In this document: positions 1 to 41,504 of the stretch, one piece after another | Position numbering within the stretch: position 1 is the stretch's first letter | How the letters are laid out: every line of letters begins with the position of its first letter | Origin: an uncultured Candidatus Peribacteria bacterium | GTDB lineage: Bacteria > Patescibacteriota > Gracilibacteria > Peribacterales > Peribacteraceae | NCBI GenBank assembly: GCA_964348745.1 | Contig: CAYGDT010000001.1 | Span: 1 to 41,504 of the forward strand | Direction: 5' to 3' | Length of the DNA stretch: 41,504 nucleotides | Made by a program: the position numbers and the translations under genes | The notes under the pieces: model-generated | Told to the model about the DNA's origin: nothing | Seen by the model: the letters and a program-made list of their open reading frames with translations, nothing else | Databases searched by the model: none

Positions 1-11
1 GCATTCCCCTT

Positions 12-1460
12 ATGGAACACGCGAGCAACACGGGATCTAAAAACTTTCATGGTACACCTCTCTCCGACGCAGAAGCTAAGGAAGCGCTCGCAGGTCTGCC
101 ACCACTGGAAGATGCAACGGTCGCCTACGCACCGCACAGGAAATCCGAAGCTGCGCGATACGCAAAAGGTCACACAGAAACCGACATCCCCCTCACCTTT
201 GATGCAAAGAAACTCAAGGGTTATGTACGTGCTATCACTCCGGAGAAAGGATCGGCGCGGAAGGATTTTGGCGCGACGCATCTTATGAGTCTGATGAAAG
301 CAGATCCGCGCATCGTTGTACTGCACGCAGATTTGGCGGGTTCCGGAGGATTCGACGCAGTGGAGAAGGTCTATCCGGATCGATGCATCAACGTCGGCGT
401 CGCAGAAGCTAATATGTACATGATGGCGGCAGGCATGCGCCAGACGGGTCTTCTGCCCGTCACCTATACCTTCGCCGCTTTCGGTACGAATGAAGCCCGC
501 GCAAACGCAAGACTGATCGACATAAACTGCGGACACACGCGCTGCGGGGTTCTCCATGACTGTACGCATGCGGGTCTCTCGGTCGGTGAAGATGGCGAAA
601 CGCATCAGGAACGCCATTACCTCAATGTGCCGTTTGATCATACGGAAATCTGGATGACTGCAGATTCTAACCAAGCAGGTGCCATGGCGGAACGCGCAAT
701 GGAGAAAATTGCAGAAGGCCACACGAGTGTGTACACATTCTTCCCTCGCGACGGGCACGAGCAGCTGAAAGATCCGAATGGAGCAATTCTCTACGGGAAA
801 GACTACACGTTCGACGGCAAGATTGATTTGATGCGCGGGAAAGGAACCGTCGAAGATGACATCACAGTGATTGCAACCGGCATTCCTGTCCATGCCGCTC
901 TTCAAGCTATTGATTCCCTTAGCCAAACACCCGGCACGAAGCGCCCTCTTTCCATCCGCGTACTCAACGTTTCGTGCATCCGTCCGATCGATGTTGCAAC
1001 GATCATACAGGCGGCTCTGGAAACGGGACATCTGATCGTCGTCGAAGACCACAGTAGTGAAGGCGGTCTTGCCTCGCAGGTAGCAGACATCATCGCCGAT
1101 TTTGCACTTCCTTGTTCGCTGCGTCGACTCGGCGTCAATCACTATTTCCCGTCTGCTCCCGCATCAGACCTCTATGTAATGGCGGGGATCGATAGTGGCA
1201 GCATCGCCGATGCGATCGAAGACGAAGTACGTACCGAAGTCTGCGGAGGAGAGGATGCATTCGTTTCAGCTATTCACGAAATGGTGCATAACATCAATCA
1301 CTCTCGATTCCGAGCCGCAGCACTGCCATTCGTTGAAAAGTTGACGGAGCAAAAGGGGTATCTTGATACTCTGCGTGCCTACTGGGCGGGGAGGAATTGC
1401 GAGAAAGAAAAACTTCCGAACAATACGGATCTGATCAATACGTTGAAGAATATGCTCTAA
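12..1460 (+). CDS. Transketolase-family protein with pyrimidine-binding and C-terminal domains (C-terminal subunit of a split transketolase), carrying extra N- and C-terminal extensions
   Basis: 482-aa ORF. Motifs DLAGSGG, INVGVAEANM (cofactor-activating Glu) and HAGLSVGEDGETHQ match the Pyr domain of transketolase-like enzymes. No PP (diphosphate-binding) domain is present, so a partner subunit is expected upstream of the window. Confidence 0.75.
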   Translation: MEHASNTGSKNFHGTPLSDAEAKEALAGLPPLEDATVAYAPHRKSEAARYAKGHTETDIPLTFDAKKLKGYVRAITPEKGSARKDFGATHLMSLMKADPRIVVLHADLAGSGGFDAVEKVYPDRCINVGVAEANMYMMAAGMRQTGLLPVTYTFAAFGTNEARANARLIDINCGHTRCGVLHDCTHAGLSVGEDGETHQERHYLNVPFDHTEIWMTADSNQAGAMAERAMEKIAEGHTSVYTFFPRDGHEQLKDPNGAILYGKDYTFDGKIDLMRGKGTVEDDITVIATGIPVHAALQAIDSLSQTPGTKRPLSIRVLNVSCIRPIDVATIIQAALETGHLIVVEDHSSEGGLASQVADIIADFALPCSLRRLGVNHYFPSAPASDLYVMAGIDSGSIADAIEDEVRTEVCGGEDAFVSAIHEMVHNINHSRFRAAALPFVEKLTEQKGYLDTLRAYWAGRNCEKEKLPNNTDLINTLKNML

Positions 1461-1464
1461 TGAC

Positions 1465-2208
1465 ATGCACGGAAGCTCTCTACTCATCGTCTTTCTTGCA
1501 AGCATGCTGGGTGGATTTTACGGAACAAGTGCCGGAGGAGGCGGACTTGTTATCATGGGAAGCCTGATTCTGATGGGTATCAGTCCAAAAGAAGCCGTTC
1601 CCGTTGTGATGGCAGGCGGTCTTGGCATGTGTATGGTCAACTGGTTTGTCTTTCATCGTGCCAAGAACATCGACTACCCGCTTGCATGGCGATTGGCTGT
1701 CATCGTGATCATTGGCTCGGTGATCGGTACGCGGATACTGATTTCAATATCCGATAGCATGATGAATCGCATCATTGCCATTGCCTTCGTATTCATTCTG
1801 CTCAGCGTCATCTTTAACAAGCAAATCGGTACCATTTCAAAACACACCTCTTCTCGTAGGAAAATTGTCGGCACTGCTGTGTTTGGATTGCTCGGCATCT
1901 ATCTTTCTTTGATCAACGCCGGAACGGCAATTTTTGGCAATTACGTACTGGCAACATTTTTTGGAAAGACATTTCTCGAAAGCTCGGGCGACCGCACGAT
2001 CATTTTCACTCCAGGCCTACTGATCGGCTTCATACTATATGCAGTTGCAGGCACGCTGGACTGGCAATTGGTGGCAATGACGTTTGTAGGCGCAGGACTC
2101 GGTGGATTTCTTGGCTCACACTGGGCACTGCGAAAGGGCAATGGAGCAGTACGTGTGCTGTTTTTGGTGGTTATCGTTGCAACAATTCTTAAAATGCTTC
2201 TCGGATGA
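1465..2208 (+). CDS. TSUP (TauE/SafE, DUF81) family membrane permease
   Basis: 247 aa, almost entirely hydrophobic with about 7-8 predicted TM segments. Gly-rich motifs occur in both halves (GGFYGTSAGGGGLV and GAGLGGFLGS), as is typical of the internally duplicated TauE/SafE fold. It starts 5 nt after the upstream stop. Confidence 0.6.
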   Translation: MHGSSLLIVFLASMLGGFYGTSAGGGGLVIMGSLILMGISPKEAVPVVMAGGLGMCMVNWFVFHRAKNIDYPLAWRLAVIVIIGSVIGTRILISISDSMMNRIIAIAFVFILLSVIFNKQIGTISKHTSSRRKIVGTAVFGLLGIYLSLINAGTAIFGNYVLATFFGKTFLESSGDRTIIFTPGLLIGFILYAVAGTLDWQLVAMTFVGAGLGGFLGSHWALRKGNGAVRVLFLVVIVATILKMLLG

Positions 2209-2240
2209 TTGAGGAAGTAACGAAGCTGTTTATATATAAA

Positions 2241-2765
2241 TCAAGCTGCCGTTTCTTCTGATGGCATAAACTCTAGAAGTCCATTACGATCACGAAGATT
2301 GCGACGATCATCATAGATCGTATTCCTACTATCACCTAGTCGCCCAGGCGGACTTTGACCACCATTCCATTCAGAAAATAACGTAACCGCTCTAGCAGTT
2401 ATTGCCCTCAATACTCTTTCTCTTGCTTCCAAATACACTTCATGTGACTCTCCACTCTGAGGAACAAGCCTTTTATATTCAAATAGTGCCTCTCTATCGA
2501 TCCAATCTGACATACCTTGCCCTCTATACCCCGCATGATTCTGGTGATGTGCAGAAAGACACCACTCTGTGTGTAACCTGATTGCTATCATCCGTACGAA
2601 CCCCTCAGCCATTGTCTGAACTACTTCTCCATTACGGTTTGTTGTGAAGAGAACATATCCACCACTTTCAAACTCACGCATGATTGCCACTATATCAGAA
2701 TTCTTAACTAATTCGCCATATGTGCCAAGGACATCGTGCCCGTGTATGTCTAGATCTTCAGCCAT
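2241..2765 (-). CDS. Hypothetical protein (174 aa), orphan
   Basis: Clean ATG-initiated ORF with no signal peptide and no motif I recognise. It lies on the 3-prime side of tRNA-Ser and looks AT-richer than its neighbours by eye. Confidence 0.5.
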   Translation of the reverse strand: MAEDLDIHGHDVLGTYGELVKNSDIVAIMREFESGGYVLFTTNRNGEVVQTMAEGFVRMIAIRLHTEWCLSAHHQNHAGYRGQGMSDWIDREALFEYKRLVPQSGESHEVYLEARERVLRAITARAVTLFSEWNGGQSPPGRLGDSRNTIYDDRRNLRDRNGLLEFMPSEETAA

Positions 2766-2931
2766 AGCGCAAGATTTTACTACTTCCTGATCGGTTGTAA
2801 AGGTGAATGACAGAGCCTCTTCAGATTAATCTGACGTGGTTTATAGCTGTACAGTACCCCTACGCTCCCAATGGGAGCTTCGGGGGACAACCTGCGCGAA
2901 TATTTAAAAATGATAGCATGCGTTTGGCCTG

Positions 2932-2962
2932 CCAACCGAAGCGCCGAAGGCGCGCAGGTTGG
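2932..2962 (-). other. tRNA-Ser 3-prime trailer hairpin that includes the encoded CCA
   Basis: Minus-strand RNA reads CCAACC-UGC-GCGCC-UUC-GGCGC-UUC-GGUUGG (6 bp / 3x3 internal loop / 5 bp / triloop). The first CCA is the tRNA 3-prime end. Confidence 0.6.
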
Positions 2963-3049
2963 CGGAGGGAGAGGGATTCGAACCCTCGAGACCCGTGAGG
3001 GTCTGGCAGTTTTCAAGACTGCTACCTTCAACCACTCGGTCATCCCTCC
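2960..3049 (-). tRNA. tRNA-Ser (anticodon UGA), long variable arm, CCA encoded
   Basis: Reverse complement reads GGAGGGATGACCGAGTGGTTGAAGGTAGCAGTCTTGAAAACTGCCAGACCCTCACGGGTCTCGAGGGTTCGAATCCCTCTCCCTCCGCCA. The 7-bp acceptor stem is GGAGGGA/TCCCTCC. The anticodon stem is GCAGT/ACTGC with loop CTTGAAA. It has a GGTTCGAATCC T-arm and a long variable arm. Confidence 0.92.
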
Positions 3050-3095
3050 GGAAGATACTTTACCTCAAATAGCAAAGAACACCATTCACCCGTTT

Positions 3096-3125
3096 TAAAA
3101 AGCCCCGCGATAGCGGGGCTTTTAT
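3096..3125. terminator. Bidirectional rho-independent terminator
   Basis: AAAAAGCCCCGC-GATA-GCGGGGCTTTT: an 8-bp GC-rich stem flanked by an A-run and a T-run. It lies about 40 nt downstream of the stop of the 3162-3917 gene and separates that operon from tRNA-Ser. Confidence 0.75.
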
Positions 3126-3161
3126 AGATCTCATTGGGAGTGCGCTTAAGAAGCGTGATCC

Positions 3162-3917
3162 TCAGGTATCATTAGCCGTAGTAAAGTCTACTTCGACTTG
3201 GTAATTACCAGATGGCTGCAAACGAGACGATCCGATTTCTACACGGAATCCTACGTAGTGATTATCACCTGCATCACTTGTAGGCGTCGTTGCACTAGCA
3301 AATGCGATGGACGATCCGGAAGCAACGCGTGCCCATTTTTCCGAGGCAGCATCTGTTCCCCACTCTGTGGAATTGATATCGACTGCGGCGTTGTTCTCGC
3401 TGAATACGTCGCTTGTCGAAGAAAGGCGTGCACCCCATTCGGCATCTGTCGCAGAGACGTTACCGGACCATGTTACTGTCGTGGTTTGCGCATCATTGCT
3501 GTTGTTGTAACGGAACGGTAAGATTTTATCCTCATACTGGTTGATCATGTATCCCGTGCTTGTTCCGCCTGTTCCGGTGGTGACTTGCCAGTTGAGAGTG
3601 TAGCCAGTGGTGTTATTGGACTTTACGTTGCAGTGGATATCGCGAGCAGTATTGTACTGGCCGACATCTCCACCAACACCGATGGATCCAAGCGCTAGAT
3701 TTTCATTGTCTCCGTTACTATCGCTGTTTTCATCACCACAGGAAAGTATCGAAGCTGTAGCGGTTACTGTAACGGAAACTTTGCCGTTCGTGTCGGTTGC
3801 TGCAAATCCACGAGCAGGTTCGACGACTAAAACAGCGACGAGGTAGAGGGCAACAGTTGCCGCAATACCAGTTGTAAGAATGCGCATGATGCGCTCTGGG
3901 GAAAGTAAAGTAATCAT
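3162..3917 (-). CDS. Secreted surface protein with a two-Cys beta-sandwich domain (WxL-like or SCPU-like; tentative)
   Basis: 251 aa with an N-terminal signal/anchor (ILTTGIAATVALYLVAVLVV). From about aa 53 to the end it is a clear paralog of the C-terminus of the 8486-10459 protein. Shared motifs: L-S/V-C...LxLGSI...C-x-V, GY[TS]L[NS]W, TG[TS]GGT[SA]TG[YH]MI, EWG, SEKW, V[GE][FS]R[VA]E[IV]GSS[RK][LI]QPSG[NT]Y-x-V-x-VDF. Confidence 0.7.
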   Translation of the reverse strand: MITLLSPERIMRILTTGIAATVALYLVAVLVVEPARGFAATDTNGKVSVTVTATASILSCGDENSDSNGDNENLALGSIGVGGDVGQYNTARDIHCNVKSNNTTGYTLNWQVTTGTGGTSTGYMINQYEDKILPFRYNNSNDAQTTTVTWSGNVSATDAEWGARLSSTSDVFSENNAAVDINSTEWGTDAASEKWARVASGSSIAFASATTPTSDAGDNHYVGFRVEIGSSRLQPSGNYQVEVDFTTANDT

Positions 3918-3980
3918 ATATATATGTGTGTGTAATAAATAAAACGTTGATATTATAACACACTTTTGTAATAAATCAAA

Positions 3981-5684
3981 TCAATCGCTGCAGATGTCGG
4001 TATCAGGTATACAAGAATTTGTGATGAATCCGCTTTCCAGTACACAATTCCCGAGTCGTGAGCATTCCACTGCATCACAGAAATTCCAACTCCCTGCCCC
4101 GCACATTCCACAGGAATCACACTGAGAATCATTGAATATATCCATTGTGACAGTCGGTCCCGTCGTCTCTATGGGAGCAGATGCTTGCAAGATTGACTCA
4201 TCCTCTTCTATAACCCAATTCTCCCGCTCAATGACAACTACATCATACTGGGTGCAACTCTTGTTACCTTCCAAGGCACGATAGAACATCGTGATAAATT
4301 CCGCGCGATTCACCGGATCATCAGGCCGCATGGTGCCTGTTACTGCATCTCCCTGAAGGATGCAAAGATACACTGCGGAGCTGACAACATCTGTGTACCA
4401 AGCACCCGTTGGCACATCGTAGAACAAGGGGTGCTCCATCGATATCGACGTAGCTGATTGAATTCCCAAATACCTCAGTATCAATGCTGCGGCCTGACTG
4501 CGGGTCAAAGCATCCGCCGGAGCAGCAAAGCAAGGCCTGCTTTTGCCATAGCAATCGTTATACCCACGGATCCAATTCTCCGAAGCTGCATTATCGATGT
4601 AGTGGGCATACCAAGCCTGCGGATCCACATCATCAAAGAAACCGCGTGGTACATCGCCACGGCTACCTTTTGCTATTGTCAAAATTTTAGCCGCTTCGGA
4701 GCGAAAAATTCGCTTATCTGGCTCAAAATGCGTACGAGTCGAATCGAGTGCATTCCTACGAAGGAAATACTCAACACCTTCTGCATACCAATTGTCAGTA
4801 GAAACATCGAGATAGGGAATTGATGCAATAAGTGGCAGAGCCTCCTCAACAGTTGGGTGAGGAACGGCATCTATTGTTTCAGTCTGTTGCGATTCTGGAA
4901 TCAAACTGCCGGTAGTGGAGGTTGACGGAGCTACACCAATTCGCGTATCCGAAACGGTGTTAGACGTAACTTGCACTTGACTCAGTCTCCGTGTTCGTCC
5001 CTGTGCAGCTCTGTCATCCCCTGCAACAGATCCTGCACTGCTGCTTGATCCTCCTCCAACGCCTTCGCCATCTTCACTCAATTGAAGAGTGAGACTTACG
5101 ACAGCATCGAGGACATCTACATCACCGTCGCCATTTTCAGTCATATTCGTATCCGTCGTGTCTCCCGCTGTAAAATCGAATGCCAGCGTATAGGAACTCT
5201 GTGCGGAGAGAACTTTAAAATAGAGATGCGCAAAGAGCGCGTCATCCGGCGCACTGCCGGTATTGACCGGACTTGTTCCAGAGGAATCGTATCCGGTTAC
5301 GTACAGTATCCCGTTACTGATTGCGTTGCCCGAATTTGGGTACGCGGTAAATAGTCCGTCCGTTATCGCAGAAGTTGCAGGTGAGCCGGAACAGAGTGCA
5401 TTGTCATACGGTTCCAGAAGCTCTGTGGAGTACGGCAGAATAATGTCTACCGAATTACTGTCCAAAGAATCGGTCTGCACGCGAATATTTACACGAACGC
5501 AGTCACCGACCGCGTAGGAAGTTTCTCCTGTTGAGCTAACGACAGAAATGATCTGTCCTGCAGTGGCATACGCATGCTGCGATCCGGATAGAATCAATAC
5601 TGCAATGCTGACGCCGTAGAGGAATAGAAATTTGCAACGGAGAAAAGACTTGAAATGCCGATGCAGGGAATGTTCAGAGTTCAT
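3981..5684 (-). CDS. Secreted cohesin-like + 3x SLH-domain protein with a Cys-rich C-terminal tail
   Basis: The first ATG is at 5684; the track start at 5699 is TTG. Signal peptide runs to ...SQHAYA. Track aa 48-205 look cohesin-like (VRVNIRV...VDIILPY...LFAHLYFKV...YTLAFDF), followed by a Gly/Ser/Thr linker. Three SLH-type repeats follow (YLDVSTDNWYAEGVEYF, FDDVDPQAWYAHYIDNA, FYDVPTGAWYTDVVSSA). The last about 50 aa hold 10 Cys. Confidence 0.7.
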   Translation of the reverse strand: MNSEHSLHRHFKSFLRCKFLFLYGVSIAVLILSGSQHAYATAGQIISVVSSTGETSYAVGDCVRVNIRVQTDSLDSNSVDIILPYSTELLEPYDNALCSGSPATSAITDGLFTAYPNSGNAISNGILYVTGYDSSGTSPVNTGSAPDDALFAHLYFKVLSAQSSYTLAFDFTAGDTTDTNMTENGDGDVDVLDAVVSLTLQLSEDGEGVGGGSSSSAGSVAGDDRAAQGRTRRLSQVQVTSNTVSDTRIGVAPSTSTTGSLIPESQQTETIDAVPHPTVEEALPLIASIPYLDVSTDNWYAEGVEYFLRRNALDSTRTHFEPDKRIFRSEAAKILTIAKGSRGDVPRGFFDDVDPQAWYAHYIDNAASENWIRGYNDCYGKSRPCFAAPADALTRSQAAALILRYLGIQSATSISMEHPLFYDVPTGAWYTDVVSSAVYLCILQGDAVTGTMRPDDPVNRAEFITMFYRALEGNKSCTQYDVVVIERENWVIEEDESILQASAPIETTGPTVTMDIFNDSQCDSCGMCGAGSWNFCDAVECSRLGNCVLESGFITNSCIPDTDICSD

Positions 5685-6267
5685 CGCCGGTGGTGCCAAG
5701 ATTAGAAACGGCTATTGTCAGATCAATACCATTGACGATACCGTCAAAATTTAGGTCTTCTGCACCATCTGCACCACGGAGCGTATTAGAAATTTGCGTC
5801 ACATCATCCGCACTGATGGCATTATCGTCATTCACATCCCCTGTATAGAGCTTATTTGTGCCGGTGGTGAAATCGATCTGCACTCCCTGCTGTAGCAACA
5901 CAGACAGCTTTTTACGTTTGAGATGTGACGGCGAAAATAAGAGCAATCGATAGATGCCAGGCGGTGCTTTATAGATACGCACCGGTGGAGCCACGCCCGC
6001 GGCATTGACACGGAATTTAATCCGTTCGATCAGTTGCGAACCAAGAAGCGGGTAGATCTCTAAGGTAAGATCGGTCGGTCCACGGCTCTTTTGTGGAGCG
6101 GCAAGTATATCGATAGAATACAAAGGATTGAGCACTGTTACGCCAATGGATACTGCAGAGAGAAGGGGGCTAACGGAAATTCCTGCAAAAATCAAAGAAA
6201 GCATTCCAAAGACACAGAGAAGAAGAGTACATCGCATTCCGAAGCGCTTTGCAGTTGGTTTTTGCAT
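5674..6267 (-). CDS. Membrane-anchored or secreted protein with a C-terminal dockerin-type (double EF-hand-like) module
   Basis: 197 aa with an N-terminal hydrophobic signal. The C-terminus GDVNDDNAISADDVTQISN...EDLNFDGIVNGIDLTIAVSN carries two D-x-N-x-D-x-x-I-x-x-x-D calcium-loop repeats typical of dockerins. Its stop overlaps the ATG of the cohesin/SLH gene (ATGAACTCTGA, 11-nt overlap). Confidence 0.65.
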   Translation of the reverse strand: MQKPTAKRFGMRCTLLLCVFGMLSLIFAGISVSPLLSAVSIGVTVLNPLYSIDILAAPQKSRGPTDLTLEIYPLLGSQLIERIKFRVNAAGVAPPVRIYKAPPGIYRLLLFSPSHLKRKKLSVLLQQGVQIDFTTGTNKLYTGDVNDDNAISADDVTQISNTLRGADGAEDLNFDGIVNGIDLTIAVSNLGTTGDEL

Positions 6268-6281
6268 ATCATACTATTCTA

Positions 6282-7343
6282 TCACACTTTTCGCTTTATT
6301 TCGAACCGACTTTTTACAAACTGCACCAAGAAGGAAACTGTAAATATTGCCAATAATACAAGAAGCGTTGGAACGAGGGGAATGACGAGAAACGATGATT
6401 TCAACTGATTTGCTGGTAATGAATCGCCTGTTTTCACCTCAAAGTGGATATCCGAAGAAACGGTATAGTAGCCAAAGGCAAACTTCGGCAACCACTCGAT
6501 ATACTTGGTATGAGCAGTACCTCGAAGGACATGCCATGTTGGAAGGCTTATCTCATCAACGGGAATGCCAAAAATATTTCGAAACGTCAGTGATCCGACT
6601 GGTGCAATTTGTACCGTTCCTGCATTTCTGACCGTTGCTAACATTCGTGCCGGCAATGACCAGTTAATAAACCGCTCTGGCTTCAGCGAGATAAACGAAC
6701 CGTTCGTAATAACGTCACCCCGCACAGAAACGACAAAGATAATTGAGGTGTAGGCATTCACTTTCACGCCTCCCGACTTTTCTGTCAGCTGTTTTCTCTT
6801 GATCATAATCGCAGCCATATGGTCTCCTGCATCGGCTTTTGCCGGAATTGTCAGCGTGATGGGAATCGTCACCAATTCACCATGGTGCAGCGCGATTTCC
6901 TTCACAGACGGTTGCAACCATTCCTTTGCGGGAAACGGACCGACTTGTCCGGGCTGGTAGAAACGTGGTGTGCCCGATTCCGGATCTGCGCCGAGATCAC
7001 GAACGTAGACTTCGAAAATTGCATCCTCTCCGGCTTTACTGAGGATGGTGATTGTACGCACCAGCTCATCACCCGGATCTGCTACTTCAAAAAATGAACC
7101 CGGTTGCAAGAGAAACCCGCCGTCAACCAGCACATTACTGTTGCGGTTGATGTGAATATCTACAGGACGGGCATCGAATGCATCATCGAGCAGCTGGCGC
7201 TCCTTATCCTCCAATACCTTCTGCTCATCAATGACTTCCTTGCTCAGCAAGCCTGCGGCATTGATTTCCTGCGCGGCAATCGCCGGTGAACCTGCAAAAA
7301 ATATGCAGAGAGAAAACGAAAAGAGAGCTGGGAATGAAATCAT
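6282..7343 (-). CDS. Surface protein with signal peptide and C-terminal TM anchor, DUF916/DUF3324-like (partner of WxL-type proteins; tentative)
   Basis: Start chosen at the ATG giving signal peptide MISFPALFSFSLCIFFAGSPAIAAQE; the track start at 7391 adds 16 unlikely residues. Two beta-rich halves are present (FFEVADPGDELVRTITI..., VRNAGTVQIAPVGSLTFRNIFG...FGYYTV). A single C-terminal TM segment is followed by a basic tail (KSRFEIKRKV). This layout matches my recollection of DUF916+DUF3324 proteins in Firmicutes WxL/Csc loci. Confidence 0.55.
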   Translation of the reverse strand: MISFPALFSFSLCIFFAGSPAIAAQEINAAGLLSKEVIDEQKVLEDKERQLLDDAFDARPVDIHINRNSNVLVDGGFLLQPGSFFEVADPGDELVRTITILSKAGEDAIFEVYVRDLGADPESGTPRFYQPGQVGPFPAKEWLQPSVKEIALHHGELVTIPITLTIPAKADAGDHMAAIMIKRKQLTEKSGGVKVNAYTSIIFVVSVRGDVITNGSFISLKPERFINWSLPARMLATVRNAGTVQIAPVGSLTFRNIFGIPVDEISLPTWHVLRGTAHTKYIEWLPKFAFGYYTVSSDIHFEVKTGDSLPANQLKSSFLVIPLVPTLLVLLAIFTVSFLVQFVKSRFEIKRKV

Positions 7344-7399
7344 CAGTTGCAGCCTATCGACTCTGGATAGAAAAATCCAGAGCAGGTACACTGCAAATC

Positions 7400-7957
7400 A
7401 TGAAGAAAAAAATCTCACTGCTACTCGCTGCTATCGTCATTGCATTCTGCGGATTTATTGCAAGCGTACTGTATTCCTCCTATACGCTCTCGACGCAGAT
7501 TCAAGAGCATGCTGACAACATGACAAAGTATTACGACAAGACGATTACCGAGAATATCCATCCCCTTTTGACACGTGAGCGACTTCTGCCGAATCAGAAG
7601 CGAAATGCTATGCAAATCAAGGAAATGCAAGAATCCATGATGAATGCACAAACTCTCAACGAGAGAATGACAGCAATCCAAAATGTTCAACGGTCATCAC
7701 AGGTTTTTTTGCAGTCAGCTCGAAACGCATCAGGTTCGTTGGTTGAAGACAATCATCTGCAATCCTTTGCGCGCGATATGGGAGAGCAAGGTTCCATCCG
7801 CAAAACTATAGAAGAATATAACGATCTGGCTGGCATGCTCAATGCTCAAAAAAAGTCACTGATAGCTTCACTCCAAGACGAACCGTCACAGGAACTGCCA
7901 CTGCTTCGCTTCGACGGAAGCGTTCCGGATATCGGGAAAATTCAGCTTGGTGAATGA
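7400..7957 (+). CDS. N-terminally membrane-anchored helical protein, weakly LemA-like
   Basis: Start at ATG 7400 gives MKKKISLLLAAIVIAFCGFIASVL. The rest is predicted helical. The C-terminal stretch LVEDNHLQSFARDMGEQGSIRKTIEEYNDLAGMLN loosely resembles the LemA C-terminal region. It is the only plus-strand gene inside the minus-strand surface locus. Confidence 0.45.
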   Translation: MKKKISLLLAAIVIAFCGFIASVLYSSYTLSTQIQEHADNMTKYYDKTITENIHPLLTRERLLPNQKRNAMQIKEMQESMMNAQTLNERMTAIQNVQRSSQVFLQSARNASGSLVEDNHLQSFARDMGEQGSIRKTIEEYNDLAGMLNAQKKSLIASLQDEPSQELPLLRFDGSVPDIGKIQLGE

Positions 7958-7971
7958 CAATCAATAACTTT

Positions 7972-8427
7972 TTATCGCTCCAATGTAACCGGTATCACGT
8001 TCAAAATAATGTCTGTTGATGGGCGATACAAGATTGCCAGAGATGCTGTTACGACGAGGAAATCTCCGTTCATTGCATCCACATAGAACATATTTTTCTC
8101 TCGAAGAAGACCTGCATCAATGACTTCGGCGATAGTAGGTTCAAATCCATCGGGAATTTGAATGTGTCTGCGAACACGCGCGATGATCTCTTTTGCCTTC
8201 TCGGGAGATGGTTGTCTGCTCTCAGCATCGTCTGCATCTTGAGTAGAAAGTTCTTGCCTGTCAGAAAACAGAAAGGGCAAGACAAATGATCCAACTCCTG
8301 CGATAACAAGGAGAAGAACAGCAACAACAATAGCAAGCATGAACCTATGACGCCTTTGCTGCCCTAAGCGAGAATCATGTGGTTGAGGATCATGGGGCCG
8401 GTTAATTTGTGGAGAATCGAAGTCCAT
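7972..8427 (-). CDS. Hypothetical single-pass membrane protein (151 aa)
   Basis: Polar N-terminus, one TM segment (FMLAIVVAVLLLVIAGVGSFVLPFLF), then a soluble domain of about 85 aa. No recognisable motif. Confidence 0.5.
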   Translation of the reverse strand: MDFDSPQINRPHDPQPHDSRLGQQRRHRFMLAIVVAVLLLVIAGVGSFVLPFLFSDRQELSTQDADDAESRQPSPEKAKEIIARVRRHIQIPDGFEPTIAEVIDAGLLREKNMFYVDAMNGDFLVVTASLAILYRPSTDIILNVIPVTLER

Positions 8428-8458
8428 TGCTTAAAAATACATATCGTCACGAAGGTTG

Positions 8459-8483
8459 TCATTCTCATTTTTAAGGAGAATGA
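8459..8483 (-). terminator. Hairpin directly downstream of the 657-aa gene (possible terminator)
   Basis: TCATTCTC-ATTTTTAAG-GAGAATGA: an 8-bp stem starting 3 nt after the stop at 8486. There is no clean U-run on the minus strand, so confidence is low. Confidence 0.35.
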
Positions 8484-8485
8484 TT

Positions 8486-10459
8486 CTACGGTGAAGTTAC
8501 AATGAAATCGACGGTCACGTCATACGTGCCGCTGGGTTGAATTTTAGACGATCCGACTTCTGCGCGAAATTGAAGTTGCTCAGACGATCCCGCCGGAGCG
8601 GTACTGGAGTTGCGATTGACAAGTAGCACACTGCTTCCTGTACCGACGTTCAACCATTTTTCACTGGTGAGATCCGTCCCCCATTGAACAGCAGAATCGG
8701 TACTGGAGGACTTTAGTCGACCTCCCCATTCAGACGTTGTCGCAGCGACTGTCCATGTTTCAGGTACTCCTACTACTGAAGGAGAGAACGGTCCAATAGT
8801 GTCCTCGAACTGACTGATCATATGTCCCGTTGCCGTTCCGCCCGATCCGGTCGAGACGAGCCAGGATAACGAGTATCCCGCATCGGATTCCGCAATAACG
8901 GTGCAACTTTCTTCTGCAGTGGTCTGACCGATACCGGGGATGCTCCCAAGATTAAGCGCGGTGAAACAGACGAGGGAAAGAGCGTTGCTAGCAGCTTGCC
9001 TGTACCCTGCTGAAAGATCGTAGTTTTGCGCTCTAGAAAAGCCGACACCTGGTTCGCCGATCGTATCACTCAGGCGGTAGTTATTTGAAAGCGCCAATTC
9101 TCCGCCACCCGAAGCGATAACATCAGCATCGATTTTGTAATTGGCACTTTTTTGAGCGGCATCGTTCGCAATCTGCCAAGCACGCATTTCCTGTGATTCG
9201 ATGCCACGAGTGTCAATAAGAATCAGAGGACCAACAAGATAAAATTCCGGAGAAATATCCGGTGCGTCGTAGATGTACGAAAACGTTGCTTTTTCCCCTT
9301 TATTCCATGTGCCGTTCCATGCAATTGTCGTATCCTCGGTCTGAAAATCTGTTCCTGTCACTGCTTGAGGAGATGTCTGCAGAATGGCAAACCCGCGCGG
9401 AACAATATCGGAGATTGTGCCTGTAAATTCTTCCGTAAACTCCACGTCGATTTCCATACGCGACGGCGCGAAAGGCCAGAGACGGGTCGCTGCGCGACGC
9501 GTGATGATCACCGATGGGGACGATTGCACGGAAACGGAGGAAGTAAGCGTCGTCGTACGCTCAGCAACAATCGATTGCAGCTGCAATGCGTATTCACCTT
9601 CTTGTGTGAACAAAAACGACGCTCTGTAGTCCGGGTCAATCAATCCTGCTTCTTTGACTCCGCAGGATTCGGTCGTCTCTATAGATTCGTCTTCTGTGGA
9701 GAGAACATGTCTGGAACCGTCCGGTGCTATGATAGTGAGCATCACATTCGCATTGCATACAATTTCACCTTGGTCATCCAACACGCCAAAATGCAGCTGC
9801 GCTCTCTCGTTCGTACGATAGCGATCCTGATGTGTATTGAGCGTAAGTACGCCCCATGCAAAGTCTTGCTCTGAATACCTCCCGTCAGTCGACGCGATAC
9901 GCAACGTATAGTACCCTGGACGGAATTGGCGCTCATCCAACGTAAATTCTGCACTGCCGGGCGTAAAATGATAATGAGGAAAATAGGTCACTCCGTCATT
10001 TCGTGTCAGACTCACAGTAACGGAAGTTGTTGGAAGTGGTTGCACTTCAGCAGACAAAGAAGAATTCTCCTGAGACAACCGAGATAATGATGAGTATGCA
10101 CTGCTGGGTGACGAGGAAGAATTGCGCATTGCAGATTGCACGTTCACAACTGTCCCTGCAGGCAAGCTCTCTGCATTGTCCGGTAGAGCATTGCGAAAAT
10201 TTGCACCCTGAGCATCCAAATCCTCCACAAGATCATGCAATGCCGGCGAAAGTTCCAGAGAAAATCCGAAGACTGATGCCGTTGTCGAACGATGTATGAA
10301 GAGGTATCCAGCAAGTACAGCAGACGTAATCAATATGGCAGCAAGGGTGCGTAACTCGCTTCGCCGAGAATGAGTAGCAATGATTGATGGAAAAGTCATC
10401 GGTGTGCATCCTATCAAACTATCAAAGATTACGCATTGTTCAGTAGCGTTGCGACACAT
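8486..10459 (-). CDS. Large membrane-anchored surface protein ending in the same two-Cys beta-sandwich domain as 3162-3917
   Basis: 657 aa; an alternative ATG lies at 10399. It has an N-terminal TM anchor (LAAILITSAVLAGYLFI) and a Ser-rich linker. Ig/MG-like beta domains follow (DRYRTNERAQLHFGVLDDQGEIV...), then a C-terminal domain of about 160 aa paralogous to the 251-aa protein. Confidence 0.7.
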   Translation of the reverse strand: MCRNATEQCVIFDSLIGCTPMTFPSIIATHSRRSELRTLAAILITSAVLAGYLFIHRSTTASVFGFSLELSPALHDLVEDLDAQGANFRNALPDNAESLPAGTVVNVQSAMRNSSSSPSSAYSSLSRLSQENSSLSAEVQPLPTTSVTVSLTRNDGVTYFPHYHFTPGSAEFTLDERQFRPGYYTLRIASTDGRYSEQDFAWGVLTLNTHQDRYRTNERAQLHFGVLDDQGEIVCNANVMLTIIAPDGSRHVLSTEDESIETTESCGVKEAGLIDPDYRASFLFTQEGEYALQLQSIVAERTTTLTSSVSVQSSPSVIITRRAATRLWPFAPSRMEIDVEFTEEFTGTISDIVPRGFAILQTSPQAVTGTDFQTEDTTIAWNGTWNKGEKATFSYIYDAPDISPEFYLVGPLILIDTRGIESQEMRAWQIANDAAQKSANYKIDADVIASGGGELALSNNYRLSDTIGEPGVGFSRAQNYDLSAGYRQAASNALSLVCFTALNLGSIPGIGQTTAEESCTVIAESDAGYSLSWLVSTGSGGTATGHMISQFEDTIGPFSPSVVGVPETWTVAATTSEWGGRLKSSSTDSAVQWGTDLTSEKWLNVGTGSSVLLVNRNSSTAPAGSSEQLQFRAEVGSSKIQPSGTYDVTVDFIVTSP

Positions 10460-10686
10460 GCCTCGTTTACTGAAACAATAAATTCAGTGAAAGCTACGGA
10501 AATCATCTTGCTTTGCACACTCGCAAATGAACTAAATACAAAAGTGCGGGATGAAAGGACAGAAGATTTTATTGATAAATCAGTAAATCTGAGCCAAATT
10601 ACGAAAGTTTACAAAAATGACTACACAAGTGTAGTAAACTTTGCTACAATGTAAAGATTTAATTACAAAATAAAAATAAAACACAA

Positions 10687-13600
10687 ATGTTTTCACTCTG
10701 TTCCTCCGACGATGCCAAGCGGCTTTACGCTTCTGTATGCGCCTCGCAACTGAGCGAACGTGCGAAGAAACGCTTGGACTGGATTGTGTACTACCTTGAG
10801 AACGGCAAGTCTATCAGTGAGACGTGCAGGATGTTTTCGATTTCACGCAGTACGTTTTACCGTGTGATTGAACGATTTGATCCTGCGGATATCACATCAC
10901 TGGAGGATAAGCCACACGCACATTGTTTGCGCTCACATACGGAACTACCGGCGGTTGCGATGGAACGCATCCGCGACGAACGGAAGAGGGAGCCGACAAT
11001 AAGTCGAGAGCGTATCGCAGAAATTCTCGCATCGGAATGCGGTATCGCTGTCTCTCCTTCTTTGATAGGCCGCATTATCAATCGCGAAGGATTGTTTTTT
11101 GGTGCGAGTCTCGCACATCAGAAGAAAAGGATCGAAAAGACAGCAGTGCAGGATGTAGATCATTCAGCAATTGCAGTCGGAAACTCTGCTCCCACATCAT
11201 CAAAATTGCTATTTGTACCTACTCGCCTGACGCTGATGACTCTGAGTATCGGCATCATTATAGCAGCCATGGTCGGAGGAAGTTTAACGGCTACAGTATT
11301 GTCTTCACCGAAGAGAGAAAACATTTCGGATGATCTTGTTATACGATGTGAGGAAGTTCTCAGAACATTTGCTTCGGTGCTTTCGTGGTATAAGCAACAT
11401 GGCAGGCAATATGAAGTGTCTGAAAGTGAGCAGATTGAACTCGATGCGTGCCGAAGCATTATCGACGGCCACACAAAGAACAAATCGTCTACCCTAAAAC
11501 CACTGGGGGCTGCCCTGCGATCAATTCTGAGCATTCCGCGCGCATATGCTGCAGAGGGTATTTTTAAGAAAATTCCGTACCAAGGAAATGTAACACTGAC
11601 ATCGGGAGCAGGGATGAGCAACGGCCAGTACAATATGCGCTTCAAAATCTTTGATGCGGCAAGCGGCGGGACGGAATTATGGTCTGAAACATGGGACAGC
11701 AATACACAACCTGTGACGATGACCGGAGGACTCTTTACAGTGTATCTCGGGACGCATATTGCAATGAACAACGTAGACTTCAATACGGATTCACTCTACC
11801 TCCAAGTGCAGTTTGACCCAGGAAATGACGATGTCTACGAGGAAACATTCTCACCGAGACGCAGGTTCGCATCCGTTCCGTATGCGCTAAATTCCGACAA
11901 AGTAGACGGTCTCGATGCCACGCAGTTTCTCCGCAGTGATGCAAGCGATGTGATGAGTGGCTCTCTGCTCATCCACCAATCTGGACAATCCGTATCGGGA
12001 GCAGATGCTCGGGTACAACTGGAAATCATCGGTACTGCATCTGGGAGAGTTCTGCATGCACAAGACCTGCTGACATCCTCCGGCAAATTGATTGTTGAGG
12101 GAACATCTTTGCTCTACGGCTATGTTGATATTTTTCGAATGCTCTCGATACATGACACGGCATCCGGAAGAGTACTGCACGCTGAAGATTCACTGCAATC
12201 CTCTGGATCACTCATCGTAGAAGGTGAAACAACGCTTAATGGTGCGCTGGTTCTCGGTTCCACTATCCGTATTAACGGTGTTACCTACACCTTCCCTGCT
12301 GGTGATGGCTCTGCTTCTGGCAAAGTACTCAAAACAAACGGCACAGGACAGCTCGCTTGGTCTAGCGACACTACTGGGTCAACATATTATGCTGGCGCAG
12401 GCCTATCGCTCAATGGCGCAAACTTCCTGTCCCTCTCTTCGACACTTACCGGTACCTCCTTGGAGATCACCGGTACGGCAAGCGGAAGAATCGTCCATGC
12501 GCAAGATCTCCTTCGCTCCTCCGGAGCACTCATCGTGAAAGGTACTACGCGCCTGCAATCAGGAGCCATTATAAGAATGGCGGCACCACTCCTTATCCTC
12601 CGTAGTAGTGTAACTTCCCAGCAGTGGGAGTTGAAAGGTGGCAGTACTTTATCGTCTTCTTTTAGTATCTATGATGCCACAGCAAAGAAAATCAGATTCG
12701 TGGTTGGCGGCTCAGACGGCAATACTACGATCGGTACTGGTGTGTCTGTCAGCAACAGCCGACTATACGTCTGGGGAGGTCCCAACGGTGCGAATATTGA
12801 CGTCCGGGGAGATGCTTCCATTGTTGGGGGCGATCAGTCGACCATAGAGCTTGAGGGCAATAACTATGATGTCGACCCCAATTCCATTCGCATGACGTAC
12901 TATGGTGCTAGCCATGGCATCGGGACAACCATGGGATACAGTAACAATAAACTCGGCGTGCTCGCATGGCAGGGCGTTAATACAGCCATCATTGCTGTGC
13001 AAGACATCAAACCTCTTCTCTTTGGTACAAGCAATAAGGAACGCATGAGACTGACCGAGACTGGTTCTCTTGCGATTGGAACTGCGACACCGGGTCGCTC
13101 TAAATTGGCTGTCTCCGGTTCTACGATTATGGGTTTCAATATTGGCTCCGCAGCCGCCGACGCAGGACTTGCACTCGAAGTCCTCGGTACGGCATCCGGT
13201 CGTATCTTCCATGCGCAAGACGAACTGCGCTCCTCCGGTACTCTGATCGTCGATGGAACCACAACGCTCAACGGTGCGCTGGTTCTTGGTTCCACTATCC
13301 GTATCGGTGGGGTCACCTATACCTTCCCTGTCGGCGATGGCTCCGCATCGGGCAAAGTACTCAAAACAAATGGTGCAGGGCAACTCTCTTGGTCAACCGA
13401 TAGCACTGGAGGAGGTGGATCGTACTACGCAGGCCAAGGCCTGTCTCTCAACGGTAGTAACTTCCTCTCCCTCGCAGCCACCCTCACAGGAACATCTCTG
13501 GAAATCTACGGAACAGCTTCCGGAAGAATCCTCCATGCACAAGACCAACTGCGTTCCTCCGGCACACTGATTGTGAAAGGAACAACACGCCTGCAATCAG

Positions 13601-16600
13601 GTGCTATCATCAAAATGACGTCACCACTCCTCGGTGACGGTCTCCAATTCATCATCGACCAGTCGCAGATCAGCGGTCCGGGACGTATTATGGCGATCGA
13701 TGATAATGTTGGTTCGGAAATCTTTGCTATCAACAAGTATGGATTCATAAAAACTGAGCGCGGCTATGTGTCCTACGATGGATTCATGGGACAAGAGTTC
13801 AATGACGAGAGAGCATCTGCTGCAGCCGACCTTGCGACACGCGGCGATGACGGGACATGGGTGTTCGACGAGGGAGCAGCGACATCCACCTGTACCGACA
13901 TCGTAGCGGAGGGCTCAATAAGTTTCGACCGTATGACTAACTCCGCCACACAACCAGCAGGCTGTGCCATGTTCATGGGAATCGGAGTCGGAGACATCAT
14001 GGGATTCACTAATGCTGCGAACTTGCCGCGCACGCTCATTAAGATACGACCGGGTCGCGCTACTGCCGATGCGCATACATGGGCTGGACTCTTTATCGAT
14101 TGGGCTCCCTCCGCAACCGAACCAACAGAGGGTATTTACTTCACCAATGCTGCGGGCGGTACATGGACCGGCCGCATTAACCCCGCATCCGGAGCGAGTT
14201 CAGATGTTGTCTGTACCGGGCAAACCATCTCGACAACACAGTTTGCTGCATTAGAAATTATCGTTGAGAGCTCGACCATCGTCCGTTTCAAAGTAGATAA
14301 TGACTTATCAAACGGTATTAACTTTGTAGACTGCGGCACGGGAAACCCTAGTGGCGTCACCAGTAACTTGGGGGCAGGTGTGTTTATGGGTACCACCTCC
14401 ACGACTAGCTTTACTATGGATACGGATTACGTTCGTGTATGGACAGATGACCCAAAAACAAGTGGGCAGTCCGTCGTGCAGACTCCAGAAACGCCAACAG
14501 AGCTGGATCTTACAACGAGTGCCGACCTCGCCGAAGCATACCCTGCCATCGACGCAGGAAGTTTTGGAGCCGGTGAGCTCGTTTCCATAGACGAAAAAGG
14601 AGATGGAAGTGTGCGAAAAAGTAAAAATCCATACGAGAAAAATTTGATCGGCGTCGTGAGCGCATCACCCTACGATGTCATGGGTGCGCAGTCGGAGAAT
14701 ACCGTAGCCATAGCACTAGCCGGACGTGTACCTGTAAGAGTCTCGACGGAGAACGGGCCTATTGCTGTGGGCGAATCCATCACCTCTTCTTCGAAGCCCG
14801 GCATCGGTATGAGAGCAAGTTCAGCAGGCCCAATCATCGGGAAAGCAATGCAAGCGTACGATGGTCAAGGTGAAGGTATCATTATGGTGTTTGTCTATGC
14901 AGGAGACTACGTCGGTGATGGGCTGTACCTGCTTGGCAGCGGCGCAAACACAATAGGTGAAAGCACTCAAAATTCCGGCACTTCAGCTGAGTATGCGGAA
15001 TGGTTTAAAGTATCAAACGATCATCCGATCGCCGGCGAAGTAGTTTGTATCGATCCGACAACACCGCAATCCGTTGCATATTGTGCAGATGAGCCGAGTG
15101 AAAACATCGTTGGCATTGTCGCCACGAGAGCGCAAATCGTAGGCAATGAATTTACAGGAGTACAGGGACTGCCTGTACCCGGTCACGTTCTGGTTGGCCT
15201 CATGGGGCAGACAACTGTAAAAGTCACTACTTTGGAAGGCAAATCCATTCGCATCGGAGATGCTCTCACTGCAGCAAGTACGAAAGGATTCGCACGCAAA
15301 TCGATCCGAGGTGAACCGACTATCGGGGTTGCTTTGGAAGAATTCACAGGTGAGGACGGCACAATTTCCATCCTTATATCCCGCAACAATGCTTCGCACA
15401 CTATGCAAGAAATCGAACAGAAGATACTCGATACCGTTGCGAGCATGGGACTCACCGAAAAGATGCAGAGCATCATCGCGCAGAGTATTGATACACTCGA
15501 CTTCGGTTATTCGATTAAAGAAGAAGTACGCGAGCAGCTACTGGCTCTCTACCTCTCGGAACCGCAGACTGCCGATGCACCATCTGTGAAACCGACACTT
15601 CCTGAGTTACTTACGCACGCACGCTCGTTCTCCGGTTCTACTCTGTTTGCTGGAAATGTCGAAGTTCAAGGAGCCCTTTCCGTGAGCGGACCTGTGAATA
15701 TGAGTGGCAGTCTCACCGTTGCCGAAATTCTTCGAACATCGCATCTCACCGCCTCAGGAAACCTCACTGTCGGTGGCTCCGCGCGTATCATGGGCGATGC
15801 CTATGTCGAAGGCACGCTGACCATCGCTTCGCTTATTGTGCCCGATGCTCTACATGTATATGGAGACATGACCGTACAAGGCTTCGTACAAGCGTATCAT
15901 CTTTCTGCCTCCAGTGGGGCAACCATCCGCGGGTCGATCGACATCGATACGCAGACAGGGTCGATCCGCATAGGATCCGGTTCTATCTCCATCAAATCCG
16001 GAAATATGATCCTCGAGAATGGAAGTATCGATGTGCAAGAACTCATCGTCCGCAAAGCGCTGTTACTCCACGGAGACATTACCGTAGAGGGTCTTGCTGT
16101 CTTCCTCGGCAATCTCGAAGTCCGCGGAGACCTGATTTTGAGTGACCGCCAGGCAGGATTTGCAGAGATTCCTGCCGGAGTAAGCAGTGTCAGAATCTCG
16201 TATGGAACAGGATTCATCGCAACTCCGATCATCACGGCAACACCGATGAGTCGTCTTAATACATCGTGGTGGATCGATGCTGTGACAAGCTCCGGGTTTA
16301 CGATCTTCTCTGCAGATCCCGTACCGCAGAATGCTCTCTTCTCATGGAATGCGATGCTCACAAACAATCCGAAAACCTTTAAAGGAACTGATAGTGAAAA
16401 AATACTGATCGACTTCCCCGTCGATTCATACGGTGTACCTCTCTCGAGCAACCCCGCTTGGAATGCATGCATCAGAAATCAAACACTCATTGATGAAGAA
16501 TCGGGAAAACCATTCAACTGCAGTCGCTACCATCAAGAACAGTTATGGACCCAGCCGGATCTGCTTCTGGAATTCCTCTACGATCCTGAGGCAAGCCCGA

Positions 16601-16971
16601 AATTTACGTTGCCGGATAACTATCGTATCGTTACGATCGAAGATACGAATAGTCAACGTGATCCATTGCCTGTAGGCGATGAAGAGGGATCCGAAGTGGT
16701 AGAAGAGAAAGTGGTAGGAGAGGAAATAGAAGAAGTAGAGGAAGTAGAAGGAGGAGAGGAAGTTGAAGAAGTTGAAGAAATAGAGGAAATTGAGGAAGTA
16801 GAAGGAGGAGAAGCGGAGAGCGAATCCGGGGCTGGATCTCAAATACCTCCAGTGGAATCAGAGGAAAATATTCAAGAGGAGCAACCGAAAGAAGTATCGA
16901 ACGAACAGAATGACACTACACAACAAACGCCAACAGAGACCGTGAATCCGGTTGAGGATACTGCGTCATAG
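10687..16971 (+). CDS. Giant (2094 aa) HTH - TM - tail-fibre-like surface protein
   Basis: One uninterrupted ORF.
- aa 25-135: transposase-type HTH (ISETCRMFSISRSTFYRVIERF...LEDKP...RERIAEIL...SPSLIGRII).
- aa 180-205: one TM helix.
- Fibre-type motifs follow (IPYQGNVT...YNMRFKIFD...LWSE; SVPYALNSDKVDGLDATQFLRSD).
- Five copies of TASGR[VI]xHA[QE]DxLxSSGxLIVxG and a duplication of about 155 aa.
- Two DLAEAY/YAEWF...VALAGRVPV-type modules.
- A beta-helix-like G/V/S-rich region.
- A WNACIRN module and an acidic E/V tail. Confidence 0.8.
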   Translation: MFSLCSSDDAKRLYASVCASQLSERAKKRLDWIVYYLENGKSISETCRMFSISRSTFYRVIERFDPADITSLEDKPHAHCLRSHTELPAVAMERIRDERKREPTISRERIAEILASECGIAVSPSLIGRIINREGLFFGASLAHQKKRIEKTAVQDVDHSAIAVGNSAPTSSKLLFVPTRLTLMTLSIGIIIAAMVGGSLTATVLSSPKRENISDDLVIRCEEVLRTFASVLSWYKQHGRQYEVSESEQIELDACRSIIDGHTKNKSSTLKPLGAALRSILSIPRAYAAEGIFKKIPYQGNVTLTSGAGMSNGQYNMRFKIFDAASGGTELWSETWDSNTQPVTMTGGLFTVYLGTHIAMNNVDFNTDSLYLQVQFDPGNDDVYEETFSPRRRFASVPYALNSDKVDGLDATQFLRSDASDVMSGSLLIHQSGQSVSGADARVQLEIIGTASGRVLHAQDLLTSSGKLIVEGTSLLYGYVDIFRMLSIHDTASGRVLHAEDSLQSSGSLIVEGETTLNGALVLGSTIRINGVTYTFPAGDGSASGKVLKTNGTGQLAWSSDTTGSTYYAGAGLSLNGANFLSLSSTLTGTSLEITGTASGRIVHAQDLLRSSGALIVKGTTRLQSGAIIRMAAPLLILRSSVTSQQWELKGGSTLSSSFSIYDATAKKIRFVVGGSDGNTTIGTGVSVSNSRLYVWGGPNGANIDVRGDASIVGGDQSTIELEGNNYDVDPNSIRMTYYGASHGIGTTMGYSNNKLGVLAWQGVNTAIIAVQDIKPLLFGTSNKERMRLTETGSLAIGTATPGRSKLAVSGSTIMGFNIGSAAADAGLALEVLGTASGRIFHAQDELRSSGTLIVDGTTTLNGALVLGSTIRIGGVTYTFPVGDGSASGKVLKTNGAGQLSWSTDSTGGGGSYYAGQGLSLNGSNFLSLAATLTGTSLEIYGTASGRILHAQDQLRSSGTLIVKGTTRLQSGAIIKMTSPLLGDGLQFIIDQSQISGPGRIMAIDDNVGSEIFAINKYGFIKTERGYVSYDGFMGQEFNDERASAAADLATRGDDGTWVFDEGAATSTCTDIVAEGSISFDRMTNSATQPAGCAMFMGIGVGDIMGFTNAANLPRTLIKIRPGRATADAHTWAGLFIDWAPSATEPTEGIYFTNAAGGTWTGRINPASGASSDVVCTGQTISTTQFAALEIIVESSTIVRFKVDNDLSNGINFVDCGTGNPSGVTSNLGAGVFMGTTSTTSFTMDTDYVRVWTDDPKTSGQSVVQTPETPTELDLTTSADLAEAYPAIDAGSFGAGELVSIDEKGDGSVRKSKNPYEKNLIGVVSASPYDVMGAQSENTVAIALAGRVPVRVSTENGPIAVGESITSSSKPGIGMRASSAGPIIGKAMQAYDGQGEGIIMVFVYAGDYVGDGLYLLGSGANTIGESTQNSGTSAEYAEWFKVSNDHPIAGEVVCIDPTTPQSVAYCADEPSENIVGIVATRAQIVGNEFTGVQGLPVPGHVLVGLMGQTTVKVTTLEGKSIRIGDALTAASTKGFARKSIRGEPTIGVALEEFTGEDGTISILISRNNASHTMQEIEQKILDTVASMGLTEKMQSIIAQSIDTLDFGYSIKEEVREQLLALYLSEPQTADAPSVKPTLPELLTHARSFSGSTLFAGNVEVQGALSVSGPVNMSGSLTVAEILRTSHLTASGNLTVGGSARIMGDAYVEGTLTIASLIVPDALHVYGDMTVQGFVQAYHLSASSGATIRGSIDIDTQTGSIRIGSGSISIKSGNMILENGSIDVQELIVRKALLLHGDITVEGLAVFLGNLEVRGDLILSDRQAGFAEIPAGVSSVRISYGTGFIATPIITATPMSRLNTSWWIDAVTSSGFTIFSADPVPQNALFSWNAMLTNNPKTFKGTDSEKILIDFPVDSYGVPLSSNPAWNACIRNQTLIDEESGKPFNCSRYHQEQLWTQPDLLLEFLYDPEASPKFTLPDNYRIVTIEDTNSQRDPLPVGDEEGSEVVEEKVVGEEIEEVEEVEGGEEVEEVEEIEEIEEVEGGEAESESGAGSQIPPVESEENIQEEQPKEVSNEQNDTTQQTPTETVNPVEDTAS
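12142..12594 (+). repeat. Internal duplication, copy 1 (about 150 codons) within the giant gene
   Basis: Peptide ...DTASGRVLHAEDSLQSSGSLIVEGETTLNGALVLGSTIRINGVTYTFPAGDGSASGKVLKTNGTGQLAWS...TLTGTSLEITGTASGRIVHAQDLLRSSGALIVKGTTRLQSGAIIRMAAPLL. The similarity to copy 2 is also obvious at nucleotide level (for example ggtgcgctggttctcggttccactatccgtat). Confidence 0.85.
13168..13632 (+). repeat. Internal duplication, copy 2 within the giant gene
   Basis: Peptide LALEVLGTASGRIFHAQDELRSSGTLIVDGTTTLNGALVLGSTIRIGGVTYTFPVGDGSASGKVLKTNGAGQLSWS...TLTGTSLEIYGTASGRILHAQDQLRSSGTLIVKGTTRLQSGAIIKMTSPLL. It lies about 1.03 kb downstream of copy 1. Confidence 0.85.
16681..16825 (+). repeat. Purine-rich low-complexity coding repeat (acidic E/V/G tail of the giant protein)
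   Basis: GAA/GAG/GTA/GGA codon runs encode EEKVVGEEIEEVEEVEGGEEVEEVEEIEEIEEVEGGEAESE. Confidence 0.8.
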
Positions 16972-17007
16972 CACGTGCAAGAACGCACGGGAACCATGAA
17001 TCAAACA

Positions 17008-17739
17008 TCAACGGGAATCAGCGAAAAACTGCAGAGGATTTTGTTGCTGCCCATTGACGCGAACCTCAAAGTGAAGATGGATGCCTGTCGGACCGCGCAC
17101 ATTGCCGGAATTGCCCATAAAACCAATCACCTGACCCGCAGTGACGGTGTCACCCTTTTTAAGATAGAGATCTTTATTGTGCCCATACAGTGTCATGAGA
17201 CCGAACCCATGATCGATTTCCACCATTGTTCCGTATCCTTCGTTCCATCCTGATCCTGAACGTACGACCGTTCCGTCCGCAGCTGCAAAAATTGGACCTC
17301 CTCCGCGAGTCTGCACATCGATTCCACGATGTTCATCGCTATAGAACTGCGTCACAAAACAAGAGGAATTGCAGGGCTTTAATAGAAATAGTGGCATGTG
17401 CGCAGGCGCACTTGAAACAGTAGAGACTGAAGAACGAGGATGTATTGCAGATTCGGATGCATTCCGAGGAATAATCAACTCCTGACCAGCGATGATAAAT
17501 TCACCTTCGAGGAGATTTTTTGCGACTATTCTTTGAGGGGTTACATCGTACATCGCAGCTATTTCGTCAAGGGTTTCGCCTTTTTGCACGGAGTGGAATA
17601 CCGTGCCCGAACGGAGCGGCACAGGCGTTTGAATACCGGGAATTTTCTCTTCGATGATTTGCGAACAACCGGTTAAAGCCAACAACAACACCAAAAGACC
17701 GCAATAGCCCCGAAAGTGTTTACTATGAAGATTGCACAT
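17008..17739 (-). CDS. LysM-domain M23-family peptidoglycan endopeptidase lipoprotein
   Basis: Start at ATG 17739 gives lipoprotein signal ...LLLALTGC. LysM motif: VQKGETLDEIAAMYDVTPQRIVAKN...AGQELIIP. M23 motifs: HRGIDV, DGTVV, YGHN and GNSG...GIHLHFEV. Confidence 0.85.
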   Translation of the reverse strand: MCNLHSKHFRGYCGLLVLLLALTGCSQIIEEKIPGIQTPVPLRSGTVFHSVQKGETLDEIAAMYDVTPQRIVAKNLLEGEFIIAGQELIIPRNASESAIHPRSSVSTVSSAPAHMPLFLLKPCNSSCFVTQFYSDEHRGIDVQTRGGGPIFAAADGTVVRSGSGWNEGYGTMVEIDHGFGLMTLYGHNKDLYLKKGDTVTAGQVIGFMGNSGNVRGPTGIHLHFEVRVNGQQQNPLQFFADSR

Positions 17740-17797
17740 TCTCACGAATATACTACTGGAGAAACGGTACTCTTCCCATATGCTATACTCCGTATCC

Positions 17798-18172
17798 ATG
17801 CAATTCACCGCAGACGTTATCACCGGCTCTGGAAACGGAAAGAAACTCGGATTCCCCACAGTAAACCTGAACACATCCTCCGTTCCTGAGGATCTTTGTG
17901 AAGGCGTGTACGCCTGTTTCGCACGTCTTGGAAACTATGGCCTACGTCTCCCTGCTGCAATGCACTACGGAGCGCGGCCGACCCTCGGTGACACACGTTC
18001 CTGCGAGGTGCACGTGATCGATCATGCCGTAGAGTTCCCACCGCGCACTGTGACGGTTGATGTAGTAGAAAAACTGCGGGACGTCCAGAATTTCGGATCG
18101 AAAGAAGCACTGATTGCACAGCTTAAGCAAGACATCGCACACGCACGCACCGTGTTATGCGTCCCATGCTGA
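17798..18172 (+). CDS. Riboflavin kinase (stand-alone kinase domain, no FAD-synthetase domain)
   Basis: Start at ATG 17798. Motifs GSGNGKKLGFPTVNL, GVYA, HYGARPT and EVHVID...VEKLRD...F match the RibF C-terminal (flavokinase) domain. Confidence 0.75.
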   Translation: MQFTADVITGSGNGKKLGFPTVNLNTSSVPEDLCEGVYACFARLGNYGLRLPAAMHYGARPTLGDTRSCEVHVIDHAVEFPPRTVTVDVVEKLRDVQNFGSKEALIAQLKQDIAHARTVLCVPC

Positions 18173-19437
18173 AATCAATCAATGCACTCATCGGGCAACG
18201 GAGTGTACTGCGTTTAGCGTGGCACAAAGGAAAGGCGCTTCTCGCCGCGCTGCGTTATGGTTTCCCTGCACGCAGCCTCACTGTCATCGGCATCACCGGA
18301 ACCGACGGCAAGACGACGACTGTCGGTATGCTTGCACAAATTCTCTCTGCATGCGGCAAACGCGTTGGCGCTGCTTCAACTGCTTTTTTGCAGATCAATG
18401 ATCTGCGTGAGGAGAATGCAACACACCTCACTTCGATCAGTCCGTTTACCCTGCAGAAGTTTTTACGCAAACTTGTGCGCATGCAATGCAAGTTCGCCGT
18501 AATCGAAATGTCCTCGCACGGGCTGGTACAAGGCAGGACAGACTGGACATTCCCAAGTATTGCAGGAATCACCAACACCGCACTCGAGCACCTCGACTAC
18601 CATGGAACGATGGAGCAGTACCGCAAAGACAAGGGAATACTGTTTATGATGCTGCGCGGCAATGGAACCAAAGTCCTGAATGCAGACGACGAGAGTTATG
18701 AGCAATATCGATCCATACGAAGTAAGGAGACGATTACCTTCGGTGATACGGAATCCGATCTTTTTGTCAGCGAAATTGCAGCAGATGCAACTGGTAGCAG
18801 CGCGAAACTTCATGCCAACGACGGAATATTTGCATTGAAATTGAATATTCCCGGAACCTATAACCTTCAAAACGCTCTCTGCGCCATCGGCTGCGCACAG
18901 GCAGCGGGCATAGCAACCGCAGATGCGGCAATGGCACTTGCAACGTTTTGCGCAATCCCCGGAAGAATGGAACGGATAGATGAAGGACAAGAGTTTTCCG
19001 TCTTCGTAGATTTCGCTGTTTCGCCTCAATCGTATGAAAAAACACTGCAGGCACTGCGCGCCATGGTCGGGGGAAATCAACGGGTCTTAGTTCTCTGTGG
19101 AAGCTGCGGAAACCGCATGCGTGAGAAGCGACCGGAGATCGGCCGTATTTGCAGCACTCTGGCAGATGTCGTCGTCGTCACCGAGGATGAAACGTACGGC
19201 GAAGATCCGAAGATTCCTTGGGAAGAAGTCTGGAGTGGTATCGATCAAACCGCATGCGAAGCACACAAAGTTTTCGATAGGAAAGAAGCGATCACATTCC
19301 TCCTTGCACAAGCTATGCCAGGTGACGCAGTCGTGCTCTGCGGCATGGGGCCGTTCAGCACTTTTACAAAACTGGAAGGGAGGATCCCGTGGGATGAACG
19401 TGAAATTGCACGGGAGATCCTGCGAAGCATACAGTGA
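18157..19437 (+). CDS. murE: Mur ligase, MurE-like (UDP-MurNAc-L-Ala-D-Glu : diamino acid ligase) with a short N-terminal domain
   Basis: P-loop VIGITGTDGKTTT, then VIEMSSHGLVQGR and ITNTALEHLDYHGTMEQYRKDK (the MurE-type DHLDxHG motif), plus a C-terminal domain with VVVTEDE. It overlaps the riboflavin kinase stop by 16 nt. Confidence 0.7.
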   Translation: MRPMLKSINALIGQRSVLRLAWHKGKALLAALRYGFPARSLTVIGITGTDGKTTTVGMLAQILSACGKRVGAASTAFLQINDLREENATHLTSISPFTLQKFLRKLVRMQCKFAVIEMSSHGLVQGRTDWTFPSIAGITNTALEHLDYHGTMEQYRKDKGILFMMLRGNGTKVLNADDESYEQYRSIRSKETITFGDTESDLFVSEIAADATGSSAKLHANDGIFALKLNIPGTYNLQNALCAIGCAQAAGIATADAAMALATFCAIPGRMERIDEGQEFSVFVDFAVSPQSYEKTLQALRAMVGGNQRVLVLCGSCGNRMREKRPEIGRICSTLADVVVVTEDETYGEDPKIPWEEVWSGIDQTACEAHKVFDRKEAITFLLAQAMPGDAVVLCGMGPFSTFTKLEGRIPWDEREIAREILRSIQ

Positions 19438-19505
19438 CGGCAGCGTCGGTTCTCATGCTAGGATACTTTTGATAATCTTTAGGTATATCCGTACTATTTG
19501 TTAAT

Positions 19506-20084
19506 TTGCCAATTTCTCCGGTCATCGTCGGAATCGACGAAGCAGGCAGAGGAGCACTCGCCGGACCTGTTGTAGCTGGTGCATGCCTGCTAATGGATGA
19601 TCTTGCGACGCATCCGCTGATCAAAGACAGTAAGCAACTCAAACCCGTCGAGCGCGAAGAAGCCTATGCATGGATCGAGAAAAACTGCACATTCGGGTAT
19701 GGAATCGTCGAGGGGAACGAAGTCGACACAATCGGTATTCTTGGAGCAACGGAAAAAGCCATGAACGCTGCTCTCTCCATGGTGGAGGGCTCCGTCACGC
19801 CAACATACCTACTCGTCGACGGGCGCGACAAGTTCTGGTTTAACTACCCTCACAGTGGCATTGTTCGAGGCGACGAATCGGAACCTTGCATCTCCGCGGC
19901 ATCGATCGTGGCAAAAGTAATCCGCGACAGACTGATGGTGCAACATGCGAAGAGTTTTCCGAAGTACAACTTTCAGGAGCACAAAGGCTACGGGGCGCCT
20001 CTGCACATCGAAGCAATCGAAATGTTCGGACCATGCCCGCTGCATCGGCGAACATTCCTGCGAAATATTCTTCGTAGTACATGA
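19506..20084 (+). CDS. rnhB: Ribonuclease HII
   Basis: VGIDEAGRGALAGPVVAGA catalytic motif at the N-terminus, then DSKQL, ASIVAK and HKGYG motifs. Only a TTG start is available upstream of the DEAGRG motif. Confidence 0.85.
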   Translation: MPISPVIVGIDEAGRGALAGPVVAGACLLMDDLATHPLIKDSKQLKPVEREEAYAWIEKNCTFGYGIVEGNEVDTIGILGATEKAMNAALSMVEGSVTPTYLLVDGRDKFWFNYPHSGIVRGDESEPCISAASIVAKVIRDRLMVQHAKSFPKYNFQEHKGYGAPLHIEAIEMFGPCPLHRRTFLRNILRST

Positions 20085-20090
20085 TTGCAT

Positions 20091-20185
20091 ATCAGTGATC
20101 AGGAATTGGGAATCGGTTATTCTCTTGGTCCGATAACCGATCACTGATTCCCGATAACCGATAGCCGATCACTGATCACTGATCG
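20091..20185. repeat. Simple-sequence inverted-repeat hairpin between convergent rnhB and lgt
   Basis: ATCGGTTAT (20112-20120) pairs with ATAACCGAT (20133-20141). TCAGTGA (20092-20098) pairs with TCACTGA (20141-20147). The units GATCACTGAT and CGATAACCGAT recur 3x and 2x on the right arm, which runs into the last codons of lgt (..TISDQ*). Confidence 0.6.
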
Positions 20186-20936
20186 TTTCTCCATTACCAG
20201 ATCTTCTCTGAAGAAACACCAGTAACACAATCGCGATTGCGATAATCGGCAATGTCAGCAACTGCCCCCGCGATAGTTCGATGCCCAGAAGATGCATATA
20301 ACCGTACGGCTGGTCGCGGAAGATTTCAACGACAAAGCGAAGAACTCCATACAAAAGCAGAAACATGGCAAAAGTCTGACCTGTTTCAAAGCGCCGGGAC
20401 CGAAGCATCGCGTAGCATACGCATGCCATACAGAGATCCTGCGCCATCGAGTAGAAAAATGTAGGATGCCGCAACCCCTCCACTCCGGGTATGGAAATTG
20501 CCCAAGGCAGCGTGGTGACCGTGCCATAGAGTTCGAGGTTGATGAAGTTCCCGAAGCGCCCAAACGCAAGACCAAGCGCTACAGGGACGCTCATACAATC
20601 AAGGAACGGCAACAGGGGGACTTTTCTTTTTTTGAGAGCAAACCAAAGCGAAATCGTGACACCAAGAAAACCGCCGTGCGAAGACATGCCTCCGTTCCAG
20701 ACAGCAAAAATCTCCAGCGGGTGCTGTACGAAGTACGGCAGCTCGTAAAAAACGACATAGCCGAGTCTTCCACCAACAATCACGCCGAGGACAACCGCAG
20801 AGAGAATTGCAGAGAGCGTATCGGGTGATAACGTGAGTGAGCGATAGCGCAGCAACCGCGGAAGTGAAACATAAGCAATGATAAATGCCAGCAGATACAA
20901 TAGTCCGTACCAATGGATGGGGAATCCAAGGATCAC
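20169..20936 (-). CDS. lgt: Prolipoprotein diacylglyceryl transferase
   Basis: HWYGLLYLLAFIIAY, GGRLGYVVFY, WNGGMSSHGGFLG and GRFGNFINLELYG are canonical Lgt motifs. The protein is polytopic. Confidence 0.88.
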   Translation of the reverse strand: MILGFPIHWYGLLYLLAFIIAYVSLPRLLRYRSLTLSPDTLSAILSAVVLGVIVGGRLGYVVFYELPYFVQHPLEIFAVWNGGMSSHGGFLGVTISLWFALKKRKVPLLPFLDCMSVPVALGLAFGRFGNFINLELYGTVTTLPWAISIPGVEGLRHPTFFYSMAQDLCMACVCYAMLRSRRFETGQTFAMFLLLYGVLRFVVEIFRDQPYGYMHLLGIELSRGQLLTLPIIAIAIVLLVFLQRRSGNGETISDQ

Positions 20937-21015
20937 GAGGGCAACGGTGCGGGAAGGGAAGAAGTGGATAAAGGATTAAGGATAGTGGATAACAATGGTT
21001 TGTCGATATTGTAGA

Positions 21016-21034
21016 TGCGCACCACTGGTGCGCA
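21016..21034 (-). terminator. Palindromic hairpin just downstream of the 21045-22490 gene
   Basis: TGCGCACCA-C-TGGTGCGCA, a GC-rich palindrome 10 nt past the stop. No clear U-run follows. Confidence 0.35.
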
Positions 21035-21044
21035 GCGCGCATTA

Positions 21045-22490
21045 TTACGAAGAGCAAACAGATTCCAGTAACGGCTGGCCATCCAATTTTTTCAAACACG
21101 GATCATTGAAAAGATGGTCAGCACGTTCGCCGTAGTAATCGGTGAATGTTTTCGTAAAAAAGAAATACACCGGACCTTGGAGTCCGGCGAGTAATGCTTT
21201 ACGATCGGCATTTGAGCCGTCAATGAACGCTTGCCAATCTTCATACGTCCAAACGGGGAAATCGAGGAGACCCGGCGCACCGACCCGCAGATCAGGAAGC
21301 CAACCGAGCAACCACGGACCGGAGACATCCTCCAGTGCGATAACCGCTGCATTCGGAGGAAGAGTCTCTCGAAGACTGACAATCTTCAAAAGCTCCTGAC
21401 GGGAAAAGAGTGGCACCCGCGTGAGACTTACCTGCAACGAAACGACTGCCTGCGCGAGCAAGAGTACGACGAGCAACCCTCGTGCCCATGGTGCACTGAA
21501 CTTTTTCCAAAACTCTGCGATTGCGGCTGCTGCAAAGGGCATCAGAAAGAAATCCAACTGAAGAAAGAACCGCTGATAAAAGACAAATCGAAACACGACG
21601 AAAACCGCGCACACAAGTACCGAAAGTTGCCACAAGCTTCCACGCTCACTCCGGAAACTTCGAACAAACCCTGCTATACCAAAAAGCAAGAGTATTCCCA
21701 TGGTTCGTACGTAGTACATTCTCTCCGGGAACGTGCCCGGGGGAGCATCATCTCCATACAAGAGAAAGATCGATTTTAACGGGCTGAGGATTGCCCTGTT
21801 CCACTGTGGCAAATACCAGAGAAACGAAATTCCGGCAGCCACAAGAAGGCCGACGGTCAACACGCGGTAACGCATATTGCTTCTGGATCGGGGCAGGATG
21901 ATCAACCACCAAAGACCGAGTGCAAGAATCAACACAAGCCCCGTCTGCTGATGGACGAGCACAGTCAGCAGTGCAGTAAGCAAGAAAAGTGGAGACAGGC
22001 GCTCCGCAAAATAGTAGGTGAGAACGGTCAACAGTAAAGAAACAACTGTTTTCCAGTACATCGCATAGAACCCGTCGTAGAAGGGAGCCGACAGAAAGCC
22101 AACAAGCAACACCAGAACCCCGACACTCGTGCCGTGCCGCTTTGCCGTCACCCATGCCAGTACGCAAAGGGTGAAAACAGGCATGAGGTTCCAGATCCAA
22201 CCAATTGCCGCATCAACAGGCAATCCAATATTAATCAAGATGCCAAACAGGACATACAGAGCGGGTGGATACTCCTGCGCCCATTGCGGCAAATCGGGCA
22301 GATTGAGATACGAAAGGCTCTGCGCATAGTGCAAAAACAAATAGCGATACATGCCTACGTCATATCCCAGAGGTACATCAAAACGCATGAGGGGAAGCAA
22401 AAACTTGACGAGCAACGCCAAAAGAAGAACTCCAATGGAGAGGGAAACAGCATGACGACGCACCAAAGACTTCAATACGGAAGACTGCAT
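21045..22490 (-). CDS. Polytopic membrane protein with a C-terminal soluble domain, possibly a GT-C-type glycosyltransferase
   Basis: Start at ATG 22490 (MQSSVLKSL...), downstream of the sortase stop at 22534. About 11-12 hydrophobic segments are followed by about 120 aa of soluble sequence. The layout resembles ArnT/PMT-like GT-C enzymes, but I cannot point to a diagnostic catalytic motif. Confidence 0.45.
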   Translation of the reverse strand: MQSSVLKSLVRRHAVSLSIGVLLLALLVKFLLPLMRFDVPLGYDVGMYRYLFLHYAQSLSYLNLPDLPQWAQEYPPALYVLFGILINIGLPVDAAIGWIWNLMPVFTLCVLAWVTAKRHGTSVGVLVLLVGFLSAPFYDGFYAMYWKTVVSLLLTVLTYYFAERLSPLFLLTALLTVLVHQQTGLVLILALGLWWLIILPRSRSNMRYRVLTVGLLVAAGISFLWYLPQWNRAILSPLKSIFLLYGDDAPPGTFPERMYYVRTMGILLLFGIAGFVRSFRSERGSLWQLSVLVCAVFVVFRFVFYQRFFLQLDFFLMPFAAAAIAEFWKKFSAPWARGLLVVLLLAQAVVSLQVSLTRVPLFSRQELLKIVSLRETLPPNAAVIALEDVSGPWLLGWLPDLRVGAPGLLDFPVWTYEDWQAFIDGSNADRKALLAGLQGPVYFFFTKTFTDYYGERADHLFNDPCLKKLDGQPLLESVCSS

Positions 22491-22533
22491 GCTGCCAGCA
22501 TACGTGCTACAGAGATTTGATACCAGCGGGGGA

Positions 22534-23391
22534 TTACTCCTCGATCTTCCTAGCAAGCACAATCATACGGTCGCGCGTTGTTCCGACAGGGTAGCAGGTG
22601 ATCATTTTCAGAATGCTTGCATCGTACTGTTGTTCGAGAATGGAGGTGGCAGACGGGGAGACAACTTCCTTGCTCTCGACATTGTACGCAATACCACTGA
22701 CGACGATCTGCTCGCCTATGGCGATGTCCGGCAGTTTTGCAAACAATCTGCCAAAATCGCTGTCTCTCGAGCGAGAATCGGGAGGGCTGCTATGACCGGC
22801 GACAATCAACGTTCCTTGTTGACCTGGATTTACAGAATGTGGATAGGCAACCGCACCGTAGCTTAATCCCACTTGCATTTGCTCTTCAAGAGATTGCCAA
22901 TCATGGGCTGACCAATGCGTCATCGAAGGTAGTAGTACAGGTGCCTTGATACCGAGACTTGGAACCGAAAGTGTCCAAGCATACCGGAGATCCCACTCAC
23001 GAATTTCGTTCGTTGCCGCTGCACGCAAAGTCTCCTTTTGCTGCACAGGTTCTTGCTGTACTGCCAATGTAGGGACATCAGAAGGCGAAGGTTTCAGCGT
23101 AGCCTGAACATGGGTACTTTCAACACGCTGCGTATAGTGTTCCCCAAGATCATCGACAATAACCTCGGAGACTGCGGCAGTCGTATTGACAGTCTGCGCT
23201 GCTGAGAGTGAATCCAACATGCTCTTTAGTGTTGTCAATACATCGGACGGAACCTGAGGAAAAGCAACATGTGAAATCAGTGCAGTCCAAATGGAAAACG
23301 ATGCGAATATCGCAAGAATAGCCACTACGAACGCTTTAGTTTTATGTTTGTTCACTATTAATATTATACAATATTTGTTGATATTTGGCAA
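22534..23391 (-). CDS. Sortase-family transpeptidase (membrane-anchored)
   Basis: N-terminal TM anchor. Catalytic His in LIVAGHSS, the TLxTC-type motif LKMITCYPVG, and the catalytic Arg in TTRDRMIV. Confidence 0.8.
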   Translation of the reverse strand: MPNINKYCIILIVNKHKTKAFVVAILAIFASFSIWTALISHVAFPQVPSDVLTTLKSMLDSLSAAQTVNTTAAVSEVIVDDLGEHYTQRVESTHVQATLKPSPSDVPTLAVQQEPVQQKETLRAAATNEIREWDLRYAWTLSVPSLGIKAPVLLPSMTHWSAHDWQSLEEQMQVGLSYGAVAYPHSVNPGQQGTLIVAGHSSPPDSRSRDSDFGRLFAKLPDIAIGEQIVVSGIAYNVESKEVVSPSATSILEQQYDASILKMITCYPVGTTRDRMIVLARKIEE

Positions 23392-23458
23392 TGTCTCATT
23401 CCCCTTTCATTTGGATCTCCTAGGGGTTTCAAGCCAATCTTTGTAGTATGCATGGACT

Positions 23459-24511
23459 ATGCTGATCCTCGGAATCGAATCGTCGTGCGACGAAACTGCC
23501 GCAGCGCTTGTGGAAGACGGAATACGTGTCCTTTCCACAGTGACTGCCAGCACGCAAGACGTATTCTCGGATGCAGGGGGCGTAGTCCCCGAAGACGCTG
23601 CGCGTCGACAACTTGAGTATATTTTACCGGTGCTCCACGCGGCTCTGAAACAGGCGAACGTATCTTACGATTCCATAGATGCCATAGCGGTCACCCGAGG
23701 TCCGGGGTTGCTTGGCTCGCTACTTGTCGGTACCACTGCAGCCCGAACGATCGCCATGCTCTGGGGTAAGCCTCTCATTGGCGTGCACCATACATTCGGG
23801 CATCTTTGTTCGACATGGATTGCTCAAAACTCAACACTAGCATTCCCTATCATCACACTCAGCGTCTCAGGTGGTCATACCGATCTCTGGTACAGAACAT
23901 CCCACATGCGTGGAAAACTCATTGGCCGCACGCGAGACGACGCAGCGGGAGAAGCATTCGACAAGGGTGCTTCGATGCTGGGACTCCCCTACCCCGGCGG
24001 GCCGTCTATCGCAAAAGCCGCACAGTCGGGCGACGAACGGTCGTTTGATTTTCCAAAGCCTCTGCATAGCGATGATACGTTGGACTTCAGTTACTCGGGA
24101 CTCAAGACGGCATTGAAATACATAATCAGAGATATCACTGCGAGCAACTCATCAGACAAAAAGAGTGCCGTACCTGTGTTACCGATTTCTGACCTTGCTG
24201 CAAGCTACCAATACGCAATCTGCGCACAATTGATTGATCGCGTTGAGCAAGCATTGAAAGTGTATCCTGACGTACAGCAAGTGCATATCGTCGGAGGAGT
24301 TTCCGCGAATACACTGCTGAGATCCATGATCACCAATGCGATCGAGGGTGGTGCAACGGTGCGATGGCCAGTCACACTTGCATACTGCACCGACAATGCG
24401 GCGATGATTGCGTCTGCAGGGTATTTCCTTCAGCTGGAAAACCCACAGCAAGCCTACGAAGCATTCCTGACTTCCGCAACAATACCGCTTGAGAGCGTCG
24501 TTACTGCATGA
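23459..24511 (+). CDS. tsaD: tRNA N6-adenosine threonylcarbamoyltransferase TsaD
   Basis: MLILGIESSCDETAAALV, GPGLLGSLLVG, VHHTFGH, SGGHT, GEAFDK and GGVSAN are canonical Kae1/TsaD motifs. Confidence 0.9.
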   Translation: MLILGIESSCDETAAALVEDGIRVLSTVTASTQDVFSDAGGVVPEDAARRQLEYILPVLHAALKQANVSYDSIDAIAVTRGPGLLGSLLVGTTAARTIAMLWGKPLIGVHHTFGHLCSTWIAQNSTLAFPIITLSVSGGHTDLWYRTSHMRGKLIGRTRDDAAGEAFDKGASMLGLPYPGGPSIAKAAQSGDERSFDFPKPLHSDDTLDFSYSGLKTALKYIIRDITASNSSDKKSAVPVLPISDLAASYQYAICAQLIDRVEQALKVYPDVQQVHIVGGVSANTLLRSMITNAIEGGATVRWPVTLAYCTDNAAMIASAGYFLQLENPQQAYEAFLTSATIPLESVVTA

Positions 24512-24596
24512 GAGTCAATGCCGGTAGCAGTGCGCTGAGAGCAATACCTACTACGCCAAGCAAGGCGATCACGCGAATGAGGGTTTTTTGCTTCAT
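24501..24596 (-). CDS. Candidate 31-aa hydrophobic micro-protein
   Basis: ATG at 24596 lies 5 nt downstream of the PKD-protein stop. It encodes MKQKTLIRVIALLGVVGIALSALLPALTLMQ*, a basic N-terminus plus one TM-length helix. It is too short to appear in the ORF track and rests on ORF structure and position only. Confidence 0.3.
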   Translation of the reverse strand: MKQKTLIRVIALLGVVGIALSALLPALTLMQ

Positions 24597-24601
24597 GGAA
24601 A

Positions 24602-26671
24602 TTATGGGGTGACTGTGACGGGAAGAGAATAGATACTTGTGGATCCTGCGCTATCCGTCAGTGTCAATTCAACGTTAAATTCACCAATTTGCGTAAAGAC
24701 ATGATCCATCTGTCTGGAGTCACTTTGTAGATCCGCCTCTGCTTCTGAGCCGTCGCCATACTTCCAGACAGCTTTCACGGGTTTGCCCGTCGAGCACTTC
24801 CAGTCAAAGAGCACATACCCATTCAGCTTCACCGATGGCCTGCTGCGCGTAAAACATGCCTTCAGCAAAGGCGCACGCACGAGAATCGATCGTGTCGCAG
24901 ATTCGCTCTTCCCCGATAGTGAGTTTACCGTGAGTGTCACGACATACTCTCCCGGATTTCCATACAGATGCTCCTGATAGGCATCGCCGAAGTGCTGTTC
25001 TTCGAGAGGACCGTCTCCGAAGTTCCAGACGAATCCCGTGATCTGTTCACCGGGCAAGCGTGAAAGTGAAGCGTCGAATTCCACGTTGAGCGGTGCGCTG
25101 CCCTGCGGAGGGCGAACTTCAAATGTTACATTTTCGGACTTAGGTTTTACTTCCAACACAATAGCCCTGCGCATAACTCTTCCTTCGGCATCTTTTGCCA
25201 GAAGCACCAGGTTGTATTGCCCCTGATCACGGAAGATTGCTTTCAGTGTCGTGTCCGTGGAAGTTATTTGCGATGCCTTGTCCGGAGCCTCCCACCAGAA
25301 ATCGACGAGCGGCGTTGTTGTTTTCGGTGTCAAACTTATAGAGACAGGCGCCTCGGCGGAGATTCTGCCGCTGACCACCGTATGCGATCCATCGAATGAA
25401 AGATCTGGAATATCCAAATTTTCCACGACTTTGACGACCTTTACTGTTTTAGAAATCTGTCCGTTGAGATTCCGCGCACTCGCCTTAACCTGATAGACCT
25501 TTCGGTTGTTAAACGTATGACCGACTCGCTCGCCAACATCGACTGTTCCATCTCCGAAATCCCACTCGACTTGCTGAAGCGGTTCCTCCGTCACGATCCT
25601 AAATACCACCTGAAATGGCGGAGGACTTTCTAGAAAGTCGGGTGTCGTTTCTATGGTGACCGGAAAAGGATTCGGACTTGGAGGATTAATCGTCAGAGCG
25701 CGCTGATACGAATTTTGCGTTTGATTGAGAAAGAGAATCGTAACAGAAACAACCTCTTCTCCTGTTGTTAAGAATGTATACGAAGCTTCCAACGATACAG
25801 AGGTTTCATCAGGAATACCGTCTTGGTTGAAATCCCACTGGACTTCGCGGACGTCTTGCTTTTGCTCCTCGGCAACTAAATGCGCGACGCTGAATGTTAC
25901 CGGTTCATCCACAACCGGAACAAACGGCGTATACGAAAAAACTGCATTAGGAATAACAACGCGCCTTCTGATAACCCGCGATTTTCCTCCTCCGAGATCG
26001 AGCGTAGCACTGACGTTATAGCCGGCAGCCTGCTCATAATAACCCGTCGCTTCCGGTGTGACGGATTCCAGATCGACGGTTCCATCACCGGTGAGATCCC
26101 ACTTGTAGGTTTGCACCTTCAAACCGCGACGTGCGAGAATTTCCGTTGCTTCCTTGGCACTATAGGTGATGGAAATCGGAGCAACCAGCTCGGGGTTCCC
26201 CTCGGGCGATGTAATCATGAGAGGAAGAGCGGGCTCTTGCGCGATGTAATAGGGAACAAACATGGAGAGCGCAATACCAGGTACAATAAAAAGGGCTATC
26301 CGGATCATGCTCATTTTGCGTACCCGATCATCCGCGTGGCCTGACTTTCCGATACGGATAAACGCGAGCAAGCCTGCGAGTAGCATGCCGACAGAAACGA
26401 CGATAGACAGCAGTTTTTCAAAGGGGATCAGTGCATCCCATTTGCCCATAGGATCGGGCAAGACCGAGAGAAGAAAGACCGACCAGATGATATACAGAAC
26501 ATACGGAAGACCGACAAGAGTCAGTAATGCAAATCTGGCGCGGGCAATCGCGGATGCATCCTGCAGGATAGGAGAAGACGGCGTAGGTGCGGGAGGTGCA
26601 CTGGGTGGGGTGATGCCGTCGACGCTACGTTCAGGCTGTGTAGTCACGCGTTTACTGGGAAGTGAAGTCAA
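24602..26671 (-). CDS. Multi-pass membrane-anchored protein with about 5 PKD-type domains
   Basis: Pro-rich N-terminus and three hydrophobic segments. Repeated PKD signatures follow: WDLTGDGTVD, WDFNQDGIPD, WDFGDGTVD...GHTF, WNFGDGP...HLYGNPGEYVVTLTV and WKYGDGS...HVFTQIGEFNVELTLTD. Confidence 0.75.
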   Translation of the reverse strand: MTSLPSKRVTTQPERSVDGITPPSAPPAPTPSSPILQDASAIARARFALLTLVGLPYVLYIIWSVFLLSVLPDPMGKWDALIPFEKLLSIVVSVGMLLAGLLAFIRIGKSGHADDRVRKMSMIRIALFIVPGIALSMFVPYYIAQEPALPLMITSPEGNPELVAPISITYSAKEATEILARRGLKVQTYKWDLTGDGTVDLESVTPEATGYYEQAAGYNVSATLDLGGGKSRVIRRRVVIPNAVFSYTPFVPVVDEPVTFSVAHLVAEEQKQDVREVQWDFNQDGIPDETSVSLEASYTFLTTGEEVVSVTILFLNQTQNSYQRALTINPPSPNPFPVTIETTPDFLESPPPFQVVFRIVTEEPLQQVEWDFGDGTVDVGERVGHTFNNRKVYQVKASARNLNGQISKTVKVVKVVENLDIPDLSFDGSHTVVSGRISAEAPVSISLTPKTTTPLVDFWWEAPDKASQITSTDTTLKAIFRDQGQYNLVLLAKDAEGRVMRRAIVLEVKPKSENVTFEVRPPQGSAPLNVEFDASLSRLPGEQITGFVWNFGDGPLEEQHFGDAYQEHLYGNPGEYVVTLTVNSLSGKSESATRSILVRAPLLKACFTRSRPSVKLNGYVLFDWKCSTGKPVKAVWKYGDGSEAEADLQSDSRQMDHVFTQIGEFNVELTLTDSAGSTSIYSLPVTVTP

Positions 26672-27638
26672 ACATCAGTTCATTCAACATCTGGGAGTCC
26701 GAGTTCATGGATGGTTGCGTCACGTCCATTCCCGGTAGCGCATCGGGGGCAAGCTGCTCCGATGGCATGGTAAAGAGGACTGCAGGCGAGAAAATCGTTG
26801 CATCTTCCGGCGGTGTAATATTAGGAGCACTGTTTAGATTTCGAAATGTAACGGTAAAAGACGCCGAAGCAGTCCCACCGTTTTGCATGGGGATTGCGGC
26901 GATCATCCATTGGAGTTTTTGCAGGTAGTACGTCTGCTCATCTATCCATATCTGCCCGCTCGCATCTATTTCACTTAACTGTATTTTTGCAGCCGAAACG
27001 TCAAACTCCTCCCCCTTTTGCTCAGCTTGTTGTTCAAGAAACGCAAGAAGTTTTTCTTTGTCCAGAGTAACGTCGTAATGATACGAAGATCTGCCGTTCA
27101 CGGATTCCATTCCACGATCTTTGGTGACTTTGACCACTTGCGCCTGCGCCTGAAGCAAACGAGGATCAGGCGTGACAGTACCAATCACGACGGGCGTATC
27201 TCCCGCTGGAAGTTTCCACCAGCGATCGGCAAGTCTCGCTATGAGTTCCGGTTTGAAGAGCGTGCTACTCGGCTGCGAGGTCAGTGAATGGATGTTCAAG
27301 AACACTTCGTCGCCCGGCAACACGACAACCTCAACGTTTCCGCTGATCGACATTGCCTGGCCCCGTACTTCCTGATTGGCTGTCAGATCCAGCGTAAATC
27401 GCAACTCAAGTCCTGCATCTCCCAATATTCCGTCGATATGCGCAGTACCCTTGGTGGTGCTCGAAGCTGACGTAGCATCGAAATCCGCCTGCAATAGATA
27501 CTGCGCGGACTGCAGTGTTTGCGTTGCCTTAGCCGCCTGCGACAACACTTCCTCCGGCGGCATGGCACTCGGCGCATTGCCGGGTGAACAAGCTGCAAGA
27601 AGCAAACAGGAACCGAGGAGGAGTCCGCGAAGGTGCAT
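26652..27638 (-). CDS. Lipoprotein of unknown function
   Basis: Lipobox MHLRGLLLGSCLLLAAC-S. The 328-aa soluble part has no motif I recognise. It overlaps the downstream PKD gene start by 20 nt. Confidence 0.65.
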   Translation of the reverse strand: MHLRGLLLGSCLLLAACSPGNAPSAMPPEEVLSQAAKATQTLQSAQYLLQADFDATSASSTTKGTAHIDGILGDAGLELRFTLDLTANQEVRGQAMSISGNVEVVVLPGDEVFLNIHSLTSQPSSTLFKPELIARLADRWWKLPAGDTPVVIGTVTPDPRLLQAQAQVVKVTKDRGMESVNGRSSYHYDVTLDKEKLLAFLEQQAEQKGEEFDVSAAKIQLSEIDASGQIWIDEQTYYLQKLQWMIAAIPMQNGGTASASFTVTFRNLNSAPNITPPEDATIFSPAVLFTMPSEQLAPDALPGMDVTQPSMNSDSQMLNELMFDFTSQ

Positions 27639-27683
27639 ACAGGAAAAGGTTGACGCTATTCTGACAGAAAAAGACTGCGCGAT

Positions 27684-28658
27684 CTAGCGACCGCGCCGCA
27701 CCGTGGATTCGATATCCCCCGGCTCCTCGATGACAAACTGAATGGTACGGCTGCGGCTTGCGACAATGTCTCCACGAAGACCGAATTTTAAGGTCTGATT
27801 TTTCTCCAATACATACGGGGGATTGAACACGAGACGAACGCGATGAGCCGATAGTTGAGCAGCAATATCGCTCACGGCACGACTACGATAATCGATGGAA
27901 AGATTACGCAGATCCGCATCGCTCGCCGAACCACGATTCGTAAACGTTATCGCATGAATCACTTGGTCATCAACGCCGTCTGCGGCGAGGGTAAACCTTA
28001 GGAGCAATTGCCTCGCTCCGTAATGCGCGGTTGAAGTGAGTTTCAGGTAATCGACACTGACCTGCCCGACACGCGGACCCGTGGTACGGAGCGTACGGGT
28101 AAAGTCGCCGTCACGTTGATCAATACGCACGGTCGATGTTCCCGCGTCGATGGCCTTAAGCTCAAAGCGGTGCTGCCCCGAAACTGCTGCATCGGGCGAG
28201 AAGTCAGCGAGGATCGTTACGTCTTCCGTATCGCAGGTAGAAATCGTAAACCCGCGAGTATTGAGGGAAACAGTACCATCGCGGCTCGGTGTTCCCGATG
28301 CCGAAGATATTCGAACACCGCGGTGCATTGCATAGACAGATACGACATCCGCACTAAGTCCAAGTCCCCTTCTCTGCACTGCGATCGTATTGATCGTAAC
28401 ATCTCCGCCGCACTCTGCGGTCAGTCGCAGCCGTAGCATTTCAACCCGCTGCGAGCCGGGCGGCACAGCTGCGGTCGTAGACTCCGCATCGACCGTCAAT
28501 TTCCCTTTTGGTTGAACTGATTGCATGTACTGCATCGTCTGAACCGGGCGGTATGTGGAAGATCCGGCCGGCAAACGAAACTGATCGATGTAGTACGCAA
28601 GGAGAAGTGGAGCGAGCATGAGGTCGTAGTATACAACATCGAGAAGCACTCTGGACAA
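27684..28658 (-). CDS. Hypothetical exported or anchored protein with two similar beta-rich halves
   Basis: 324 aa with a hydrophobic N-terminus (LMLAPLLLAYYI). Two halves share the pattern L-R-L-x-L-x-A...V-x-I-x-x-I / L-R-F-T-L-A-A...V-I-H-A-I-T-F. It is the first gene of a four-gene minus-strand operon. Confidence 0.55.
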   Translation of the reverse strand: MSRVLLDVVYYDLMLAPLLLAYYIDQFRLPAGSSTYRPVQTMQYMQSVQPKGKLTVDAESTTAAVPPGSQRVEMLRLRLTAECGGDVTINTIAVQRRGLGLSADVVSVYAMHRGVRISSASGTPSRDGTVSLNTRGFTISTCDTEDVTILADFSPDAAVSGQHRFELKAIDAGTSTVRIDQRDGDFTRTLRTTGPRVGQVSVDYLKLTSTAHYGARQLLLRFTLAADGVDDQVIHAITFTNRGSASDADLRNLSIDYRSRAVSDIAAQLSAHRVRLVFNPPYVLEKNQTLKFGLRGDIVASRSRTIQFVIEEPGDIESTVRRGR

Positions 28659-28693
28659 GTGCAGGGAGTTTTACCGTATACTGCATTCGGTCT

Positions 28694-28770
28694 CGGGATG
28701 TAGCTCAGTTGGCTAGAGCGCGTGATTCGGGTTCACGAGGTCGAGAGTTCAAGTCCCTCCATCCCGACCA
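28694..28770 (+). tRNA. tRNA-Pro (anticodon CGG), CCA encoded
   Basis: CGGGATGTAGCTCAGTTGGCTAGAGCGCGTGATTCGGGTTCACGAGGTCGAGAGTTCAAGTCCCTCCATCCCGACCA. The acceptor stem is CGGGATG/CATCCCG and the D-stem is GCTC/GAGC. The anticodon stem is CGTGA/TCACG with loop TTCGGGT. The T-loop is TTCAAGT. Confidence 0.9.
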
Positions 28771-28803
28771 GCCTTCGCTCCTCTGCGGAGGAGCTATGGC
28801 TGG
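28768..28803 (+). other. tRNA-Pro 3-prime trailer hairpin that includes the encoded CCA
   Basis: CCAGCC-TTC-GCTCCTC-TGCG-GAGGAGC-TAT-GGCTGG (6 bp / 3x3 internal loop / 7 bp / tetraloop). The first three nt are the tRNA CCA end. Confidence 0.6.
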
Positions 28804-28829
28804 CAAGCCGGATACAATCTCTCGAGCAT

Positions 28830-30497
28830 ATGCAGAAGACGTGTAAAAATTGTGGCGACTCATTTGGGATCACTCGGGACGATCTCGCATTTTACGACCG
28901 TGTTGCGCCAACATTTGACGGAATCCACGAACCAATTCCATCACCTTCTAATTGTCCCGCATGCCGTCAACAATCTCGTCTCATTCATAAAAATTTCTTC
29001 AACTTCTACAAGCGGACATGTTCCATGACGGGGGAGAACATCATTTCCATGTACAAAGAAGATGCACCCTTTCCGGTATATGACATTCGTTTTTGGTGGA
29101 GCGATGCATGGAATCCGTTAGAGTTCGGCCAAGAGGTCGACCATGGCAAATCTTTTTTCGAGCAAATGCAGAGTTTGTCTGTCCGTGTACCACGACCGGC
29201 GAATGTCGTTGTTCAGTCCGATAATTCGGATTATTGCAATTATTGCTTTGAAACGAGAAATTCATACTTAATCGGGGGATCAGTACGGAACGAAGATTGT
29301 GCATTCGGACACATCGTCTGGGATTCCAAGAACTGCGTCGATTGTCTGCATGTTTTCCGTTGCGAACTCTGCTACGAGTGCATCGCATCCAGCGACTGCT
29401 ATGCTATTTGCTACGCAAAAGATTGCGAGAATTGCAGTGATAGTTGGTATCTCGATGATTGCGTCGGTTGCAAATCGTGTTTCGGTTGCGTAGGACTGCG
29501 TAACAAGGAATATCATATTTTCAACATCCCCCATTCCAAGGATGACTATGAGACTACCATGCAAAAACTGTTACAGACTCCCGTTGAAGTAAAAGACCGC
29601 ATGAAGGAGCTGCAAAAAACACACATCGTGAAATGCTTGCGCAGCATCGGATCGGAAAACGTAACTGGCGATTATATTTTAAACAGTCGCAATATCCGAT
29701 CTTCATTTGATCTAAAGAACTGTGAAGATTGTGCATATTGCGGTACACTGAACGGTTTCAAGGATGCCATGGACTGTGATTACGCCGCTACTCCCTCGGA
29801 GCTGACCTATAACAGCATGACCAGCTACGGGTATGCCATCCTCTGCAGCTCCAATTGTATGGCGGTCAGTTCCAATCTTACGTATTGTGACACATGCTTT
29901 TCCTGTAAGAATTGCTTTGGCTGTATTGGTATGCGTAATGCACAGTTCTGCATTTTGAATAAGCAGTATTCACAGGAAGATTTTGAGCAATTGGCTGCCA
30001 AGATTGTTGAAAAAATGAAGAGTGACGCGGAATGGGGCACATTTTTCCCGTCTTCCCTGTGCCCTTTTGGCTACAATGAAACGCTCGCATTTGAGTTTTT
30101 CCCCCTGACAAAAGAGCAGGCCATCGAAAGTGGTTTTTCATGGAGTGATTACAATCCTCCTCCGCCGCAAGCTCAGAAAACCATCCCCGCCTCGGCGCTT
30201 CCGGGCAACATAGAAGACGTACCGGATGATATTCTCCATTGGGCGATCTCTTGCGAGGTATCAGGTCGTCCGTTCAAGCTCATAAAACTGGAATTGGATT
30301 TTTACCGCAAAATGAAGTTAACAGTTCCTCGCATGCATCCTGACGAACGCCACCGTCAAAGAATGAGTGTGCGAAATCCGCGTGTACTACACAATCGGGA
30401 GTGTGCGAAGTGCAGTAAGGCAATCGAAACGATCTATACTCCTGATCGTCCCGAAATCGTCTATTGCGAGGAATGCTATTTGAAGGAAGTGTACTAA
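28830..30497 (+). CDS. Cys-rich protein of unknown family, paralog A (555 aa)
   Basis: Start trimmed to ATG 28830, because the track start at 28722 lies inside tRNA-Pro. No signal peptide or TM segment; about 40 Cys by hand count. It has N- and C-terminal zinc-ribbon-like C-x2-C pairs and two internal Cys-rich blocks ending in CFGC[VI]G[LM]RN. It is a full-length paralog of 30574-32244. Confidence 0.8.
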   Translation: MQKTCKNCGDSFGITRDDLAFYDRVAPTFDGIHEPIPSPSNCPACRQQSRLIHKNFFNFYKRTCSMTGENIISMYKEDAPFPVYDIRFWWSDAWNPLEFGQEVDHGKSFFEQMQSLSVRVPRPANVVVQSDNSDYCNYCFETRNSYLIGGSVRNEDCAFGHIVWDSKNCVDCLHVFRCELCYECIASSDCYAICYAKDCENCSDSWYLDDCVGCKSCFGCVGLRNKEYHIFNIPHSKDDYETTMQKLLQTPVEVKDRMKELQKTHIVKCLRSIGSENVTGDYILNSRNIRSSFDLKNCEDCAYCGTLNGFKDAMDCDYAATPSELTYNSMTSYGYAILCSSNCMAVSSNLTYCDTCFSCKNCFGCIGMRNAQFCILNKQYSQEDFEQLAAKIVEKMKSDAEWGTFFPSSLCPFGYNETLAFEFFPLTKEQAIESGFSWSDYNPPPPQAQKTIPASALPGNIEDVPDDILHWAISCEVSGRPFKLIKLELDFYRKMKLTVPRMHPDERHRQRMSVRNPRVLHNRECAKCSKAIETIYTPDRPEIVYCEECYLKEVY

Positions 30498-30498
30498 C

Positions 30499-30572
30499 GA
30501 GCTTGTAGCTTGTAGCTGATAGCTTGCAAATTTTATTTTCCCTATAAGCTGTAAGCTATAAACTATAAGCTC
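30499..30572. repeat. Simple-sequence inverted-repeat hairpin between the two Cys-rich paralogs
   Basis: The left arm GAGCTTGTAGCTTGTAGCTGATAGCTTGC (30499-30527) was compared with the reverse complement of the right arm ATAAGCTGTAAGCTATAAACTATAAGCTC (30544-30572). They match at 22 of 29 positions by hand count, and several of the mismatches are transitions. The loop is AAATTTTATTTTCCCT. Confidence 0.65.
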
Positions 30573-30573
30573 T

Positions 30574-32244
30574 ATGAAAAAATCCTGCACCCAATGCTCG
30601 GCATCCTTTGCCATCACGGAGGAAGATCTTGCATTTTACGATAAGGTTTCACCGATATTTGGAGGAAAGAAACAAGCAATTCCTCCTCCTACGTTCTGTC
30701 CCGAGTGTCGCATGCAGCGCAGAATGTCACACCGAAATATCAGACACCTTTATCGAAGTGTATCATCCAAGAGCGGCGAAACTCTGCTTTCAATGTACGC
30801 CCCGGAATCAAACTTCACTGTCTATAGCCAGAATGAATGGTGGAGCGACGACTGGAATCCGTTGCAATACGAACAACCAGTCGATCTTTCCAAGTCATTC
30901 TTTGCACAATTTGGAGAACTGCGAAAGCTGGTTCCACGCTTCAACGTCTATAACCGCGAAAGCGAGAATTGTGAGTATGTGAACTATGCGCCGCACAATA
31001 AGAACTGCTATCTGCTCTTCGGTTGCTGGTTTGACGAAGACTGTTTCTACGGTGACACAATGATGGAGTGCAAGAATTGTGTTGATGGTCTGAACGTGGA
31101 GCGCTCTCAGCTCTGCTATGAGCAGGTCGATTGTGACAACAACTACAACTCAATCTACTGCCAAACATGCAGCGAAACAACGGACAGTGCCTGTTGCTTT
31201 GATTGTCGCGGCGTACAGCACTGCATCGGCTGTTGGAATTTGCGAAATAAGCAGTACCATATTTTCAATGAACAGGCGTCAAAGGAAGAGGTAGATGCAC
31301 TGCGCGCTCAGTTTTCGAACTATGAATTCACCAAAAAATTCTTACAAGATTTTCGACTACGTAAGCAGAAGCAAGCCATTCACAAAGCCGTGGATGGAAG
31401 CAACAACGAAAACTGTACCGGCGACTTCCTCTTCGATTGCAAGAATGTATATTTCGCTTTCGTTGGATATAGGAGTCAGGATGTGCGCTACGCCTCACGA
31501 TTTATCGATCAGAAAGACAGTGCTGATCTCGAAGGAGTCGGTAAAGGAGAATTGGTCTATGAGTCAATGTGTAATGATTTCGCGTATAGCAGCATTGGAT
31601 GTACCACATGTGAGAATTTAAAATCCGTTTTCTATTCCGATCTCTGCTTTAATTGTAAGGATTGTTTCGGATGCATTTCCCTTCGTAACAAGCAATACTG
31701 CATTCTCAACAAACAATACACTAAAGAAGAGTATGAAACGCTGGTGCTTCGCATTATCGAACATATGAAAAAGATTGGTGAATGGGGCGAGTTCTTCCCT
31801 ATTCAACTTTCTCCGTTTGCGTACAACGAAACACTGGCCCAGGAATTCTACCCCTTATCAAAGAGAGACATTGAGGAGAATGGGTGGGAATGGCGCGATG
31901 AAGAAGAACCGCCAAAAGTCGAAAAAGTGATCCCAGCATCTCAACTCCCCGACTCCATCAAAGACATTCCCGACGACATCCAAAATTGGGCAGTCGAGTG
32001 TGAAGTAACAGGTAAGCCGTTCAAAATCACATCGCAAGAACTTCGATTTTATCGTGAACAGAATGTACCCATGCCGCGACGCAGCCCAGATCAGCGGTAT
32101 CTAGATCGTTTTCATCAACGCAACCCTCGCAAATTCTGGAACCGCAAATGCGCCAAATGCAAAAAAGATATGCAAACGACCTACGCTCCTGATCGTCCCG
32201 AAATCGTCTATTGCGAATCCTGTTACCTCGCAGAGGTATACTGA
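30574..32244 (+). CDS. Cys-rich protein of unknown family, paralog B (556 aa)
   Basis: Same architecture as paralog A: CTQC...FAITEEDLAFYDKV...CPECRMQRR; WWSDDWNPL; CIGCWNLRNKQYHIFN; CFNCKDCFGCISLRNKQYCILNKQY; PFKITSQELRFYRE...RNPR...CAKC...PDRPEIVYCESCYLAEVY. Confidence 0.8.
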   Translation: MKKSCTQCSASFAITEEDLAFYDKVSPIFGGKKQAIPPPTFCPECRMQRRMSHRNIRHLYRSVSSKSGETLLSMYAPESNFTVYSQNEWWSDDWNPLQYEQPVDLSKSFFAQFGELRKLVPRFNVYNRESENCEYVNYAPHNKNCYLLFGCWFDEDCFYGDTMMECKNCVDGLNVERSQLCYEQVDCDNNYNSIYCQTCSETTDSACCFDCRGVQHCIGCWNLRNKQYHIFNEQASKEEVDALRAQFSNYEFTKKFLQDFRLRKQKQAIHKAVDGSNNENCTGDFLFDCKNVYFAFVGYRSQDVRYASRFIDQKDSADLEGVGKGELVYESMCNDFAYSSIGCTTCENLKSVFYSDLCFNCKDCFGCISLRNKQYCILNKQYTKEEYETLVLRIIEHMKKIGEWGEFFPIQLSPFAYNETLAQEFYPLSKRDIEENGWEWRDEEEPPKVEKVIPASQLPDSIKDIPDDIQNWAVECEVTGKPFKITSQELRFYREQNVPMPRRSPDQRYLDRFHQRNPRKFWNRKCAKCKKDMQTTYAPDRPEIVYCESCYLAEVY

Positions 32245-32249
32245 TTCGC

Positions 32250-32579
32250 CTACAGCTTCGCAGCAGTCGTAAACTGGAGGAAATACCGATCCAGTGACAC
32301 GTCAGTCGAATGATAGACATTGTCGCCGACAAGAAAATCACACAGCACCTCACGCGCACGACAAATTTCACGAAGGCGATATCTGTTTTTCGGATCTGAA
32401 ATCGACAAATCGAGTAGTTCCAACATTCTTTCGAGTGCTGATTGCATGCGAACATTGTTGCCCATACTCTTCGCCTTGGCGGCACGCGATACTTCGCTAC
32501 CAACATGGGCTAGTTGTAGAGCTAGAGGAAAACTGTTCCACCGACCTGCAGCCAATTCCGTATGCATGGGGGTGCTCAT
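32250..32579 (-). CDS. Small all-helical hypothetical protein (109 aa)
   Basis: Downstream member of an overlapping two-gene unit; its ATG overlaps the upstream stop as ATGA at 32576-32579. It has faint NTP-pyrophosphohydrolase-like helix patterns (LQLAHVGSEVSRA, LERMLELLDL) but lacks the acidic metal-binding residues. Confidence 0.5.
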   Translation of the reverse strand: MSTPMHTELAAGRWNSFPLALQLAHVGSEVSRAAKAKSMGNNVRMQSALERMLELLDLSISDPKNRYRLREICRAREVLCDFLVGDNVYHSTDVSLDRYFLQFTTAAKL

Positions 32580-32923
32580 GCGAGGAGAGAGGAAACGACA
32601 GCGCGAATACGTTTCTGCAGGGTGGGATCATCCACTCCACGTGAACGATTGCCTTGTGATGGCCTTACATTGATCATCGAATCAAACTCCAGCCAGTCTT
32701 CAGTCGAAATGTCAGGATACAGGTTAATGCCCCAGAGATGTTCTTGCATCGATCCTTGTTCCAGCAGAATCTGTTCCTCGTCGGCATGCAATTCGCCGCC
32801 GATTGCCATGATACTGCGATCAATGTCCACGACTGCTTTCACCATATCTCCGAAGCGCTCTTTAGCAAGCGCCTTCAAGACACTGCGATCGACTGGTGTG
32901 ATGACAACCTGCATGGGTGACAT
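32576..32923 (-). CDS. Small conserved protein, resembles the family I recall as DUF5674
   Basis: 115 aa. The motifs KAVVDIDRSIMAIGGELHADEEQILLEQGSMQEHLWGINLYP and EFDSMINVRPSQGNRSRGV match my memory of DUF5674-type sequences. The function is unknown. Confidence 0.55.
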   Translation of the reverse strand: MSPMQVVITPVDRSVLKALAKERFGDMVKAVVDIDRSIMAIGGELHADEEQILLEQGSMQEHLWGINLYPDISTEDWLEFDSMINVRPSQGNRSRGVDDPTLQKRIRAVVSSLLA

Positions 32924-33015
32924 GGCATTAGTATAGCAAACTTCCTTTTACGCTCCCATAAGGAGCAGCCAAAACATACCTACACATTGTCCTCACGTTG
33001 TTATTCCGGGTCTAA

Positions 33016-33753
33016 CTATAAAGATTGCCACACCCGCTCGAAGACTACTCGCTGGGTGGATGCGAGAGTTGTGCTGAAAATCTCGATGGCTGCAACTTGA
33101 TTTTCTCCATACGTAATCATGCAGATTCTGTCTTTGCAAATGATGCAGTCTGATAGGAATTTTACGGCCTCAGGCAGAATTTTTATTTGATGGCGTTTTG
33201 AATGAAAGCCATTTTTATATGCGCGTGCTTCCTTGCAATCAACAATGATCTCTTTTGCCTCACCCTTATGGGTGCTGAGGATTTCAGGAATGATATTGAG
33301 ATAGGCTGGCACCATGCTTTTCACAACTGCTGGATTGAAAAAGGAGTAGAACTGTTCGTCATGCGCCAGCGACTCATACATCTTCATCACTGCCTCTTTC
33401 CCCTCTAAAAACTTCACTTTTGGCGTGACGCTCAATGTGTTTTCAAGCGTCTCCAACGTAGGCAATTTTTCTTTCAGAAGCAGTAATGTTTCTCTGATAT
33501 TCCTCTCGTCAGCCTTCAGAACATCGGCAATGTCTTTCACCGGAATACATTTTACATATTTGATGCCTGTGCGCTCAAATTCCTCAATGAGACGATGCCC
33601 TTTGAGTTTCTCCACAATAAAATACATGGAGGAACGAGGTATACCTACATGCTTTGCAATGACACTGATCGGTTGTGCCCCGAGTGGCAGTAATTTCATA
33701 AAAGTCTCGGTTTCCTTTTCGTTGAGCCCTAGTTTGGAGAAGAGTTCATCCAC
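33016..33753 (-). CDS. TrmB-family transcriptional regulator
   Basis: N-terminal winged HTH LGLNEKETETFMKLLPLGAQPISVIAKHVGIPRSSMYFIVEKLKGHRLIEE, followed by a C-terminal effector-type domain of about 160 aa. Confidence 0.75.
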   Translation of the reverse strand: MDELFSKLGLNEKETETFMKLLPLGAQPISVIAKHVGIPRSSMYFIVEKLKGHRLIEEFERTGIKYVKCIPVKDIADVLKADERNIRETLLLLKEKLPTLETLENTLSVTPKVKFLEGKEAVMKMYESLAHDEQFYSFFNPAVVKSMVPAYLNIIPEILSTHKGEAKEIIVDCKEARAYKNGFHSKRHQIKILPEAVKFLSDCIICKDRICMITYGENQVAAIEIFSTTLASTQRVVFERVWQSL

Positions 33754-33875
33754 TTGTTGTTGTCGAAAATAATCGGCATATCAATTTTACCTCAATACAG
33801 AGCAAAAATCCATGTTATCTTACATACAGTCTATGATTATTGACTATATTTGACATAAAGAATTACTGTTACATT

Positions 33876-34694
33876 ATGAGTTTTAGAGCACTTGTTCATG
33901 AGGATGATCTCGGAGAAAATTTGCCTCCACTGCGAAAATTCCACTTAGCGGGCTTCGATATTGATAAGGAAAAATTCATAAAAGACGTCGAGGAAACTTT
34001 TGCTGATCTGCCCGAAGATCAGTACGACAAAATTCGAAAACAATCAGAGTATATTGCGCGAATTGTAAGGCATCGAATCAAAACAATTCAGGAAGGGCTT
34101 CTTTCGGGTGGTGCGGCAGCTACAGAATTTATGAATGTCCTTTCGCCAGCACAGCGAGAAGAATATGTGGCTATACGCGCATCTCGCTTCCGTCGTATCG
34201 CAAAGTATGAAGTTGATGTATCGGGAAGAAATCGCAGCATTGAGCGCGTACCAACAGGCGCGTACACGCAATACAATTTGCCTGAAGGCGATCCACGGGC
34301 AGTGCCTCGTACCTTTGAAGAAGCTTTGCCTGAGATTGCCGAGCACCCTGATCTTCAGCGCTTGCTGATAGCTCTGGCTCTGGAAGTGAAGAAGGTAAGG
34401 AAAAAGACAAAGATGACCATGGTGCTCCATCAGGTCAGGATGGATGCGCCTTACACATTGCCAGATAGAACCCATCGGGATGGGTGCCAATTTATTGTTT
34501 CTGCAATTCCTATTATTATGGAACAAGCAAAGGGTGCTTTGAGCAGTGTTTACGATTCGCAGCGAAAGCTTCTGCTCCGTACGCAGTTGCAAAAAGGAGA
34601 GGGGCTTTTCTTTGACGATGAGTACTACTTGCATGGCATCTCGCAGCTGCATACGGGAAAGAGAGGCACAATTGGGATTGATATTAATTACTGA
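33876..34694 (+). CDS. 2OG-Fe(II) dioxygenase-family protein (PF10014-like, amino-acid-hydroxylase type)
   Basis: Start at ATG 33876; the track TTG at 33840 looks like upstream sequence. The core reads LHQVRMDAPYTLPDRTHRDGCQFIVSAI...GEGLFFDDEYYLHGISQL, with an H-x-D facial-triad motif plus a distal His. This is as in the family that contains L-isoleucine 4-hydroxylase. It is divergent from the TrmB gene. Confidence 0.65.
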   Translation: MSFRALVHEDDLGENLPPLRKFHLAGFDIDKEKFIKDVEETFADLPEDQYDKIRKQSEYIARIVRHRIKTIQEGLLSGGAAATEFMNVLSPAQREEYVAIRASRFRRIAKYEVDVSGRNRSIERVPTGAYTQYNLPEGDPRAVPRTFEEALPEIAEHPDLQRLLIALALEVKKVRKKTKMTMVLHQVRMDAPYTLPDRTHRDGCQFIVSAIPIIMEQAKGALSSVYDSQRKLLLRTQLQKGEGLFFDDEYYLHGISQLHTGKRGTIGIDINY

Positions 34695-35511
34695 ATATTG
34701 ATTGTAGTTTGATGGGCAGTCTTCATTTATAAAACATATTTATATTCTGTCATCTCTTTTTGTATACATATTTTATACAAGATACCCCCCTGCTCAGTAC
34801 TGTTTCGACCAAAAAGTCTGCGATATATGCATACCTATTCCGACCGTGTATTTCACCGCAAATATAGGTTCTTAACATTTTAGTACCATGTTATGAACAC
34901 GATATGTAGTCAAATACTACTGGACAGCTTTAGGGCTATCCGTACACTCCCGCAGCCCTATGATTAACCCTAGAATAGATCACGTGAAGCAATTCACACA
35001 CCAAATCCCGGTGTCGGCTGTGGAACTCCACGCCGCCCTCATCGCCATGATGACTATCGTCATGGTGATGACCCTCCCCACTCTCGGCTAACAAACCTGC
35101 CTTCAGGCAGGCTAAAGAGTAGGAAGAACACTTGGAACATGGCACACATACCACTCGCATTCGTCCTCGTCAGAAACTCAAAGAGTGACGGATACAAACA
35201 AAGACCCCGCGAGTCCCCCGCCTCTCACCGCTCTGGAATTTGAGAAAGAGCACCGAGAGGACAGCAGGGATTTTTTGAACATATATTTGAATAATACGGT
35301 CTGCTGCACCTCAACTGCACCTCCATTTTTATTTTGAAGATGTTTTGGAACCTCTGATTCACTCAGCATGACAAGCTCACCATGAAATATCCTGTCATCC
35401 TGCTTGCCGGCCATAGCCTTAGCGTCGGCTGGAGCTCTGTCGAAGGATAACAAGGGAGACTACTGATTGACATCTATCATCGATCTAAGGGAGTATCTCT
35501 CTCCTCTATAA

Positions 35512-35823
35512 ATGGGAAAGAACGATACACCTGCGGCCGGGGATCATCCTCCTATTGTGGAAGCGGAGATTCTAGACTGGGTCTTTAATCGAGGATGCCC
35601 GATCGATGAAGAAGATGAACCACTGTCGTCTCTTGTTGTACGAATGCATACGATTCTTGATCTGCTTTACTGCCGAAGATATCCGGTCGATCTGCAGCTT
35701 GGATTACGCCAGCAATACTATCTATTGTGCCAACAAGCTGCGGATAACTTAGCTCGCTTCCAGATAGAATTTAACGAAGATGCATGGGAAGATGCGTGGA
35801 ATTCATTACCAGCGGCACCTTAA
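35512..35823 (+). CDS. Hypothetical acidic protein (103 aa)
   Basis: ATG-initiated ORF with no recognisable motifs. Coding status is supported only by its length and the absence of a competing ORF. Confidence 0.4.
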   Translation: MGKNDTPAAGDHPPIVEAEILDWVFNRGCPIDEEDEPLSSLVVRMHTILDLLYCRRYPVDLQLGLRQQYYLLCQQAADNLARFQIEFNEDAWEDAWNSLPAAP

Positions 35824-35829
35824 TTCCAT

Positions 35830-36321
35830 CTACCGCTCCGTCACCCGCATTACCCCCTCTGCAACACGATCGCTTGGAGCAGGATTCCCATCATCCTTCT
35901 CCAGTGTGACGGTCACATTCAAGTATCCGGTGAAGTCCTTTTGCGCCTCGAAGCGCACACTGTGGCGCACGTCACCCATGGCATTGGTCAACTGACCAGT
36001 CGAAACCGGACTCGCGCCTTCTTTGGAGATCCACCCTTCGTAGTAGGAACCATCCGGAGCTGCCTCGATATTCAATTGAATCGTGTGTAGGTAGTGCCCG
36101 TCTTCGAAGCTATGCGCCTGAGCAACGCCGTTTGCCGGCGTTCCATTGACTCCTGCCATGGCACCATACGCTAGCGACGTTTCTCTACCATGATTCGCAT
36201 CTACCACCTGCCCGTCTTTCGGCATGCCGTATTGGATCTGCTGCACTTCGGGTTCCGGCTGTTTGCCTTTGCATGCTGGTAAGAGCAGAAGTGCTGAAAG
36301 GAGGAGAATGGTTTTCTTCAT
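35830..36321 (-). CDS. Lipoprotein of unknown function (163 aa)
   Basis: Start at ATG 36321 gives MKKTILLLSALLLLPAC-K (lipobox). The C-terminal beta-rich part YYEGWISKEG...VSTGQL...YLNVTVTLEKDDGNPAPS resembles anti-sigma-K (RskA) C-terminal or CHRD-like periplasmic domains, but only weakly. Confidence 0.6.
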   Translation of the reverse strand: MKKTILLLSALLLLPACKGKQPEPEVQQIQYGMPKDGQVVDANHGRETSLAYGAMAGVNGTPANGVAQAHSFEDGHYLHTIQLNIEAAPDGSYYEGWISKEGASPVSTGQLTNAMGDVRHSVRFEAQKDFTGYLNVTVTLEKDDGNPAPSDRVAEGVMRVTER

Positions 36322-36337
36322 GTTGTTATTATAGAAC

Positions 36338-36397
36338 AAATTGAGAATTGAGAATTGCAAATTGAGAATTATTTTTTTTGCGCAATTCGCAATTCTT
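36338..36397. repeat. Simple-sequence inverted-repeat hairpin between the O-antigen-ligase-like gene and the lipoprotein gene
   Basis: The left arm has AATTGAG/GAATTGC units (CAAATTGAGAATTGAGAATTGCAAATTGAGAATT). A T8 run follows. The right arm GCGCAATTCGCAATTCTT reverse-complements to AAGAATTGCGAATTGCGC, which pairs with GAGAATTGAGAATTGC with 2 mismatches. Confidence 0.6.
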
Positions 36398-38435
36398 ACC
36401 ACAGAAGTCCCGGTGTTCTGCTCCTTAATTTCTCCCGTTCCAGATTCGCATGGTAATCGGCCTTTGCAGCCATCACCTGATAACGTGGAGCTTCGGCTGG
36501 GTAGACTCTCGCCATGATGGTACAGATCACAACAAACTGTTCGACGTTGAGAGAGAGATCGATATAGTGAGTATTCCGTTCGATTGCCTTCGCGTAGTCG
36601 GCAAGAAGACCGTCTATAAACGGGCGCTGCGCAGTGATTTCTGACTCTTGCTCCGATAAGAGGTATGCCCCATATAGAATACCAAGGTCATTGAAGCGGC
36701 CGCGGTCCAGCGCCTTGCGATACCACTCAATTGCAAGCTGACGTTCCCCGCGTACGGAAGCCAGATCGGCTTGCCGCACCCACGCACGATAGTCCTCTGG
36801 ATTCGCTGCGATGTATACATCAAGTGCATCTTGCGCCTCTGTAAATTTACCGGAATTCATCAGCAATGCCGTGCGACTGAGGTGTACATCCCGCGTGAAG
36901 AGTTCACCGCCAGCACGATCAAACCACTGCAATGCAACCTCTGTGTCCTGCCTACTCTCCGCTTGGCGACCAACGGAAGTAATGACAAGAAAGAATCCCT
37001 CATAGATAGCTAGTAAGAGCAATGCTGTCGCGAGCAGAATTTCTGTACAGCGTGAGATGGTTGTATGCGAAGTGCGTGCATACGAACCTGAGGAATATGC
37101 AACCAAAATTCCGAGCAGTAGCCAGAATGGAAGCGCGATCCCGACAAACTGCACATTGTAATCAATCATGTTATGCGCGACCACGCCGAAAATACCAAGG
37201 AAGATCATTATGTGGAGCGAAAATGCCTTCTTCTCATCTGCTACCGCCGCTTGTCGCAGTTTACGCAAAGCCCTGTACAAAACCGTTCCAATGATCAATA
37301 CAAAGAGCACCATGGCGAACAAGCCGCGCTCCACCAAAAATTTAAGAAACACATTATGCGGATGATCTGAAGTCGCAAGGATACTAGACTGCAATTTTGG
37401 CTGTATAAAGCGAAAACTGTAGGGACCCCAGCCGAGAACCGGTTTCTCTGCCGAGAGTGTAAGTGCTTGTGACCAGAACTGCACGCGCTCGCTTACAGAG
37501 CTGCTGCCTTCTGCTGCAGTGAGTGTCACCTTTTCGCCAATCTCCTGCACTTCGTACAGGCGTGAACGCAGCGCATTCGTGGCGCTAAAAATAAGCGTAG
37601 CGATAACGACGTAGGCCGCTATGTATGGGATGATGCTTCTCAGTGGAAACGACTTCCCAGACTTGATGTAAACAATACCGCCCCACAACGCAAACTGTGC
37701 CGCAAAGACTAAAATCCCCCCGCGAGAGTACGAAAGAAGAAGACAGGAAAAAACCAGACCTGTTACCGCCGTGCGCACGAGAAATTCCACGTGTCCACGA
37801 GTGGATCGAAGATTTAATCTGAAATCACGCAGAGTCCAGTACAATACAACCGGCCAAGCGAGGAGCAAAAATTGCGCCCAAGCATTTGGCCAGTAATCGG
37901 TGTGGAAACGGTAATCGAAGAACGAACCGACGAACCTGTTGACCGGCTGAAAGACATAGACCAGCAAACCAATGACGCACGCGCCGACAGTGGTTATAGA
38001 GAATGTCCGCACGAATCGTGCGAAGAATAATTTTGCGGTGCCTTCATCGAACGCCTCGCGCGCAGCCCAGAAGAACAGTAACCCCAGTGATCCGGTACTG
38101 AAGACTTCGTCGAGACCGTAATTGCGCGTGGAGGAATATATGTAGCTTATGGCTGTCATTACGATGAATGCCATCATCATGAGCCAGAGGAACAAGGGAA
38201 CATCGCTTTTCTCCTTGCGGCGCGCAAGTGTGTGCGAAATTAAGGTGACGATTGTTGCTACGCCACAGAGTATCCACGTTGCATCCAAACTTTTACCTCC
38301 GCGCCAGAGAACGGCAAAGACCAGCAATGCAAGTACCGCCCACTGACACGCATCGTTCCACGTCCATCGAAAGCCGCCGGACGGAATTGTGAAACGCATC
38401 GGAGTCATCGTACACGCAGTCCAAATGTATTTCAT
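36396..38435 (-). CDS. O-antigen ligase (Wzy_C)-like polytopic membrane protein fused to C-terminal TPR repeats
   Basis: About 12 TM segments with the LLLSYSRGGILVF and SDHPHNVFLKFLVERGLF motifs typical of O-antigen ligase/Wzy_C proteins. The C-terminal 200 aa are helical TPR-like (ALQWFDRA..., AQDALDVYIAANPEDYRAW..., AIEWYRKALD). Confidence 0.7.
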   Translation of the reverse strand: MKYIWTACTMTPMRFTIPSGGFRWTWNDACQWAVLALLVFAVLWRGGKSLDATWILCGVATIVTLISHTLARRKEKSDVPLFLWLMMMAFIVMTAISYIYSSTRNYGLDEVFSTGSLGLLFFWAAREAFDEGTAKLFFARFVRTFSITTVGACVIGLLVYVFQPVNRFVGSFFDYRFHTDYWPNAWAQFLLLAWPVVLYWTLRDFRLNLRSTRGHVEFLVRTAVTGLVFSCLLLSYSRGGILVFAAQFALWGGIVYIKSGKSFPLRSIIPYIAAYVVIATLIFSATNALRSRLYEVQEIGEKVTLTAAEGSSSVSERVQFWSQALTLSAEKPVLGWGPYSFRFIQPKLQSSILATSDHPHNVFLKFLVERGLFAMVLFVLIIGTVLYRALRKLRQAAVADEKKAFSLHIMIFLGIFGVVAHNMIDYNVQFVGIALPFWLLLGILVAYSSGSYARTSHTTISRCTEILLATALLLLAIYEGFFLVITSVGRQAESRQDTEVALQWFDRAGGELFTRDVHLSRTALLMNSGKFTEAQDALDVYIAANPEDYRAWVRQADLASVRGERQLAIEWYRKALDRGRFNDLGILYGAYLLSEQESEITAQRPFIDGLLADYAKAIERNTHYIDLSLNVEQFVVICTIMARVYPAEAPRYQVMAAKADYHANLEREKLRSRTPGLLW

Positions 38436-38542
38436 GTGGCAGATTCCTTACATTCTCACTCAATTACGCAACTTTCTCTACGCACTTCAGGTTGCTCAAA
38501 AACAGGGAAACACTGATTCGGATATATTGTCCGAAATATCAA

Positions 38543-38878
38543 CTATTCACGACTGCCTAGACGGAAATACACATTCTCGCGTATCCTGTGGGGATGCCTG
38601 CCTGAATCCTTAGTCCCAACCTCTACATTATAATGATCATTGAGAAGATTTCTCACTGCAACTCTATATCTATTTGTATCAGGTAAATCGACTTCACTAA
38701 GTATATCAGCAACAGTGACACCATCATGTGTGAACACACAATGTAAAATAGATTCTCTGCACTCATCAACTTTAGCTGATACGGCTCCGCGTTGACTTAT
38801 TTTCTTATCTCCTTCGCTGGTAGCATGTCTAACAACCTTTGGTGGAACGTACCTACTCTTAGGTATTCTATCAGTCAT
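38543..38878 (-). CDS. Hypothetical protein (111 aa), orphan
   Basis: Start at ATG 38878 (MTDRIPKSRY...); the longer track ORF begins inside GC-rich sequence abutting the tRNA trailer. The gene looks AT-richer than its surroundings by eye and lies on the 3-prime side of tRNA-Leu. Confidence 0.45.
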   Translation of the reverse strand: MTDRIPKSRYVPPKVVRHATSEGDKKISQRGAVSAKVDECRESILHCVFTHDGVTVADILSEVDLPDTNRYRVAVRNLLNDHYNVEVGTKDSGRHPHRIRENVYFRLGSRE

Positions 38879-38997
38879 ATTAGAATTATAGCATAAATAT
38901 TTTAATATGCAATCACGATCTGTTCTGGATAATCCCACACCAATGGCAGCGCCACGTGGTTGCGCGCAGGGACGTATAGCGGCTACGCCGCCACGTC

Positions 38998-39042
38998 CCA
39001 CGTAAAATAGCTGCTCGCTTCGCTGCGCGCAATTTTACGTGG
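38998..39042 (-). other. tRNA-Leu 3-prime trailer hairpin that includes the encoded CCA
   Basis: Minus-strand RNA reads CCACGUAAAAU - 23-nt loop - AUUUUACGUGG (11-bp stem). The first CCA is the tRNA 3-prime end. Confidence 0.6.
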
Positions 39043-39126
39043 TGCCGGCGGAGAGAATCGAACTCTCACGAGATTGCTCTCACACGCTCCTGAAGCGTGC
39101 GCGTCTACCAATTCCGCCACGTCGGC
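39040..39126 (-). tRNA. tRNA-Leu (anticodon CAG), long variable arm, CCA encoded
   Basis: Reverse complement reads GCCGACGTGGCGGAATTGGTAGACGCGCACGCTTCAGGAGCGTGTGAGAGCAATCTCGTGAGAGTTCGATTCTCTCCGCCGGCACCA. The anticodon stem is CACGC/GCGTG with loop TTCAGGA. It has a long variable arm and a GTTCGATTC T-loop. Confidence 0.9.
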
Positions 39127-39248
39127 AACGAAGAAAGAGTACCACAGAAAATAAACTCAGAAACAATAATTCCGCCATGCCTGCCCGTCCGTAGTCCCGC
39201 ACAAGCGGGACGAAGGCGGGTCGGCAACGAAGAAAGAGTAGTACAGAA
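39110..39248. repeat. Direct repeat: the tRNA-Leu 5-prime end plus upstream flank is duplicated 99 nt away, and the second copy is interrupted by a 42-nt hairpin insert
   Basis: AATTCCGCCA (39110-39119) recurs at 39168-39177. GTCGGCAACGAAGAAAGAGTA (39121-39141) recurs at 39220-39240, and the match extends to 29 nt with 2 mismatches. In copy 2 the two blocks are separated by TGCCTGCCCGTCCGTAGTCCCGCACAAGCGGGACGAAGGCGG, which contains the stem GTCCCGC/GCGGGAC. Confidence 0.8.
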
Positions 39249-39412
39249 GAAGACATTTTTGCATCAATATCTATTTTCAGATCGACCCTGTTCCTTTCAC
39301 CACAATTGTAGAATTTGCTTCACAGAAATCTTCCATCATTCCATACTTAATTGGATCGCCTTTCAAAGGGGAATTTAGCGTGCATTTCACTTTTAGACTG
39401 GATTTATAGATA

Positions 39413-39441
39413 TTGTAATAATCATGTAAATATTGTATAAT
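39413..39441 (+). promoter_or_regulatory. Sigma-70-like promoter for the M23 peptidase gene
   Basis: -35 TTGTAA (39413-39418), a 17-nt spacer, and an extended -10 TGTATAAT (TATAAT at 39436-39441). It lies about 27 nt upstream of the ATG at 39468 in a very AT-rich stretch. Confidence 0.55.
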
Positions 39442-39467
39442 TATATATTAAACCAACATTAACACTG

Positions 39468-40505
39468 ATGCTAAAGGGCGTAATATCATTCTTCCGTACG
39501 AAGTGCGGCGGTCGCATGCTGCTATCAACATTGTTGATCTGCTCCGCTGCGCTGATACGCTCCGATGATGAAAGACACATCCCATACGAAGCTCATTTCA
39601 TGCAAACGCAGACGATGCTTGTCGCGGTAGATGCCGAACCAGCCGAGGTCTCATCCTCGCTCTCACGACTGCTTCCAGATATTGAAGTGACTACCATTTT
39701 GGAAAGAGCTGATCCTGTGGAAGCTTACGTGCCAGTTCCGAAACTGAAGACAGAGCGAAATACTTCTATTCAACATATTCCGAGGCAACGAAGACACATT
39801 CGATTATCGGAGGAAATTGCAGTCCTGCCAGCCGCTACCGAAGCGAAGTTTCCGGAGCTGGGCAATGCCATATACCCCGTAGCAAAAACGCCAGACTGGG
39901 GCGACATGCGCTCGTCTGCTGAGTGGAACCGGTCATACGATGAAATGGGACCTTCGGATTTCGTACCTGTTCCAGCCTATGACATAAGCAGGCTAACCAC
40001 ACCTATGTATGACCTTTCCCGTGATCTGCAGGAAGTGAACATCCCCATCGTCACCGAAAAGCTCTTCTACTCAACGCGCTTCTTTGGTCGCTACCACGCG
40101 GACTCTGGAGAGTTCCAAGGTACACACCCTGGCATAGACCTTAAGCTCGCGGCAGGTACGCCTGTCGGTTCCGTCGCAGGCGGTCGGGTGCACGCCACTG
40201 GTACTGATGAATCCCTCGGGAACTTCGTCATGATTCTGCATAGATTACCTGATGGAAACGAGATTGTATCTATCTATGGACATCTTGAATCCGTAAGCGT
40301 ACGGGAAGGTCAGGACGTCGCTCCGGGAACAATCATCGGTAGAGCGGGTTCAACTGGTCGCTCGAGCGGCGTTCACCTGCATTTACAGATCGATTGGAAA
40401 CGGGAGCCGGTTAGACATACTGTCTATGCACCAGCATCCCGTCCGTCGAAGGAAGAAGCATCAAAATGGACTATTCATCCGATCGAATTTATTCAACGAT
40501 GGTAG
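39468..40505 (+). CDS. M23-family peptidoglycan endopeptidase (exported)
   Basis: Hydrophobic N-terminus (MLLSTLLICSAALI). M23 motifs: HPGIDL, GGRVH, YGHLES and GSTGRSSGVHLHLQI. Confidence 0.8.
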   Translation: MLKGVISFFRTKCGGRMLLSTLLICSAALIRSDDERHIPYEAHFMQTQTMLVAVDAEPAEVSSSLSRLLPDIEVTTILERADPVEAYVPVPKLKTERNTSIQHIPRQRRHIRLSEEIAVLPAATEAKFPELGNAIYPVAKTPDWGDMRSSAEWNRSYDEMGPSDFVPVPAYDISRLTTPMYDLSRDLQEVNIPIVTEKLFYSTRFFGRYHADSGEFQGTHPGIDLKLAAGTPVGSVAGGRVHATGTDESLGNFVMILHRLPDGNEIVSIYGHLESVSVREGQDVAPGTIIGRAGSTGRSSGVHLHLQIDWKREPVRHTVYAPASRPSKEEASKWTIHPIEFIQRW

Positions 40506-41504
40506 TCTGCTCGCTTAAGACAGCGGTCTCGTCCTCCTCCACTGAGATAACAATAGTCTCCTCATCGAGAACAACTGGATCAACGGTCTCGTTCTTTACG
40601 ATAAGCTTATCATACAGAAACTTACCCCTCTGCGCGATATACTGCGTCATTGGTAAGATGTACTTAGCAACAACGTTGCCGTTGACCACAGTCAAATCTT
40701 TGACCATGAGAATATCCGGTGTGGGTACGGTGTAGGTGGCGACTGTGTAACCGTGAACACCGACACGCTTCACGAAACGATCTGACCAGTCAAAGGATAT
40801 GAGTGTATCTGGGTGCTCCCAGGAGTGTCCGCGATGGTAGCGGCGGCAGTTCACCGGTCTGTCCTGACCATCAATAAAGAGTTGTACGTTACGGATACAG
40901 GCATTCCACACCATGTCACTGGAGACCGGGTAACCGTCTTCACCGACGGCGAAGTTGATTGGCTTCGGCCTAAAAGCCTCGCGCGCTGCAATCTCCATGG
41001 CGATCTTCTCCTGCTCAGCCTTTTTGGCGTCAATCTCGGAGAGGCGCTCTTCCTCCAAGCGCGCAGCATCAATGGCACCGCAGGCAGGGTGACCGTTTTC
41101 TAGAATATCCTCAATCAGTTCCTCCTTGACGTCAAAGGCACGGGCATAGTTCTCCGCCATAAATCCGACGATGTCAAAGAACTGAAGCAGGTTGATCTTC
41201 TCGCGAACCGTACACAAAGTAGCCATCTGTTCATCTGTAAGTTCGCCAGTTCCGGCTCCGGGTCCAGGTCCTCCGAATCCGCTCGGTGCGACTCCCACGT
41301 CGCCAAACCCTACGTTCGACAGTCCAATGAGGTAGCGAACAAGATTTTGTCTGCGATACCGTGACCCCTGGATCCCGCTATCGTCAGTTTCTTCTTCATT
41401 GCTGATACTCGATGAACTCTCACTCGAGGAACTGCTTGATGAAGAGCTTTCACTCGAGGAACTGCTTGATGAAGAGCTTTCACTCGAGGAACTGCTTGAT
41501 GAAG
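40489..41504 (-). CDS. Ser-repeat protein with a WNACIRN module (5-prime partial; the ORF is open to the window edge)
   Basis: The frame stays open from 41504 down to the stop at 40489; the track start at 41298 is an internal GTG. The N-terminal part is poly-Ser (SSSSSSSESS units). The middle contains DGYPVSSDMVWNACIRNVQLFIDGQDRPVNCRRYHRGHSWEHPDTLISF, paralogous to aa 1906-1967 of the giant protein. Confidence 0.7.
   Translation of the reverse strand, partial: SSSSSSSESSSSSSSSSESSSSSSSSSESSSSISNEEETDDSGIQGSRYRRQNLVRYLIGLSNVGFGDVGVAPSGFGGPGPGAGTGELTDEQMATLCTVREKINLLQFFDIVGFMAENYARAFDVKEELIEDILENGHPACGAIDAARLEEERLSEIDAKKAEQEKIAMEIAAREAFRPKPINFAVGEDGYPVSSDMVWNACIRNVQLFIDGQDRPVNCRRYHRGHSWEHPDTLISFDWSDRFVKRVGVHGYTVATYTVPTPDILMVKDLTVVNGNVVAKYILPMTQYIAQRGKFLYDKLIVKNETVDPVVLDEETIVISVEEDETAVLSEQTTIVE
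41421..41504 (-). repeat. Perfect 30-nt tandem repeat (2.8 copies, truncated by the window end) encoding a Ser-rich decapeptide
   Basis: The unit CACTCGAGGAACTGCTTGATGAAGAGCTTT occurs at 41421-41450, 41451-41480 and 41481-41504. In the coding frame it reads TCA TCA AGC AGT TCC TCG AGT GAA AGC TCT, which is SSSSSSSESS. Confidence 0.9.

Follow-up and report, generated by a model that had tools for sequence, protein, structure and literature searches.

Surface-protein clusters of the WxL/Csc type are known from Lactobacillales and Bacillales, where a small and a large WxL protein are encoded together with a WxLIP (the Ig-like domains DUF916, or PGBD, and DUF3324, or HBD, followed by a TM segment) and the LPXTG protein CscD (PMC1534035; PMC10599100), and the commonest type of WxL cluster holds exactly one WxLIP, one small and one large subunit (PMC10599100). 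In the candidate phyla radiation (CPR), the Pam pilus has been described from Candidatus Mycosynbacter amalyticus, and NCBIfam holds the models NF058579 (PamT) and NF058581 (CPR_Pam_pilin_C) for it; Pam proteins form filaments, whose assembly is ascribed to donor-strand exchange through a linker strand, PamC and PamD are described as PapD/FimC-like chaperones anchored in the membrane by a C-terminal TM helix and PamR as an RbmA-like anchor, a tail-fibre-like gene co-localises with pam operons, ATP-synthase genes lie nearby, and Peregrinibacteria and Gracilibacteria are never mentioned in the preprint (Troman et al., bioRxiv 10.64898/2026.03.03.709456).

The locus considered here belongs to an uncultured Candidatus Peribacteria bacterium (Patescibacteriota; Gracilibacteria; Peribacterales; Peribacteraceae), and was analysed within a stretch of 41,504 nt, hereafter the window (assembly GCA_964348745.1, contig CAYGDT010000001.1, positions 1-41,504, forward strand). 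Judging from the NCBIfam models that match its large subunit and the relatives of that protein, its nearest counterpart among described systems is the CPR Pam pilus, which was overlooked in the first-pass annotation of this DNA. The locus is a variant of known surface-fibre systems and not a cellulosome hybrid; it probably encodes a surface structure of the Pam/WxL kind, a fibre or a complex, that is exported by Sec and put together with a chaperone and no usher.

Gene layout and conservation of the cluster

Six minus-strand genes and one plus-strand gene for exported or membrane-anchored proteins had been listed in the first-pass annotation, and all seven (g1 to g7) are indeed present as ORFs at the coordinates given below. 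A Kyte-Doolittle scan detected one N-terminal hydrophobic segment in each of the products (7/7), and an extra C-terminal one in g4 (residues 334-352). The small subunit g1, the large subunit g7 and the membrane-anchored g4 all lie inside 7.3 kb. The genes do not form the single operon initially supposed, since g5 (7400-7957, or from 7286; plus strand; 185-223 aa), located between g6 and g4, is read from the other strand and splits them into at least three transcription units, namely g7-g6, g5 and g4-g3-g2-g1; scanning for promoter and terminator consensus sequences gave counts no higher than in shuffled sequence. The g5 product is single-pass and largely helical, with no significant family match in Pfam or NCBIfam, and its gene adjoins g4 in at least 11 loci. 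The other single-pass protein, g6 (7972-8427, minus strand, 151 aa), was seen only in the window and in its closest relative (L004).

The divergent neighbour g8 (10687-16971, plus strand, 2094 aa) is composed of an HTH part (residues 25-131), a TM segment (186-204) and a giant fibre-like ectodomain, with matches to HTH_23/28/32 in Pfam and to Bdello_MAT_N in NCBIfam (E=8e-6). It is a conserved neighbour of the cluster, HTH and giant-protein homologues standing beside g4 in 11 distinct loci. Pfam searches returned no ATP-synthase domain among the 28 larger ORFs of the window and no usher-like gene among 28 window ORFs.

Twenty-five loci were retrieved with the g4 profile and compared with the seven products by tblastn, all the related ones coming from Peribacteria, Peregrinibacteria or other CPR. 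The neighbourhood, treated as one locus in the first pass, is indeed conserved and not due to chance: in 23 of the 25 loci g4 has a single g1-like neighbour or two, in most cases downstream of it, and the full order g4-g3-g2-g1 recurs in 9 further species-level genomes (10 with the window) at protein identities of only 33-65%. The cluster as such is conserved in more than 20 genomes of Peribacteria and Peregrinibacteria, and among unrelated metagenomic contigs picked from the g4 family, all four with readable flanks hold a g4-like gene beside genes for the C-terminal domain described below.

Putative pilin-like subunits and a chaperone-like protein

The small subunit g1 (3162-3917, minus strand, 251 aa) starts with an N-terminal signal or anchor bearing a conserved ...AEPxRGFA motif, followed by a short β-strand-like extension (KVSVTVTA) and a putative Pam-type C-terminal domain (CTD). 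In the large subunit g7 (8486-10399/10459, minus strand, 637-657 aa, 637 from the annotated start) an N-terminal TM or signal segment precedes a macroglobulin/Ig-like β-sandwich stalk, a triple SxNYx(L/I) segment and a CTD of the same type. The domain common to the two proteins, already recognised in the first pass, was confirmed by 43% identity over 173 residues between g1 and the C-terminus of g7 (E=3e-36); g1 scored E=7e-84 against the CTD-family profile, and no further ORF of the window contains the domain. In g7 it occupies 8489..9001 (minus strand, ORF residues 487-657) and is preceded by a linker at 9002..9160 (minus strand, ORF residues 434-486; SANYKI...SNNYRLSDTIGEP...AQNYDLSAGYRQ), whose motif also forms the N-terminus of PamT-like small proteins. 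Linker and CTD are kept in 26 homologues of g7, and some loci hold small proteins composed of these two parts. The AF2 model of g7 is confident for residues 126-411 and of low confidence for linker and CTD (pLDDT 25-77), and its Foldseek matches are α2-macroglobulin, C3 and integrin leg domains.

Comparison with the Pam families gave distant matches. The NCBIfam PamT model was matched by g7 (E=5.7e-10, 39 bits, residues 434-539) and by 6 of the 29 CTD-family members (best E=4.4e-13, 49 bits), in one case near full length (residues 18-259 aligned with 9-238 of the 241 model positions), while CPR_Pam_pilin_C was matched by 3 of the 29 (best E=6e-5, 23 bits); g1 alone matched neither model at E<=1. 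The curated cut-offs stand at 240 bits for PamT, against 32-49 for the matches, and at 55 bits for the pilin model, against 16-23. The CTD of g1 and g7 thus appears related to that of CPR Pam pilins and PamT, and the scores indicate homology at the level of a superfamily rather than equivalogs.

The first-pass annotation had likened the two proteins that share this domain to members of WxL/Csc clusters. The domain is not recognisable as WxL: none of the 29 family members matched the Pfam WxL models at E<=1, and hhalign against real WxL domains returned probabilities of 0.3-0.4% (E=0.15-0.24). The best local alignment pairs the two families along their N-terminal β-strand segment and first W motif; the C-terminal motif of the CTD reads T-F-T where WxL has T-W-x-L, the second W-x-L motif being missing.

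In the membrane-anchored chaperone-like protein g4 (6282-7343/7391, minus strand, 353-369 aa) a signal is followed by two Ig-like domains, each a β-sandwich, and by a TM helix at the C-terminus (AF2 model, pLDDT 90.5). Its three top Foldseek matches were crystal structures of an Enterococcus faecium WxLIP (9i1y/9i25, E=6e-13 to 7.5e-13), aligned over about 267 columns spanning both domains, and were followed by the pilus chaperones CfaA, CsuC, Caf1M, FimC and EcpB (E from 1e-10 to 4e-7) and by RbmA. TM-scores were low (0.35-0.46, rmsd about 10 Å), which probably reflects domain orientation and limits the claim for g4 to the level of fold and family. At sequence level the g4-family profile matched EfmWxLIP1 among PDB sequences (E=2.2e-10) and the WxLIPs of 5 of the 6 lactic-acid-bacterial plasmid WxL clusters searched, and PF06030 (DUF916) was matched by 39 of 83 g4 relatives, g4 itself reaching only E=0.27; the PF11797 (DUF3324) model matched neither g4 nor any of the 83. 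The family is large, with 10,599 clusters (more than 10,000 at 50% identity), and a profile scan of the window ORFs found no second g4-like or TM-anchored two-domain gene. The DUF916-like protein with a C-terminal TM anchor proposed in the first pass is therefore upheld by fold and profile: g4 is a homologue of the DUF916-type WxLIPs, similar in fold to the chaperones of chaperone-usher pili and anchored to the cytoplasmic membrane by its C-terminal helix. It could be an anchor instead of a chaperone, because RbmA-like folds score well too.

By analogy with the complex of a WxLIP with a long WxL protein and with the complexes proposed for PamC/D and pilins, on which this step is modelled, g4 would cap the Ig-like domain of the two subunits, presumed to be incomplete, after export by means of a donated β-strand. 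Donor-strand exchange would then join the subunits, with g7 as the distal, adhesive subunit of two parts, followed by at least one copy of g1, and adhesion to another cell, host or partner, would be the likely function. The same proteins might alternatively build a non-filamentous WxL-type wall platform, where g4 stays on the small and the large subunit and the g7 stalk is displayed as an adhesin with no polymerisation. Hassan and Williamson proposed such an arrangement for Firmicute WxL clusters, and it accords with the WxLIP homology of g4, with the set of a single WxLIP-like protein plus one small and one large subunit that typifies the commonest WxL clusters, and with the absence from g1 of the SxNY linker of PamT-like proteins. 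The CTD, however, is related to the models for filament-forming Pam proteins and is not detectably WxL, and the N-terminal β-strand extension of g1-type proteins, their frequent tandem duplication and the small proteins made of linker and CTD give the layout of polymerising pilins, so that we hold the platform to be rather unlikely.

SLH anchor and dockerin pair

The wall-anchor protein g2 (3981-5684/5699, minus strand, 567-572 aa) comprises a signal, an N-terminal domain of about 170 aa, a Ser/Gly-rich linker, three SLH repeats and a Cys-rich tail. The repeat region (4260..4817, minus strand, residues ~290-475) was recognised as SLH by Pfam (E=5.6e-9), and residues 296-380 matched the SLH domain of Bacillus anthracis Sap among PDB sequences (E=3.9e-4), in agreement with the initial assignment. 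The N-terminal domain (5040..5567, minus strand, residues ~40-215), conserved in 9 homologues, had been called a cohesin, an identity that the sequence does not support: none of the 9 homologues matched PF00963 at E<=10, the domain profile retrieved nothing at E<=10 from all PDB sequences, among which cohesins are many, and hhalign against CipA cohesins gave a probability of 1.1%.

Upstream, g3 (5674-6267, minus strand, 197 aa) carries an N-terminal TM or signal segment, a β-sandwich weakly resembling CarboxypepD_reg, and a C-terminal dockerin-like module with a duplicated Ca-binding segment (5698..5856, minus strand, residues 138-190; GDVNDDNAISADD...DLNFDGIVNGIDL). The window copy scored 21.9 bits on Dockerin_1 (PF00404; gathering cut-off 22.9), and the model was matched in all 9 members of the family (best E=1.4e-6), in whose alignment the dockerin motifs are conserved. 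PDB sequence matches were mostly dockerin modules, including the nine best (best E=0.0036), and weak ones reach into the X-dockerin of ScaA; the dockerin of the first pass is accordingly retained. The stop of g3 overlaps the start of g2 by 11 nt, identically in three related loci (L004, L011 and L015), and g3 and the g2 N-domain are present together in 10 of 10 loci and both absent in 15 of 15.

An SLH protein stands beside g4 in 18 distinct loci, the window included, and 8 distinct loci keep g4, an SLH protein and g1 and have neither the g2 N-domain nor g3; the g3/g2 N-domain pair is therefore accessory, and the SLH anchor is core. The SLH proteins of reduced type start with a conserved strand, E-x-V-C-I-x-V-x-V-I-G, resembling the N-terminus of g1-type proteins (E-T-A-V-V-Q-V-T-L). 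It is by synteny that g2 and g3 are linked to g4, g1 and g7. In the proposed chaperone-assembled fibre or complex, g2 would tether the assembly non-covalently to a wall polymer, possibly through an N-terminal strand that mimics that of the pilin, in the role played elsewhere by PamR or by an LPXTG protein. The dockerin of g3 would bind the N-domain of g2, as an optional module gained and lost along with it.

The first pass had seen in these genes the anchoring logic of cellulosomes, and g2 might indeed be an SdbA-type cohesin-SLH anchor that shows dockerin proteins, with the remaining genes as cargo. The SdbA-like order of g2 (N-domain, linker and three SLH repeats), the dockerin of g3 with its weak matches into the ScaA X-dockerin, and the strict co-occurrence of g3 with the g2 N-domain in overlapping genes would suit such a scaffold. 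Against it, the cohesin is without sequence support, and in the eight loci noted above the pair is absent although g4, g1 and the SLH gene persist. Moreover, neither the g3-family profile on all ORFs nor Pfam on the 28 larger ones revealed another dockerin in the window, or an enzyme or scaffoldin bearing one; g3, the sole dockerin found, has no catalytic domain detectable by Pfam and no scaffold domain. Cellulosome-type anchoring is thus improbable. That the genes are functionally unrelated envelope genes and mere neighbours, as the three or more transcription units, the opposite strand of g5 and the presence of g6 in a single other locus might suggest, is disfavoured by synteny to the point of being very improbable, given the pairing of g4 with CTD genes in 23 loci as well as on unrelated metagenomic contigs, and the order g4-g3-g2-g1 held in 10 genomes of divergent proteins.

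Comparison with known surface systems

With the SLH-cohesin anchors of cellulosomes (SdbA, OlpB and Orf2p, which bind type II X-dockerins) the locus shares the succession of an N-terminal module, a linker and three SLH repeats in g2, and a partner, g3, in which a dockerin-like duplicated Ca-binding segment follows a β-sandwich. It differs in that the g2 module is not detectably a cohesin, that neither enzymes nor a scaffoldin were found in the window, and that related genomes can do without the g2 N-domain/g3 pair, which here is embedded among pilus-like genes. Pili of the classical chaperone-usher type (Fim, Pap, Caf1, Csu and CFA/I) resemble the locus in the two-domain chaperone fold of g4 and in donor-strand complementation and exchange, which we infer for the present locus; here, however, there is neither outer membrane nor usher, g4 is membrane-tethered whereas the classical chaperone is soluble and periplasmic, and sequence similarity is lacking.

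The resemblance to WxL/Csc clusters claimed in the first pass holds for the architecture and fails for the WxL domain itself. A small, domain-only g1, a large g7 that ends in the CTD, and g4, with two Ig domains, a TM anchor and homology to WxLIPs by fold and profile, lie a few genes apart, each kind of cluster has a wall-attached small component, and an HTH gene adjoins the cluster in both. In contrast, the shared CTD is no recognisable WxL domain (no PF13731 match, second W-x-L missing), the DUF3324 model is unmatched by sequence in g4 relatives, and inspection of the translations revealed no evident small LPXTG protein of the CscD type in the cluster. The SLH protein g2 takes the wall-anchor position in place of LPXTG and sortase, and the host belongs to the CPR instead of the Firmicutes.

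We suggest tentatively, as a possibility short of an even chance, that this locus bridges the WxL/Csc clusters of Firmicutes and the Pam pili of CPR bacteria, and that both have branched from a single family, ancient and very widespread, in which a membrane-tethered chaperone of the WxLIP type assembles fibres by donor-strand exchange in a monoderm envelope. If so, the wall anchor would be an exchangeable module that differs between lineages (SLH, LPXTG or TM anchor), and the dockerin with its receptor would be an addition made in Peribacteria, serving to plug more proteins onto the SLH protein. The WxL proteins known from Enterococcus, Listeria and Lactobacillus would then be subunits of a pilin-like kind and not just binders of peptidoglycan.

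The Pam pilus itself shares with the locus a CPR host, Sec export and the lack of an usher. In both, the small subunit amounts to the C-terminal domain, which is that of a pilin in Pam and appears related to it here, larger subunits have β-sandwich domains in front of it, a fibre-like giant gene (here g8) lies nearby, and the assembly factor (here g4) combines two β-domains resembling those of chaperone-usher chaperones with a C-terminal TM helix; g4 is alike in architecture and fold to PamC/PamD as these are known from their description. The scores far under the family cut-offs mark the proteins as distant relatives, not equivalogs, and the window holds a single chaperone-like gene, with neither a PamR resembling RbmA nor ATP-synthase genes found in it. 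The lineage is also different, being that of the Peribacteria. The large subunit g7 bears a macroglobulin-like multi-domain stalk, and the gene for an SLH wall anchor is part of the core, that for the dockerin protein being accessory.

Gene layout and the WxLIP-type protein

The six minus-strand ORFs and the single plus-strand ORF that the first-pass annotation had described in this cluster are all present as placed: with starts as publicly annotated for this contig, g1 (3162-3917), g2 (3981-5684), g3 (5674-6267), g4 (6282-7343; 353 aa, P0001), g6 (7972-8427) and g7 (8486-10399; 637 aa, P0028) are encoded on the minus strand and g5 (7400-7957) on the plus strand. A hydropathy scan of the seven products revealed one N-terminal hydrophobic segment in each and an additional C-terminal one in g4 only. 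The genes had been taken for one operon, but they form at least three transcription units, since g5, on the opposite strand, separates g7-g6 from g4-g3-g2-g1; promoter and terminator signals were uninformative on the units, their consensus-scan counts being no higher than in shuffled sequence. A tRNA-Ser(TGA) gene (2960-3049, minus strand) lies immediately downstream of g1. Single-sequence searches of Pfam and NCBIfam with all eight proteins, the divergent giant neighbour g8 included, returned only SLH, borderline dockerin, HTH and PamT matches.

In the AlphaFold2 model of g4, which is confident (25-sequence alignment, mean pLDDT 90.5), two β-sandwich domains precede a long helix at the C-terminus. 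Its top three Foldseek matches in the PDB were chains of 'WxLIP from Enterococcus faecium' (9i1y and 9i25, the latter 'bound to long WxL'; E=5.8e-13 to 7.5e-13), the DUF916+DUF3324 transmembrane (TM) protein of Gram-positive WxL clusters, and the next ranks were occupied by the chaperone-usher pilus chaperones CfaA, CsuC, Caf1M, FimC and EcpB (8e-11 to 4e-7) and by RbmA of V. cholerae. TM-scores were modest (0.35-0.46), as would be expected for two differently hinged domains. The g4 family counts 10,599 clusters at 50% identity (profile against 1.84 billion representative proteins, E<=1e-3). While the window copy alone reached only E=0.27 on PF06030 (WxLIP_PGBD, formerly DUF916), this model was matched by 39 of 83 sampled relatives, and the profile of the relatives matched the EfmWxLIP1 sequence in a PDB-wide search (E=2.2e-10) as well as the WxLIPs in five of six lactic-acid-bacterial plasmid WxL clusters searched. 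Since the fold evidence from Foldseek agrees with that of the family profile and PF06030, g4 is a WxLIP-type protein; the proposed likeness to DUF916 therefore holds, whereas PF11797 (DUF3324) found no sequence match among g4 and its relatives.

The domain shared by g1 and g7

The small subunit g1 is made up of one domain alone, which aligns with the last 170 residues of the large subunit g7 at 43% identity (E=3e-36). In g7 this domain follows a macroglobulin/Ig-like stalk and a triple SxNYx(L/I) segment, and no further copy of it, nor of a g4-like domain, was found among the other ORFs of the 41.5-kb window. The AlphaFold2 model of g7 is confident at residues 126-411; Foldseek matches of the full-length protein (α2-macroglobulin, C3, integrin legs) all derived from the stalk, and none from the C-terminal domain, which is too poorly modelled to search.

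The initial reading of the shared domain as WxL found no support. None of 29 family members matched the Pfam WxL models, the family profile returned nothing significant for WxL among PDB sequences (which include the long-WxL chain of 9i25), and hhalign comparisons with 11 and then 16 real WxL domains from lactic-acid-bacterial plasmids, run in local, global and low-mact modes, gave no significant result (probability 0.3-0.4%); in the best local alignment, itself not significant, the two families line up at their N-terminal β-strand segment and at the first W motif. Matches were obtained to models of Pam, a pilus system of CPR bacteria: PamT (NCBIfam NF058579) matched g7 with E=5.7e-10 and six of the 29 family members (best E=4.4e-13, one spanning model positions 9-238 of 241), and CPR_Pam_pilin_C (NF058581) matched three (best E=6e-5). 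Judged on sequence profiles, the shared-domain family are relatives of Pam pilus proteins, and distant ones, because all these scores fall well below the curated cut-offs.

Two kinds of small subunits can be told apart in the family alignment: a PamT-like type, bearing the SxNY repeats that form the linker of g7, and a g1 type with a single N-terminal β-strand-like extension and a strikingly conserved signal region (LSPER..R..TVG...LY....AEPxRGxA; alignment A4). Conservation to this unusual degree suggests either that a peptidase or sorting step is dedicated to the signal or that it is retained as an anchor.

Five g4-like proteins picked from the global family were looked up on their metagenomic contigs. 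In all four with readable flanks (L036-L039), small proteins matching the shared-domain profile are encoded next to the g4-like gene, one such neighbour also matching PamT in three of them; the pairing of g4-like and shared-domain genes is thus general. On the fifth contig (L035) the neighbours match Pam_pilin_C or PamT and not the shared-domain profile. On this contig g4-like genes stand in tandem, and two g4-like units are fused to a LytR_C domain in a protein of 802 aa.

Conservation, wall anchor and dockerin module

Homologues of g4 and g7 occur in Candidatus Peribacteria/Peregrinibacteria genomes and metagenomes. Scanning one genome per GTDB species with the g4 profile yielded 25 loci, 20 of them labelled Peribacteria, Peribacteraceae or Peregrinibacteria, two other Patescibacteria and two short 'Bdellovibrionales' contigs; in two contigs of Actinomycetota there was a g4-like match each, of a more distant kind. 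When all window proteins were compared with the fetched loci by tblastn and ORF-level blastp, one or two g1-like genes adjoined g4 in 23 loci, and the full g4-g3-g2-g1 order recurred in nine further genomes (L004, L008-L011, L014, L015, L018, L019) with 33-65% identity between the proteins. A reduced form, with g4, an SLH protein and g1 but without g3 and the N-terminal domain of g2, was found in CP082927.1, a complete genome of Peribacteria, as well as in L005, L006, L007 and L016, and in L012, L013 and L021 the SLH gene is placed upstream of g4 instead. Homologues of g5 and of the HTH and giant protein (g8) stand beside g4 in at least 10 loci. The genes are therefore not scattered in relatives, and the SLH protein is a member of the conserved core.

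The SLH repeats attributed to g2 were borne out by Pfam (E=5.6e-9) and by a match to the Sap SLH domain in the PDB. So was the dockerin in g3: the window copy lies one bit under the Pfam cut-off, all nine g3 family members match (best E=1.4e-6), dockerin modules account for most matches among PDB sequences, including the nine best, and the duplicated Ca-binding motif is conserved in the family. The N-terminal domain of g2, proposed to be a cohesin, is conserved in nine homologues recovered from the fetched loci. None of them matched PF00963 in Pfam, the profile of the domain matched nothing in the PDB sequence set, and the hhalign comparison with three true CipA cohesins from the PDB gave a probability of 1%; sequence support for a cohesin is thus lacking, although with profiles this shallow (Neff about 2) the result is absence of evidence. 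The domain is present exactly where g3 is (both in 10 loci, neither in 15, a count that shared ancestry may inflate), and the stop of g3 overlaps the start of g2 in four loci (the window, L004, L011 and L015), each time by 11 nt. This pattern is partner-like, and the pair is an accessory module, since eight distinct loci have g4, the SLH protein and g1 but lack it.

The end of g2 (3981-4160) encodes about ten cysteines within the last ~60 residues; in most longer homologues the tail is a hydrophobic segment followed by basic residues. The SLH proteins of reduced loci (L001:11075-12265, L005, L006, L007, L016) share a conserved strand after the signal, E-x-V-C-I-x-V-x-V-I-G..D(G)DPGT..C, which resembles the N-terminal strand of g1-type subunits. 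The likeness hints at a candidate donor strand, by which the SLH protein might plug into the last subunit and anchor the assembly to the wall.

On the other side of the cluster, g8 (10687-16971, plus strand) is a single 2094-aa ORF in which an IS630/IS481-like HTH (residues 25-131) and a TM segment (residues 186-204) are fused to a giant ectodomain of fibre-like character. A stretch resembling Bdello_MAT_N, a β-helix of the FapA/bactofilin type and an acidic tail rich in E and V can be recognised in this ectodomain. The HTH-TM part has a gene of its own (237 aa) in CP082927.1, where it overlaps the giant gene by 4 nt, and the fusion in the window may be genuine or the product of a frameshift. 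Around the locus lie envelope-remodelling genes, encoding a LysM-M23 peptidase (17008-17874, minus), a second M23 peptidase (39468-40505, plus) and an O-antigen ligase-like Wzy_C protein with TPR repeats (36396-38435, minus). A protein with three PKD domains and four ORFs of 320-590 aa without Pfam match lie side by side (24602-26671, 26652-27638 and 27684-28658, minus; 28722-30497 and 30574-32244, plus) and may constitute a further surface-protein region. Genes for tRNA-Pro(CGG) (28694-28770, plus) and tRNA-Leu(CAG) (39040-39126, minus) are found elsewhere in the window.

Proposed assembly and comparison with known systems

A life attached to other cells is generally assumed for Peribacteria and other CPR bacteria, whose attachment machinery is, to our knowledge, largely undescribed. 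The homologies and architectures, the N-terminal hydrophobic segments for export or anchoring and the conserved synteny are well supported, and onto them the following assembly can be projected. On the outer face of the membrane, g4 would cap the Ig-like domain of g1 and g7, presumed to be incomplete, with a complementing donor strand, as AlphaFold predicts for WxLIP and WxL (PMC10599100) and in keeping with the existence of the 9i25 complex. Strand exchange would then join the subunits, with g7 as the putative distal adhesive subunit, the SLH repeats of g2 would fix the structure to a wall polymer, and g3 would dock onto the N-terminal domain of g2.

Such a strand-exchanged filament has its main rival in a WxL-type platform that does not polymerise. 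Against a cellulosome-like scaffold, an unlikely reading, speak the lack of cargo among the window ORFs scanned and the accessory status of the pair of g3 and the g2 N-terminal domain; the chance co-location of unrelated envelope genes is disfavoured by the conserved synteny. A prophage or tail-fibre origin of g8 and the cluster was rejected, no phage genes lying nearby among neighbours that are housekeeping and envelope genes, as was a sortase pilus: the sortase-domain gene (22534-23391, minus) is 12 kb off and overlaps that of a 505-aa multi-pass membrane protein without Pfam match (21045-22562, minus), which is no pilin. AT skew is strong (0.21-0.27) over this stretch (20-23 kb).

In the Pam system, as described in a 2026 preprint, filaments of PamA and PamB arise by donor-strand exchange, the strand in question being situated between a sandwich at the N-terminus and a truncated Ig domain at the C-terminus; PamT has nothing but this C-terminal domain, the FimC/PapD-like proteins PamC and PamD end in a TM helix, and a tail-fibre-like gene is a conserved neighbour (bioRxiv 10.64898/2026.03.03.709456). 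The layout of the present cluster is alike: g1 is the domain alone, as PamT is, g7 combines stalk, linker segment and domain, g4 is a TM-anchored chaperone-like protein and g8 a fibre-like giant neighbour. The wall anchor differs, as the SLH protein would here take the role of membrane-anchored PamR in the Pam model and of LPXTG proteins in WxL clusters. Bona fide WxL clusters on Enterococcus plasmids (L032, L033, L034, L041) are accompanied by a small LPXTG protein and, next to them, an HTH protein of ~480-505 aa, so that an HTH gene and a wall-anchored protein adjoin the clusters of both Enterococcus and Peribacteria.

As PamT-like subunits and a demonstrable homologue of WxLIP are found together in this locus, Firmicute WxL clusters and CPR Pam pili may be related assembly systems, a suggestion whose support is limited to the chaperone-like component. 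The poorly understood WxL clusters of Gram-positive virulence and adhesion are thereby tied to a filament system of solved structure, and the idea of strand complementation in WxL becomes directly testable. Furthermore, g3 and the g2 N-terminal domain are a candidate non-cellulosomal dockerin-receptor pair, whose clean co-occurrence suits it to binding tests. Peregrinibacteria, Gracilibacteria, WxL, SLH and dockerin are unmentioned in the Pam preprint (bioRxiv 10.64898/2026.03.03.709456), so that Pam-type pili, as distant relatives, would reach a lineage absent from it, while the 2016 description of Peribacteria genomes noted large extracellular and S-layer proteins and not this cluster. The system is not categorically new and belongs with Pam pili and WxL clusters, from which it is set apart by its Peribacteria lineage, an SLH anchor as a core gene, the accessory dockerin and receptor pair and the macroglobulin-like stalk on the large subunit.

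Follow-up and report, generated by a model that had tools for sequence, protein, structure and literature searches.

What is a cohesin-dockerin pair doing in a bacterium with a 1.4-Mb genome of the episymbiont type? Cellulosomes are the best-known setting of such pairs, and to our knowledge almost nothing has been established about the surface biology of CPR bacteria. The window, a stretch of 41,504 nucleotides from an uncultured Candidatus Peribacteria bacterium, contains adjacent genes for a dockerin protein (P0001) and for a protein with a cohesin and S-layer homology (SLH) repeats (P0002). The features that bear on the role of this pair are collected in Table 1.

Table 1. Features of the cohesin-dockerin locus and its neighbors, with positions in the window
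Feature	Position	Strand	Evidence
251-aa pilin-like protein: disordered mature N terminus, then an Ig-like domain with a conserved Cys pair	3162-3917	minus	family alignments
P0002, 567-aa SdbA-like anchoring protein	3981-5684	minus	ORF and translation, homologues
C-terminal 8-cysteine tail, P0002 aa 520-567	3984-4127	minus	kept in P0004
Three SLH repeats, P0002 aa ~289-466	4287-4820	minus	Pfam, Sap SLH, own-genome HMM
Cohesin domain, P0002 aa ~40-205	5070-5567	minus	homologues, profile, orthologue model
11-nt overlap of the dockerin-gene stop with the cohesin-gene ATG, ATGAACTCTGA	5674-5684	minus	ORF coordinates
P0001, 197-aa dockerin protein	5674-6267	minus	ORF and translation
Short two-loop dockerin, P0001 aa 141-197, calcium loops 144-155 and 171-182	5677-5847	minus	Pfam Dockerin_1, solved dockerins
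β-Sandwich (X-module-like), P0001 aa ~58-140	5848-6096	minus	orthologue model and family profile
N-terminal strand segment, P0001 aa 39-57, VSIGVTVLNPLYSIDILAA, candidate donor strand	6097-6153	minus	conserved in orthologue alignment
369-aa WxLIP/DUF916-like protein, putative membrane-anchored chaperone	6282-7391	minus	Pfam and family profile
657-aa protein with a pilin-like domain in its C-terminal ~170 aa, tip-adhesin analogue	8486-10459	minus	tblastn and alignment

Near the N terminus of P0001 lies a hydrophobic segment (aa ~13-38), either a signal or an anchor; a conserved β-strand segment, a β-sandwich, and a C-terminal dockerin follow, and the C-terminal end of the protein reads DVNDDNAISADD ... 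DLNFDGIVNGID. A preliminary description of this DNA had proposed that the protein ends in a two-loop dockerin, and both Pfam and comparison with solved dockerins bear this out. The two tandem EF-hand-like calcium loops have the form D144-x-N-x-D...D155 and D171-x-N-x-D-G...D182, and their residues show no variation in an alignment of the six orthologues (six loci, 32-60% identity). Pfam Dockerin_1 (PF00404) scored 21.9 bits on the protein, for a cut-off of 22.9, and 23.2 bits, above the cut-off, on the same dockerin in a six-frame scan of the genome; a profile made from the six orthologues matched solved dockerins, 4fl4_A (E = 2e-5) and 1daq (1e-4) among them. The β-strands in a model of a P0001 orthologue have pLDDT values of 64-83, and positions 95-200 of the family profile aligned over both the X-module and the dockerin of CipA (2b59_B) with E = 1.6e-3.

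P0002 carries a signal peptide, with AYA (aa 38-40) as its likely end, and after it a single cohesin, which a linker connects to three SLH repeats; a tail with eight cysteines comes last. Among full-length homologues the nearest is P0004, which shares 46% identity with P0002 and is annotated as an S-layer homology domain protein from a Patescibacteria bacterium. Pfam Cohesin (PF00963) gave no match to P0002 itself at E ≤ 1, and an NCBIfam scan likewise gave none; despite this direct miss, homologues and a domain profile assign a cohesin to aa ~40-205, a region that had been placed earlier at aa 48-205. Pfam Cohesin is carried by 32 of the 58 homologues of the domain (best 7e-17), and a 28-sequence profile of the domain matched solved cohesins (3l8q, E = 8.5e-13; SdbA, 2b59_A, 7e-4), with its best scores on type II cohesins, SdbA among them. 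The fold was tested on the G013 orthologue, which is 40% identical to the P0002 domain by alignment, and Foldseek matched the model of this orthologue to 6kgc_A, 3l8q, 1tyj, and 2vo8 (E = 3e-6 to 7e-6, probability 1.0). Four solved cohesins of Clostridium perfringens (2w1n, 2jh2, 2ozn, and 2vo8) are among the profile or fold matches.

The three SLH repeats described as following the cohesin were recovered at aa ~290-333, 350-410, and 420-465 by Pfam (36 bits), by alignment with Sap SLH, and by an own-genome HMM (which traced the second repeat over 350-383+), and the model of a P0002 orthologue matched the Sap SLH triplet 3pyw as a three-repeat module (E = 1e-9, TM 0.84). The second repeat contains a CYGKSRPC insertion. 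The 8-cysteine tail is unique within the genome and has no Pfam match.

The ATG of the cohesin gene lies inside the dockerin gene with an 11-nt overlap, as first described, and the sole other upstream start, a TTG at 5699, overlaps the dockerin gene too. An identical in-frame 11-nt overlap is present in L001 (ATGAACTCTAA) and L005 (ATGAGTTATAG), which with this genome makes three lineages. Of the earlier proposal that the overlap implies stoichiometric co-expression, the part that stands is translational coupling, which the overlap supports, but it lends no support to a 1:1 output. Inspection of the window sequence by eye revealed no Shine-Dalgarno motif ahead of the P0002 ATG, and a promoter and terminator scan gave nothing above the level of shuffled sequence.

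In seven lineages, L001, L005/6/7, G007, G036, G014, and G058 among them, the dockerin gene is found immediately 5' of the cohesin gene, an adjacency that exceeds chance, and in one genus (G013) the two are naturally fused as a single Doc-Coh-SLH protein. Based on the kept gene order, the overlap in three lineages, and the fusion in one genus, the comparison of sequences supports a functional link between the two genes. The interface in an AF2 prediction of the G013 fusion is unreadable, since the alignment contained 12 sequences and the pLDDT of the dockerin was below 50.

At the level of the genome, which is 99.5% complete, a family HMM identified P0002 as the only cohesin of its family, in agreement with the single cohesin proposed earlier. 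A weak cohesin match in a 605-aa ORF on contig C3 (16.5 bits) was rejected, as it goes unmatched by the family HMM and on inspection by eye resembles a repeated Ig-type surface protein. A genome-wide search for other dockerin-bearing proteins, as the preliminary description had suggested, returned one of the cognate type, P0001 (1e-29 with a lineage dockerin HMM), and one distant second dockerin on contig C40 (6e-4). The latter is part of a 428-aa ORF on which Pfam dockerin scores 48 bits, above its score on P0001. The N terminus of this ORF has an LESLENRRLLS motif that we take to be typical of Planctomycetes-type proteins, and contamination is therefore suspected; the GC content and tetranucleotide profile of C40 are not outliers, by which contamination is neither rejected nor shown.

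No carbohydrate-active enzyme was found within 10 kb of the pair, which agrees with the non-cellulosomal setting proposed at the outset, and the genome, with its one cohesin and two dockerins, has neither the dockerin-bearing enzymes nor the multi-cohesin scaffoldin of a cellulosome. Sortase genes are present elsewhere in this genome, and the cell is thus not obliged to use a non-covalent anchor. A CsaB-type pyruvyl transferase, the enzyme that makes the pyruvylated wall polymer associated with SLH binding, is encoded in 30 of 30 relatives; the corresponding family, PF04230, was not detected among the 128 contigs of this assembly, likely due to an assembly gap.

The pair had also been regarded as self-contained, a view that the setting does not support: both genes lie within a conserved cluster that also encodes a WxLIP/DUF916-like chaperone and pilin-like proteins. 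A gap of 14 nt separates the end of the gene for the 369-aa WxLIP-like protein from the start of the dockerin gene downstream, and by alignment this protein family has a C-terminal transmembrane helix followed by a basic tail. Pfam WxLIP_PGBD (PF06030) was detected in 6 of 6 orthologues (best 2.7e-5; 0.27 for the window protein alone), and the family profile matched EfmWxLIP1 (9i25_C and 9i1y_A) at E = 5e-10. The AF2 model of the 251-aa pilin-like protein (pLDDT 74) is disordered at residues 32-52, and its best 50 Foldseek matches are nearly all chaperone-usher pilins, every one at E > 0.001 (best 0.019). Profile searches with this family against PDB sequences gave no match, Pfam returned one weak match to SCPU (0.059), and Pfam WxL (PF13731) had no match at E ≤ 10 in four genomes or in ten members of the family. 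Residues ~490-657 of the 657-aa protein share 42-44% identity with the 251-aa family, as would fit a tip adhesin. The cluster translations that were inspected contain no LPxTG sorting signal, and DUF3324 was not detected by sequence.

The WxLIP homologue, the pilin-like gene, and the large protein are kept together in L001, L006, G007, and G036, and in a second family the pair lies within 3-10 kb of the WxLIP/pilin-like cluster. When the cohesin and WxLIP-like genes were scored across 37 genera, 4 had both, 1 had the cohesin only, 4 had WxLIP only, and 28 had neither (Fisher p = 0.005). The cluster of G032 encodes a Big_5 protein with three SLH repeats and has no cohesin or dockerin gene. The N-terminal segment of the P0001 orthologue in G007 is nearly identical to pilin N termini (TADTGVQFV versus TADTVVQFT; shuffle p = 0.005); across six genomes the resemblance between the strands of the dockerin protein and the pilins is weak (permutation p = 0.10), G007 alone being significant.

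We propose, with a probability of about 0.5, that P0001 and P0002 are a dedicated cohesin-dockerin pair in which the dockerin protein is the base subunit of a surface fiber, anchored to the wall via the cohesin-SLH protein. The two genes would be co-transcribed and translationally coupled via their overlap. P0002 would be secreted, bind a wall polymer with its three SLH repeats, and display one cohesin, into which the calcium-loop dockerin of exported P0001 would plug. The pair would be part of a conserved surface-fiber cluster, the other members of which are a membrane chaperone of the WxLIP/DUF916 type, a small pilin-like subunit of the donor-strand type, and a large protein that ends in the same pilin-like domain. 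We infer the physical binding of P0001 to P0002 and the formation of a fiber, as well as the base-subunit role of P0001, for which the Elr/WxL pilus is the analogue; the N-terminal strand of P0001 would become part of the fiber, and its dockerin would fasten the fiber to the SLH-bound cohesin, a task for which Bacillota have LPxTG and sortase. Because the pair is set in a conserved cluster that resembles those of WxL pili, it is probably the wall anchor of the fiber, with the dockerin protein tethered non-covalently through the cohesin-SLH protein. That a base subunit with a terminal dockerin fastens the fiber in this way to a cohesin-SLH wall receptor is a tentative proposal, to which we give less than even odds.

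The pair could instead stand alone, as first proposed, the small dockerin protein being displayed by the cohesin-SLH protein for a structural or adhesive role, and the WxLIP and pilin-like genes being independent of it and often nearby. This would explain why no cluster adjoins the pair in G013, where the fusion and the WxLIP gene are on different contigs, or in G014, which lacks a WxLIP gene and has its dockerin at the end of a 1874-aa protein; Coh-Coh-Doc adaptor architectures among the homologues, and the spread of cargo sizes (197, 646, and 1874 aa), which is as expected of a general-purpose anchor, point the same way. However, we consider it rather unlikely, given that the cluster adjoins the pair in four lineages of the family and is close to it in the second family, that the cohesin and WxLIP-like genes co-occur at the genome level, that so short a gap separates the chaperone gene from the dockerin gene, and that the dockerin protein of G007 begins almost like a pilin.

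Anchoring of a fiber is also more probable, in our judgment, than two further readings. If the N-terminal anchor of P0001 were left uncleaved, its dockerin, once bound to the cohesin, would staple the membrane and the SLH-bound layer of the wall together; the hydrophobic stretch of ~20 residues, the lack of a canonical AxA cleavage site in P0001 on inspection by eye, and the retention of an N-terminal helix in the G013 fusion (AF2 helix 18-46) are consistent with such a staple, but the orthologues of G007 and G036 have apparent cleavage motifs by eye (AGA/Q and TQA/A) right before the conserved strand, and we regard it as improbable. It is more improbable still that the cohesin has a partner other than P0001, such as the C40 dockerin or dockerins of other cells or hosts, or that the tail of P0001 is simply an EF-hand-like calcium motif. 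The dockerin of P0001 is a short one that scores close to the Pfam cut-off, and the dockerin on C40, a contig of unexceptional composition, has the stronger Pfam score; against this, the C40 dockerin is distant from that of the lineage, and the conserved adjacency, the common overlap, and the natural fusion all favor P0001.

Among known systems, the closest counterpart of the pair itself comes from Clostridium thermocellum, in which the SdbA-type anchoring scaffoldin has one cohesin joined through a linker to an SLH triplet at the C terminus, and its partner CipA has a β-sandwich X-module followed by a type II dockerin (PMC4045903). P0002 shares the order of cohesin, linker, and SLH triplet, and P0001 that of β-sandwich and dockerin. 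In contrast to SdbA and CipA, there is no scaffoldin and no CAZyme or other enzyme here, the genome contains two dockerins and one cohesin, the dockerin is short (27 residues between loop starts) on a cargo of 197 aa, the two genes overlap, with a fusion in one genus, an 8-cysteine tail is added in P0002, and the host is a 1.4-Mb CPR bacterium.

The counterpart of the cluster is the recently described Elr pilus of Enterococcus faecalis, a WxL chaperone-guided donor-strand-exchange pilus with ElrB as its base subunit, and from a screen of RefSeq reference proteomes the WxL/Elr system is reported to be confined to Bacillota (bioRxiv 10.64898/2026.10.17.759780). A membrane-anchored DUF916/WxLIP homologue is common to the cluster described here, to WxL/Elr (bioRxiv 10.64898/2026.10.17.759780), and to WxL/WxLIP clusters (PMC10599100). 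Further likenesses to WxL/Elr are small pilin-like subunits whose N-terminal strand is free, a large protein that bears their domain at its C terminus, and a small extra protein at the position of the base subunit. Unlike WxL/Elr, the pilin-like family here is undetected by Pfam WxL, DUF3324 is undetected by sequence, and the cluster has a dockerin protein and a cohesin-SLH protein in place of an LPxTG protein. We propose that the cluster works in the manner of the WxL/Elr system but do not claim that it is a member of it.

Modules of the glycoside hydrolase and toxin complexes of C. perfringens are likewise cohesin-dockerin pairs outside cellulose degradation, but those join enzymes to each other, whereas here, in a pilus-like cluster, an SLH wall anchor would be coupled to a small protein that is non-catalytic. 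Non-cellulosomal cohesin-dockerin pairs are reportedly widespread in archaea and bacteria, as Peer et al. are said to have found in 2009. We found no description of this system in the literature on cohesins and dockerins in Patescibacteria or CPR bacteria.

A one-to-one cohesin-dockerin pair in a 1.4-Mb genome of the episymbiont type has an apparent role in surface architecture. The short dockerin and the single cohesin, with their natural fusion, may provide a compact and orthogonal pair for binding experiments. If the proposed role is true, the pair would be a modular substitute for LPxTG/sortase anchoring, with cohesin-dockerin binding used as a pilus anchor. If the cluster forms a fiber by donor-strand exchange, the WxL/Elr pilus pathway would reach beyond Bacillota, its wall anchor would be exchangeable among LPxTG, direct SLH, and Coh-Doc-SLH, and CPR bacteria would gain a concrete candidate for their attachment apparatus, one that is open to testing.

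The dockerin protein P0001 and the cohesin-SLH protein P0002 form a real, dedicated, and conserved pair whose architecture is of the SdbA/X-Doc type (PMC4045903). P0002 opens with a signal peptide (AYA at its end) and a domain of ∼165 residues, continues through a Gly/Ser/Thr-rich linker into three SLH repeats, and closes with a cysteine-containing tail. When Pfam was run directly on P0002, a cohesin was not detected; an exhaustive phmmer search with residues 36-215 returned 65 relatives, and Pfam Cohesin was present in 32 of the 58 that were scanned (best, 7e-17). A profile of 28 sequences of this domain matched the solved cohesin 3l8q at 8.5e-13, as well as several type II cohesins, SdbA (2b59_A, 7e-4), and C. 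perfringens cohesins, and an AF2 model of the orthologue from genome G013 matched cohesin folds at E of about 1e-6. Profile searches thus upheld, rather than rejected, the cohesin assignment made in the preliminary description. The three SLH repeats were recovered by Pfam, by alignment to Sap, and with an HMM built from the organism's own SLH repeats, and this region of the G013 model matched the Sap/SpaA SLH triplet (3pyw, E 1e-9, TM 0.84). The cysteine tail had no Pfam match, was kept in the homologue P0004, and was found nowhere else in the organism's assembly; in relatives with Big_5 repeats, a transmembrane helix forms the end instead.

Features of the pair, its neighbours, and related genes elsewhere in the assembly
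Feature	Location	Strand	Remarks
251-aa pilin-like protein	3162-3917	minus	domain in common with 657-aa protein
Promoter-like site	3952-3979	minus	TTGATT-16-TATAAT, TG upstream
P0002 gene	3981-5684	minus	ORF, 567 aa
P0002 C-terminal tail, CDSCGMCGAGSWNFCDAVECSRLGNCVLESGFITNSCIPDTDIC	3984-4127	minus	eight cysteines in 44 residues
P0001 gene	5674-6267	minus	ORF, 197 aa
369-aa WxLIP-like protein	6282-7391	minus	ends 14 nt upstream of P0001
Small membrane-anchored protein, about 185 aa	7286-7957	plus	no family assignment
Small membrane-anchored protein, 151 aa	7972-8427	minus	no family assignment
657-aa protein	8486-10459	minus	C-terminal ∼170 residues are the domain of the 251-aa protein
Sortase (clear)	22546-22971	minus	in the window
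Sortase (clear)	contig C1:71685-72110		
Sortase (clear)	contig C71:2064-2471		
Second dockerin ORF, 428 aa	contig C40:2327-3637; locus L002:1276-2559	plus	Pfam 48 bits

P0001 starts with a basic segment and a hydrophobic stretch of ∼20 residues. After these come a conserved segment resembling a strand (VSIGVTVLNPLYSIDILAAPQK) and a beta-sandwich, and the protein ends in a dockerin whose two calcium loops are DVNDDNAISADD and DLNFDGIVNGID. As a single sequence, the dockerin was borderline in Pfam (21.9 bits, cut-off 22.9), it scored 23.2 bits in the Pfam genome scan, and its weak matches were to solved dockerins only. A profile of six P0001 orthologues matched solved dockerins at 2e-5 to 1e-3 and spanned the X-module and type II dockerin of CipA (2b59_B, 1.6e-3, profile positions 95-200).

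The assembly spans 1.37 Mb over 128 contigs at 99.5% completeness; the closest homologues carry the name Patescibacteria group bacterium. A family HMM found P0002 to be the only cohesin of its type, and a lineage dockerin HMM recovered P0001 at 1e-29 and one distant match (6e-4), the ORF on contig C40. Near its N-terminus, this ORF has two DVNDDGxVTPxD repeats and a LRIESLENRRLLS motif that we take to be typical of Planctomycetes secreted proteins; its contig was no outlier from the rest of the assembly in GC or tetranucleotide profile. We conclude that the pair is non-cellulosomal, in a CPR genome. SLH repeats occur in about 25 ORFs (42 matches). A CsaB-type pyruvyl transferase (PF04230) was not detected in this assembly, most likely because of an assembly gap, and was present in all 30 relatives searched, so the logic of SLH binding to a wall polymer holds for the lineage.

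The ATG of P0002, in ATGAACTCTGA, gives an 11-nt overlap with the dockerin gene, and the sole alternative start, a TTG at 5699, overlaps that gene too. The same in-frame 11-nt overlap recurs in loci L001, where the gene caller had chosen a later ATG, and L005. This overlap, together with the lack of a Shine-Dalgarno motif visible by eye at the P0002 start, argues that the genes are probably translationally coupled; of the stoichiometric co-expression proposed earlier, the coupling gains support, but a 1:1 output is not established by the overlap. A dockerin gene lies directly upstream of the cohesin gene in L001 (GCA_038064175.1), in L005/6/7, and in genomes G007, G036, G014, and G058, the last from a different family. 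In G013 the two are fused into one 637-aa polypeptide (helix, sandwich, dockerin, cohesin, and three SLH repeats), an arrangement repeated in the metagenome match P0017. Recurrence of one gene order in several independent places indicates that the pairing is meaningful. The partners themselves vary: most lineages have a dockerin cargo of 197-209 aa, G058 one of 646 aa, and G014 one of 1874 aa, and the cohesin protein is anchored by SLH repeats in most, by Big_5 repeats, SLH repeats, and a transmembrane helix in P0005-7, and by a transmembrane helix in G058.

At the G014 locus (L032, contig C9, 589-12333), the 1874-aa protein has the same dockerin type at its end, and next come, with a short overlap, two genes for cohesin-bearing proteins of 689 and 1354 aa; the module recurs here in larger form, in a genome without the WxLIP-like gene. 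Four metagenome homologues (P0041, P0049, P0050, and P0056) have a Coh-Coh-Doc architecture resembling an adaptor scaffoldin, which suggests multi-tier cohesin-dockerin assemblies among homologues of this cohesin from metagenomes.

The pair had been described as self-contained; this view is contradicted by neighbouring genes that are kept with it in L001, L006, G007, and G036. The 369-aa neighbour has a C-terminal transmembrane helix and a basic tail, Pfam WxLIP_PGBD (DUF916) was found in all six of its orthologues (best, 2.7e-5), and its family profile matched the solved EfmWxLIP1 at 5e-10. The domain common to the 251- and 657-aa proteins has an invariant Cys pair, GYxLxW, WGARL, and a QPxGxY end. 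When the 251-aa protein was modelled with AF2 (pLDDT 74, pTM 0.69), residues 32-52, at the mature N-terminus, were disordered and preceded an Ig-like domain. For this model, nearly all of the Foldseek top 50 were chaperone-usher pilins (CsuA/B, PapA, FimA/F/G, CfaB, Caf1, and SafA), all of them weak matches (E 0.02 to 0.7).

Several other features of this region were observed. In the pilin-like family (alignment A2), the pre-sequence is conserved to an unusual degree (SPERRxRxLxVG...LYLLxxxVAEPxRGFAAT) and contains an invariant Glu-Pro. The tip-like proteins have the same motif internally, as (I/V)GEP, just ahead of their pilin-like domain (SNNYRLSDTIGEPGVG...YDLSAGYRQ); it may serve in processing or as a strand motif. 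The best promoter-like site of the region lies in the gap that separates the P0002 stop from the 251-aa gene and could give this putative major subunit its own promoter; overall, the scan yielded no more sites than expected from shuffled sequence. The two small membrane-anchored proteins are kept within the cluster in L001, L006, G013, G002, and G032.

In Enterococcus faecalis, WxL proteins form a pilus by donor-strand exchange, with a membrane-anchored DUF916/DUF3324 chaperone (ElrE), a tip protein with a C-terminal pilin domain (ElrA), and a small base subunit that combines a donor strand with an LPxTG motif (ElrB) (bioRxiv 10.64898/2026.10.17.759780, October 2026 preprint). That preprint states, from RefSeq reference proteomes, that the system is confined to Bacillota, and it makes no mention of cohesin, dockerin, SLH, or Patescibacteria.

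Several observations bear on a link between the pair and the cluster. Among 37 genera of the family, four have both a WxLIP-like gene and a member of the cohesin subfamily, one the cohesin only, four the WxLIP-like gene only, and 28 neither (Fisher's one-sided p 0.005). The G032 cluster contains a Big_5 protein with three SLH repeats and no cohesin or dockerin gene, showing that an SLH-anchored component recurs in clusters with or without the plug-and-socket junction. The dockerin protein and the pilins have similar N-terminal strands, which in G007 are almost the same (TADTGVQFV and TADTVVQFT, respectively; p 0.005 by shuffling). Over six genomes, however, matches within a genome were better than those between genomes only at p 0.10, and we treat this resemblance as a lead rather than a result. 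Against such a link, the G013 fusion and the cluster are on separate contigs, the chaperone gene is absent from G014, and Pfam WxL was not detected in the pilin-like family. The three sortase genes, one of them inside the window, also count against it, as covalent wall anchoring is thereby available to the organism as well.

Based on the above comparisons, we consider it about an even chance that, through this pair, the small dockerin protein is held on the wall within a WxL-like chaperone/pilin surface-fibre system, where the pair would take the role that the LPxTG motif and sortase have in Bacillota.

What the first reader, a model, noticed from the sequence alone, without database searches (positions are those of the whole stretch)
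10687..11301. Transposase-type HTH fused through one TM helix to a giant fibre-like ectodomain
The first about 135 residues read like the N-terminal DNA-binding region of IS481/IS630-type transposases (GKSISETCRMFSISRSTFYRVIERF...SLEDKP...ISRERIAEILASECGIAVSPSLIGRIINREGL). There is no DDE catalytic domain. The same ORF continues without a stop into one TM helix (aa 180-205) and about 1900 extracellular residues. The predicted topology is DNA-binding domain inside and adhesin-like fibre outside. That is the layout of ToxR/CadC-type membrane-bound one-component regulators, but on a 2094-aa scale and with a domesticated transposase HTH. It could couple surface or host contact to transcription, directly or after regulated proteolysis.
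Basis: partly seen in the sequence, partly recalled or inferred. Interest (0 to 1): 0.75.

Follow-up and report, generated by a model that had tools for sequence, protein, structure and literature searches.

The report
Membrane-anchored transposase-type HTH fused to fibre
The 2094-residue gene is real: it is the fused form of a two-gene cassette, apparently undescribed, that recurs in Peregrinibacteria (CPR bacteria), in which a small membrane-anchored DNA-binding protein derived from an IS481-type transposase always sits directly upstream of a large or giant surface-fibre gene, so it probably links the cell-surface fibre to the DNA inside the cell.

Summary
ORF 10687-16971 (+) encodes 2094 aa. 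It has an IS481/IS630-type bipartite HTH (aa ~24-134) and no DDE domain. It has one TM helix (aa ~179-206), with the N-terminus predicted to be cytoplasmic. The acidic ectodomain is about 1890 aa.

The fusion is not an artefact. A syntenic orthologue (L006) reads in frame across both junctions, and other fused relatives exist (P0014; P0181, identical in 13 contigs). The usual state, however, is split. About 190 representative relatives carry the same HTH. Most are ~250-aa HTH+TM proteins. In 7 of 7 contexts examined, the small gene lies directly upstream of a fibre gene of 879 to 6782 aa and often overlaps its start. Those fibre genes share the window protein's N-domain.

The real fusion joint is at aa ~266-288, not between the HTH and the TM helix. 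The HTH-TM group separates cleanly from true transposases.

Best reading (inferred): a membrane-tethered DNA-binding partner that is physically coupled to the fibre base. It is ToxR/ToxS-like in layout but has a domesticated transposase HTH. DNA binding, DNA targets and signalling are untested. I rate it a new variant of a known kind, of moderately high interest.

The parts
10620..10650 (+). Promoter-like region: TACACA (10622-10627), 17-nt spacer, TG-TACAAT (ends 10650). It overlaps a perfect palindrome ACTACAC-aa-GTGTAGT (10620-10635). A CA-rich leader without a Shine-Dalgarno motif runs from there to the ATG.
   Evidence: The -10 element and part of the palindrome are conserved in L006 and L001. 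The palindrome occurs once in the window, and its half-site is not clearly enriched. A role as operator is speculation.
10687..16971 (+). Whole fused ORF, 2094 aa, identical to database protein P0115.
10756..10875 (+). First three-helix HTH subdomain (aa 24-63); recognition helix ISRSTFYRV.
   Evidence: Pfam HTH_28 and HTH_23. AlphaFold helices 24-38, 43-50 and 54-63 with pLDDT above 90. Nearly invariant family residues R29, L30, S42, T56, R59 and F64.
10951..11088 (+). Second three-helix HTH subdomain (aa 89-134); recognition helix SPSLIGRII.
   Evidence: Pfam HTH_32. AlphaFold helices 89-101, 107-118 and 124-134. The best Foldseek matches are Pax5 and Pax6 paired-domain-DNA complexes (weak E-values).
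11110..11220 (+). Family-conserved basic helix (aa 142-162, motif H-x-x-K-R), followed by a disordered cytoplasmic linker (aa 163-178).
11221..11304 (+). The single transmembrane helix (aa 179-206), predicted N-in and C-out.
   Evidence: Positive-inside rule across 90 family members: 3.28 against 1.24 K+R, p = 1.8e-12.
11323..11481 (+). Extracytoplasmic helical hairpin (aa 213-265) with two conserved Cys (C221 and C254). It is homologous to the C-terminal tail of the separate small protein P0116.
11482..11550 (+). The real fusion joint (aa 266-288): a relic of the fibre's signal-anchor, PLGAALRSILSIPRAYA|AEG, with an AxA-like motif.
   Evidence: Alignment with the split cassette L018 and the fused orthologue L006.
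11551..11976 (+). Conserved fibre N-domain (aa 289-430; IPYQG...YNMRFKI), a beta-sandwich.
   Evidence: 56-58% identical to the N-termini of P0017 and P0022, and present at the start of all the partner fibre genes. AlphaFold pLDDT about 95, with Ig/macroglobulin-like structural neighbours. Weak Bdello_MAT_N match.
11977..13836 (+). Repeat region (aa 431-1050): the LEIxGTASGRxxHAQ motif four times and the INGVTYTFP motif twice, forming a duplicated super-repeat of about 385 aa.
   Evidence: Modelled with low confidence as a monomer.
13837..14946 (+). Central ectodomain region with no family assignment (aa 1051-1420).
   Evidence: No Pfam, PHROG or PDB sequence match. About 59% identical to the orthologue in L006.
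14950..15150 (+). Weak similarity to the Peptidase_G2 intramolecular-chaperone (tail-fibre) domain (aa 1422-1488).
   Evidence: E 0.016, 15 bits against a cut-off of 25, so below threshold. Relatives P0022 and P0181 show the same faint hit.
15634..16056 (+). Beta-solenoid segment (aa 1650-1790), bactofilin/FapA-like.
   Evidence: Bactofilin 27.2 bits against a cut-off of 27.9; FapA 29.5 bits against 31.
16057..16686 (+). Conserved C-terminal domain shared with the short fibres P0017 and P0022 (aa 1791-2000).
   Evidence: 34% identity to P0022 residues 587-874.
16687..16968 (+). Acidic, Glu/Val-rich low-complexity tail (aa 2001-2094).
   Evidence: 33 Glu in 94 residues.

Best explanation
What it is (well supported). 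The ORF is the fused version of a conserved two-gene cassette found in Peregrinibacteria/Peribacteria. Gene 1 encodes a protein of about 250 aa. Its cytoplasmic N-terminus is a bipartite, paired-like HTH derived from an IS481-type transposase, with no catalytic domain. A single N-in/C-out TM helix and a short external tail follow. Gene 2 lies directly downstream and often overlaps gene 1's stop codon. It encodes a large or giant secreted or anchored fibre protein that begins with a conserved beta-sandwich N-domain. In the window's lineage a deletion removed the stop codon of gene 1 and most of the signal-anchor of gene 2. The HTH protein's TM helix now exports and anchors the fibre.

How it most likely works (inferred). 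The HTH-TM protein and the base of the fibre form a stoichiometric complex at the membrane. The basic HTH binds DNA while it remains membrane-tethered. It acts as a transmembrane transcription regulator whose extracytoplasmic partner or sensor is the fibre. This is the logic of the ToxR/ToxS, TcpP/TcpH, PsaE/PsaF and VtrA/VtrC pairs, here sometimes fused. The state of the fibre, such as its assembly or contact with a host cell, would then be coupled to gene expression.

Shown here: the domain identities, the topology prediction, conservation of the fusion, the gene pairing, and the separation from active transposases. Inferred: the physical complex, DNA binding, any regulatory output and any sensing.
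For: The ORF and its domains are established. There is one TM helix. The positive-inside rule holds across the family: 68 members follow it and 9 do not, p = 1.8e-12. The HTH region is basic, pI 9.15 in the window protein and 9.15 on average in the family, while the ectodomain has pI 4.56. The AlphaFold model has mean pLDDT 80 and shows two three-helix bundles, a TM helix and an external hairpin. Its best structural neighbours are the Pax5 and Pax6 paired-domain-DNA complexes. Residues in both recognition helices are nearly invariant across 52 members that are only 24-34% identical overall. An exhaustive search found 192 representative relatives at E<=1e-10. Of the top 149, 90 have a TM helix after the HTH, and none of the nine scanned with Pfam (seven longer than 300 aa and two small members) has an rve domain. 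Family members score 206-331 bits against the family profile, whereas rve-bearing transposases score 114 bits or less. By HTH identity, 113 HTH-TM, long and window sequences cluster together with no transposases among them. Gene pairing holds in 7 of 7 contexts: small genes P0122, P0124, P0125, P0133, P0116 and P0269 are followed by genes of >=3069, 6782, 3267, 4217, 2315 and 4758 aa, and fibre P0022 is preceded by a 259-aa HTH gene. Five of the seven pairs overlap or abut. All partner fibres start with the same N-domain as window aa 289-430, and the tail of P0116 matches window aa 215-262. Fusions recur. L006 is in frame over aa 120-478. P0014 is fused. A class of 29 long fused proteins includes P0181, which is identical in 13 contigs from independent assemblies. 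These fusions lie in at least three different HTH sub-lineages. Recurrent fusion of adjacent genes is the classic sign of physical or functional coupling (established 'Rosetta stone' reasoning).
Against: No DNA target was found. The palindrome at 10620-10635 is only partly conserved in the orthologues, and no operator motif is shared across cassettes. The Foldseek matches to paired domains have weak E-values (0.08-0.25), and the profile search of PDB sequences found nothing significant. Translational coupling to a structural gene is unusual for a classical transcription factor. In the split cassettes the external tail of the HTH protein is very short, 60 aa or less in 59 of 90 members, so any sensing must go through another protein. 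The closest HTH relative, L001, has an in-frame TGA just before the TM region. The organism is uncultivated, and there are no expression or proteomic data.
Confidence: 0.5

Rival explanations
1. DNA-membrane tether, or export aid, rather than a regulator. The transposase-derived HTH binds DNA in cis near its own gene, as transposases tend to do. Because the protein is inserted into the membrane while being translated just before the giant ORF is translated, it would drag the mRNA and the locus to the translocon. That would help co-transcriptional export of proteins of 2000-6800 aa.
For: The HTH gene is always upstream. In 5 of 7 cassettes it overlaps or abuts the fibre gene's start, which is consistent with translational coupling. 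The partners are exceptionally long, up to 6782 aa. In the fused forms the HTH protein's TM helix serves as the export signal.
Against: The cassette also occurs with a fibre of only 879 aa. No conserved cis site was found. A TM helix alone would be enough for membrane targeting, so this model does not explain why two recognition helices are strongly conserved.
Confidence: 0.2
2. Precursor or polyprotein. The fused protein is cleaved outside the membrane at the retained motif IPRAYA|AEG. This regenerates the same two parts as in split cassettes, so the fusion itself adds no new signalling property.
For: The motif (I/V)P(K/R)A(E/Y)A|A(T/E)GI directly precedes the N-domain in all the split fibres, and it is kept at the joint in both the window protein and L006. 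The 29 long fused proteins retain a complete internal signal-peptide-like helix before their fibre N-domain.
Against: The relic hydrophobic stretch (LGAALRSILSI) is short and interrupted by Arg, and it does not reach the TM threshold. Classical signal-peptidase recognition is therefore doubtful. There is no experimental evidence. This reading is compatible with the best explanation and does not exclude it.
Confidence: 0.25
3. The HTH is a protein-interaction adaptor and does not bind DNA. This would resemble RodZ, whose cytoplasmic HTH binds MreB. It would anchor the fibre base to a cytoplasmic structure or to secretion or pilus machinery.
For: There is precedent for an HTH-TM-ectodomain protein whose HTH has a non-DNA ligand (RodZ; established knowledge). 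No DNA motif was found. About half of the small members carry a CxxC motif before the TM helix, which hints at another cytoplasmic function.
Against: The domain is basic, with pI about 9.1. The residues conserved in both recognition helices are the same ones conserved in true IS481/IS630 transposases. The nearest structural matches are DNA-bound paired domains.
Confidence: 0.1
4. Artefact or non-functional accident: an assembly chimera or frameshift, a decaying IS remnant that happens to be in frame, or a fibre whose real translation start is at M184 or M195.
For: The closest HTH relative, L001, carries a TGA just before the TM region. In L006 the gene caller split the orthologue and started one fragment at the residue aligned to M195.
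Against: L006 reads in frame without a stop from aa 120 to aa 478, across both junctions. Its many frame switches also affect neighbouring genes, so they are assembly indels. HTH+TM is the native single-gene architecture in about 90 representatives. The window's TM helix is homologous to the small protein's TM helix and not to the fibres' signal peptides, and M184 has no charged n-region before it. No promoter-like or terminator-like site lies between 10700 and 11700 on the + strand. The HTH is 55% identical to P0001, with its recognition helices intact.
Confidence: 0.05

Closest known systems
Transmembrane transcription regulators with a co-component partner (ToxR/ToxS, TcpP/TcpH, PsaE/PsaF, VtrA/VtrC; CadC as a single-chain form)
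   Same: They have a cytoplasmic N-terminal DNA-binding domain, one TM helix with N-in topology, and an extracytoplasmic part. The partner membrane protein is encoded immediately downstream in the same operon. PsaE/PsaF control a surface fibre, the PsaA fimbria. See PMC11856585, PMC8407435 and PMC5430869, plus established knowledge.
   Different: Here the DNA-binding domain is a bipartite, paired-like HTH from an IS481/IS630-type transposase, not an OmpR/PhoB winged helix. The partner is itself a giant structural fibre of 879-6782 aa and not a small periplasmic sensor. The genes often overlap, and they have fused repeatedly. No regulatory function has been shown.
IS481-family transposases (N-terminal DNA-binding region)
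   Same: The HTH_28/HTH_23 plus HTH_32 architecture is shared. The match covers positions 1-118 of the IS481 model. Identity to bona fide transposases such as the L002 ORF and P0002 is 29-33%.
   Different: There is no rve/DDE domain, and the score (58.6 bits) is far below the family cut-off (224 bits). A TM helix follows where the catalytic core would be. The group forms a sequence cluster separate from transposases.
Phage tail-fibre/tailspike-like surface fibres, including Bdellovibrio mosaic adhesive trimer (MAT) fibres (PMC10769870)
   Same: These are modular, repeat-rich, Gly/Ser/Thr-rich extracellular proteins. The window protein has a weak Bdello_MAT_N match, a beta-solenoid segment and a faint Peptidase_G2 IMC match. 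Relatives carry Peptidase_S74, Laminin_G_3, LVIVD and FG-GAP modules and are named 'tail fiber domain-containing'.
   Different: All matches in the window protein itself are below the curated cut-offs. There is no PHROG or PDB sequence match. Trimer formation is not shown. No MAT or phage fibre is known to be linked to a cytoplasmic HTH (my own knowledge).
MYRF, the eukaryotic membrane-bound transcription factor with a phage tailspike ICA domain (PMC3742443, PMC3742440)
   Same: One polypeptide combines a DNA-binding domain, a TM helix and (here only faintly) a tail-fibre intramolecular-chaperone module.
   Different: [quoted passage not shown] Here the IMC-like segment is far out in the ectodomain and could not release the HTH. 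The DNA-binding domains are unrelated: Ndt80-type in MYRF and paired-like HTH here.
RodZ
   Same: The layout is the same: N-terminal cytoplasmic HTH, basic juxtamembrane segment, single TM helix, extracytoplasmic domain.
   Different: RodZ has an XRE-type HTH that binds MreB (established knowledge). No XRE-type or RodZ C-terminal domain match was found here.

Membership tests
ToxR-like transmembrane transcription regulators | Cytoplasmic N-terminal DNA-binding domain followed by one TM helix, with N-in topology | tested here: met
ToxR-like transmembrane transcription regulators | The DNA-binding domain is an OmpR/PhoB-type winged helix (Pfam Trans_reg_C) | tested here: not met
   No Trans_reg_C match at E<=1. 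The domain is HTH_28/HTH_23 plus HTH_32, i.e. IS481/IS630 type.
ToxR-like transmembrane transcription regulators | Extracytoplasmic sensor domain, or a partner protein encoded directly downstream | tested here: inconclusive
   The layout is met: fused here, and in 7 of 7 split cassettes the partner gene lies directly downstream. A sensing role for the fibre is not shown.
ToxR-like transmembrane transcription regulators | Binds promoter DNA and regulates transcription while membrane-bound | not testable with these tools
   No conserved operator was found. This needs EMSA, DAP-seq or reporter assays.
IS481 family transposase | Full-length match above the curated NCBIfam cut-off | tested here: not met
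   58.6 bits against a cut-off of 224; only model positions 1-118 of 284 are matched.
IS481 family transposase | DDE catalytic core (Pfam rve, rve_3) | tested here: not met
   Absent from the window protein and from the nine relatives scanned. Present in all the low-scoring true transposases.
HTH-TM plus fibre cassette of Peregrinibacteria (defined in this report) | IS481-like bipartite HTH followed within about 60 residues by a single TM helix, with no catalytic domain | tested here: met
HTH-TM plus fibre cassette of Peregrinibacteria (defined in this report) | Directly followed, as a separate gene or in the same ORF, by a fibre protein that starts with the (I/V)xYQGK...YNMRFKI beta-sandwich N-domain | tested here: met
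   Window aa 289-430.
Phage tail fibre / Bdellovibrio MAT fibre | MAT N-terminal domain (NCBIfam NF053851) above its cut-off | tested here: not met
   25.7 bits against a cut-off of 60.
Phage tail fibre / Bdellovibrio MAT fibre | C-terminal intramolecular-chaperone domain (Peptidase_S74 or Peptidase_G2) | tested here: inconclusive
   Peptidase_G2 scores 15 bits against a cut-off of 25, E 0.016, in the window protein. The domains are present in relatives.
Phage tail fibre / Bdellovibrio MAT fibre | Trimeric fibre or beta-helix structure | tested here: inconclusive
   The bactofilin-type solenoid scores 27.2 bits against 27.9. The monomer AlphaFold model of the repeat region has low confidence. 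No multimer prediction was available.
RodZ | XRE-type HTH and the RodZ C-terminal domain | tested here: not met
   No such Pfam matches.
MYRF-type membrane-bound transcription factor | [quoted passage not shown] | tested here: not met
   Only a 16-residue disordered linker lies between the basic helix and the TM helix. The faint IMC-like segment is at aa 1422-1488, outside the cell.

The most novel reading that the evidence does not exclude
The cassette is a trans-envelope contact or force sensor of an episymbiotic CPR bacterium. Engagement of the giant fibre with a host cell would change the state of the membrane-anchored, transposase-derived HTH. This could happen by clustering (for example trimerisation driven by the fibre), by a conformational signal, or by regulated proteolysis. 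The change would switch on an attachment or parasitism programme. It would be a bacterial analogue of Notch- or MYRF-type membrane-tethered transcription factors, built from a domesticated transposase and a phage-like fibre.
Probability: 0.15. Interest if true: 0.9.

Novelty: new variant of a known kind. Interest (0 to 1): 0.68.

Why it matters
CPR/Patescibacteria are ultra-small and mostly episymbiotic, and how they sense and hold on to host cells is largely unknown. This analysis turns one odd ORF into a defined, recurrent genetic module that can be tested. The module is a transposase-derived DNA-binding domain anchored in the membrane and strictly paired with, or fused to, the largest surface proteins of these cells. 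If the HTH binds DNA, the module would be a new class of transmembrane regulator and a clear bacterial case of transposase domestication. It would also give a direct handle, through the binding sites, on the genes that respond to surface-fibre status. For annotation, the family is currently labelled 'transposase', 'integrase catalytic subunit' or 'hypothetical'. Those labels are misleading.

Tried and rejected
1. The word-indexed homologue search with aa 1-300 found only two hits. This wrongly suggested an orphan. The exhaustive HMMER search was needed to find the family.

2. The genome-collection and metagenome-collection scans with the HTH alignment returned only distant true transposases. 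They were uninformative apart from showing where the HTH came from.

3. I first read the AAGGAGG after L001's stop codon as a Shine-Dalgarno site for a separate downstream gene. Comparison with L006 showed that it encodes the Arg-rich pre-TM stretch in the same frame. L001 therefore remains ambiguous and is not evidence for a split.

4. The operator search did not succeed. The palindrome at 10620-10635 is unique in the window and only partly conserved, and no palindrome is shared across ten cassette promoters.

5. L006 as a pseudogene: rejected, because the neighbouring genes are frame-shifted as well.

6. The PDB sequence searches with the HTH profile and with the ectodomain, and the PHROG scan of the ectodomain, were empty or insignificant.

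7. Foldseek on the ectodomain model gave only generic Ig/macroglobulin-like beta-sandwich neighbours.

8. My first regex for the fibre N-domain and my first neighbour-joining script failed. I replaced them with BLAST and UPGMA clustering.

9. Seven literature searches and two papers read found no description of this cassette.
Full report
**1.

The window contains one ORF from ATG 10687 to the stop at 16969-16971, encoding 2094 aa.

Residues 28-147 match only the N-terminal DNA-binding part of transposase models. The IS481 match covers positions 1-118 of 284 (E 7e-16, 58.6 bits against a cut-off of 224). The IS630 match covers positions 5-114 of 299. Pfam HTH_32, HTH_28 and HTH_23 match above their gathering scores. 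No rve/DDE match occurs anywhere in the protein.

A hydropathy scan finds one hydrophobic segment in the whole protein, at aa ~181-206.

An AlphaFold model of aa 1-290, built with a 52-sequence family alignment, has mean pLDDT 80. It shows:
- two three-helix bundles (aa 24-63 and 89-134);
- a basic helix (aa 142-162);
- a disordered linker (aa 163-178);
- a TM helix (aa 179-206);
- three external helices (aa 213-281).

Its best structural neighbours are the Pax5 and Pax6 paired-domain-DNA complexes (probability 0.96 and 0.85, but E 0.08-0.25). That is the bipartite fold expected for IS630/IS481-type transposase N-termini. The cytoplasmic part is basic (pI 9.15) and the ectodomain is acidic (pI 4.56).

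**2. Context**

The neighbouring genes encode SLH, dockerin-like, sortase, LysM-M23, Mur ligase and RNase HII proteins, and there are three tRNA genes. This is ordinary chromosomal DNA. Judging from its relatives, the organism is a Peregrinibacteria/Peribacteria (CPR) bacterium.

A sigma-70-like site (TACACA, 17 nt, TG-TACAAT; 10622-10650) precedes the ATG. No promoter-like or terminator-like site lies between the HTH and the TM region.

**3. The fusion is real**

- A syntenic orthologue is present in an independent assembly (L006, ENA ERZ1286166). It shares the upstream 369-aa and dockerin-like genes and is 45-60% identical across most of the protein.
- L006 switches frame about ten times. 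Its neighbouring genes are also frame-shifted, so these are assembly indels.
- One frame of L006 is open without a stop from query aa 120 to aa 478. That span covers the second HTH, the Arg-rich stretch, the TM helix, the external hairpin and the fibre N-domain.
- A more distant NCBI MAG protein, P0014, is also a single ORF with an HTH, a TM helix and fibre repeats.
- A class of 29 long proteins (829-1979 aa) begins with the same HTH and shares fibre repeats with the window protein.
- One of these, P0181 (1728 aa, Ca. Peribacteria), is identical in 13 contigs from several independent assemblies.

**4. The usual state is a two-gene cassette**

The exhaustive HMMER search with aa 1-290 found 745 representatives at E<=1e-3 and 192 at E<=1e-10.

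Most of the best 149 are 190-290 aa long. They have the HTH at aa ~10-155, one TM helix at aa ~190-240, and a short tail. Ninety of the 149 have a TM helix after the HTH.

The flanks of the TM helix obey the positive-inside rule. The N-terminal flank averages 3.28 K+R and the C-terminal flank 1.24. Sixty-eight members follow the rule and nine do not (Wilcoxon p = 1.8e-12). The HTH is therefore cytoplasmic.

I examined the genomic context of six small members:

| Small gene | Downstream gene (same strand) | Modules reported in the downstream gene |
|---|---|---|
| P0122 | >=3069 aa | Laminin_G_3, FG-GAP |
| P0124 | 6782 aa | not looked up |
| P0125 | 3267 aa | LVIVD, pectate-lyase fold, Peptidase_S74 |
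| P0133 | 4217 aa | not looked up |
| P0116 | 2315 aa | none reported |
| P0269 | 4758 aa | Laminin_G_3, LVIVD |

Four of the six pairs overlap or abut by 1-8 nt.

In the reverse test I picked the 879-aa fibre P0022 only for its fibre homology. It is preceded by a 259-aa HTH gene that overlaps its start by 7 nt. Pairing therefore holds in 7 of 7 contexts.

**5. Anatomy of the fusion**

All partner fibres start with their own signal-anchor. This is followed by '...P-x-A-x-A | A-x-G-I-x-x-I-x-Y-Q-G-K ... Y-N-M-R-F-K-I', the same domain as window aa 289-430. That domain is modelled as a confident beta-sandwich.

The tail of the small protein P0116 after its TM helix is a helical hairpin with two conserved Cys. 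It aligns with window aa 215-262.

The window ORF therefore equals a P0116-like small gene plus a fibre gene. The stop codon and most of the fibre's signal-anchor have been deleted. The joint is at aa ~266-288 (nt 11482-11550), where the relic PLGAALRSILSIPRAYA|AEG remains.

The window's TM helix is homologous to the small protein's TM helix and not to the fibres' signal peptides. M184 has no charged n-region before it, which argues against an internal start.

The rest of the ectodomain is as follows:
- aa 431-1050: a duplicated repeat region;
- aa 1051-1420: unassigned;
- aa 1422-1488: a faint Peptidase_G2 IMC match;
- aa 1650-1790: a near-threshold bactofilin-type beta-solenoid;
- aa 1791-2000: a C-terminal domain shared with the short fibres P0017 and P0022;
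- aa 2001-2094: an acidic tail.

'Fibre-like' is thus a reasonable description but is not proven. PHROG and PDB sequence searches were empty.

**6. The HTH is domesticated, not an active transposase**

Against the family profile, HTH-TM proteins score 206-331 bits and have no rve domain. Proteins that carry rve and rve_3 all score 114 bits or less.

Clustering by HTH identity puts 113 HTH-TM, long and window sequences in one group that contains no transposases. All 22 transposases fall in another group.

At a finer level, the window protein with P0001, the long class, and P0014 fall in different sub-groups. Fusion to the fibre has therefore happened at least three times.

Residues in both recognition helices are nearly invariant across members that are otherwise 24-34% identical: S42, T56, R59 and F64 in the first, and S123, S125, G128, R129 and I131 in the second. 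This indicates selection on the DNA-reading surfaces.

**7. Mechanism**

Shown here: a cytoplasmic, basic, conserved bipartite HTH; a membrane anchor; obligatory genetic coupling to a surface fibre; and recurrent fusion to it.

Inferred: recurrent fusion and overlapping genes point to a stoichiometric physical complex at the fibre base.

My best reading is a membrane-tethered DNA-binding regulator whose extracytoplasmic partner is the fibre. This is the logic of ToxR/ToxS, TcpP/TcpH, PsaE/PsaF and VtrA/VtrC (PMC11856585, PMC8407435), carried out with a different DNA-binding fold.

The rivals are:
- a cis-acting DNA-membrane tether that aids export of giant proteins;
- a precursor that is cleaved at the retained AxA motif into the usual two parts;
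- a RodZ-like adaptor that does not bind DNA;
- an artefact or an internal start, which is now unlikely.

I could not identify a DNA target. The palindrome ACTACAC-aa-GTGTAGT overlaps the -35-like hexamer. It is unique in the window, only partly conserved in L006 and L001, and has no counterpart in other cassettes.

**8. Comparison with known systems, and novelty**

The protein is not a member of the ToxR family, because it lacks the OmpR-type winged helix. It is not an IS481 transposase, because it has no DDE domain and scores far below the cut-off. It is not RodZ and not MYRF-like in domain order.

It works most like a co-component transmembrane regulator.

The full-text searches found no description of this cassette. 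This includes the Peribacteria genome paper and the giant-gene preprint, which reports type II secretion-like loci upstream of giant genes and not HTH genes.

Database names for family members are 'transposase', 'Integrase catalytic subunit', 'helix-turn-helix domain-containing protein' and 'hypothetical'.

I rate it a new variant of a known kind, with interest about 0.68.

**9. Caveats**

- All evidence is computational.
- The organism is uncultivated.
- Context was sampled in seven loci, not in a full census.
- The taxonomic range rests on the few named members.
- The closest HTH relative (L001, a 717-bp contig) has an in-frame TGA just before the TM region, and I could not resolve it.

Noticed in passing
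window 10641-10686; also L001, L005, L006, L007, L012, L016, L017 and L018 upstream of the HTH genes: The cassette promoters share an extended -10-like 'TGCTAyAAT' about 40-50 nt before the start codon, followed by a CA-rich leader with no Shine-Dalgarno motif. This may be a lineage-wide way of starting transcription and translation, or it may be specific to the cassette.
   Followed up: partly
L001 689-691 (closest relative of the HTH, a 717-bp contig): An in-frame TGA (…FLKS*ETRTRRRR) lies just before the Arg-rich pre-TM stretch, which is open in the related L006 (…FLRWQARLLPRR…). The contig ends 26 nt later. It could be a nonsense mutation, a genuine split, a sequencing error or stop-codon read-through.
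   Followed up: partly
Small HTH-TM proteins (for example L007 6001-6741, L016 4182-4919, L017 6001-6789): A CxxC motif occurs within 45 residues before the TM helix in 29 of 61 small family members. It is absent from the window protein. It might bind a metal or respond to redox state on the cytoplasmic side.
   Followed up: no
window 11533-11562 (aa 283-292) and the starts of the fibre genes in L007 and L015-L018: The motif (I/V)P(K/R)A(E/Y)A|A(T/E)GI directly precedes the fibre N-domain in split cassettes and is kept at the fusion joint. It may be a processing site.
   Followed up: partly
window 40792-40959 (-), inside ORF 40489-41298: A second ORF in the window carries a segment 46% identical over 56 aa to part of the fibre's C-terminal domain (fibre aa ~1908-1963). 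It may be a small paralogue or a shared cell-surface module.
   Followed up: no
L013 11216-12775 compared with L012 and L014: A serine recombinase gene (Resolvase/Recombinase/Zn_ribbon_recom) sits directly after the fused P0181 gene in one assembly but not in two others that are otherwise identical locally. It looks like a variable mobile insertion next to the cassette.
   Followed up: no
window 8486-10459 (-), 657-aa ORF divergent from the fibre gene: The ORF has no Pfam match. It is conserved and syntenic in L006, where its C-terminal ~150 aa also matches a second locus. This is an uncharacterised protein family next to the cassette, within a cluster of SLH and dockerin-like envelope genes.
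   Followed up: no
P0158-P0248 class (for example P0181 aa 380-470, P0180 aa 380-470): The long fused proteins keep an internal TM helix plus a complete signal-peptide-like helix just before their fibre N-domain (YNGHLL…IRFSYWKS). The predicted topology therefore crosses the membrane three times, and internal signal-peptidase processing is possible.
   Followed up: partly

Follow-up and report, generated by a model that had tools for sequence, protein, structure and literature searches.

Phage and R-pyocin tail fibres and tailspikes, and the mosaic adhesive trimer (MAT) chimeric fibres of Bdellovibrio, combine fibre repeats, a beta-solenoid and a lectin- or pyocin-like sandwich. In T9SS CTD, LPXTG, WxL and SLH proteins a constant C-terminal element is joined to interchangeable passengers, and T9SS CTD and LPXTG are paired with PorU and sortase, respectively. 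The M23 glycyl-glycine endopeptidases (lysostaphin, LytM and LasA) carry HxxxD, a catalytic His and HxH and cut bonds of the glycyl-glycine type, and the NlpD/ActS/EnvC lipoproteins combine a lipobox, LysM and M23. A life in attachment to other cells, or in dependence on them, is assumed for Peribacteria and other CPR bacteria. Their genomes stand out for large extracellular proteins with no assigned function; Peribacteria encode many such large proteins and also a disulfide-forming protein (PMC4736985).

We analysed a window of 41,504 nucleotides from a Candidatus Peribacteria bacterium, the whole stretch of DNA whose features are collected in Table 1, and found that two of its surface proteins, a giant (class G) and a class S protein, share a C-terminal module of about 75 aa that is a previously undescribed, real domain family specific to this lineage. 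The C-terminal regions of the two proteins align without gaps, with 26 of 56 residues identical (BLASTP, E=1e-16). Copy 1, in the giant ORF 10687-16971(+), reads ILIDFPVDSYGVPLSSNPAWNACIRNQTLIDEESGKPFNCSRYHQEQLWTQPDLLLEFLYDP at 16402-16587 and follows the pattern FPVD..G.P.SS...WNACIRN...G.P..C.RYH....W.HPDL.I.F.W; a six-frame motif scan of the window found exactly two copies and no third. AF2 models of both contexts (pLDDT 80-87 across copy 1 and about 62-88 for copy 2) confidently predicted a small alpha/beta unit.

Table 1 Features of the window
Feature	Coordinates	Strand	Basis
Giant tail-fibre-like surface protein, class G (2094 aa; P0013 among module matches)	10687..16971	+	ORF, translation, Pfam
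Beta-sandwich (RQAGFAEIP...SGFTI...FSW), H-type-lectin/pyocin-fibre-like	16147..16359	+	AF2 strands, model residues 121-191; Foldseek
Module copy 1	16408..16623	+	HMM envelope aa 1908-1979; two invariant Cys
Disordered acidic (E/V-rich) low-complexity C-terminal tail	16624..16968	+	Translation; tandem repeats 16694-16813 encode part of the tail
LysM + M23, NlpD-like lipoprotein	17008..17739	-	Convergent on giant gene; Pfam
M23 type 2	39468..40505	+	TM segment, pre-domain, M23 domain; Pfam
Class S surface-protein gene, 3' part	40489..41504	-	Frame open to 41502; homologues P0002-P0004
Module copy 2	about 40735..40965	-	In ORF ending at 40489
FGG/two-Cys unit	41080..41376	-	Unit alignment + HMM
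Ser-rich linker repeat, perfect 30-nt x 2.8 tandem	41420..41504	-	Class S protein

The module likeness had been picked out in an earlier note on this DNA as a WNACIRN...RYH motif common to the two proteins, and it proved both real and significant. When an HMM of the module was built and searched against 1.84e9 representatives, a true domain family emerged, with 256 protein clusters reaching E<=1e-3 and 178 of them E<=1e-10, nearly all from Candidatus Peribacteria or Peregrinibacteria. The family was exposed by exhaustive profile search, word-indexed homologue searches having been insensitive (4, 3 and 4 matches). Among genome loci with the module, 28 of 32 were labelled Peribacteria, Peregrinibacteria or Peribacteraceae; since the genome scan relied on a single peptide pattern, S[SNT][DN]x[AVI][WF]NACI, divergent members are under-sampled in this set. 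Loci were scanned with a 7-sequence module alignment, a 40-sequence one being too diverse. The earlier note was also right that both module genes lie tail-to-tail with M23 genes, with a 36-nt gap between the giant stop at 16971 and the M23 stop at 17008, and a 17-nt overlap of the second M23 gene with the class S ORF. It likewise gave the class S gene its correct extent: no stop interrupts the frame before the edge of the window, so the protein is truncated there, a 269-aa GTG ORF covers only part of the gene, and same-class relatives with a similar tail reach 1732-1859 aa (P0016, P0009).

No described domain accounts for the module. Scanning the whole window proteins gave no Pfam match on either module region and no NCBIfam match covering it, and a PHROGs sequence search was negative. 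Among 40 module sequences, Pfam returned two sub-threshold Peptidase_M74 matches (best E=0.0023), and PDB profile searches returned nothing or the IL-2R-alpha sushi domain at E=0.12; both were treated as chance. Three Foldseek runs found no analogue of the module or of the FGG unit described below (best E=1.8 with the small-protein model, and best E=0.64 in BFVD).

Conservation within the family is concentrated in a few positions. Across 153 module sequences P13, C23, C40 and W49 are 100% conserved, S15, P52 and F58 99%, and the polar residues D53, H44 and H51 97%, 88% and 84%, in a module that is aromatic-rich. The two cysteines are probably disulfide-bonded; an alternative is a metal site built from them and the conserved His44, His51 and Asp53. 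The module lies a median of 96 aa from the C-terminus (153 proteins), and a block of about 145 aa upstream of it, similar to H-type lectin, pyocin-fibre and tailspike folds, is common to 102 of 119 module proteins. The N-termini carry signal peptides ending AEAA|TGIN, or an HTH and a TM segment. In most members a cleavable-looking signal peptide (AEA|A) is followed by no TM anchor, and a subset that includes the window giant has an N-terminal TM anchor. The proteins tend to end in Glu or Gln (81 of 130).

Tail-fibre-like giants of 1,000-5,300 aa make up about 87% of the module members, and 73 of the 153 module proteins reach at least 1000 aa. The giants vary in the length of the middle, their ends are conserved, and they share a fixed C-terminal cassette of beta-helix, H-lectin-like sandwich, module and disordered acidic or Ser-rich tail, the other giants carrying S/E/A/T/P-rich tails of about 100 aa. 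The window giant runs from a cytoplasmic HTH (Pfam matches at aa 25-131) through a TM segment, fibre repeats, a beta-solenoid (sub-threshold FapA/Bactofilin matches in Pfam, aa 1650-1751) and the sandwich to the module and acidic tail. Foldseek matched its C-terminal model to the R2 pyocin fibre (6cl6, E=4e-3, prob 1.00) and to Helix pomatia agglutinin (2ccv, E=1.4e-2, prob 0.99), with a TM of about 0.4 on target and a model pLDDT of only 47-77 in that region. The tailspike, pyocin-fibre and H-lectin matches would correspond to the strands that precede the module, and Pfam gave no H_lectin match in the giant. It also resembles the Bdellovibrio MAT chimeric fibre family, through an NCBIfam Bdello_MAT_N match (NF053851) at aa 367-417 that covers profile positions 110-160 only and scores 25.7 bits against a 60-bit cut-off. 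All matches of the giant to phage, pyocin or MAT fibre families fall below the family cut-offs. The giants differ from those fibres in being chromosomal, in their signal peptides or TM anchors, in the disordered acidic or Ser-rich tail, and in a terminal module to which no sequence or fold in phage, pyocin or MAT fibres corresponds.

Class S proteins are built differently, with a Ser-rich linker, an FGG/two-Cys unit, a coiled coil, the module and an 81-aa tail. Just upstream of the module, the unit follows the pattern G-HRGH ... APGAFGG ... two-Cys helical across the family; in the window it reads GIQGSRYRRQN ... APSGFGG (nt 41269-41289) ... Q..LC ... helical ... C. FGG is present in 23 of 24 units, and both Cys in all 24 aligned units. 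The passenger domains vary by locus (Big_3_5, Laminin_G_3, RTX, TSP_3, DUF4215, dockerin, beta-helix and Kelch).

The gene convergent on class S encodes an M23 protein that we call type 2 (Pfam Peptidase_M23, E=2.6e-25, 88.9 bits against a cut-off of 28.7), which reaches no NCBIfam equivalog cut-off. An N-terminal TM segment is followed by a conserved pre-domain of about 90 aa and the M23 domain. The active-site motifs HPGID, YGH and HLH are intact, H220, D224, H272, H303 and H305 are invariant in eight orthologues, and the enzyme is, judging from these motifs, probably active. Orthologues at seven other loci are 47-69% identical over about 220 aa.

The genetic partner of M23 type 2 is the FGG unit and not the module. 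In the genome set it adjoins an FGG-unit gene at 8 of 9 loci despite differing flanking genes, L073 being a further FGG-unit locus with an adjacent M23 type 2, and a convergent unit-bearing gene lies beside 14 of 15 evaluable M23 type 2 orthologues. Four of the 14 unit-bearing partners have no module and end right after the unit (L043, L045, L052 and L057), while module proteins without FGG (L033, L036 and L037) have no M23. Moreover, none of 19 class G loci (module-only giants from other species with at least 1.8 kb downstream, 1.8 to 9.7 kb being covered) contains an M23 ORF. An adjacent type 2 M23 is absent at the FGG-unit loci L023 and L074 and, by the called-gene list only, on the second contig that carries P0003. 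Since the M23-unit pair is convergent and not operonic, co-expression is not implied.

Taken together, the most probable explanation, to which we assign a probability of roughly 0.6, is that the module is a tip or cap, that M23 type 2 is coupled to the FGG unit and that the giant lies next to its LysM-M23 neighbour by coincidence. The module is an extracellular domain of some 75 residues that lies close to the C-terminus in two kinds of exported Candidatus Peribacteria (CPR) protein. In the giants it follows the beta-helix and H-lectin-like sandwich and precedes the disordered tail; in the adhesin-like proteins, with their swappable passengers, it follows the G-HRGH/APGAFGG/two-Cys helical unit. 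Both kinds are exported by an N-terminal signal peptide or retained by an N-terminal TM segment, and because export and anchoring are N-terminal, the module would form the distal tip or cap. By position and by analogy, it plausibly binds a ligand there, most plausibly a partner-cell glycan or envelope component. The membrane-anchored M23 type 2 most likely docks on, or cleaves, the Gly-rich APGAFGG motif, for which VAPSGFGGPGPG is the candidate substrate peptide, and the link would couple wall-hydrolase activity to a variable adhesin. Like lysostaphin-type M23 enzymes, type 2 keeps HxxxD, the catalytic His and HxH, and nothing in its partner is better conserved than a Gly-rich motif that ends in F-G-G; type 2 differs from those enzymes in its own pre-domain and TM anchor, and its substrate is putative. 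As a constant element with a dedicated, genetically linked peptidase, the FGG unit recalls the sorting systems named above. The pair differs from them in that its enzyme belongs to the zinc M23 hydrolases and the genes are convergent, not an operon; metallopeptidases cannot transpeptidate as sortases do.

The constant end cassette is a lineage-specific handle for finding and comparing giant fibres. The analysis also sets apart a second element, whose gene is locked to an active-site-intact M23 gene across species as its passengers are swapped. If M23 type 2 does act on or with the unit, this would offer a testable route from adhesion to wall hydrolysis in an uncultured symbiont, and for annotation the module and FGG unit could become new domain models.

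A further reading, possible but appreciably less probable, centres on the FGG unit and its dedicated, membrane-anchored M23 as an unrecognised CPR surface system. The enzyme would recognise F-G-G. It might cleave there, maturing or releasing the adhesin, or F-G-G might hold it as a latent lysin that the adhesin would deliver to the wall of the partner cell. The WNACIRN module would then be an optional tip domain, common to the giant host-contact fibres.

We regard as doubtful the idea that the module nucleates folding from the C-terminus or serves as an intramolecular chaperone (foldon or S74 IMC-like), promoting oligomerisation of the fibre and perhaps self-cleaved via Ser15 with His and Asp residues. 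Its place near the C-terminus of tail-fibre- and tailspike-like proteins, the near-invariant S15, H44, H51 and D53, and the dispensable-looking disordered tail that follows would fit. However, neither Peptidase_S74 (absent from the giant at E<=0.01 and from 40 modules at E<=5, Pfam) nor any other chaperone domain was matched, Ig-repeat, RTX and Kelch adhesins, which are not fibrous trimers, carry the module too, and four orthologous class S genes do without it.

Equally doubtful is that the module, with or without the tail, is a non-covalent envelope anchor or sorting domain that keeps signal-peptide-cleaved proteins on the wall or S-layer of the cell that made them, as WxL, SLH or T9SS-CTD domains do. 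A constant C-terminal element behind variable N-terminal regions, the cleavable signal peptides that leave most members with no TM anchor, the aromatic-rich composition and the Glu/Gln bias at the last residue all favour it. The subset held by an N-terminal TM segment, the window giant among them, argues against it, as do the conserved N-terminal domain of the giants that resembles fibre-attachment domains (the weak Bdello_MAT_N match) and the lack of similarity between the module and known wall-binding domains. Neither module nor unit is homologous to T9SS CTD, LPXTG, WxL or SLH elements, and an outer membrane is not known from CPR cells.

Less probable still is the reading of the earlier note, that the module itself is the docking or targeting partner of M23 and that both loci are copies of an adhesin-plus-lysin wall-penetration apparatus recalling phage tail fibre and tail lysin. 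Both window genes do converge on M23 genes, and the pairing recurs in many module-carrying class S loci across Peribacteria, for which an adhesin-plus-lysin interpretation is reasonable. The giant pair is not conserved, with no M23 gene at any of the 19 module-only giant loci; the four M23 type 2 partners without the module show that the tie to the enzyme does not run through it. The two window M23s, moreover, differ in type and are not orthologues (28% identity, catalytic core only), and at L031, the giant locus closest in synteny, an M50-like gene lies downstream in place of M23. These neighbourhood data largely refute the reading. The phage parallel failed as well: no relative of the module was found in 2.9 million IMG/VR contigs, and the window holds housekeeping genes of the chromosome (Mur ligase, TsaD, Lgt, RNase HII and transketolase). 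The absence from viral contigs marks the module as a chromosomal surface-protein feature, not a phage one. Chance or low complexity as the source of the similarity, which its short length (56-75 aa) might suggest, can be dismissed given the pairwise E value, the 178 clusters that reach E<=1e-10 and a signature that is non-repetitive and strongly conserved.

Finally, the M23 gene beside the giant encodes a LysM-M23 protein (Pfam LysM, E=8.5e-10, 38.9 bits against a cut-off of 20.9; Peptidase_M23, E=8e-31, 106.5 bits against 28.7), with a lipobox, LLLALTGC, if it starts at ATG 17739. It adjoins the Mur ligase gene, and neither terminator nor promoter was found in the 36-nt gap to the giant. LysM-M23 did not recur beside other giants, nor did it match the additional M23 that precedes L026 and L029, and giants with an M50-like neighbour showed no pattern with HTH-TM N-termini (few complete cases). 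With no M23 at the 19 other class G loci, the adjacency looks coincidental, which does not prove that it has no function in this organism. The best NCBIfam matches of the protein are of ActS/NlpD/EnvC type, all far below equivalog cut-offs. In E. coli NlpD and EnvC the zinc-ligand motifs are degenerate, whereas in the LysM-M23 protein beside the giant they are intact (HRGID and HLH).

Translation of the giant open reading frame (ORF) exactly reproduced the sequence that the earlier note had read at 16402-16587, and BLASTP of the C-terminal regions confirmed that the two proteins share the module, a two-Cys WNACIRN domain of ~75 residues, as a single ungapped match of 56 residues (46% identical, E=1e-16). 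Only these two copies were found in a six-frame motif scan of the window. Both module genes lie, as had been described, tail-to-tail with a gene that Pfam assigns to the M23 peptidases, with a 36-nt gap in pair 1 (the giant and LysM-M23 genes) and a 17-nt overlap in pair 2. The coordinates first assigned to the second module gene also hold, this gene being cut by the window end; its relatives with a similar C-terminal tail have 1732-1859 aa (P0016, P0009). The Ser-rich linker of this gene (40489-41504) is encoded at the window edge by a perfect tandem repeat of 30 nt x 2.8 (41420-41504).

Module genes and neighbouring M23 peptidase genes in the window
Feature	Coordinates	Strand	Length	Basis or remark
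Giant ORF, module copy 1	10687-16971	+	2094 aa	
LysM + M23 peptidase gene (pair 1)	17008-17874	-		Pfam
M23 peptidase gene (pair 2)	39468-40505	+		Pfam
ORF with module copy 2 (pair 2)	one end at 40489	-		Frame open up to window edge

Word-indexed searches recovered only a few relatives of the module. The HMM search suggested in the earlier note, carried out exhaustively with a 77-position profile against 1.84 billion representatives, returned a large family of 256 clusters at E<=1e-3, of which 178 reach E<=1e-10. Among the 153 best matches the module occurs once per protein, at a median of 96 residues from the C-terminus, and 73 of these proteins have at least 1000 aa (the longest 5357 aa). Its signature is F-P-V-D-x-x-G-x-P-x-S-S-x-x-x-W-N-A-C-I-R-N ... 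G-x-P-x-x-C-x-R-Y-H-x-x-x-x-W-x-H-P-D-L-x-I-x-F-x-W-N ... P-P-L-L-x-L-P-x-G-Y, and in the same 153 matches Pro13, Cys23, Cys40 and Trp49 are 100% conserved and Ser15, Pro52 and Phe58 99%. When one genome per GTDB species was scanned, 28 of the 32 module loci were labelled Candidatus Peribacteria, Peregrinibacteria or Peribacteraceae. As the closest relatives of the window are among these genomes, it is taken to come from a Peribacteria chromosome. The module had no match in Pfam, PHROGs or NCBIfam, and no relative among PDB sequences or 2.9 million viral contigs; judged by its sequences, it is a real, lineage-restricted domain family. AlphaFold2, run with eight sequences only, confidently predicts a small strand-helix-strands fold in both contexts (pLDDT 80-87 in the giant, ~62-88 in the second protein), and Foldseek found no analogue of the module.

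The module of the giant is on average 49% identical to those of class G, the giant tail-fibre-like module proteins, while that of the second protein shows a mean of 49% and a maximum of 75% to those of class S, which comprises this protein and its relatives. The two window copies are 36% identical to each other over the profile, and at the sequence level they are members of two subfamilies, with no recent duplication of one from the other.

Class G accounts for 104 of the 119 evaluable module proteins (~87%). The same ~145-residue block, made up of a beta-solenoid end and an RQAGFAxIP...SGFTI...FSW sandwich, directly precedes the module in 102 of the 119, and its model resembles tailspike beta-helices, the R2 pyocin fibre and H-type lectins (Foldseek probability 0.99-1.0, with E only 2e-3 to 1.4e-2). 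Beyond the module, class G proteins continue into a disordered tail of ~100 residues rich in Ser, Glu, Ala, Thr and Pro. Their N-termini are signal peptides ending in ...AEAA, followed by TGINxxINYQGK; the window giant belongs to a subset that starts instead with a cytoplasmic HTH domain and a transmembrane (TM) segment. Giants work in like manner to phage and pyocin tail fibres and Bdellovibrio MAT fibres, yet they fall below every family cut-off, and those fibres lack the module.

Within aa 1-215 of the window giant (10687-11330) a transposase-like HTH (Pfam HTH_32/28/23; the N-terminal part of IS481/IS630 models) is followed by the TM segment at ~aa 186-210. A mis-called start is ruled out, since a cytoplasmic N-terminal region followed by a hydrophobic segment at ~aa 100-140 recurs in other module giants (P0011, P0018, P0039, P0052). 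Contact-dependent signalling is suggested by the joining of a DNA-binding domain, tethered at the membrane, to an extracellular fibre of 2000 aa. In the tails after the module (P0009-P0153), where the Glu content is only 15%, the last residue is Glu for 60 of 130 proteins, commonly in the form V-T-E or V-I-E, and Gln for a further 21; this terminal bias may represent a C-terminal recognition signal.

Local HMMs of the module and of M23 (with seeds from three M23 types), joined later by one of the unit, the Gly-rich two-Cys segment upstream of the class S module, were mapped on all fetched loci. The proposal of a repeated module-M23 pairing failed for pair 1: none of the 19 other class G loci for which 1.8 kb or more (up to 9.7 kb) could be read downstream had an M23 ORF there. 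What lies downstream of class G genes differs among several unrelated synteny groups; the commonest immediate convergent neighbour is an M50/site-2-protease-like gene (6 of ~21 loci, identified by motif only). At L031, whose region upstream of the giant shows the greatest synteny with the window, this gene and not an M23 lies downstream. The M50-like gene (HEWAH ... NLFPIAPLDG) lies at 930-1733 in L005 and downstream of giants also in L016, L021, L022, L027 and L031. The window LysM-M23 has a lipobox if translation starts at ATG 17739, its top NCBIfam matches are of the ActS, NlpD and EnvC types, a Mur ligase gene adjoins it, and it looks like a housekeeping enzyme. Pair 1 is a one-off adjacency; as a rough estimate, with an assumed ~four M23 genes in a genome of ~1300 genes, a single chance giant/M23 adjacency among ~25 giant loci is unremarkable.

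Pair 2 behaves differently. In class S proteins the module comes after a unit of ~110-150 residues, which reads G-x-H-R-G-H-x-T-N, A-P-G-A-F-G-G and Q-x4-C, then a helical stretch with the second Cys at its end; F-G-G is its best-conserved motif (23 of 24 units), and both Cys are present in 24 of 24. The N-terminal passenger regions differ wholly from locus to locus and include six Big_3_5 Ig repeats with MBG_2, Laminin_G_3, RTX repeats, TSP_3, DUF4215 Cys-rich repeats, dockerin, right-handed beta-helix and Kelch domains. An orthologue of the second window M23 (M23 type 2) was directly adjacent in 8 of the 9 class S loci of the genome set, the orthologues being 47-69% identical over ~220 residues, conserved pre-domain included, with every catalytic residue kept. 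In seven pairs the genes converge, -26 to +81 nt separating the ORFs, and in L035 the M23 gene lies upstream on the same strand. The flanking genes vary (Wzy_C in the window and L001, another set in L026 and L029, others elsewhere), implying that the pair has been kept through rearrangements.

Of the 15 evaluable strong orthologues of M23 type 2 in metagenome contigs, 14 had a convergent gene immediately downstream with the unit at its C-terminus; in L043, L045, L052 and L057 this partner ends right after the second Cys of the unit and carries no module. Module proteins without an upstream FGG motif (L033, L036, L037) had no M23 neighbour, and a search from the unit added one positive, L073 (unit, module and convergent M23 type 2), and one negative, L074. 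Pair 2 is thus a conserved two-gene arrangement in which what is conserved beside the peptidase is the unit, and the module is an optional domain added to the unit. Of the single M23/module system first proposed for both pairs, the conservation of pair 2 stands, but the peptidase is tied to the unit and not to the module, as the four partners without a module indicate.

In L026 (6008-6922) and L029 (4888-5856) a third kind of M23 gene (product 73% identical between the loci) adjoins the class S gene just upstream, in divergent orientation, so that this gene is flanked by two M23 genes; the product has a TM segment, a charged, helical-looking stretch rich in Ala, Glu and Arg, and then M23.

Module proteins are predicted to be exported through a signal peptide or TM segment, the module sits C-terminally, a long way from the anchor or attachment domain at the N-terminus, and a lectin-like sandwich neighbours it in the fibre-like giants. 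Because of these features and the two invariant Cys, we favour a distal tip or cap domain, disulfide-stabilised and with a putative binding role. At this position the module could instead be a folding nucleus or autoprocessing domain, or an envelope anchor, and we regard either as improbable. The tip or cap reading also draws on the disulfide-forming protein that the Peribacteria lineage encodes (PMC4736985).

Lysostaphin-type M23 enzymes cut Gly-Gly bonds. Since APGAFGG is the partner's most conserved motif and the adhesin-like passengers vary by species, M23 type 2 might either cleave APGAFGG or be held by it, which would couple wall hydrolysis to a variable adhesin. The adhesin-plus-lysin idea of the earlier note is kept in spirit for pair 2, as a prediction, and dropped for pair 1. 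We put the probability of a dedicated M23/FGG-unit surface-protein system at roughly 0.25. Like T9SS-CTD with PorU and LPXTG with sortase, class S and M23 type 2 combine a constant C-terminal element, a variable passenger and a dedicated peptidase, although there is no homology; to our knowledge, a zinc hydrolase cannot transpeptidate. Modular bacterial surface fibres or adhesins with an associated wall hydrolase are known. The 2016 Peribacteria genome paper mentions large extracellular proteins with a possible role in attachment (PMC4736985), and term searches of it found no description of the module domain or the M23 pairing.

Other genes of the window are housekeeping genes, for transketolase, Mur ligase, TsaD, Lgt, RNase HII and a sortase (22534-23391). 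Envelope functions are dense, and further surface-protein genes at 3981-7391 and 24602-26671 encode an SLH-domain protein, a product with a weak dockerin-like match and a PKD-repeat protein. Adjacent paralogous genes at 28722-30497 and 30574-32244 (591 and 556 aa) form a tandem pair conserved in L023, a locus that shares one more gene cluster (C5) with the window and lacks the Wzy_C gene and adjacent M23 type 2. Short tandem arrays of 4-6 copies of 7-nt units (CCGATAA, AGCTTGT, CTATAAG, AATTGAG) lie between convergent or divergent genes at 20130-20169, 30500-30526, 30542-30571 and 36339-36370.

Follow-up and report, generated by a model that had tools for sequence, protein, structure and literature searches.

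A tandemly arrayed protein family with terminal double-finger units and solenoid-like central blocks in Peribacteria and related bacteria

Small double treble-clef proteins, which are about 90 aa long and combine the PF13451 (zf_Tbcl) and PF23477 (zf_Tbcl_2) fingers, are homologous to both ends of the protein described here (residues 3–92 and 474–554 of the product of gene A). They carry the NCBI label "zinc-ribbon domain containing protein". The signatures CxxC...CPxCRxxxR and CxKC...YCxxCY are common to these small proteins and to the family of gene A. The family differs from them in having two units, each with one degenerate finger, and in having about 380 residues of intervening sequence, occupied by the solenoid blocks and the alpha/beta region.

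The genomes of Peregrinibacteria and Gracilibacteria measure about 1.3 Mb, and a life on other bacteria is assumed for these organisms. Most VirD4 homologs of Patescibacteria are reported to have genes far from virB4 and to be possible cases of exaptation, and published work has left the orphan VirD4-like ATPase unplaced in any secretion gene cluster (PMC12102498).

Gene pair and domain architecture

The analysis covered a 41.5-kb window, the whole stretch of DNA, which contains the gene pair A/B (Table 1). The original prediction that A and B are tandem, cytoplasmic, Cys-rich paralogs of an unrecognised family was supported. BLASTP aligned the two proteins over their full length with 44% identity (E 8e-172), within the 35–45% that had been estimated by eye. 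The hand counts of 40 and 34 Cys proved exact, and 18 CxxC pairs are present in A. The lack of a signal peptide or transmembrane segment was confirmed for both proteins, in which the first zinc knuckle begins at residue 5; in a hydrophobicity scan, 255 of 260 family ORFs had no membrane segment. The public gene call for A comprises 490 aa and starts at M66, and along 88% of its length gene A is identical (100%) to P0001. An 84% ortholog and the family alignment both retain the full N-terminus of A, and the public call deserves a 65-codon extension. The exact sequence of gene B is present in the public collection. The direct repeats in the spacer between the two genes are those of repeat family D4, and a terminator scan found no terminator-like site in this spacer.

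Table 1. Positions of the gene pair, its structural units and two flanking genes in the window.
Feature	Position	Strand	Evidence
tRNA-Pro(CGG), adjoins gene A upstream, outside the feature	28694..28770	+	ARAGORN
Gene A (555 aa, family member)	28830..30497	+	ORF, translation
A residues 1-92, N-terminal double-finger unit	28830..29105	+	hhalign, BLASTP, Cys conservation
A residues 127-248, solenoid-like block 1: CFGCxGLRNKxYxIFN cap, then helix	29208..29573	+	hhalign, periodicity, AF2
A residues 272-393, solenoid-like block 2, cap and helix	29643..30008	+	hhalign, periodicity, AF2
A residues 394-470, conserved alpha/beta region EWGxFFP...SPFxYNETxAxE, then variable acidic linker	30009..30239	+	entropy, pLDDT
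A residues 474-555, C-terminal double-finger unit	30249..30494	+	hhalign, BLASTP, Cys conservation
A-B spacer, 76 nt	30498..30573	+	short direct repeats: CTATAAGCT[GC]TA x2; AGCTTGTAGCTTGTAGCTGATAGCTTG
Gene B (556 aa, paralog of A, A's architecture)	30574..32244	+	ORF, translation, BLASTP
TrmB-like winged-helix regulator, 245 aa	33016..33753	-	PF01978, E 1.7e-9

The architecture starts with a double treble-clef unit, continues with two homologous helix-capped beta-solenoid-like blocks and a conserved alpha/beta region, and closes with another double-finger unit. The sequence motifs that had been listed for the two proteins are real and are kept across family alignments of 66 and 186 sequences. 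Likewise, hhalign recovered the internal symmetry that had been noticed between the two ends (residues 4–90 vs 474–551, probability 99.8%, E 2e-29) and the duplication of the central blocks (127–248 vs 272–393, probability 99.9%, E 9e-36).

Within the N-terminal unit, finger 1 is an intact Cys4 finger (C5, C8, C42, C45), and finger 2 is degenerate, with C64 alone left. Within the C-terminal unit, finger 1 is degenerate (C475, H503) and finger 2 is intact (C525, C528, C546, C549). In the family alignment, the Cys of the two intact fingers are conserved at 87–96% and 98–100%, respectively, and these two Cys4 sites would be expected from their sequence to bind zinc. The description of the N-terminal module as zinc-ribbon-like holds, the finger being of the zinc-ribbon or treble-clef type. 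A free-standing 94-aa PF13451 protein aligned with both ends of A in BLASTP searches (E 6e-20 for residues 474–554 and 2e-15 for residues 3–92). The last ~35 residues of A and B gave sub-threshold matches to zf_Tbcl_2 and TIGR04272 (residues 518–552 in A) and nothing else; the PF23477 scores of 18.7 bits for A and 18.4 bits for B lie below the gathering cut-off of 27, and PF13451 had no match in either protein at E ≤ 1. Across the family, PF23477 was matched by 48 of 66 members and PF13451 by 7 of 66 (E ≤ 0.01). Sequence and profile searches of the PDB returned a sole match, a 30-residue LIM-like one to the last finger.

Cys frequency in the central blocks is periodic (0.69 at lag 3 and 0.63 at lag 12). 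The AF2 model of the full-length protein has a pLDDT of 83 and a pTM of 0.84, with values above 90 pLDDT in the alpha/beta region, and the model of the blocks alone reaches 82.8 and 0.79. In the block sub-model, 4-residue strands and 2-residue turns follow each other in runs, a hexad pattern. The blocks are thus predicted to adopt a beta-solenoid fold, on the basis of AF2 models with a pLDDT of roughly 60–90. Neither the full model, searched against PDB and BFVD, nor the block model, searched against PDB, had a significant Foldseek match; all 34 weak matches of the block model belong to the left-handed beta-helix class (best E 1.8, TM-score ≤0.26).

Distribution, arrays and conserved neighbours

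The family could not be assigned originally, and this still stands: neither A nor B matches a family above threshold in Pfam, NCBIfam, PADLOC or PDB, and no description of the family was found in the literature. The Cys-rich proteins of a Peribacteria paper were rejected as members, being large and secreted, and the "hypervariable gene" of Gracilibacteria was rejected as encoding an unrelated PTD-repeat protein. Family members are about 555 aa long. A word-indexed protein search gave 4,759 family matches, the best 120 of which are 484–595 aa long, mostly about 545–565. The other large search matched 5,598 representative clusters at E ≤ 1e-3, or 2,453 when E ≤ 1e-30 was required, and the best 120–150 matches listed in both large protein searches were all family members. 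At least 592 matches come from GTDB species genomes, nearly all of them labelled Peribacteria, Peregrinibacteria, Gracilibacteria or Abawacabacteria. The family is limited to one branch of candidate phyla radiation bacteria.

Two or more same-strand copies are present in 59 of 82 loci, with a maximum of 11 copies in 21.6 kb, and the A/B pair is a small case of such arrays. Gene conversion between neighbouring copies was rejected, since neighbours share only 35–45% identity. The family occupies at least 15 kb in some of these genomes and has thousands of members that are nameless in the versions of Pfam and NCBIfam searched; it therefore constitutes a major unexplained investment. It merits a profile model of its own.

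The genes next to A/B were compared with those of related loci. A tRNA gene does lie directly upstream of A, as had been noted, but its proposed significance did not hold up: a conserved tRNA neighbour is absent in 60 related loci, and a role as integration site or conserved partner was rejected because the adjacency is not kept. The DUF5674 gene and its partner, which had been put forward as conserved neighbours, are both non-recurrent singleton clusters, and DUF5674 was rejected as a partner for this reason. The tRNA and DUF5674 neighbours of A/B are incidental.

Two other types of genes recur. The first encodes TrmB-like regulators, 30 of whose 44 ORFs directly flank a family gene; the regulator in the window falls into ORF cluster 1, together with 39 others from 32 loci. 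The second encodes a VirD4-like ATPase, found as 16 ORFs in 15 of 80 family-centred loci. For eleven of these 16 ORFs, the gene immediately 5' on the same strand is a family member, at a distance of 19–366 nt (mostly 19–85), and the ATPase gene often closes or interrupts family arrays. The ATPase has no membrane segment and is 55–78% identical across the lineage. In a reverse sampling of seven ATPase genes picked irrespective of the family, five had family genes within 3 kb and two had none nearby. The window itself contains no ATPase homolog. Apart from the ATPase, nothing belonging to type IV secretion, VirB4 included, was found beside the arrays, and no genes are conserved 3' of the ATPase except one for an unannotated ~720 aa protein. 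A split form also exists, in which a solenoid-only gene is directly followed by a free-standing double-finger gene, and it adjoins the ATPase or TrmB gene. Between array copies we found MazEF, RelE, HicAB and Phd/YoeB-like toxin–antitoxin pairs as well as ORF6N genes.

Candidate functions

Gene A is under strong purifying selection. Compared with its 84% ortholog, dN/dS is 0.06 overall and about 0.02–0.03 in the blocks, and block 2 is the most conserved region between the orthologs (93% identity, dN/dS 0.017). Among paralogs, entropy is highest in the blocks and the linker and lowest at residues 361–435. Since the blocks differ between paralogs and are tight within orthologous lines, we read them as a putative surface for binding that is specific to each paralog, with the base as a handle shared by all. 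This base would be formed by the two zinc-finger units and the alpha/beta region, and would carry the two beta-solenoid-like blocks. The most likely partner of the handle would be the orphan soluble VirD4/TraD-like ATPase, whose clients, the family proteins, might be exported effectors or cargo adaptors. The expression of arrays would probably be under divergently transcribed TrmB-like regulators.

We tentatively favour the explanation that the family consists of paralog-specific binding proteins which are clients or adaptors of a VirD4-like ATPase, while regarding it as far from assured. Binding by the blocks, interaction with the ATPase and export are all putative. Long tandem rows and frequent adjacency to the ATPase make the members candidates for proteins acting on hosts. 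A more specific form of this explanation appears doubtful: here the family would be the client repertoire of type IV secretion or coupling machinery put to a new use in Patescibacteria, with dozens of diversified solenoid proteins per genome docking to the ATPase through their shared zinc-finger base, for delivery to, or capture of material from, the bacterial hosts on which these episymbionts live. Several points count against ATPase clients. The family shows no recognisable signal for translocation, nor any toxin or enzyme domain, and secretion of a protein that folds around zinc would be awkward. Genes of related genomes may be neighbours simply through inherited synteny. The ATPase is absent from the window, two of the seven sampled ATPase loci have no family gene nearby, other type IV secretion components are missing beside the arrays, and the modelled solenoid fold has no significant Foldseek match.

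VirD4-type ATPases serve conjugation as DNA-coupling proteins, and the link to the ATPase could run via DNA rather than export if basic double-finger units sat on DNA or RNA and the solenoid modulated or recruited. The free-standing double-finger protein is highly conserved and basic (pI 8.9, charge +5), and the C-terminal unit of A is likewise basic (pI 9.1, with a first module of pI 10–11). R46/R50/N55 and R507/R511/N516, located on the helix after the knuckle, are invariant, and the only structural matches, which are weak, are to zinc-finger DNA binders and HNH proteins. We nevertheless consider nucleic-acid binding unlikely to be the family's role: taken as a whole, the protein is acidic (pI 5.4, charge −12 to −15), with blocks of pI 4.5–5, none of the known families that bind DNA or RNA is matched above threshold, one family member lacks both Cys4 fingers, and ten or more regulators of a single type would be too many for a ~1.3 Mb genome.

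Alternatively, these could be intracellular structural, scaffold or enzyme proteins with no tie to the ATPase, in neighbourhoods shaped by synteny and by variable regions that collect duplicates. Such a role would suit the polar residues that are invariant family-wide (Q112, N132, D171, N232, D315, N377 and E488), the absence of the association in the window and in two of the seven sampled ATPase loci, and the lack of conservation 3' of the ATPase. However, the association spans orders whose ATPases are only 55–58% identical, the same-strand spacing is short in most cases, and no catalytic or nucleotide-binding motif was recognised; this explanation, too, has little probability in our view.

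We regard it as improbable that the family travels as cargo on a genomic island of the mobile or defence type, serving for instance as immunity-like or anti-phage sensors. The toxin–antitoxin and ORF6N genes between array copies would fit such cargo, as would the differing gene content of close relatives, illustrated by the 84% ortholog of A, which is followed by an MFS transporter gene in place of B. In contrast, there was no PADLOC match, tblastn searches of phage and plasmid collections gave no family match, and a scan of IMG/VR returned one family fragment only, at a contig end. Moreover, the paralogs are old (35–45% identity) and under strong purifying selection, and no effector domain of any sort, such as a nuclease or an NTPase, was found.

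The original prediction counted over 15 potential metal sites of the C-x2-C type per protein, but the two terminal Cys4 sets alone are conserved. Central Cys columns are 40–95% Cys and otherwise S, V, L, I, T or A, and the Cys vary nearly independently, with no all-or-none tetrads: for positions 181/184/187/190, all four are present in 60 sequences vs 44.5 expected by chance, and three or fewer in 126. Family members have 16 to 38 central Cys, and genomes using genetic code 25 encode members with Ser/Ile/Val ladders, one intact member having eight Cys in total. As central Cys recur at a spacing of three residues, and Ser, Val, Leu or Ile freely take their place, they do not form 15 or more obligate metal sites, and Fe–S or metallothionein-like clusters were rejected because no invariant ligand sets are conserved together. 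Among the functions suggested originally, a scaffold or binding role is still a candidate, the finger units may bind nucleic acid, and the least supported are metal handling and redox chemistry. Metal binding, metal storage or redox activity through the many Cys is very improbable, despite the CxxC pairs of A, the preference for Cys at every-third-residue positions, runs such as C-x2-C-x2-C-x2-C at 211–220 (81–95% conserved) and C/H exchange at 229, 374 and 503 that may point to one or two further sites, given the variation just described and the lack of any Fer4, metallothionein or rubredoxin match.

Comparison with known folds and secretion systems

The modelled blocks have a strand–turn pattern like that of hexapeptide-repeat left-handed beta-helix proteins (GlmU, LpxA/LpxD, gamma-carbonic anhydrase). 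They differ from hexapeptide repeats in showing every-third-residue inward-type positions with a 12-residue super-period, and not [LIV]-G-x2-[STAV]-x; the Pfam Hexapep signature had no match in A or B at E ≤ 1. A further lead, no more, is the Tenebrio molitor antifreeze protein, a narrow, Cys-rich beta-helix of 12-residue repeats; it shares with the blocks small residues (C/S/A) at every third position and the repeat length. In the blocks, however, Cys is replaceable by Val, Leu and Ile, and the antifreeze protein was not returned as a structural match. Furthermore, disulfides are not expected in this family, since it is cytoplasmic. The central blocks are a candidate for a new kind of Cys-lined solenoid.

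With respect to the favoured explanation of ATPase clients, the comparison is with the X-Tfe effectors of Xanthomonas, which are recognised by the VirD4 coupling protein via a shared XVIPCD domain. The family has no sequence relation to X-Tfe proteins and lacks their toxin domains and paired immunity genes. The orphan ATPase also differs from the X-Tfe system in being soluble and encoded away from virB4 (PMC12102498). Both, however, join a variable module to a region conserved among paralogs, and a gene neighbourhood with a VirD4-like ATPase occurs in both, for the family at some loci and not in the window. The link between ATPase and family gives a concrete hypothesis on what the orphan ATPase handles.

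The A-B gene pair and its family

The tandem genes A and B encode cysteine-rich proteins that share 44% identity over their full length (E 8e-172), which agrees with the original prediction of full-length paralogs, put there at 35-45% by eye. The hand counts of 40 cysteines in A and 34 in B proved exact, and A contains 18 CxxC pairs. As predicted, no membrane-spanning hydrophobic stretch was found in A or B, nor in 255 of 260 relatives, and a signal peptide is excluded because the first zinc knuckle already begins at residue 5. The ATG at 28830 agrees with homolog N-termini in the family alignment; an alternative GTG-initiated ORF from 28722 is longer and would overlap the tRNA-Pro gene. The public protein record of A (P0001) is too short, with 490 aa starting at M66, and therefore lacks the first zinc finger (window 28830-29024). 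Both the family alignment and an 84% identical ortholog support the 555-aa form. Upstream of the tRNA-Pro gene lies a promoter-like element, TGGACA-19 nt-TATACT, suggesting that one transcript may cover both the tRNA and A. The spacer between A and B, in which no terminator-like site was found, holds short direct repeats: AGCTTGTAGCTTGTAGCTGATAGCTTG precedes two copies of CTATAAGCT[GC]TA, and these repeats may constitute an operator or promoter element.

Positions of the features discussed, in the window and at numbered loci (L) from related genomes
Feature	Sequence	Position	Strand	Remarks
2,094-aa ORF	window	10687-16971		N-terminal helix-turn-helix region; weak FapA-type beta-solenoid match; otherwise unannotated
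tRNA-Pro(CGG)	window	28694-28770		immediately 5' of A
Hairpin between tRNA-Pro and A	window	28777-28794		7 bp, GC-rich, GCTCCTC-TGCG-GAGGAGC, without T-run
Gene A, 555 aa	window	28830-30497	+	ORF call
Region with the 76-nt A-B spacer	window	30491-30574		short direct repeats
CTATAAGCT[GC]TA repeats	window	30542-30553, 30563-30574		two copies
Gene B, 556 aa	window	30574-32244	+	ORF call
TrmB-like regulator	window	33016-33753		faces the dioxygenase gene, not the A-B array
2OG-Fe dioxygenase (PF10014)	window	33840-34694		divergent from the TrmB-like regulator
Low-cysteine member, 590 aa	L073 (CP060226.1)	11892-13664		genetic code 25; intact
Three successive variants, ~510 aa	L088	11595-16225	-	align to residues 1-514 of A only
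Split form	L093	6004-7279		beside divergent TrmB gene
Split form	L091	9268-11602		directly after VirD4-like ATPase
Small double-finger homolog	L092 (NZ_AP023421.1)	6004-6282		Pusillibacter faecalis megaplasmid
~710-740-aa protein	L002	14662-16827
~710-740-aa protein	L035	6851-9055
~710-740-aa protein	L090	9289-11427

The family was rightly called unrecognised. Pfam and NCBIfam scans gave sub-threshold matches only, at residues 518-552 (zf_Tbcl_2, which scored 18.7 bits where 27 are required; TIGR04272 likewise), and sequence and profile searches of the PDB returned nothing beyond a 30-residue LIM-like match at the last finger. All named homologs among the matches listed are 'hypothetical protein', and a literature search found no description of the family. 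Cysteine-rich proteins reported for Peribacteria were rejected as members; those are large (580-3,860 aa) and secreted.

A word-indexed search yielded 4,759 relatives, the best 120 of which measure 484-595 aa, mostly about 545-565 aa. In a database of 1.84 billion representative proteins, a profile search recovered 5,598 clusters at E<=1e-3, 4,027 at E<=1e-10 and 2,453 at E<=1e-30, and nearly all of the best 150 matched end to end. GTDB species genomes encode a relative at no fewer than 592 places. The 78 loci retrieved from them represent 63 assemblies, labelled Peribacteria, Peregrinibacteria, Gracilibacteria, Abawacabacteria or unclassified Patescibacteria, with two outliers: L042 (DUGF01000091.1), labelled as a Micrarchaeota archaeon, and L054 (JBAYFP010000008.1), labelled Paceibacterota. 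These are probably binning or labelling errors and not a wider distribution of the family. We regard A and B, with good confidence, as members of a huge, lineage-restricted family that has been amplified in tandem and has the architecture set out below.

Domain architecture and the cysteine ladder

The proposed internal symmetry was borne out by hhalign: in A, residues 4-90 are homologous to 474-551 (probability 99.8%, E 2e-29), and the two cysteine-rich blocks, residues 127-248 (block 1) and 272-393 (block 2), are homologous to each other (99.9%, E 9e-36). Both terminal units are homologous to a highly conserved free-standing protein of ~90 aa from the same lineage (E 2e-15 and 6e-20), which is made up of two fingers, PF13451 and, after it, PF23477. 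Finger 1 of the N-terminal unit has an intact Cys4 set and finger 2 is degenerate, and the C-terminal unit shows the reverse. Each block terminates, as had been noticed, in a CFGCxGLRNKxYxI[FL]N motif followed by a helix, and the best-conserved stretch of the family, EWGxFFPxxxSPFxYNETxAxE, follows block 2 and precedes the C-terminal unit.

The full-length AF2 model reached a pLDDT of 83.3 and a pTM of 0.84, with ends above 90; a model of residues 118-401 from a deeper alignment reached 82.8 and 0.79. In the latter, both blocks consist of 4-residue strands alternating with 2-residue turns. Foldseek found no significant match in the PDB or BFVD, and all 34 weak PDB matches of the block model were left-handed beta-helix proteins. 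From these strand-turn runs and weak matches, the blocks are predicted to be solenoid-like.

Some loci carry a split form, in which a ~320-aa solenoid-only gene is directly followed by a 92-94-aa double-finger gene (PF13451 and PF23477); this adjacency in two loci ties the solenoid and finger parts functionally. The three variants in L088 lack the C-terminal finger, as their alignment to A ends at residue 514. A distant small double-finger homolog (29% identity) in L092 is encoded 38 nt 3' of a gene for a sigma-70-family sigma factor, a single case that hints at an anti-sigma-like role of the free-standing form.

Cysteine conservation was measured in a 186-sequence family alignment. Near-invariant positions are C5/C8/C42/C45 (87-96%), C525/C528/C546/C549 (98-100%), C214/C217 (92-95%), and C365 and C374 (97% each, with His replacing C374 in 4 sequences). 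The other central cysteines are 40-85% conserved, with Ser, Val, Leu, Ile, Thr or Ala as substitutes. They recur at every third residue (the cysteine frequency in block 1 has an autocorrelation of 0.69 for a lag of 3 and of 0.63 for a lag of 12), number 16 to 38 per member and vary almost independently, all-or-none tetrads being absent. Members from genetic code 25 genomes have Ser, Ile or Val at ladder positions; the L073 protein, with 8 cysteines in total, lacks both Cys4 sets and has Ser, Ile, Val or Leu along the ladder. In several loci (L036, L048, L073), TGA must be read as Gly. The substitutions, independent variation and low-cysteine members indicate that the central cysteines are preferred but dispensable ladder residues and do not form more than 15 obligate metal sites; the original suggestion had spoken of more than 15 potential C-x2-C sites. 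Exchange between Cys and His at positions 229, 374 and 503 would allow for one or two additional sites.

Selection and tandem arrays

Comparison of A with its 84% ortholog gave a dN/dS of 0.06 (dN 0.088, dS 1.42). The blocks are most constrained (block 1, 90% identity, dN/dS 0.028; block 2, 93%, 0.017), followed by the C-terminal region (471-555; 86%, 0.071), the N-terminal region (1-125; 76%, 0.092), the mid region (78%, 0.101) and the inter-block linker (63%, 0.21). Paralogs show the opposite order: blocks and linker vary most, and finger units, block caps and mid region least. This is the pattern expected if the function of the blocks is particular to each paralog and that of the remainder is common to all, and it shows these genes to be functional, as far as sequence comparison can tell.

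By tblastn copy counting, 59 of 82 loci hold two or more same-strand copies, and A and B are a small array of this kind. The largest array has 11 copies in 21.6 kb (L008), followed by two of 9 (L050, L068). Adjacent copies are only 35-45% identical, with no sign of homogenisation; the duplications are therefore old. Gene content varies among close relatives: next to the 84% ortholog of A, an MFS transporter gene takes the place of B. In L008, L021, L022, L024, L026, L032, L058 and L076, toxin-antitoxin pairs (MazEF-, RelE-, HicAB- and Phd/YoeB-like) and genes with an ORF6N domain interrupt the row of copies, which places the arrays in plastic regions.

Gene neighbours and possible roles

Neither tRNA genes nor DUF5674 genes, named at the outset as neighbours to be profiled, recur beside family genes. 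When the ORFs of 80 loci were clustered, the most frequent neighbour proved to be a TrmB-like regulator of ~250 aa (44 ORFs, 30 directly flanking a family gene), usually divergent at the array head or between copies. The second is a 745-aa VirD4/TraD/HerA-like ATPase without membrane segments (16 ORFs, 15 loci; 55-78% identity across the lineage), named 'type IV secretory system conjugative DNA transfer family protein' at NCBI. In 11 of 16 cases its gene comes directly after a family gene in the same orientation, the two being 19-366 nt apart. A survey of Patescibacteria counted 5,713 VirD4-like genes, of which just 148 lie near virB4, and put forward exaptation as a possibility (PMC12102498). 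An unannotated protein of ~710-740 aa, which has 0-2 hydrophobic segments and matches nothing in Pfam or NCBIfam, repeatedly follows the ATPase gene, before a TrmB gene and the next array.

We tentatively favour, at somewhat less than even chances, a reading in which A and B would be paralog-specific binding proteins whose conserved base (finger units and alpha/beta region) docks on this orphan ATPase; they could act as exported effectors or as cargo adaptors, and TrmB-like regulators would control their genes. A structural or enzymatic role that has nothing to do with the ATPase, the neighbours then reflecting synteny alone, seems unlikely. No ATPase homolog was found within the window, and L086 and L087 have no family genes near theirs; five of seven ATPase genes on long contigs, picked regardless of the family, have family genes within 3 kb (three upstream and four downstream in L085, five and one in L088, one in L089, split pieces in L091, and in L090 the order ATPase, 712-aa protein, TrmB, family genes). 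Nucleic-acid binding through the basic finger units is similarly improbable, and for the solenoid it is opposed by the acidity of the whole protein (pI 5.4). Cargo of islands or defence systems is quite doubtful: PADLOC gave no match for A or B, phage and plasmid collections held no relatives, and IMG/VR contained a single fragment. Metal handling, given the dispensable ladder cysteines, is the least credible role.

Compared with known systems, the family, its double-unit architecture and its every-third-residue cysteine ladder are without description in the literature and databases searched, as are the extent of its amplification and its link to an orphan coupling-type ATPase. The domain types themselves, treble-clef fingers and a predicted beta-solenoid, are already known, and there is a substantial chance that the family will lead to something more.
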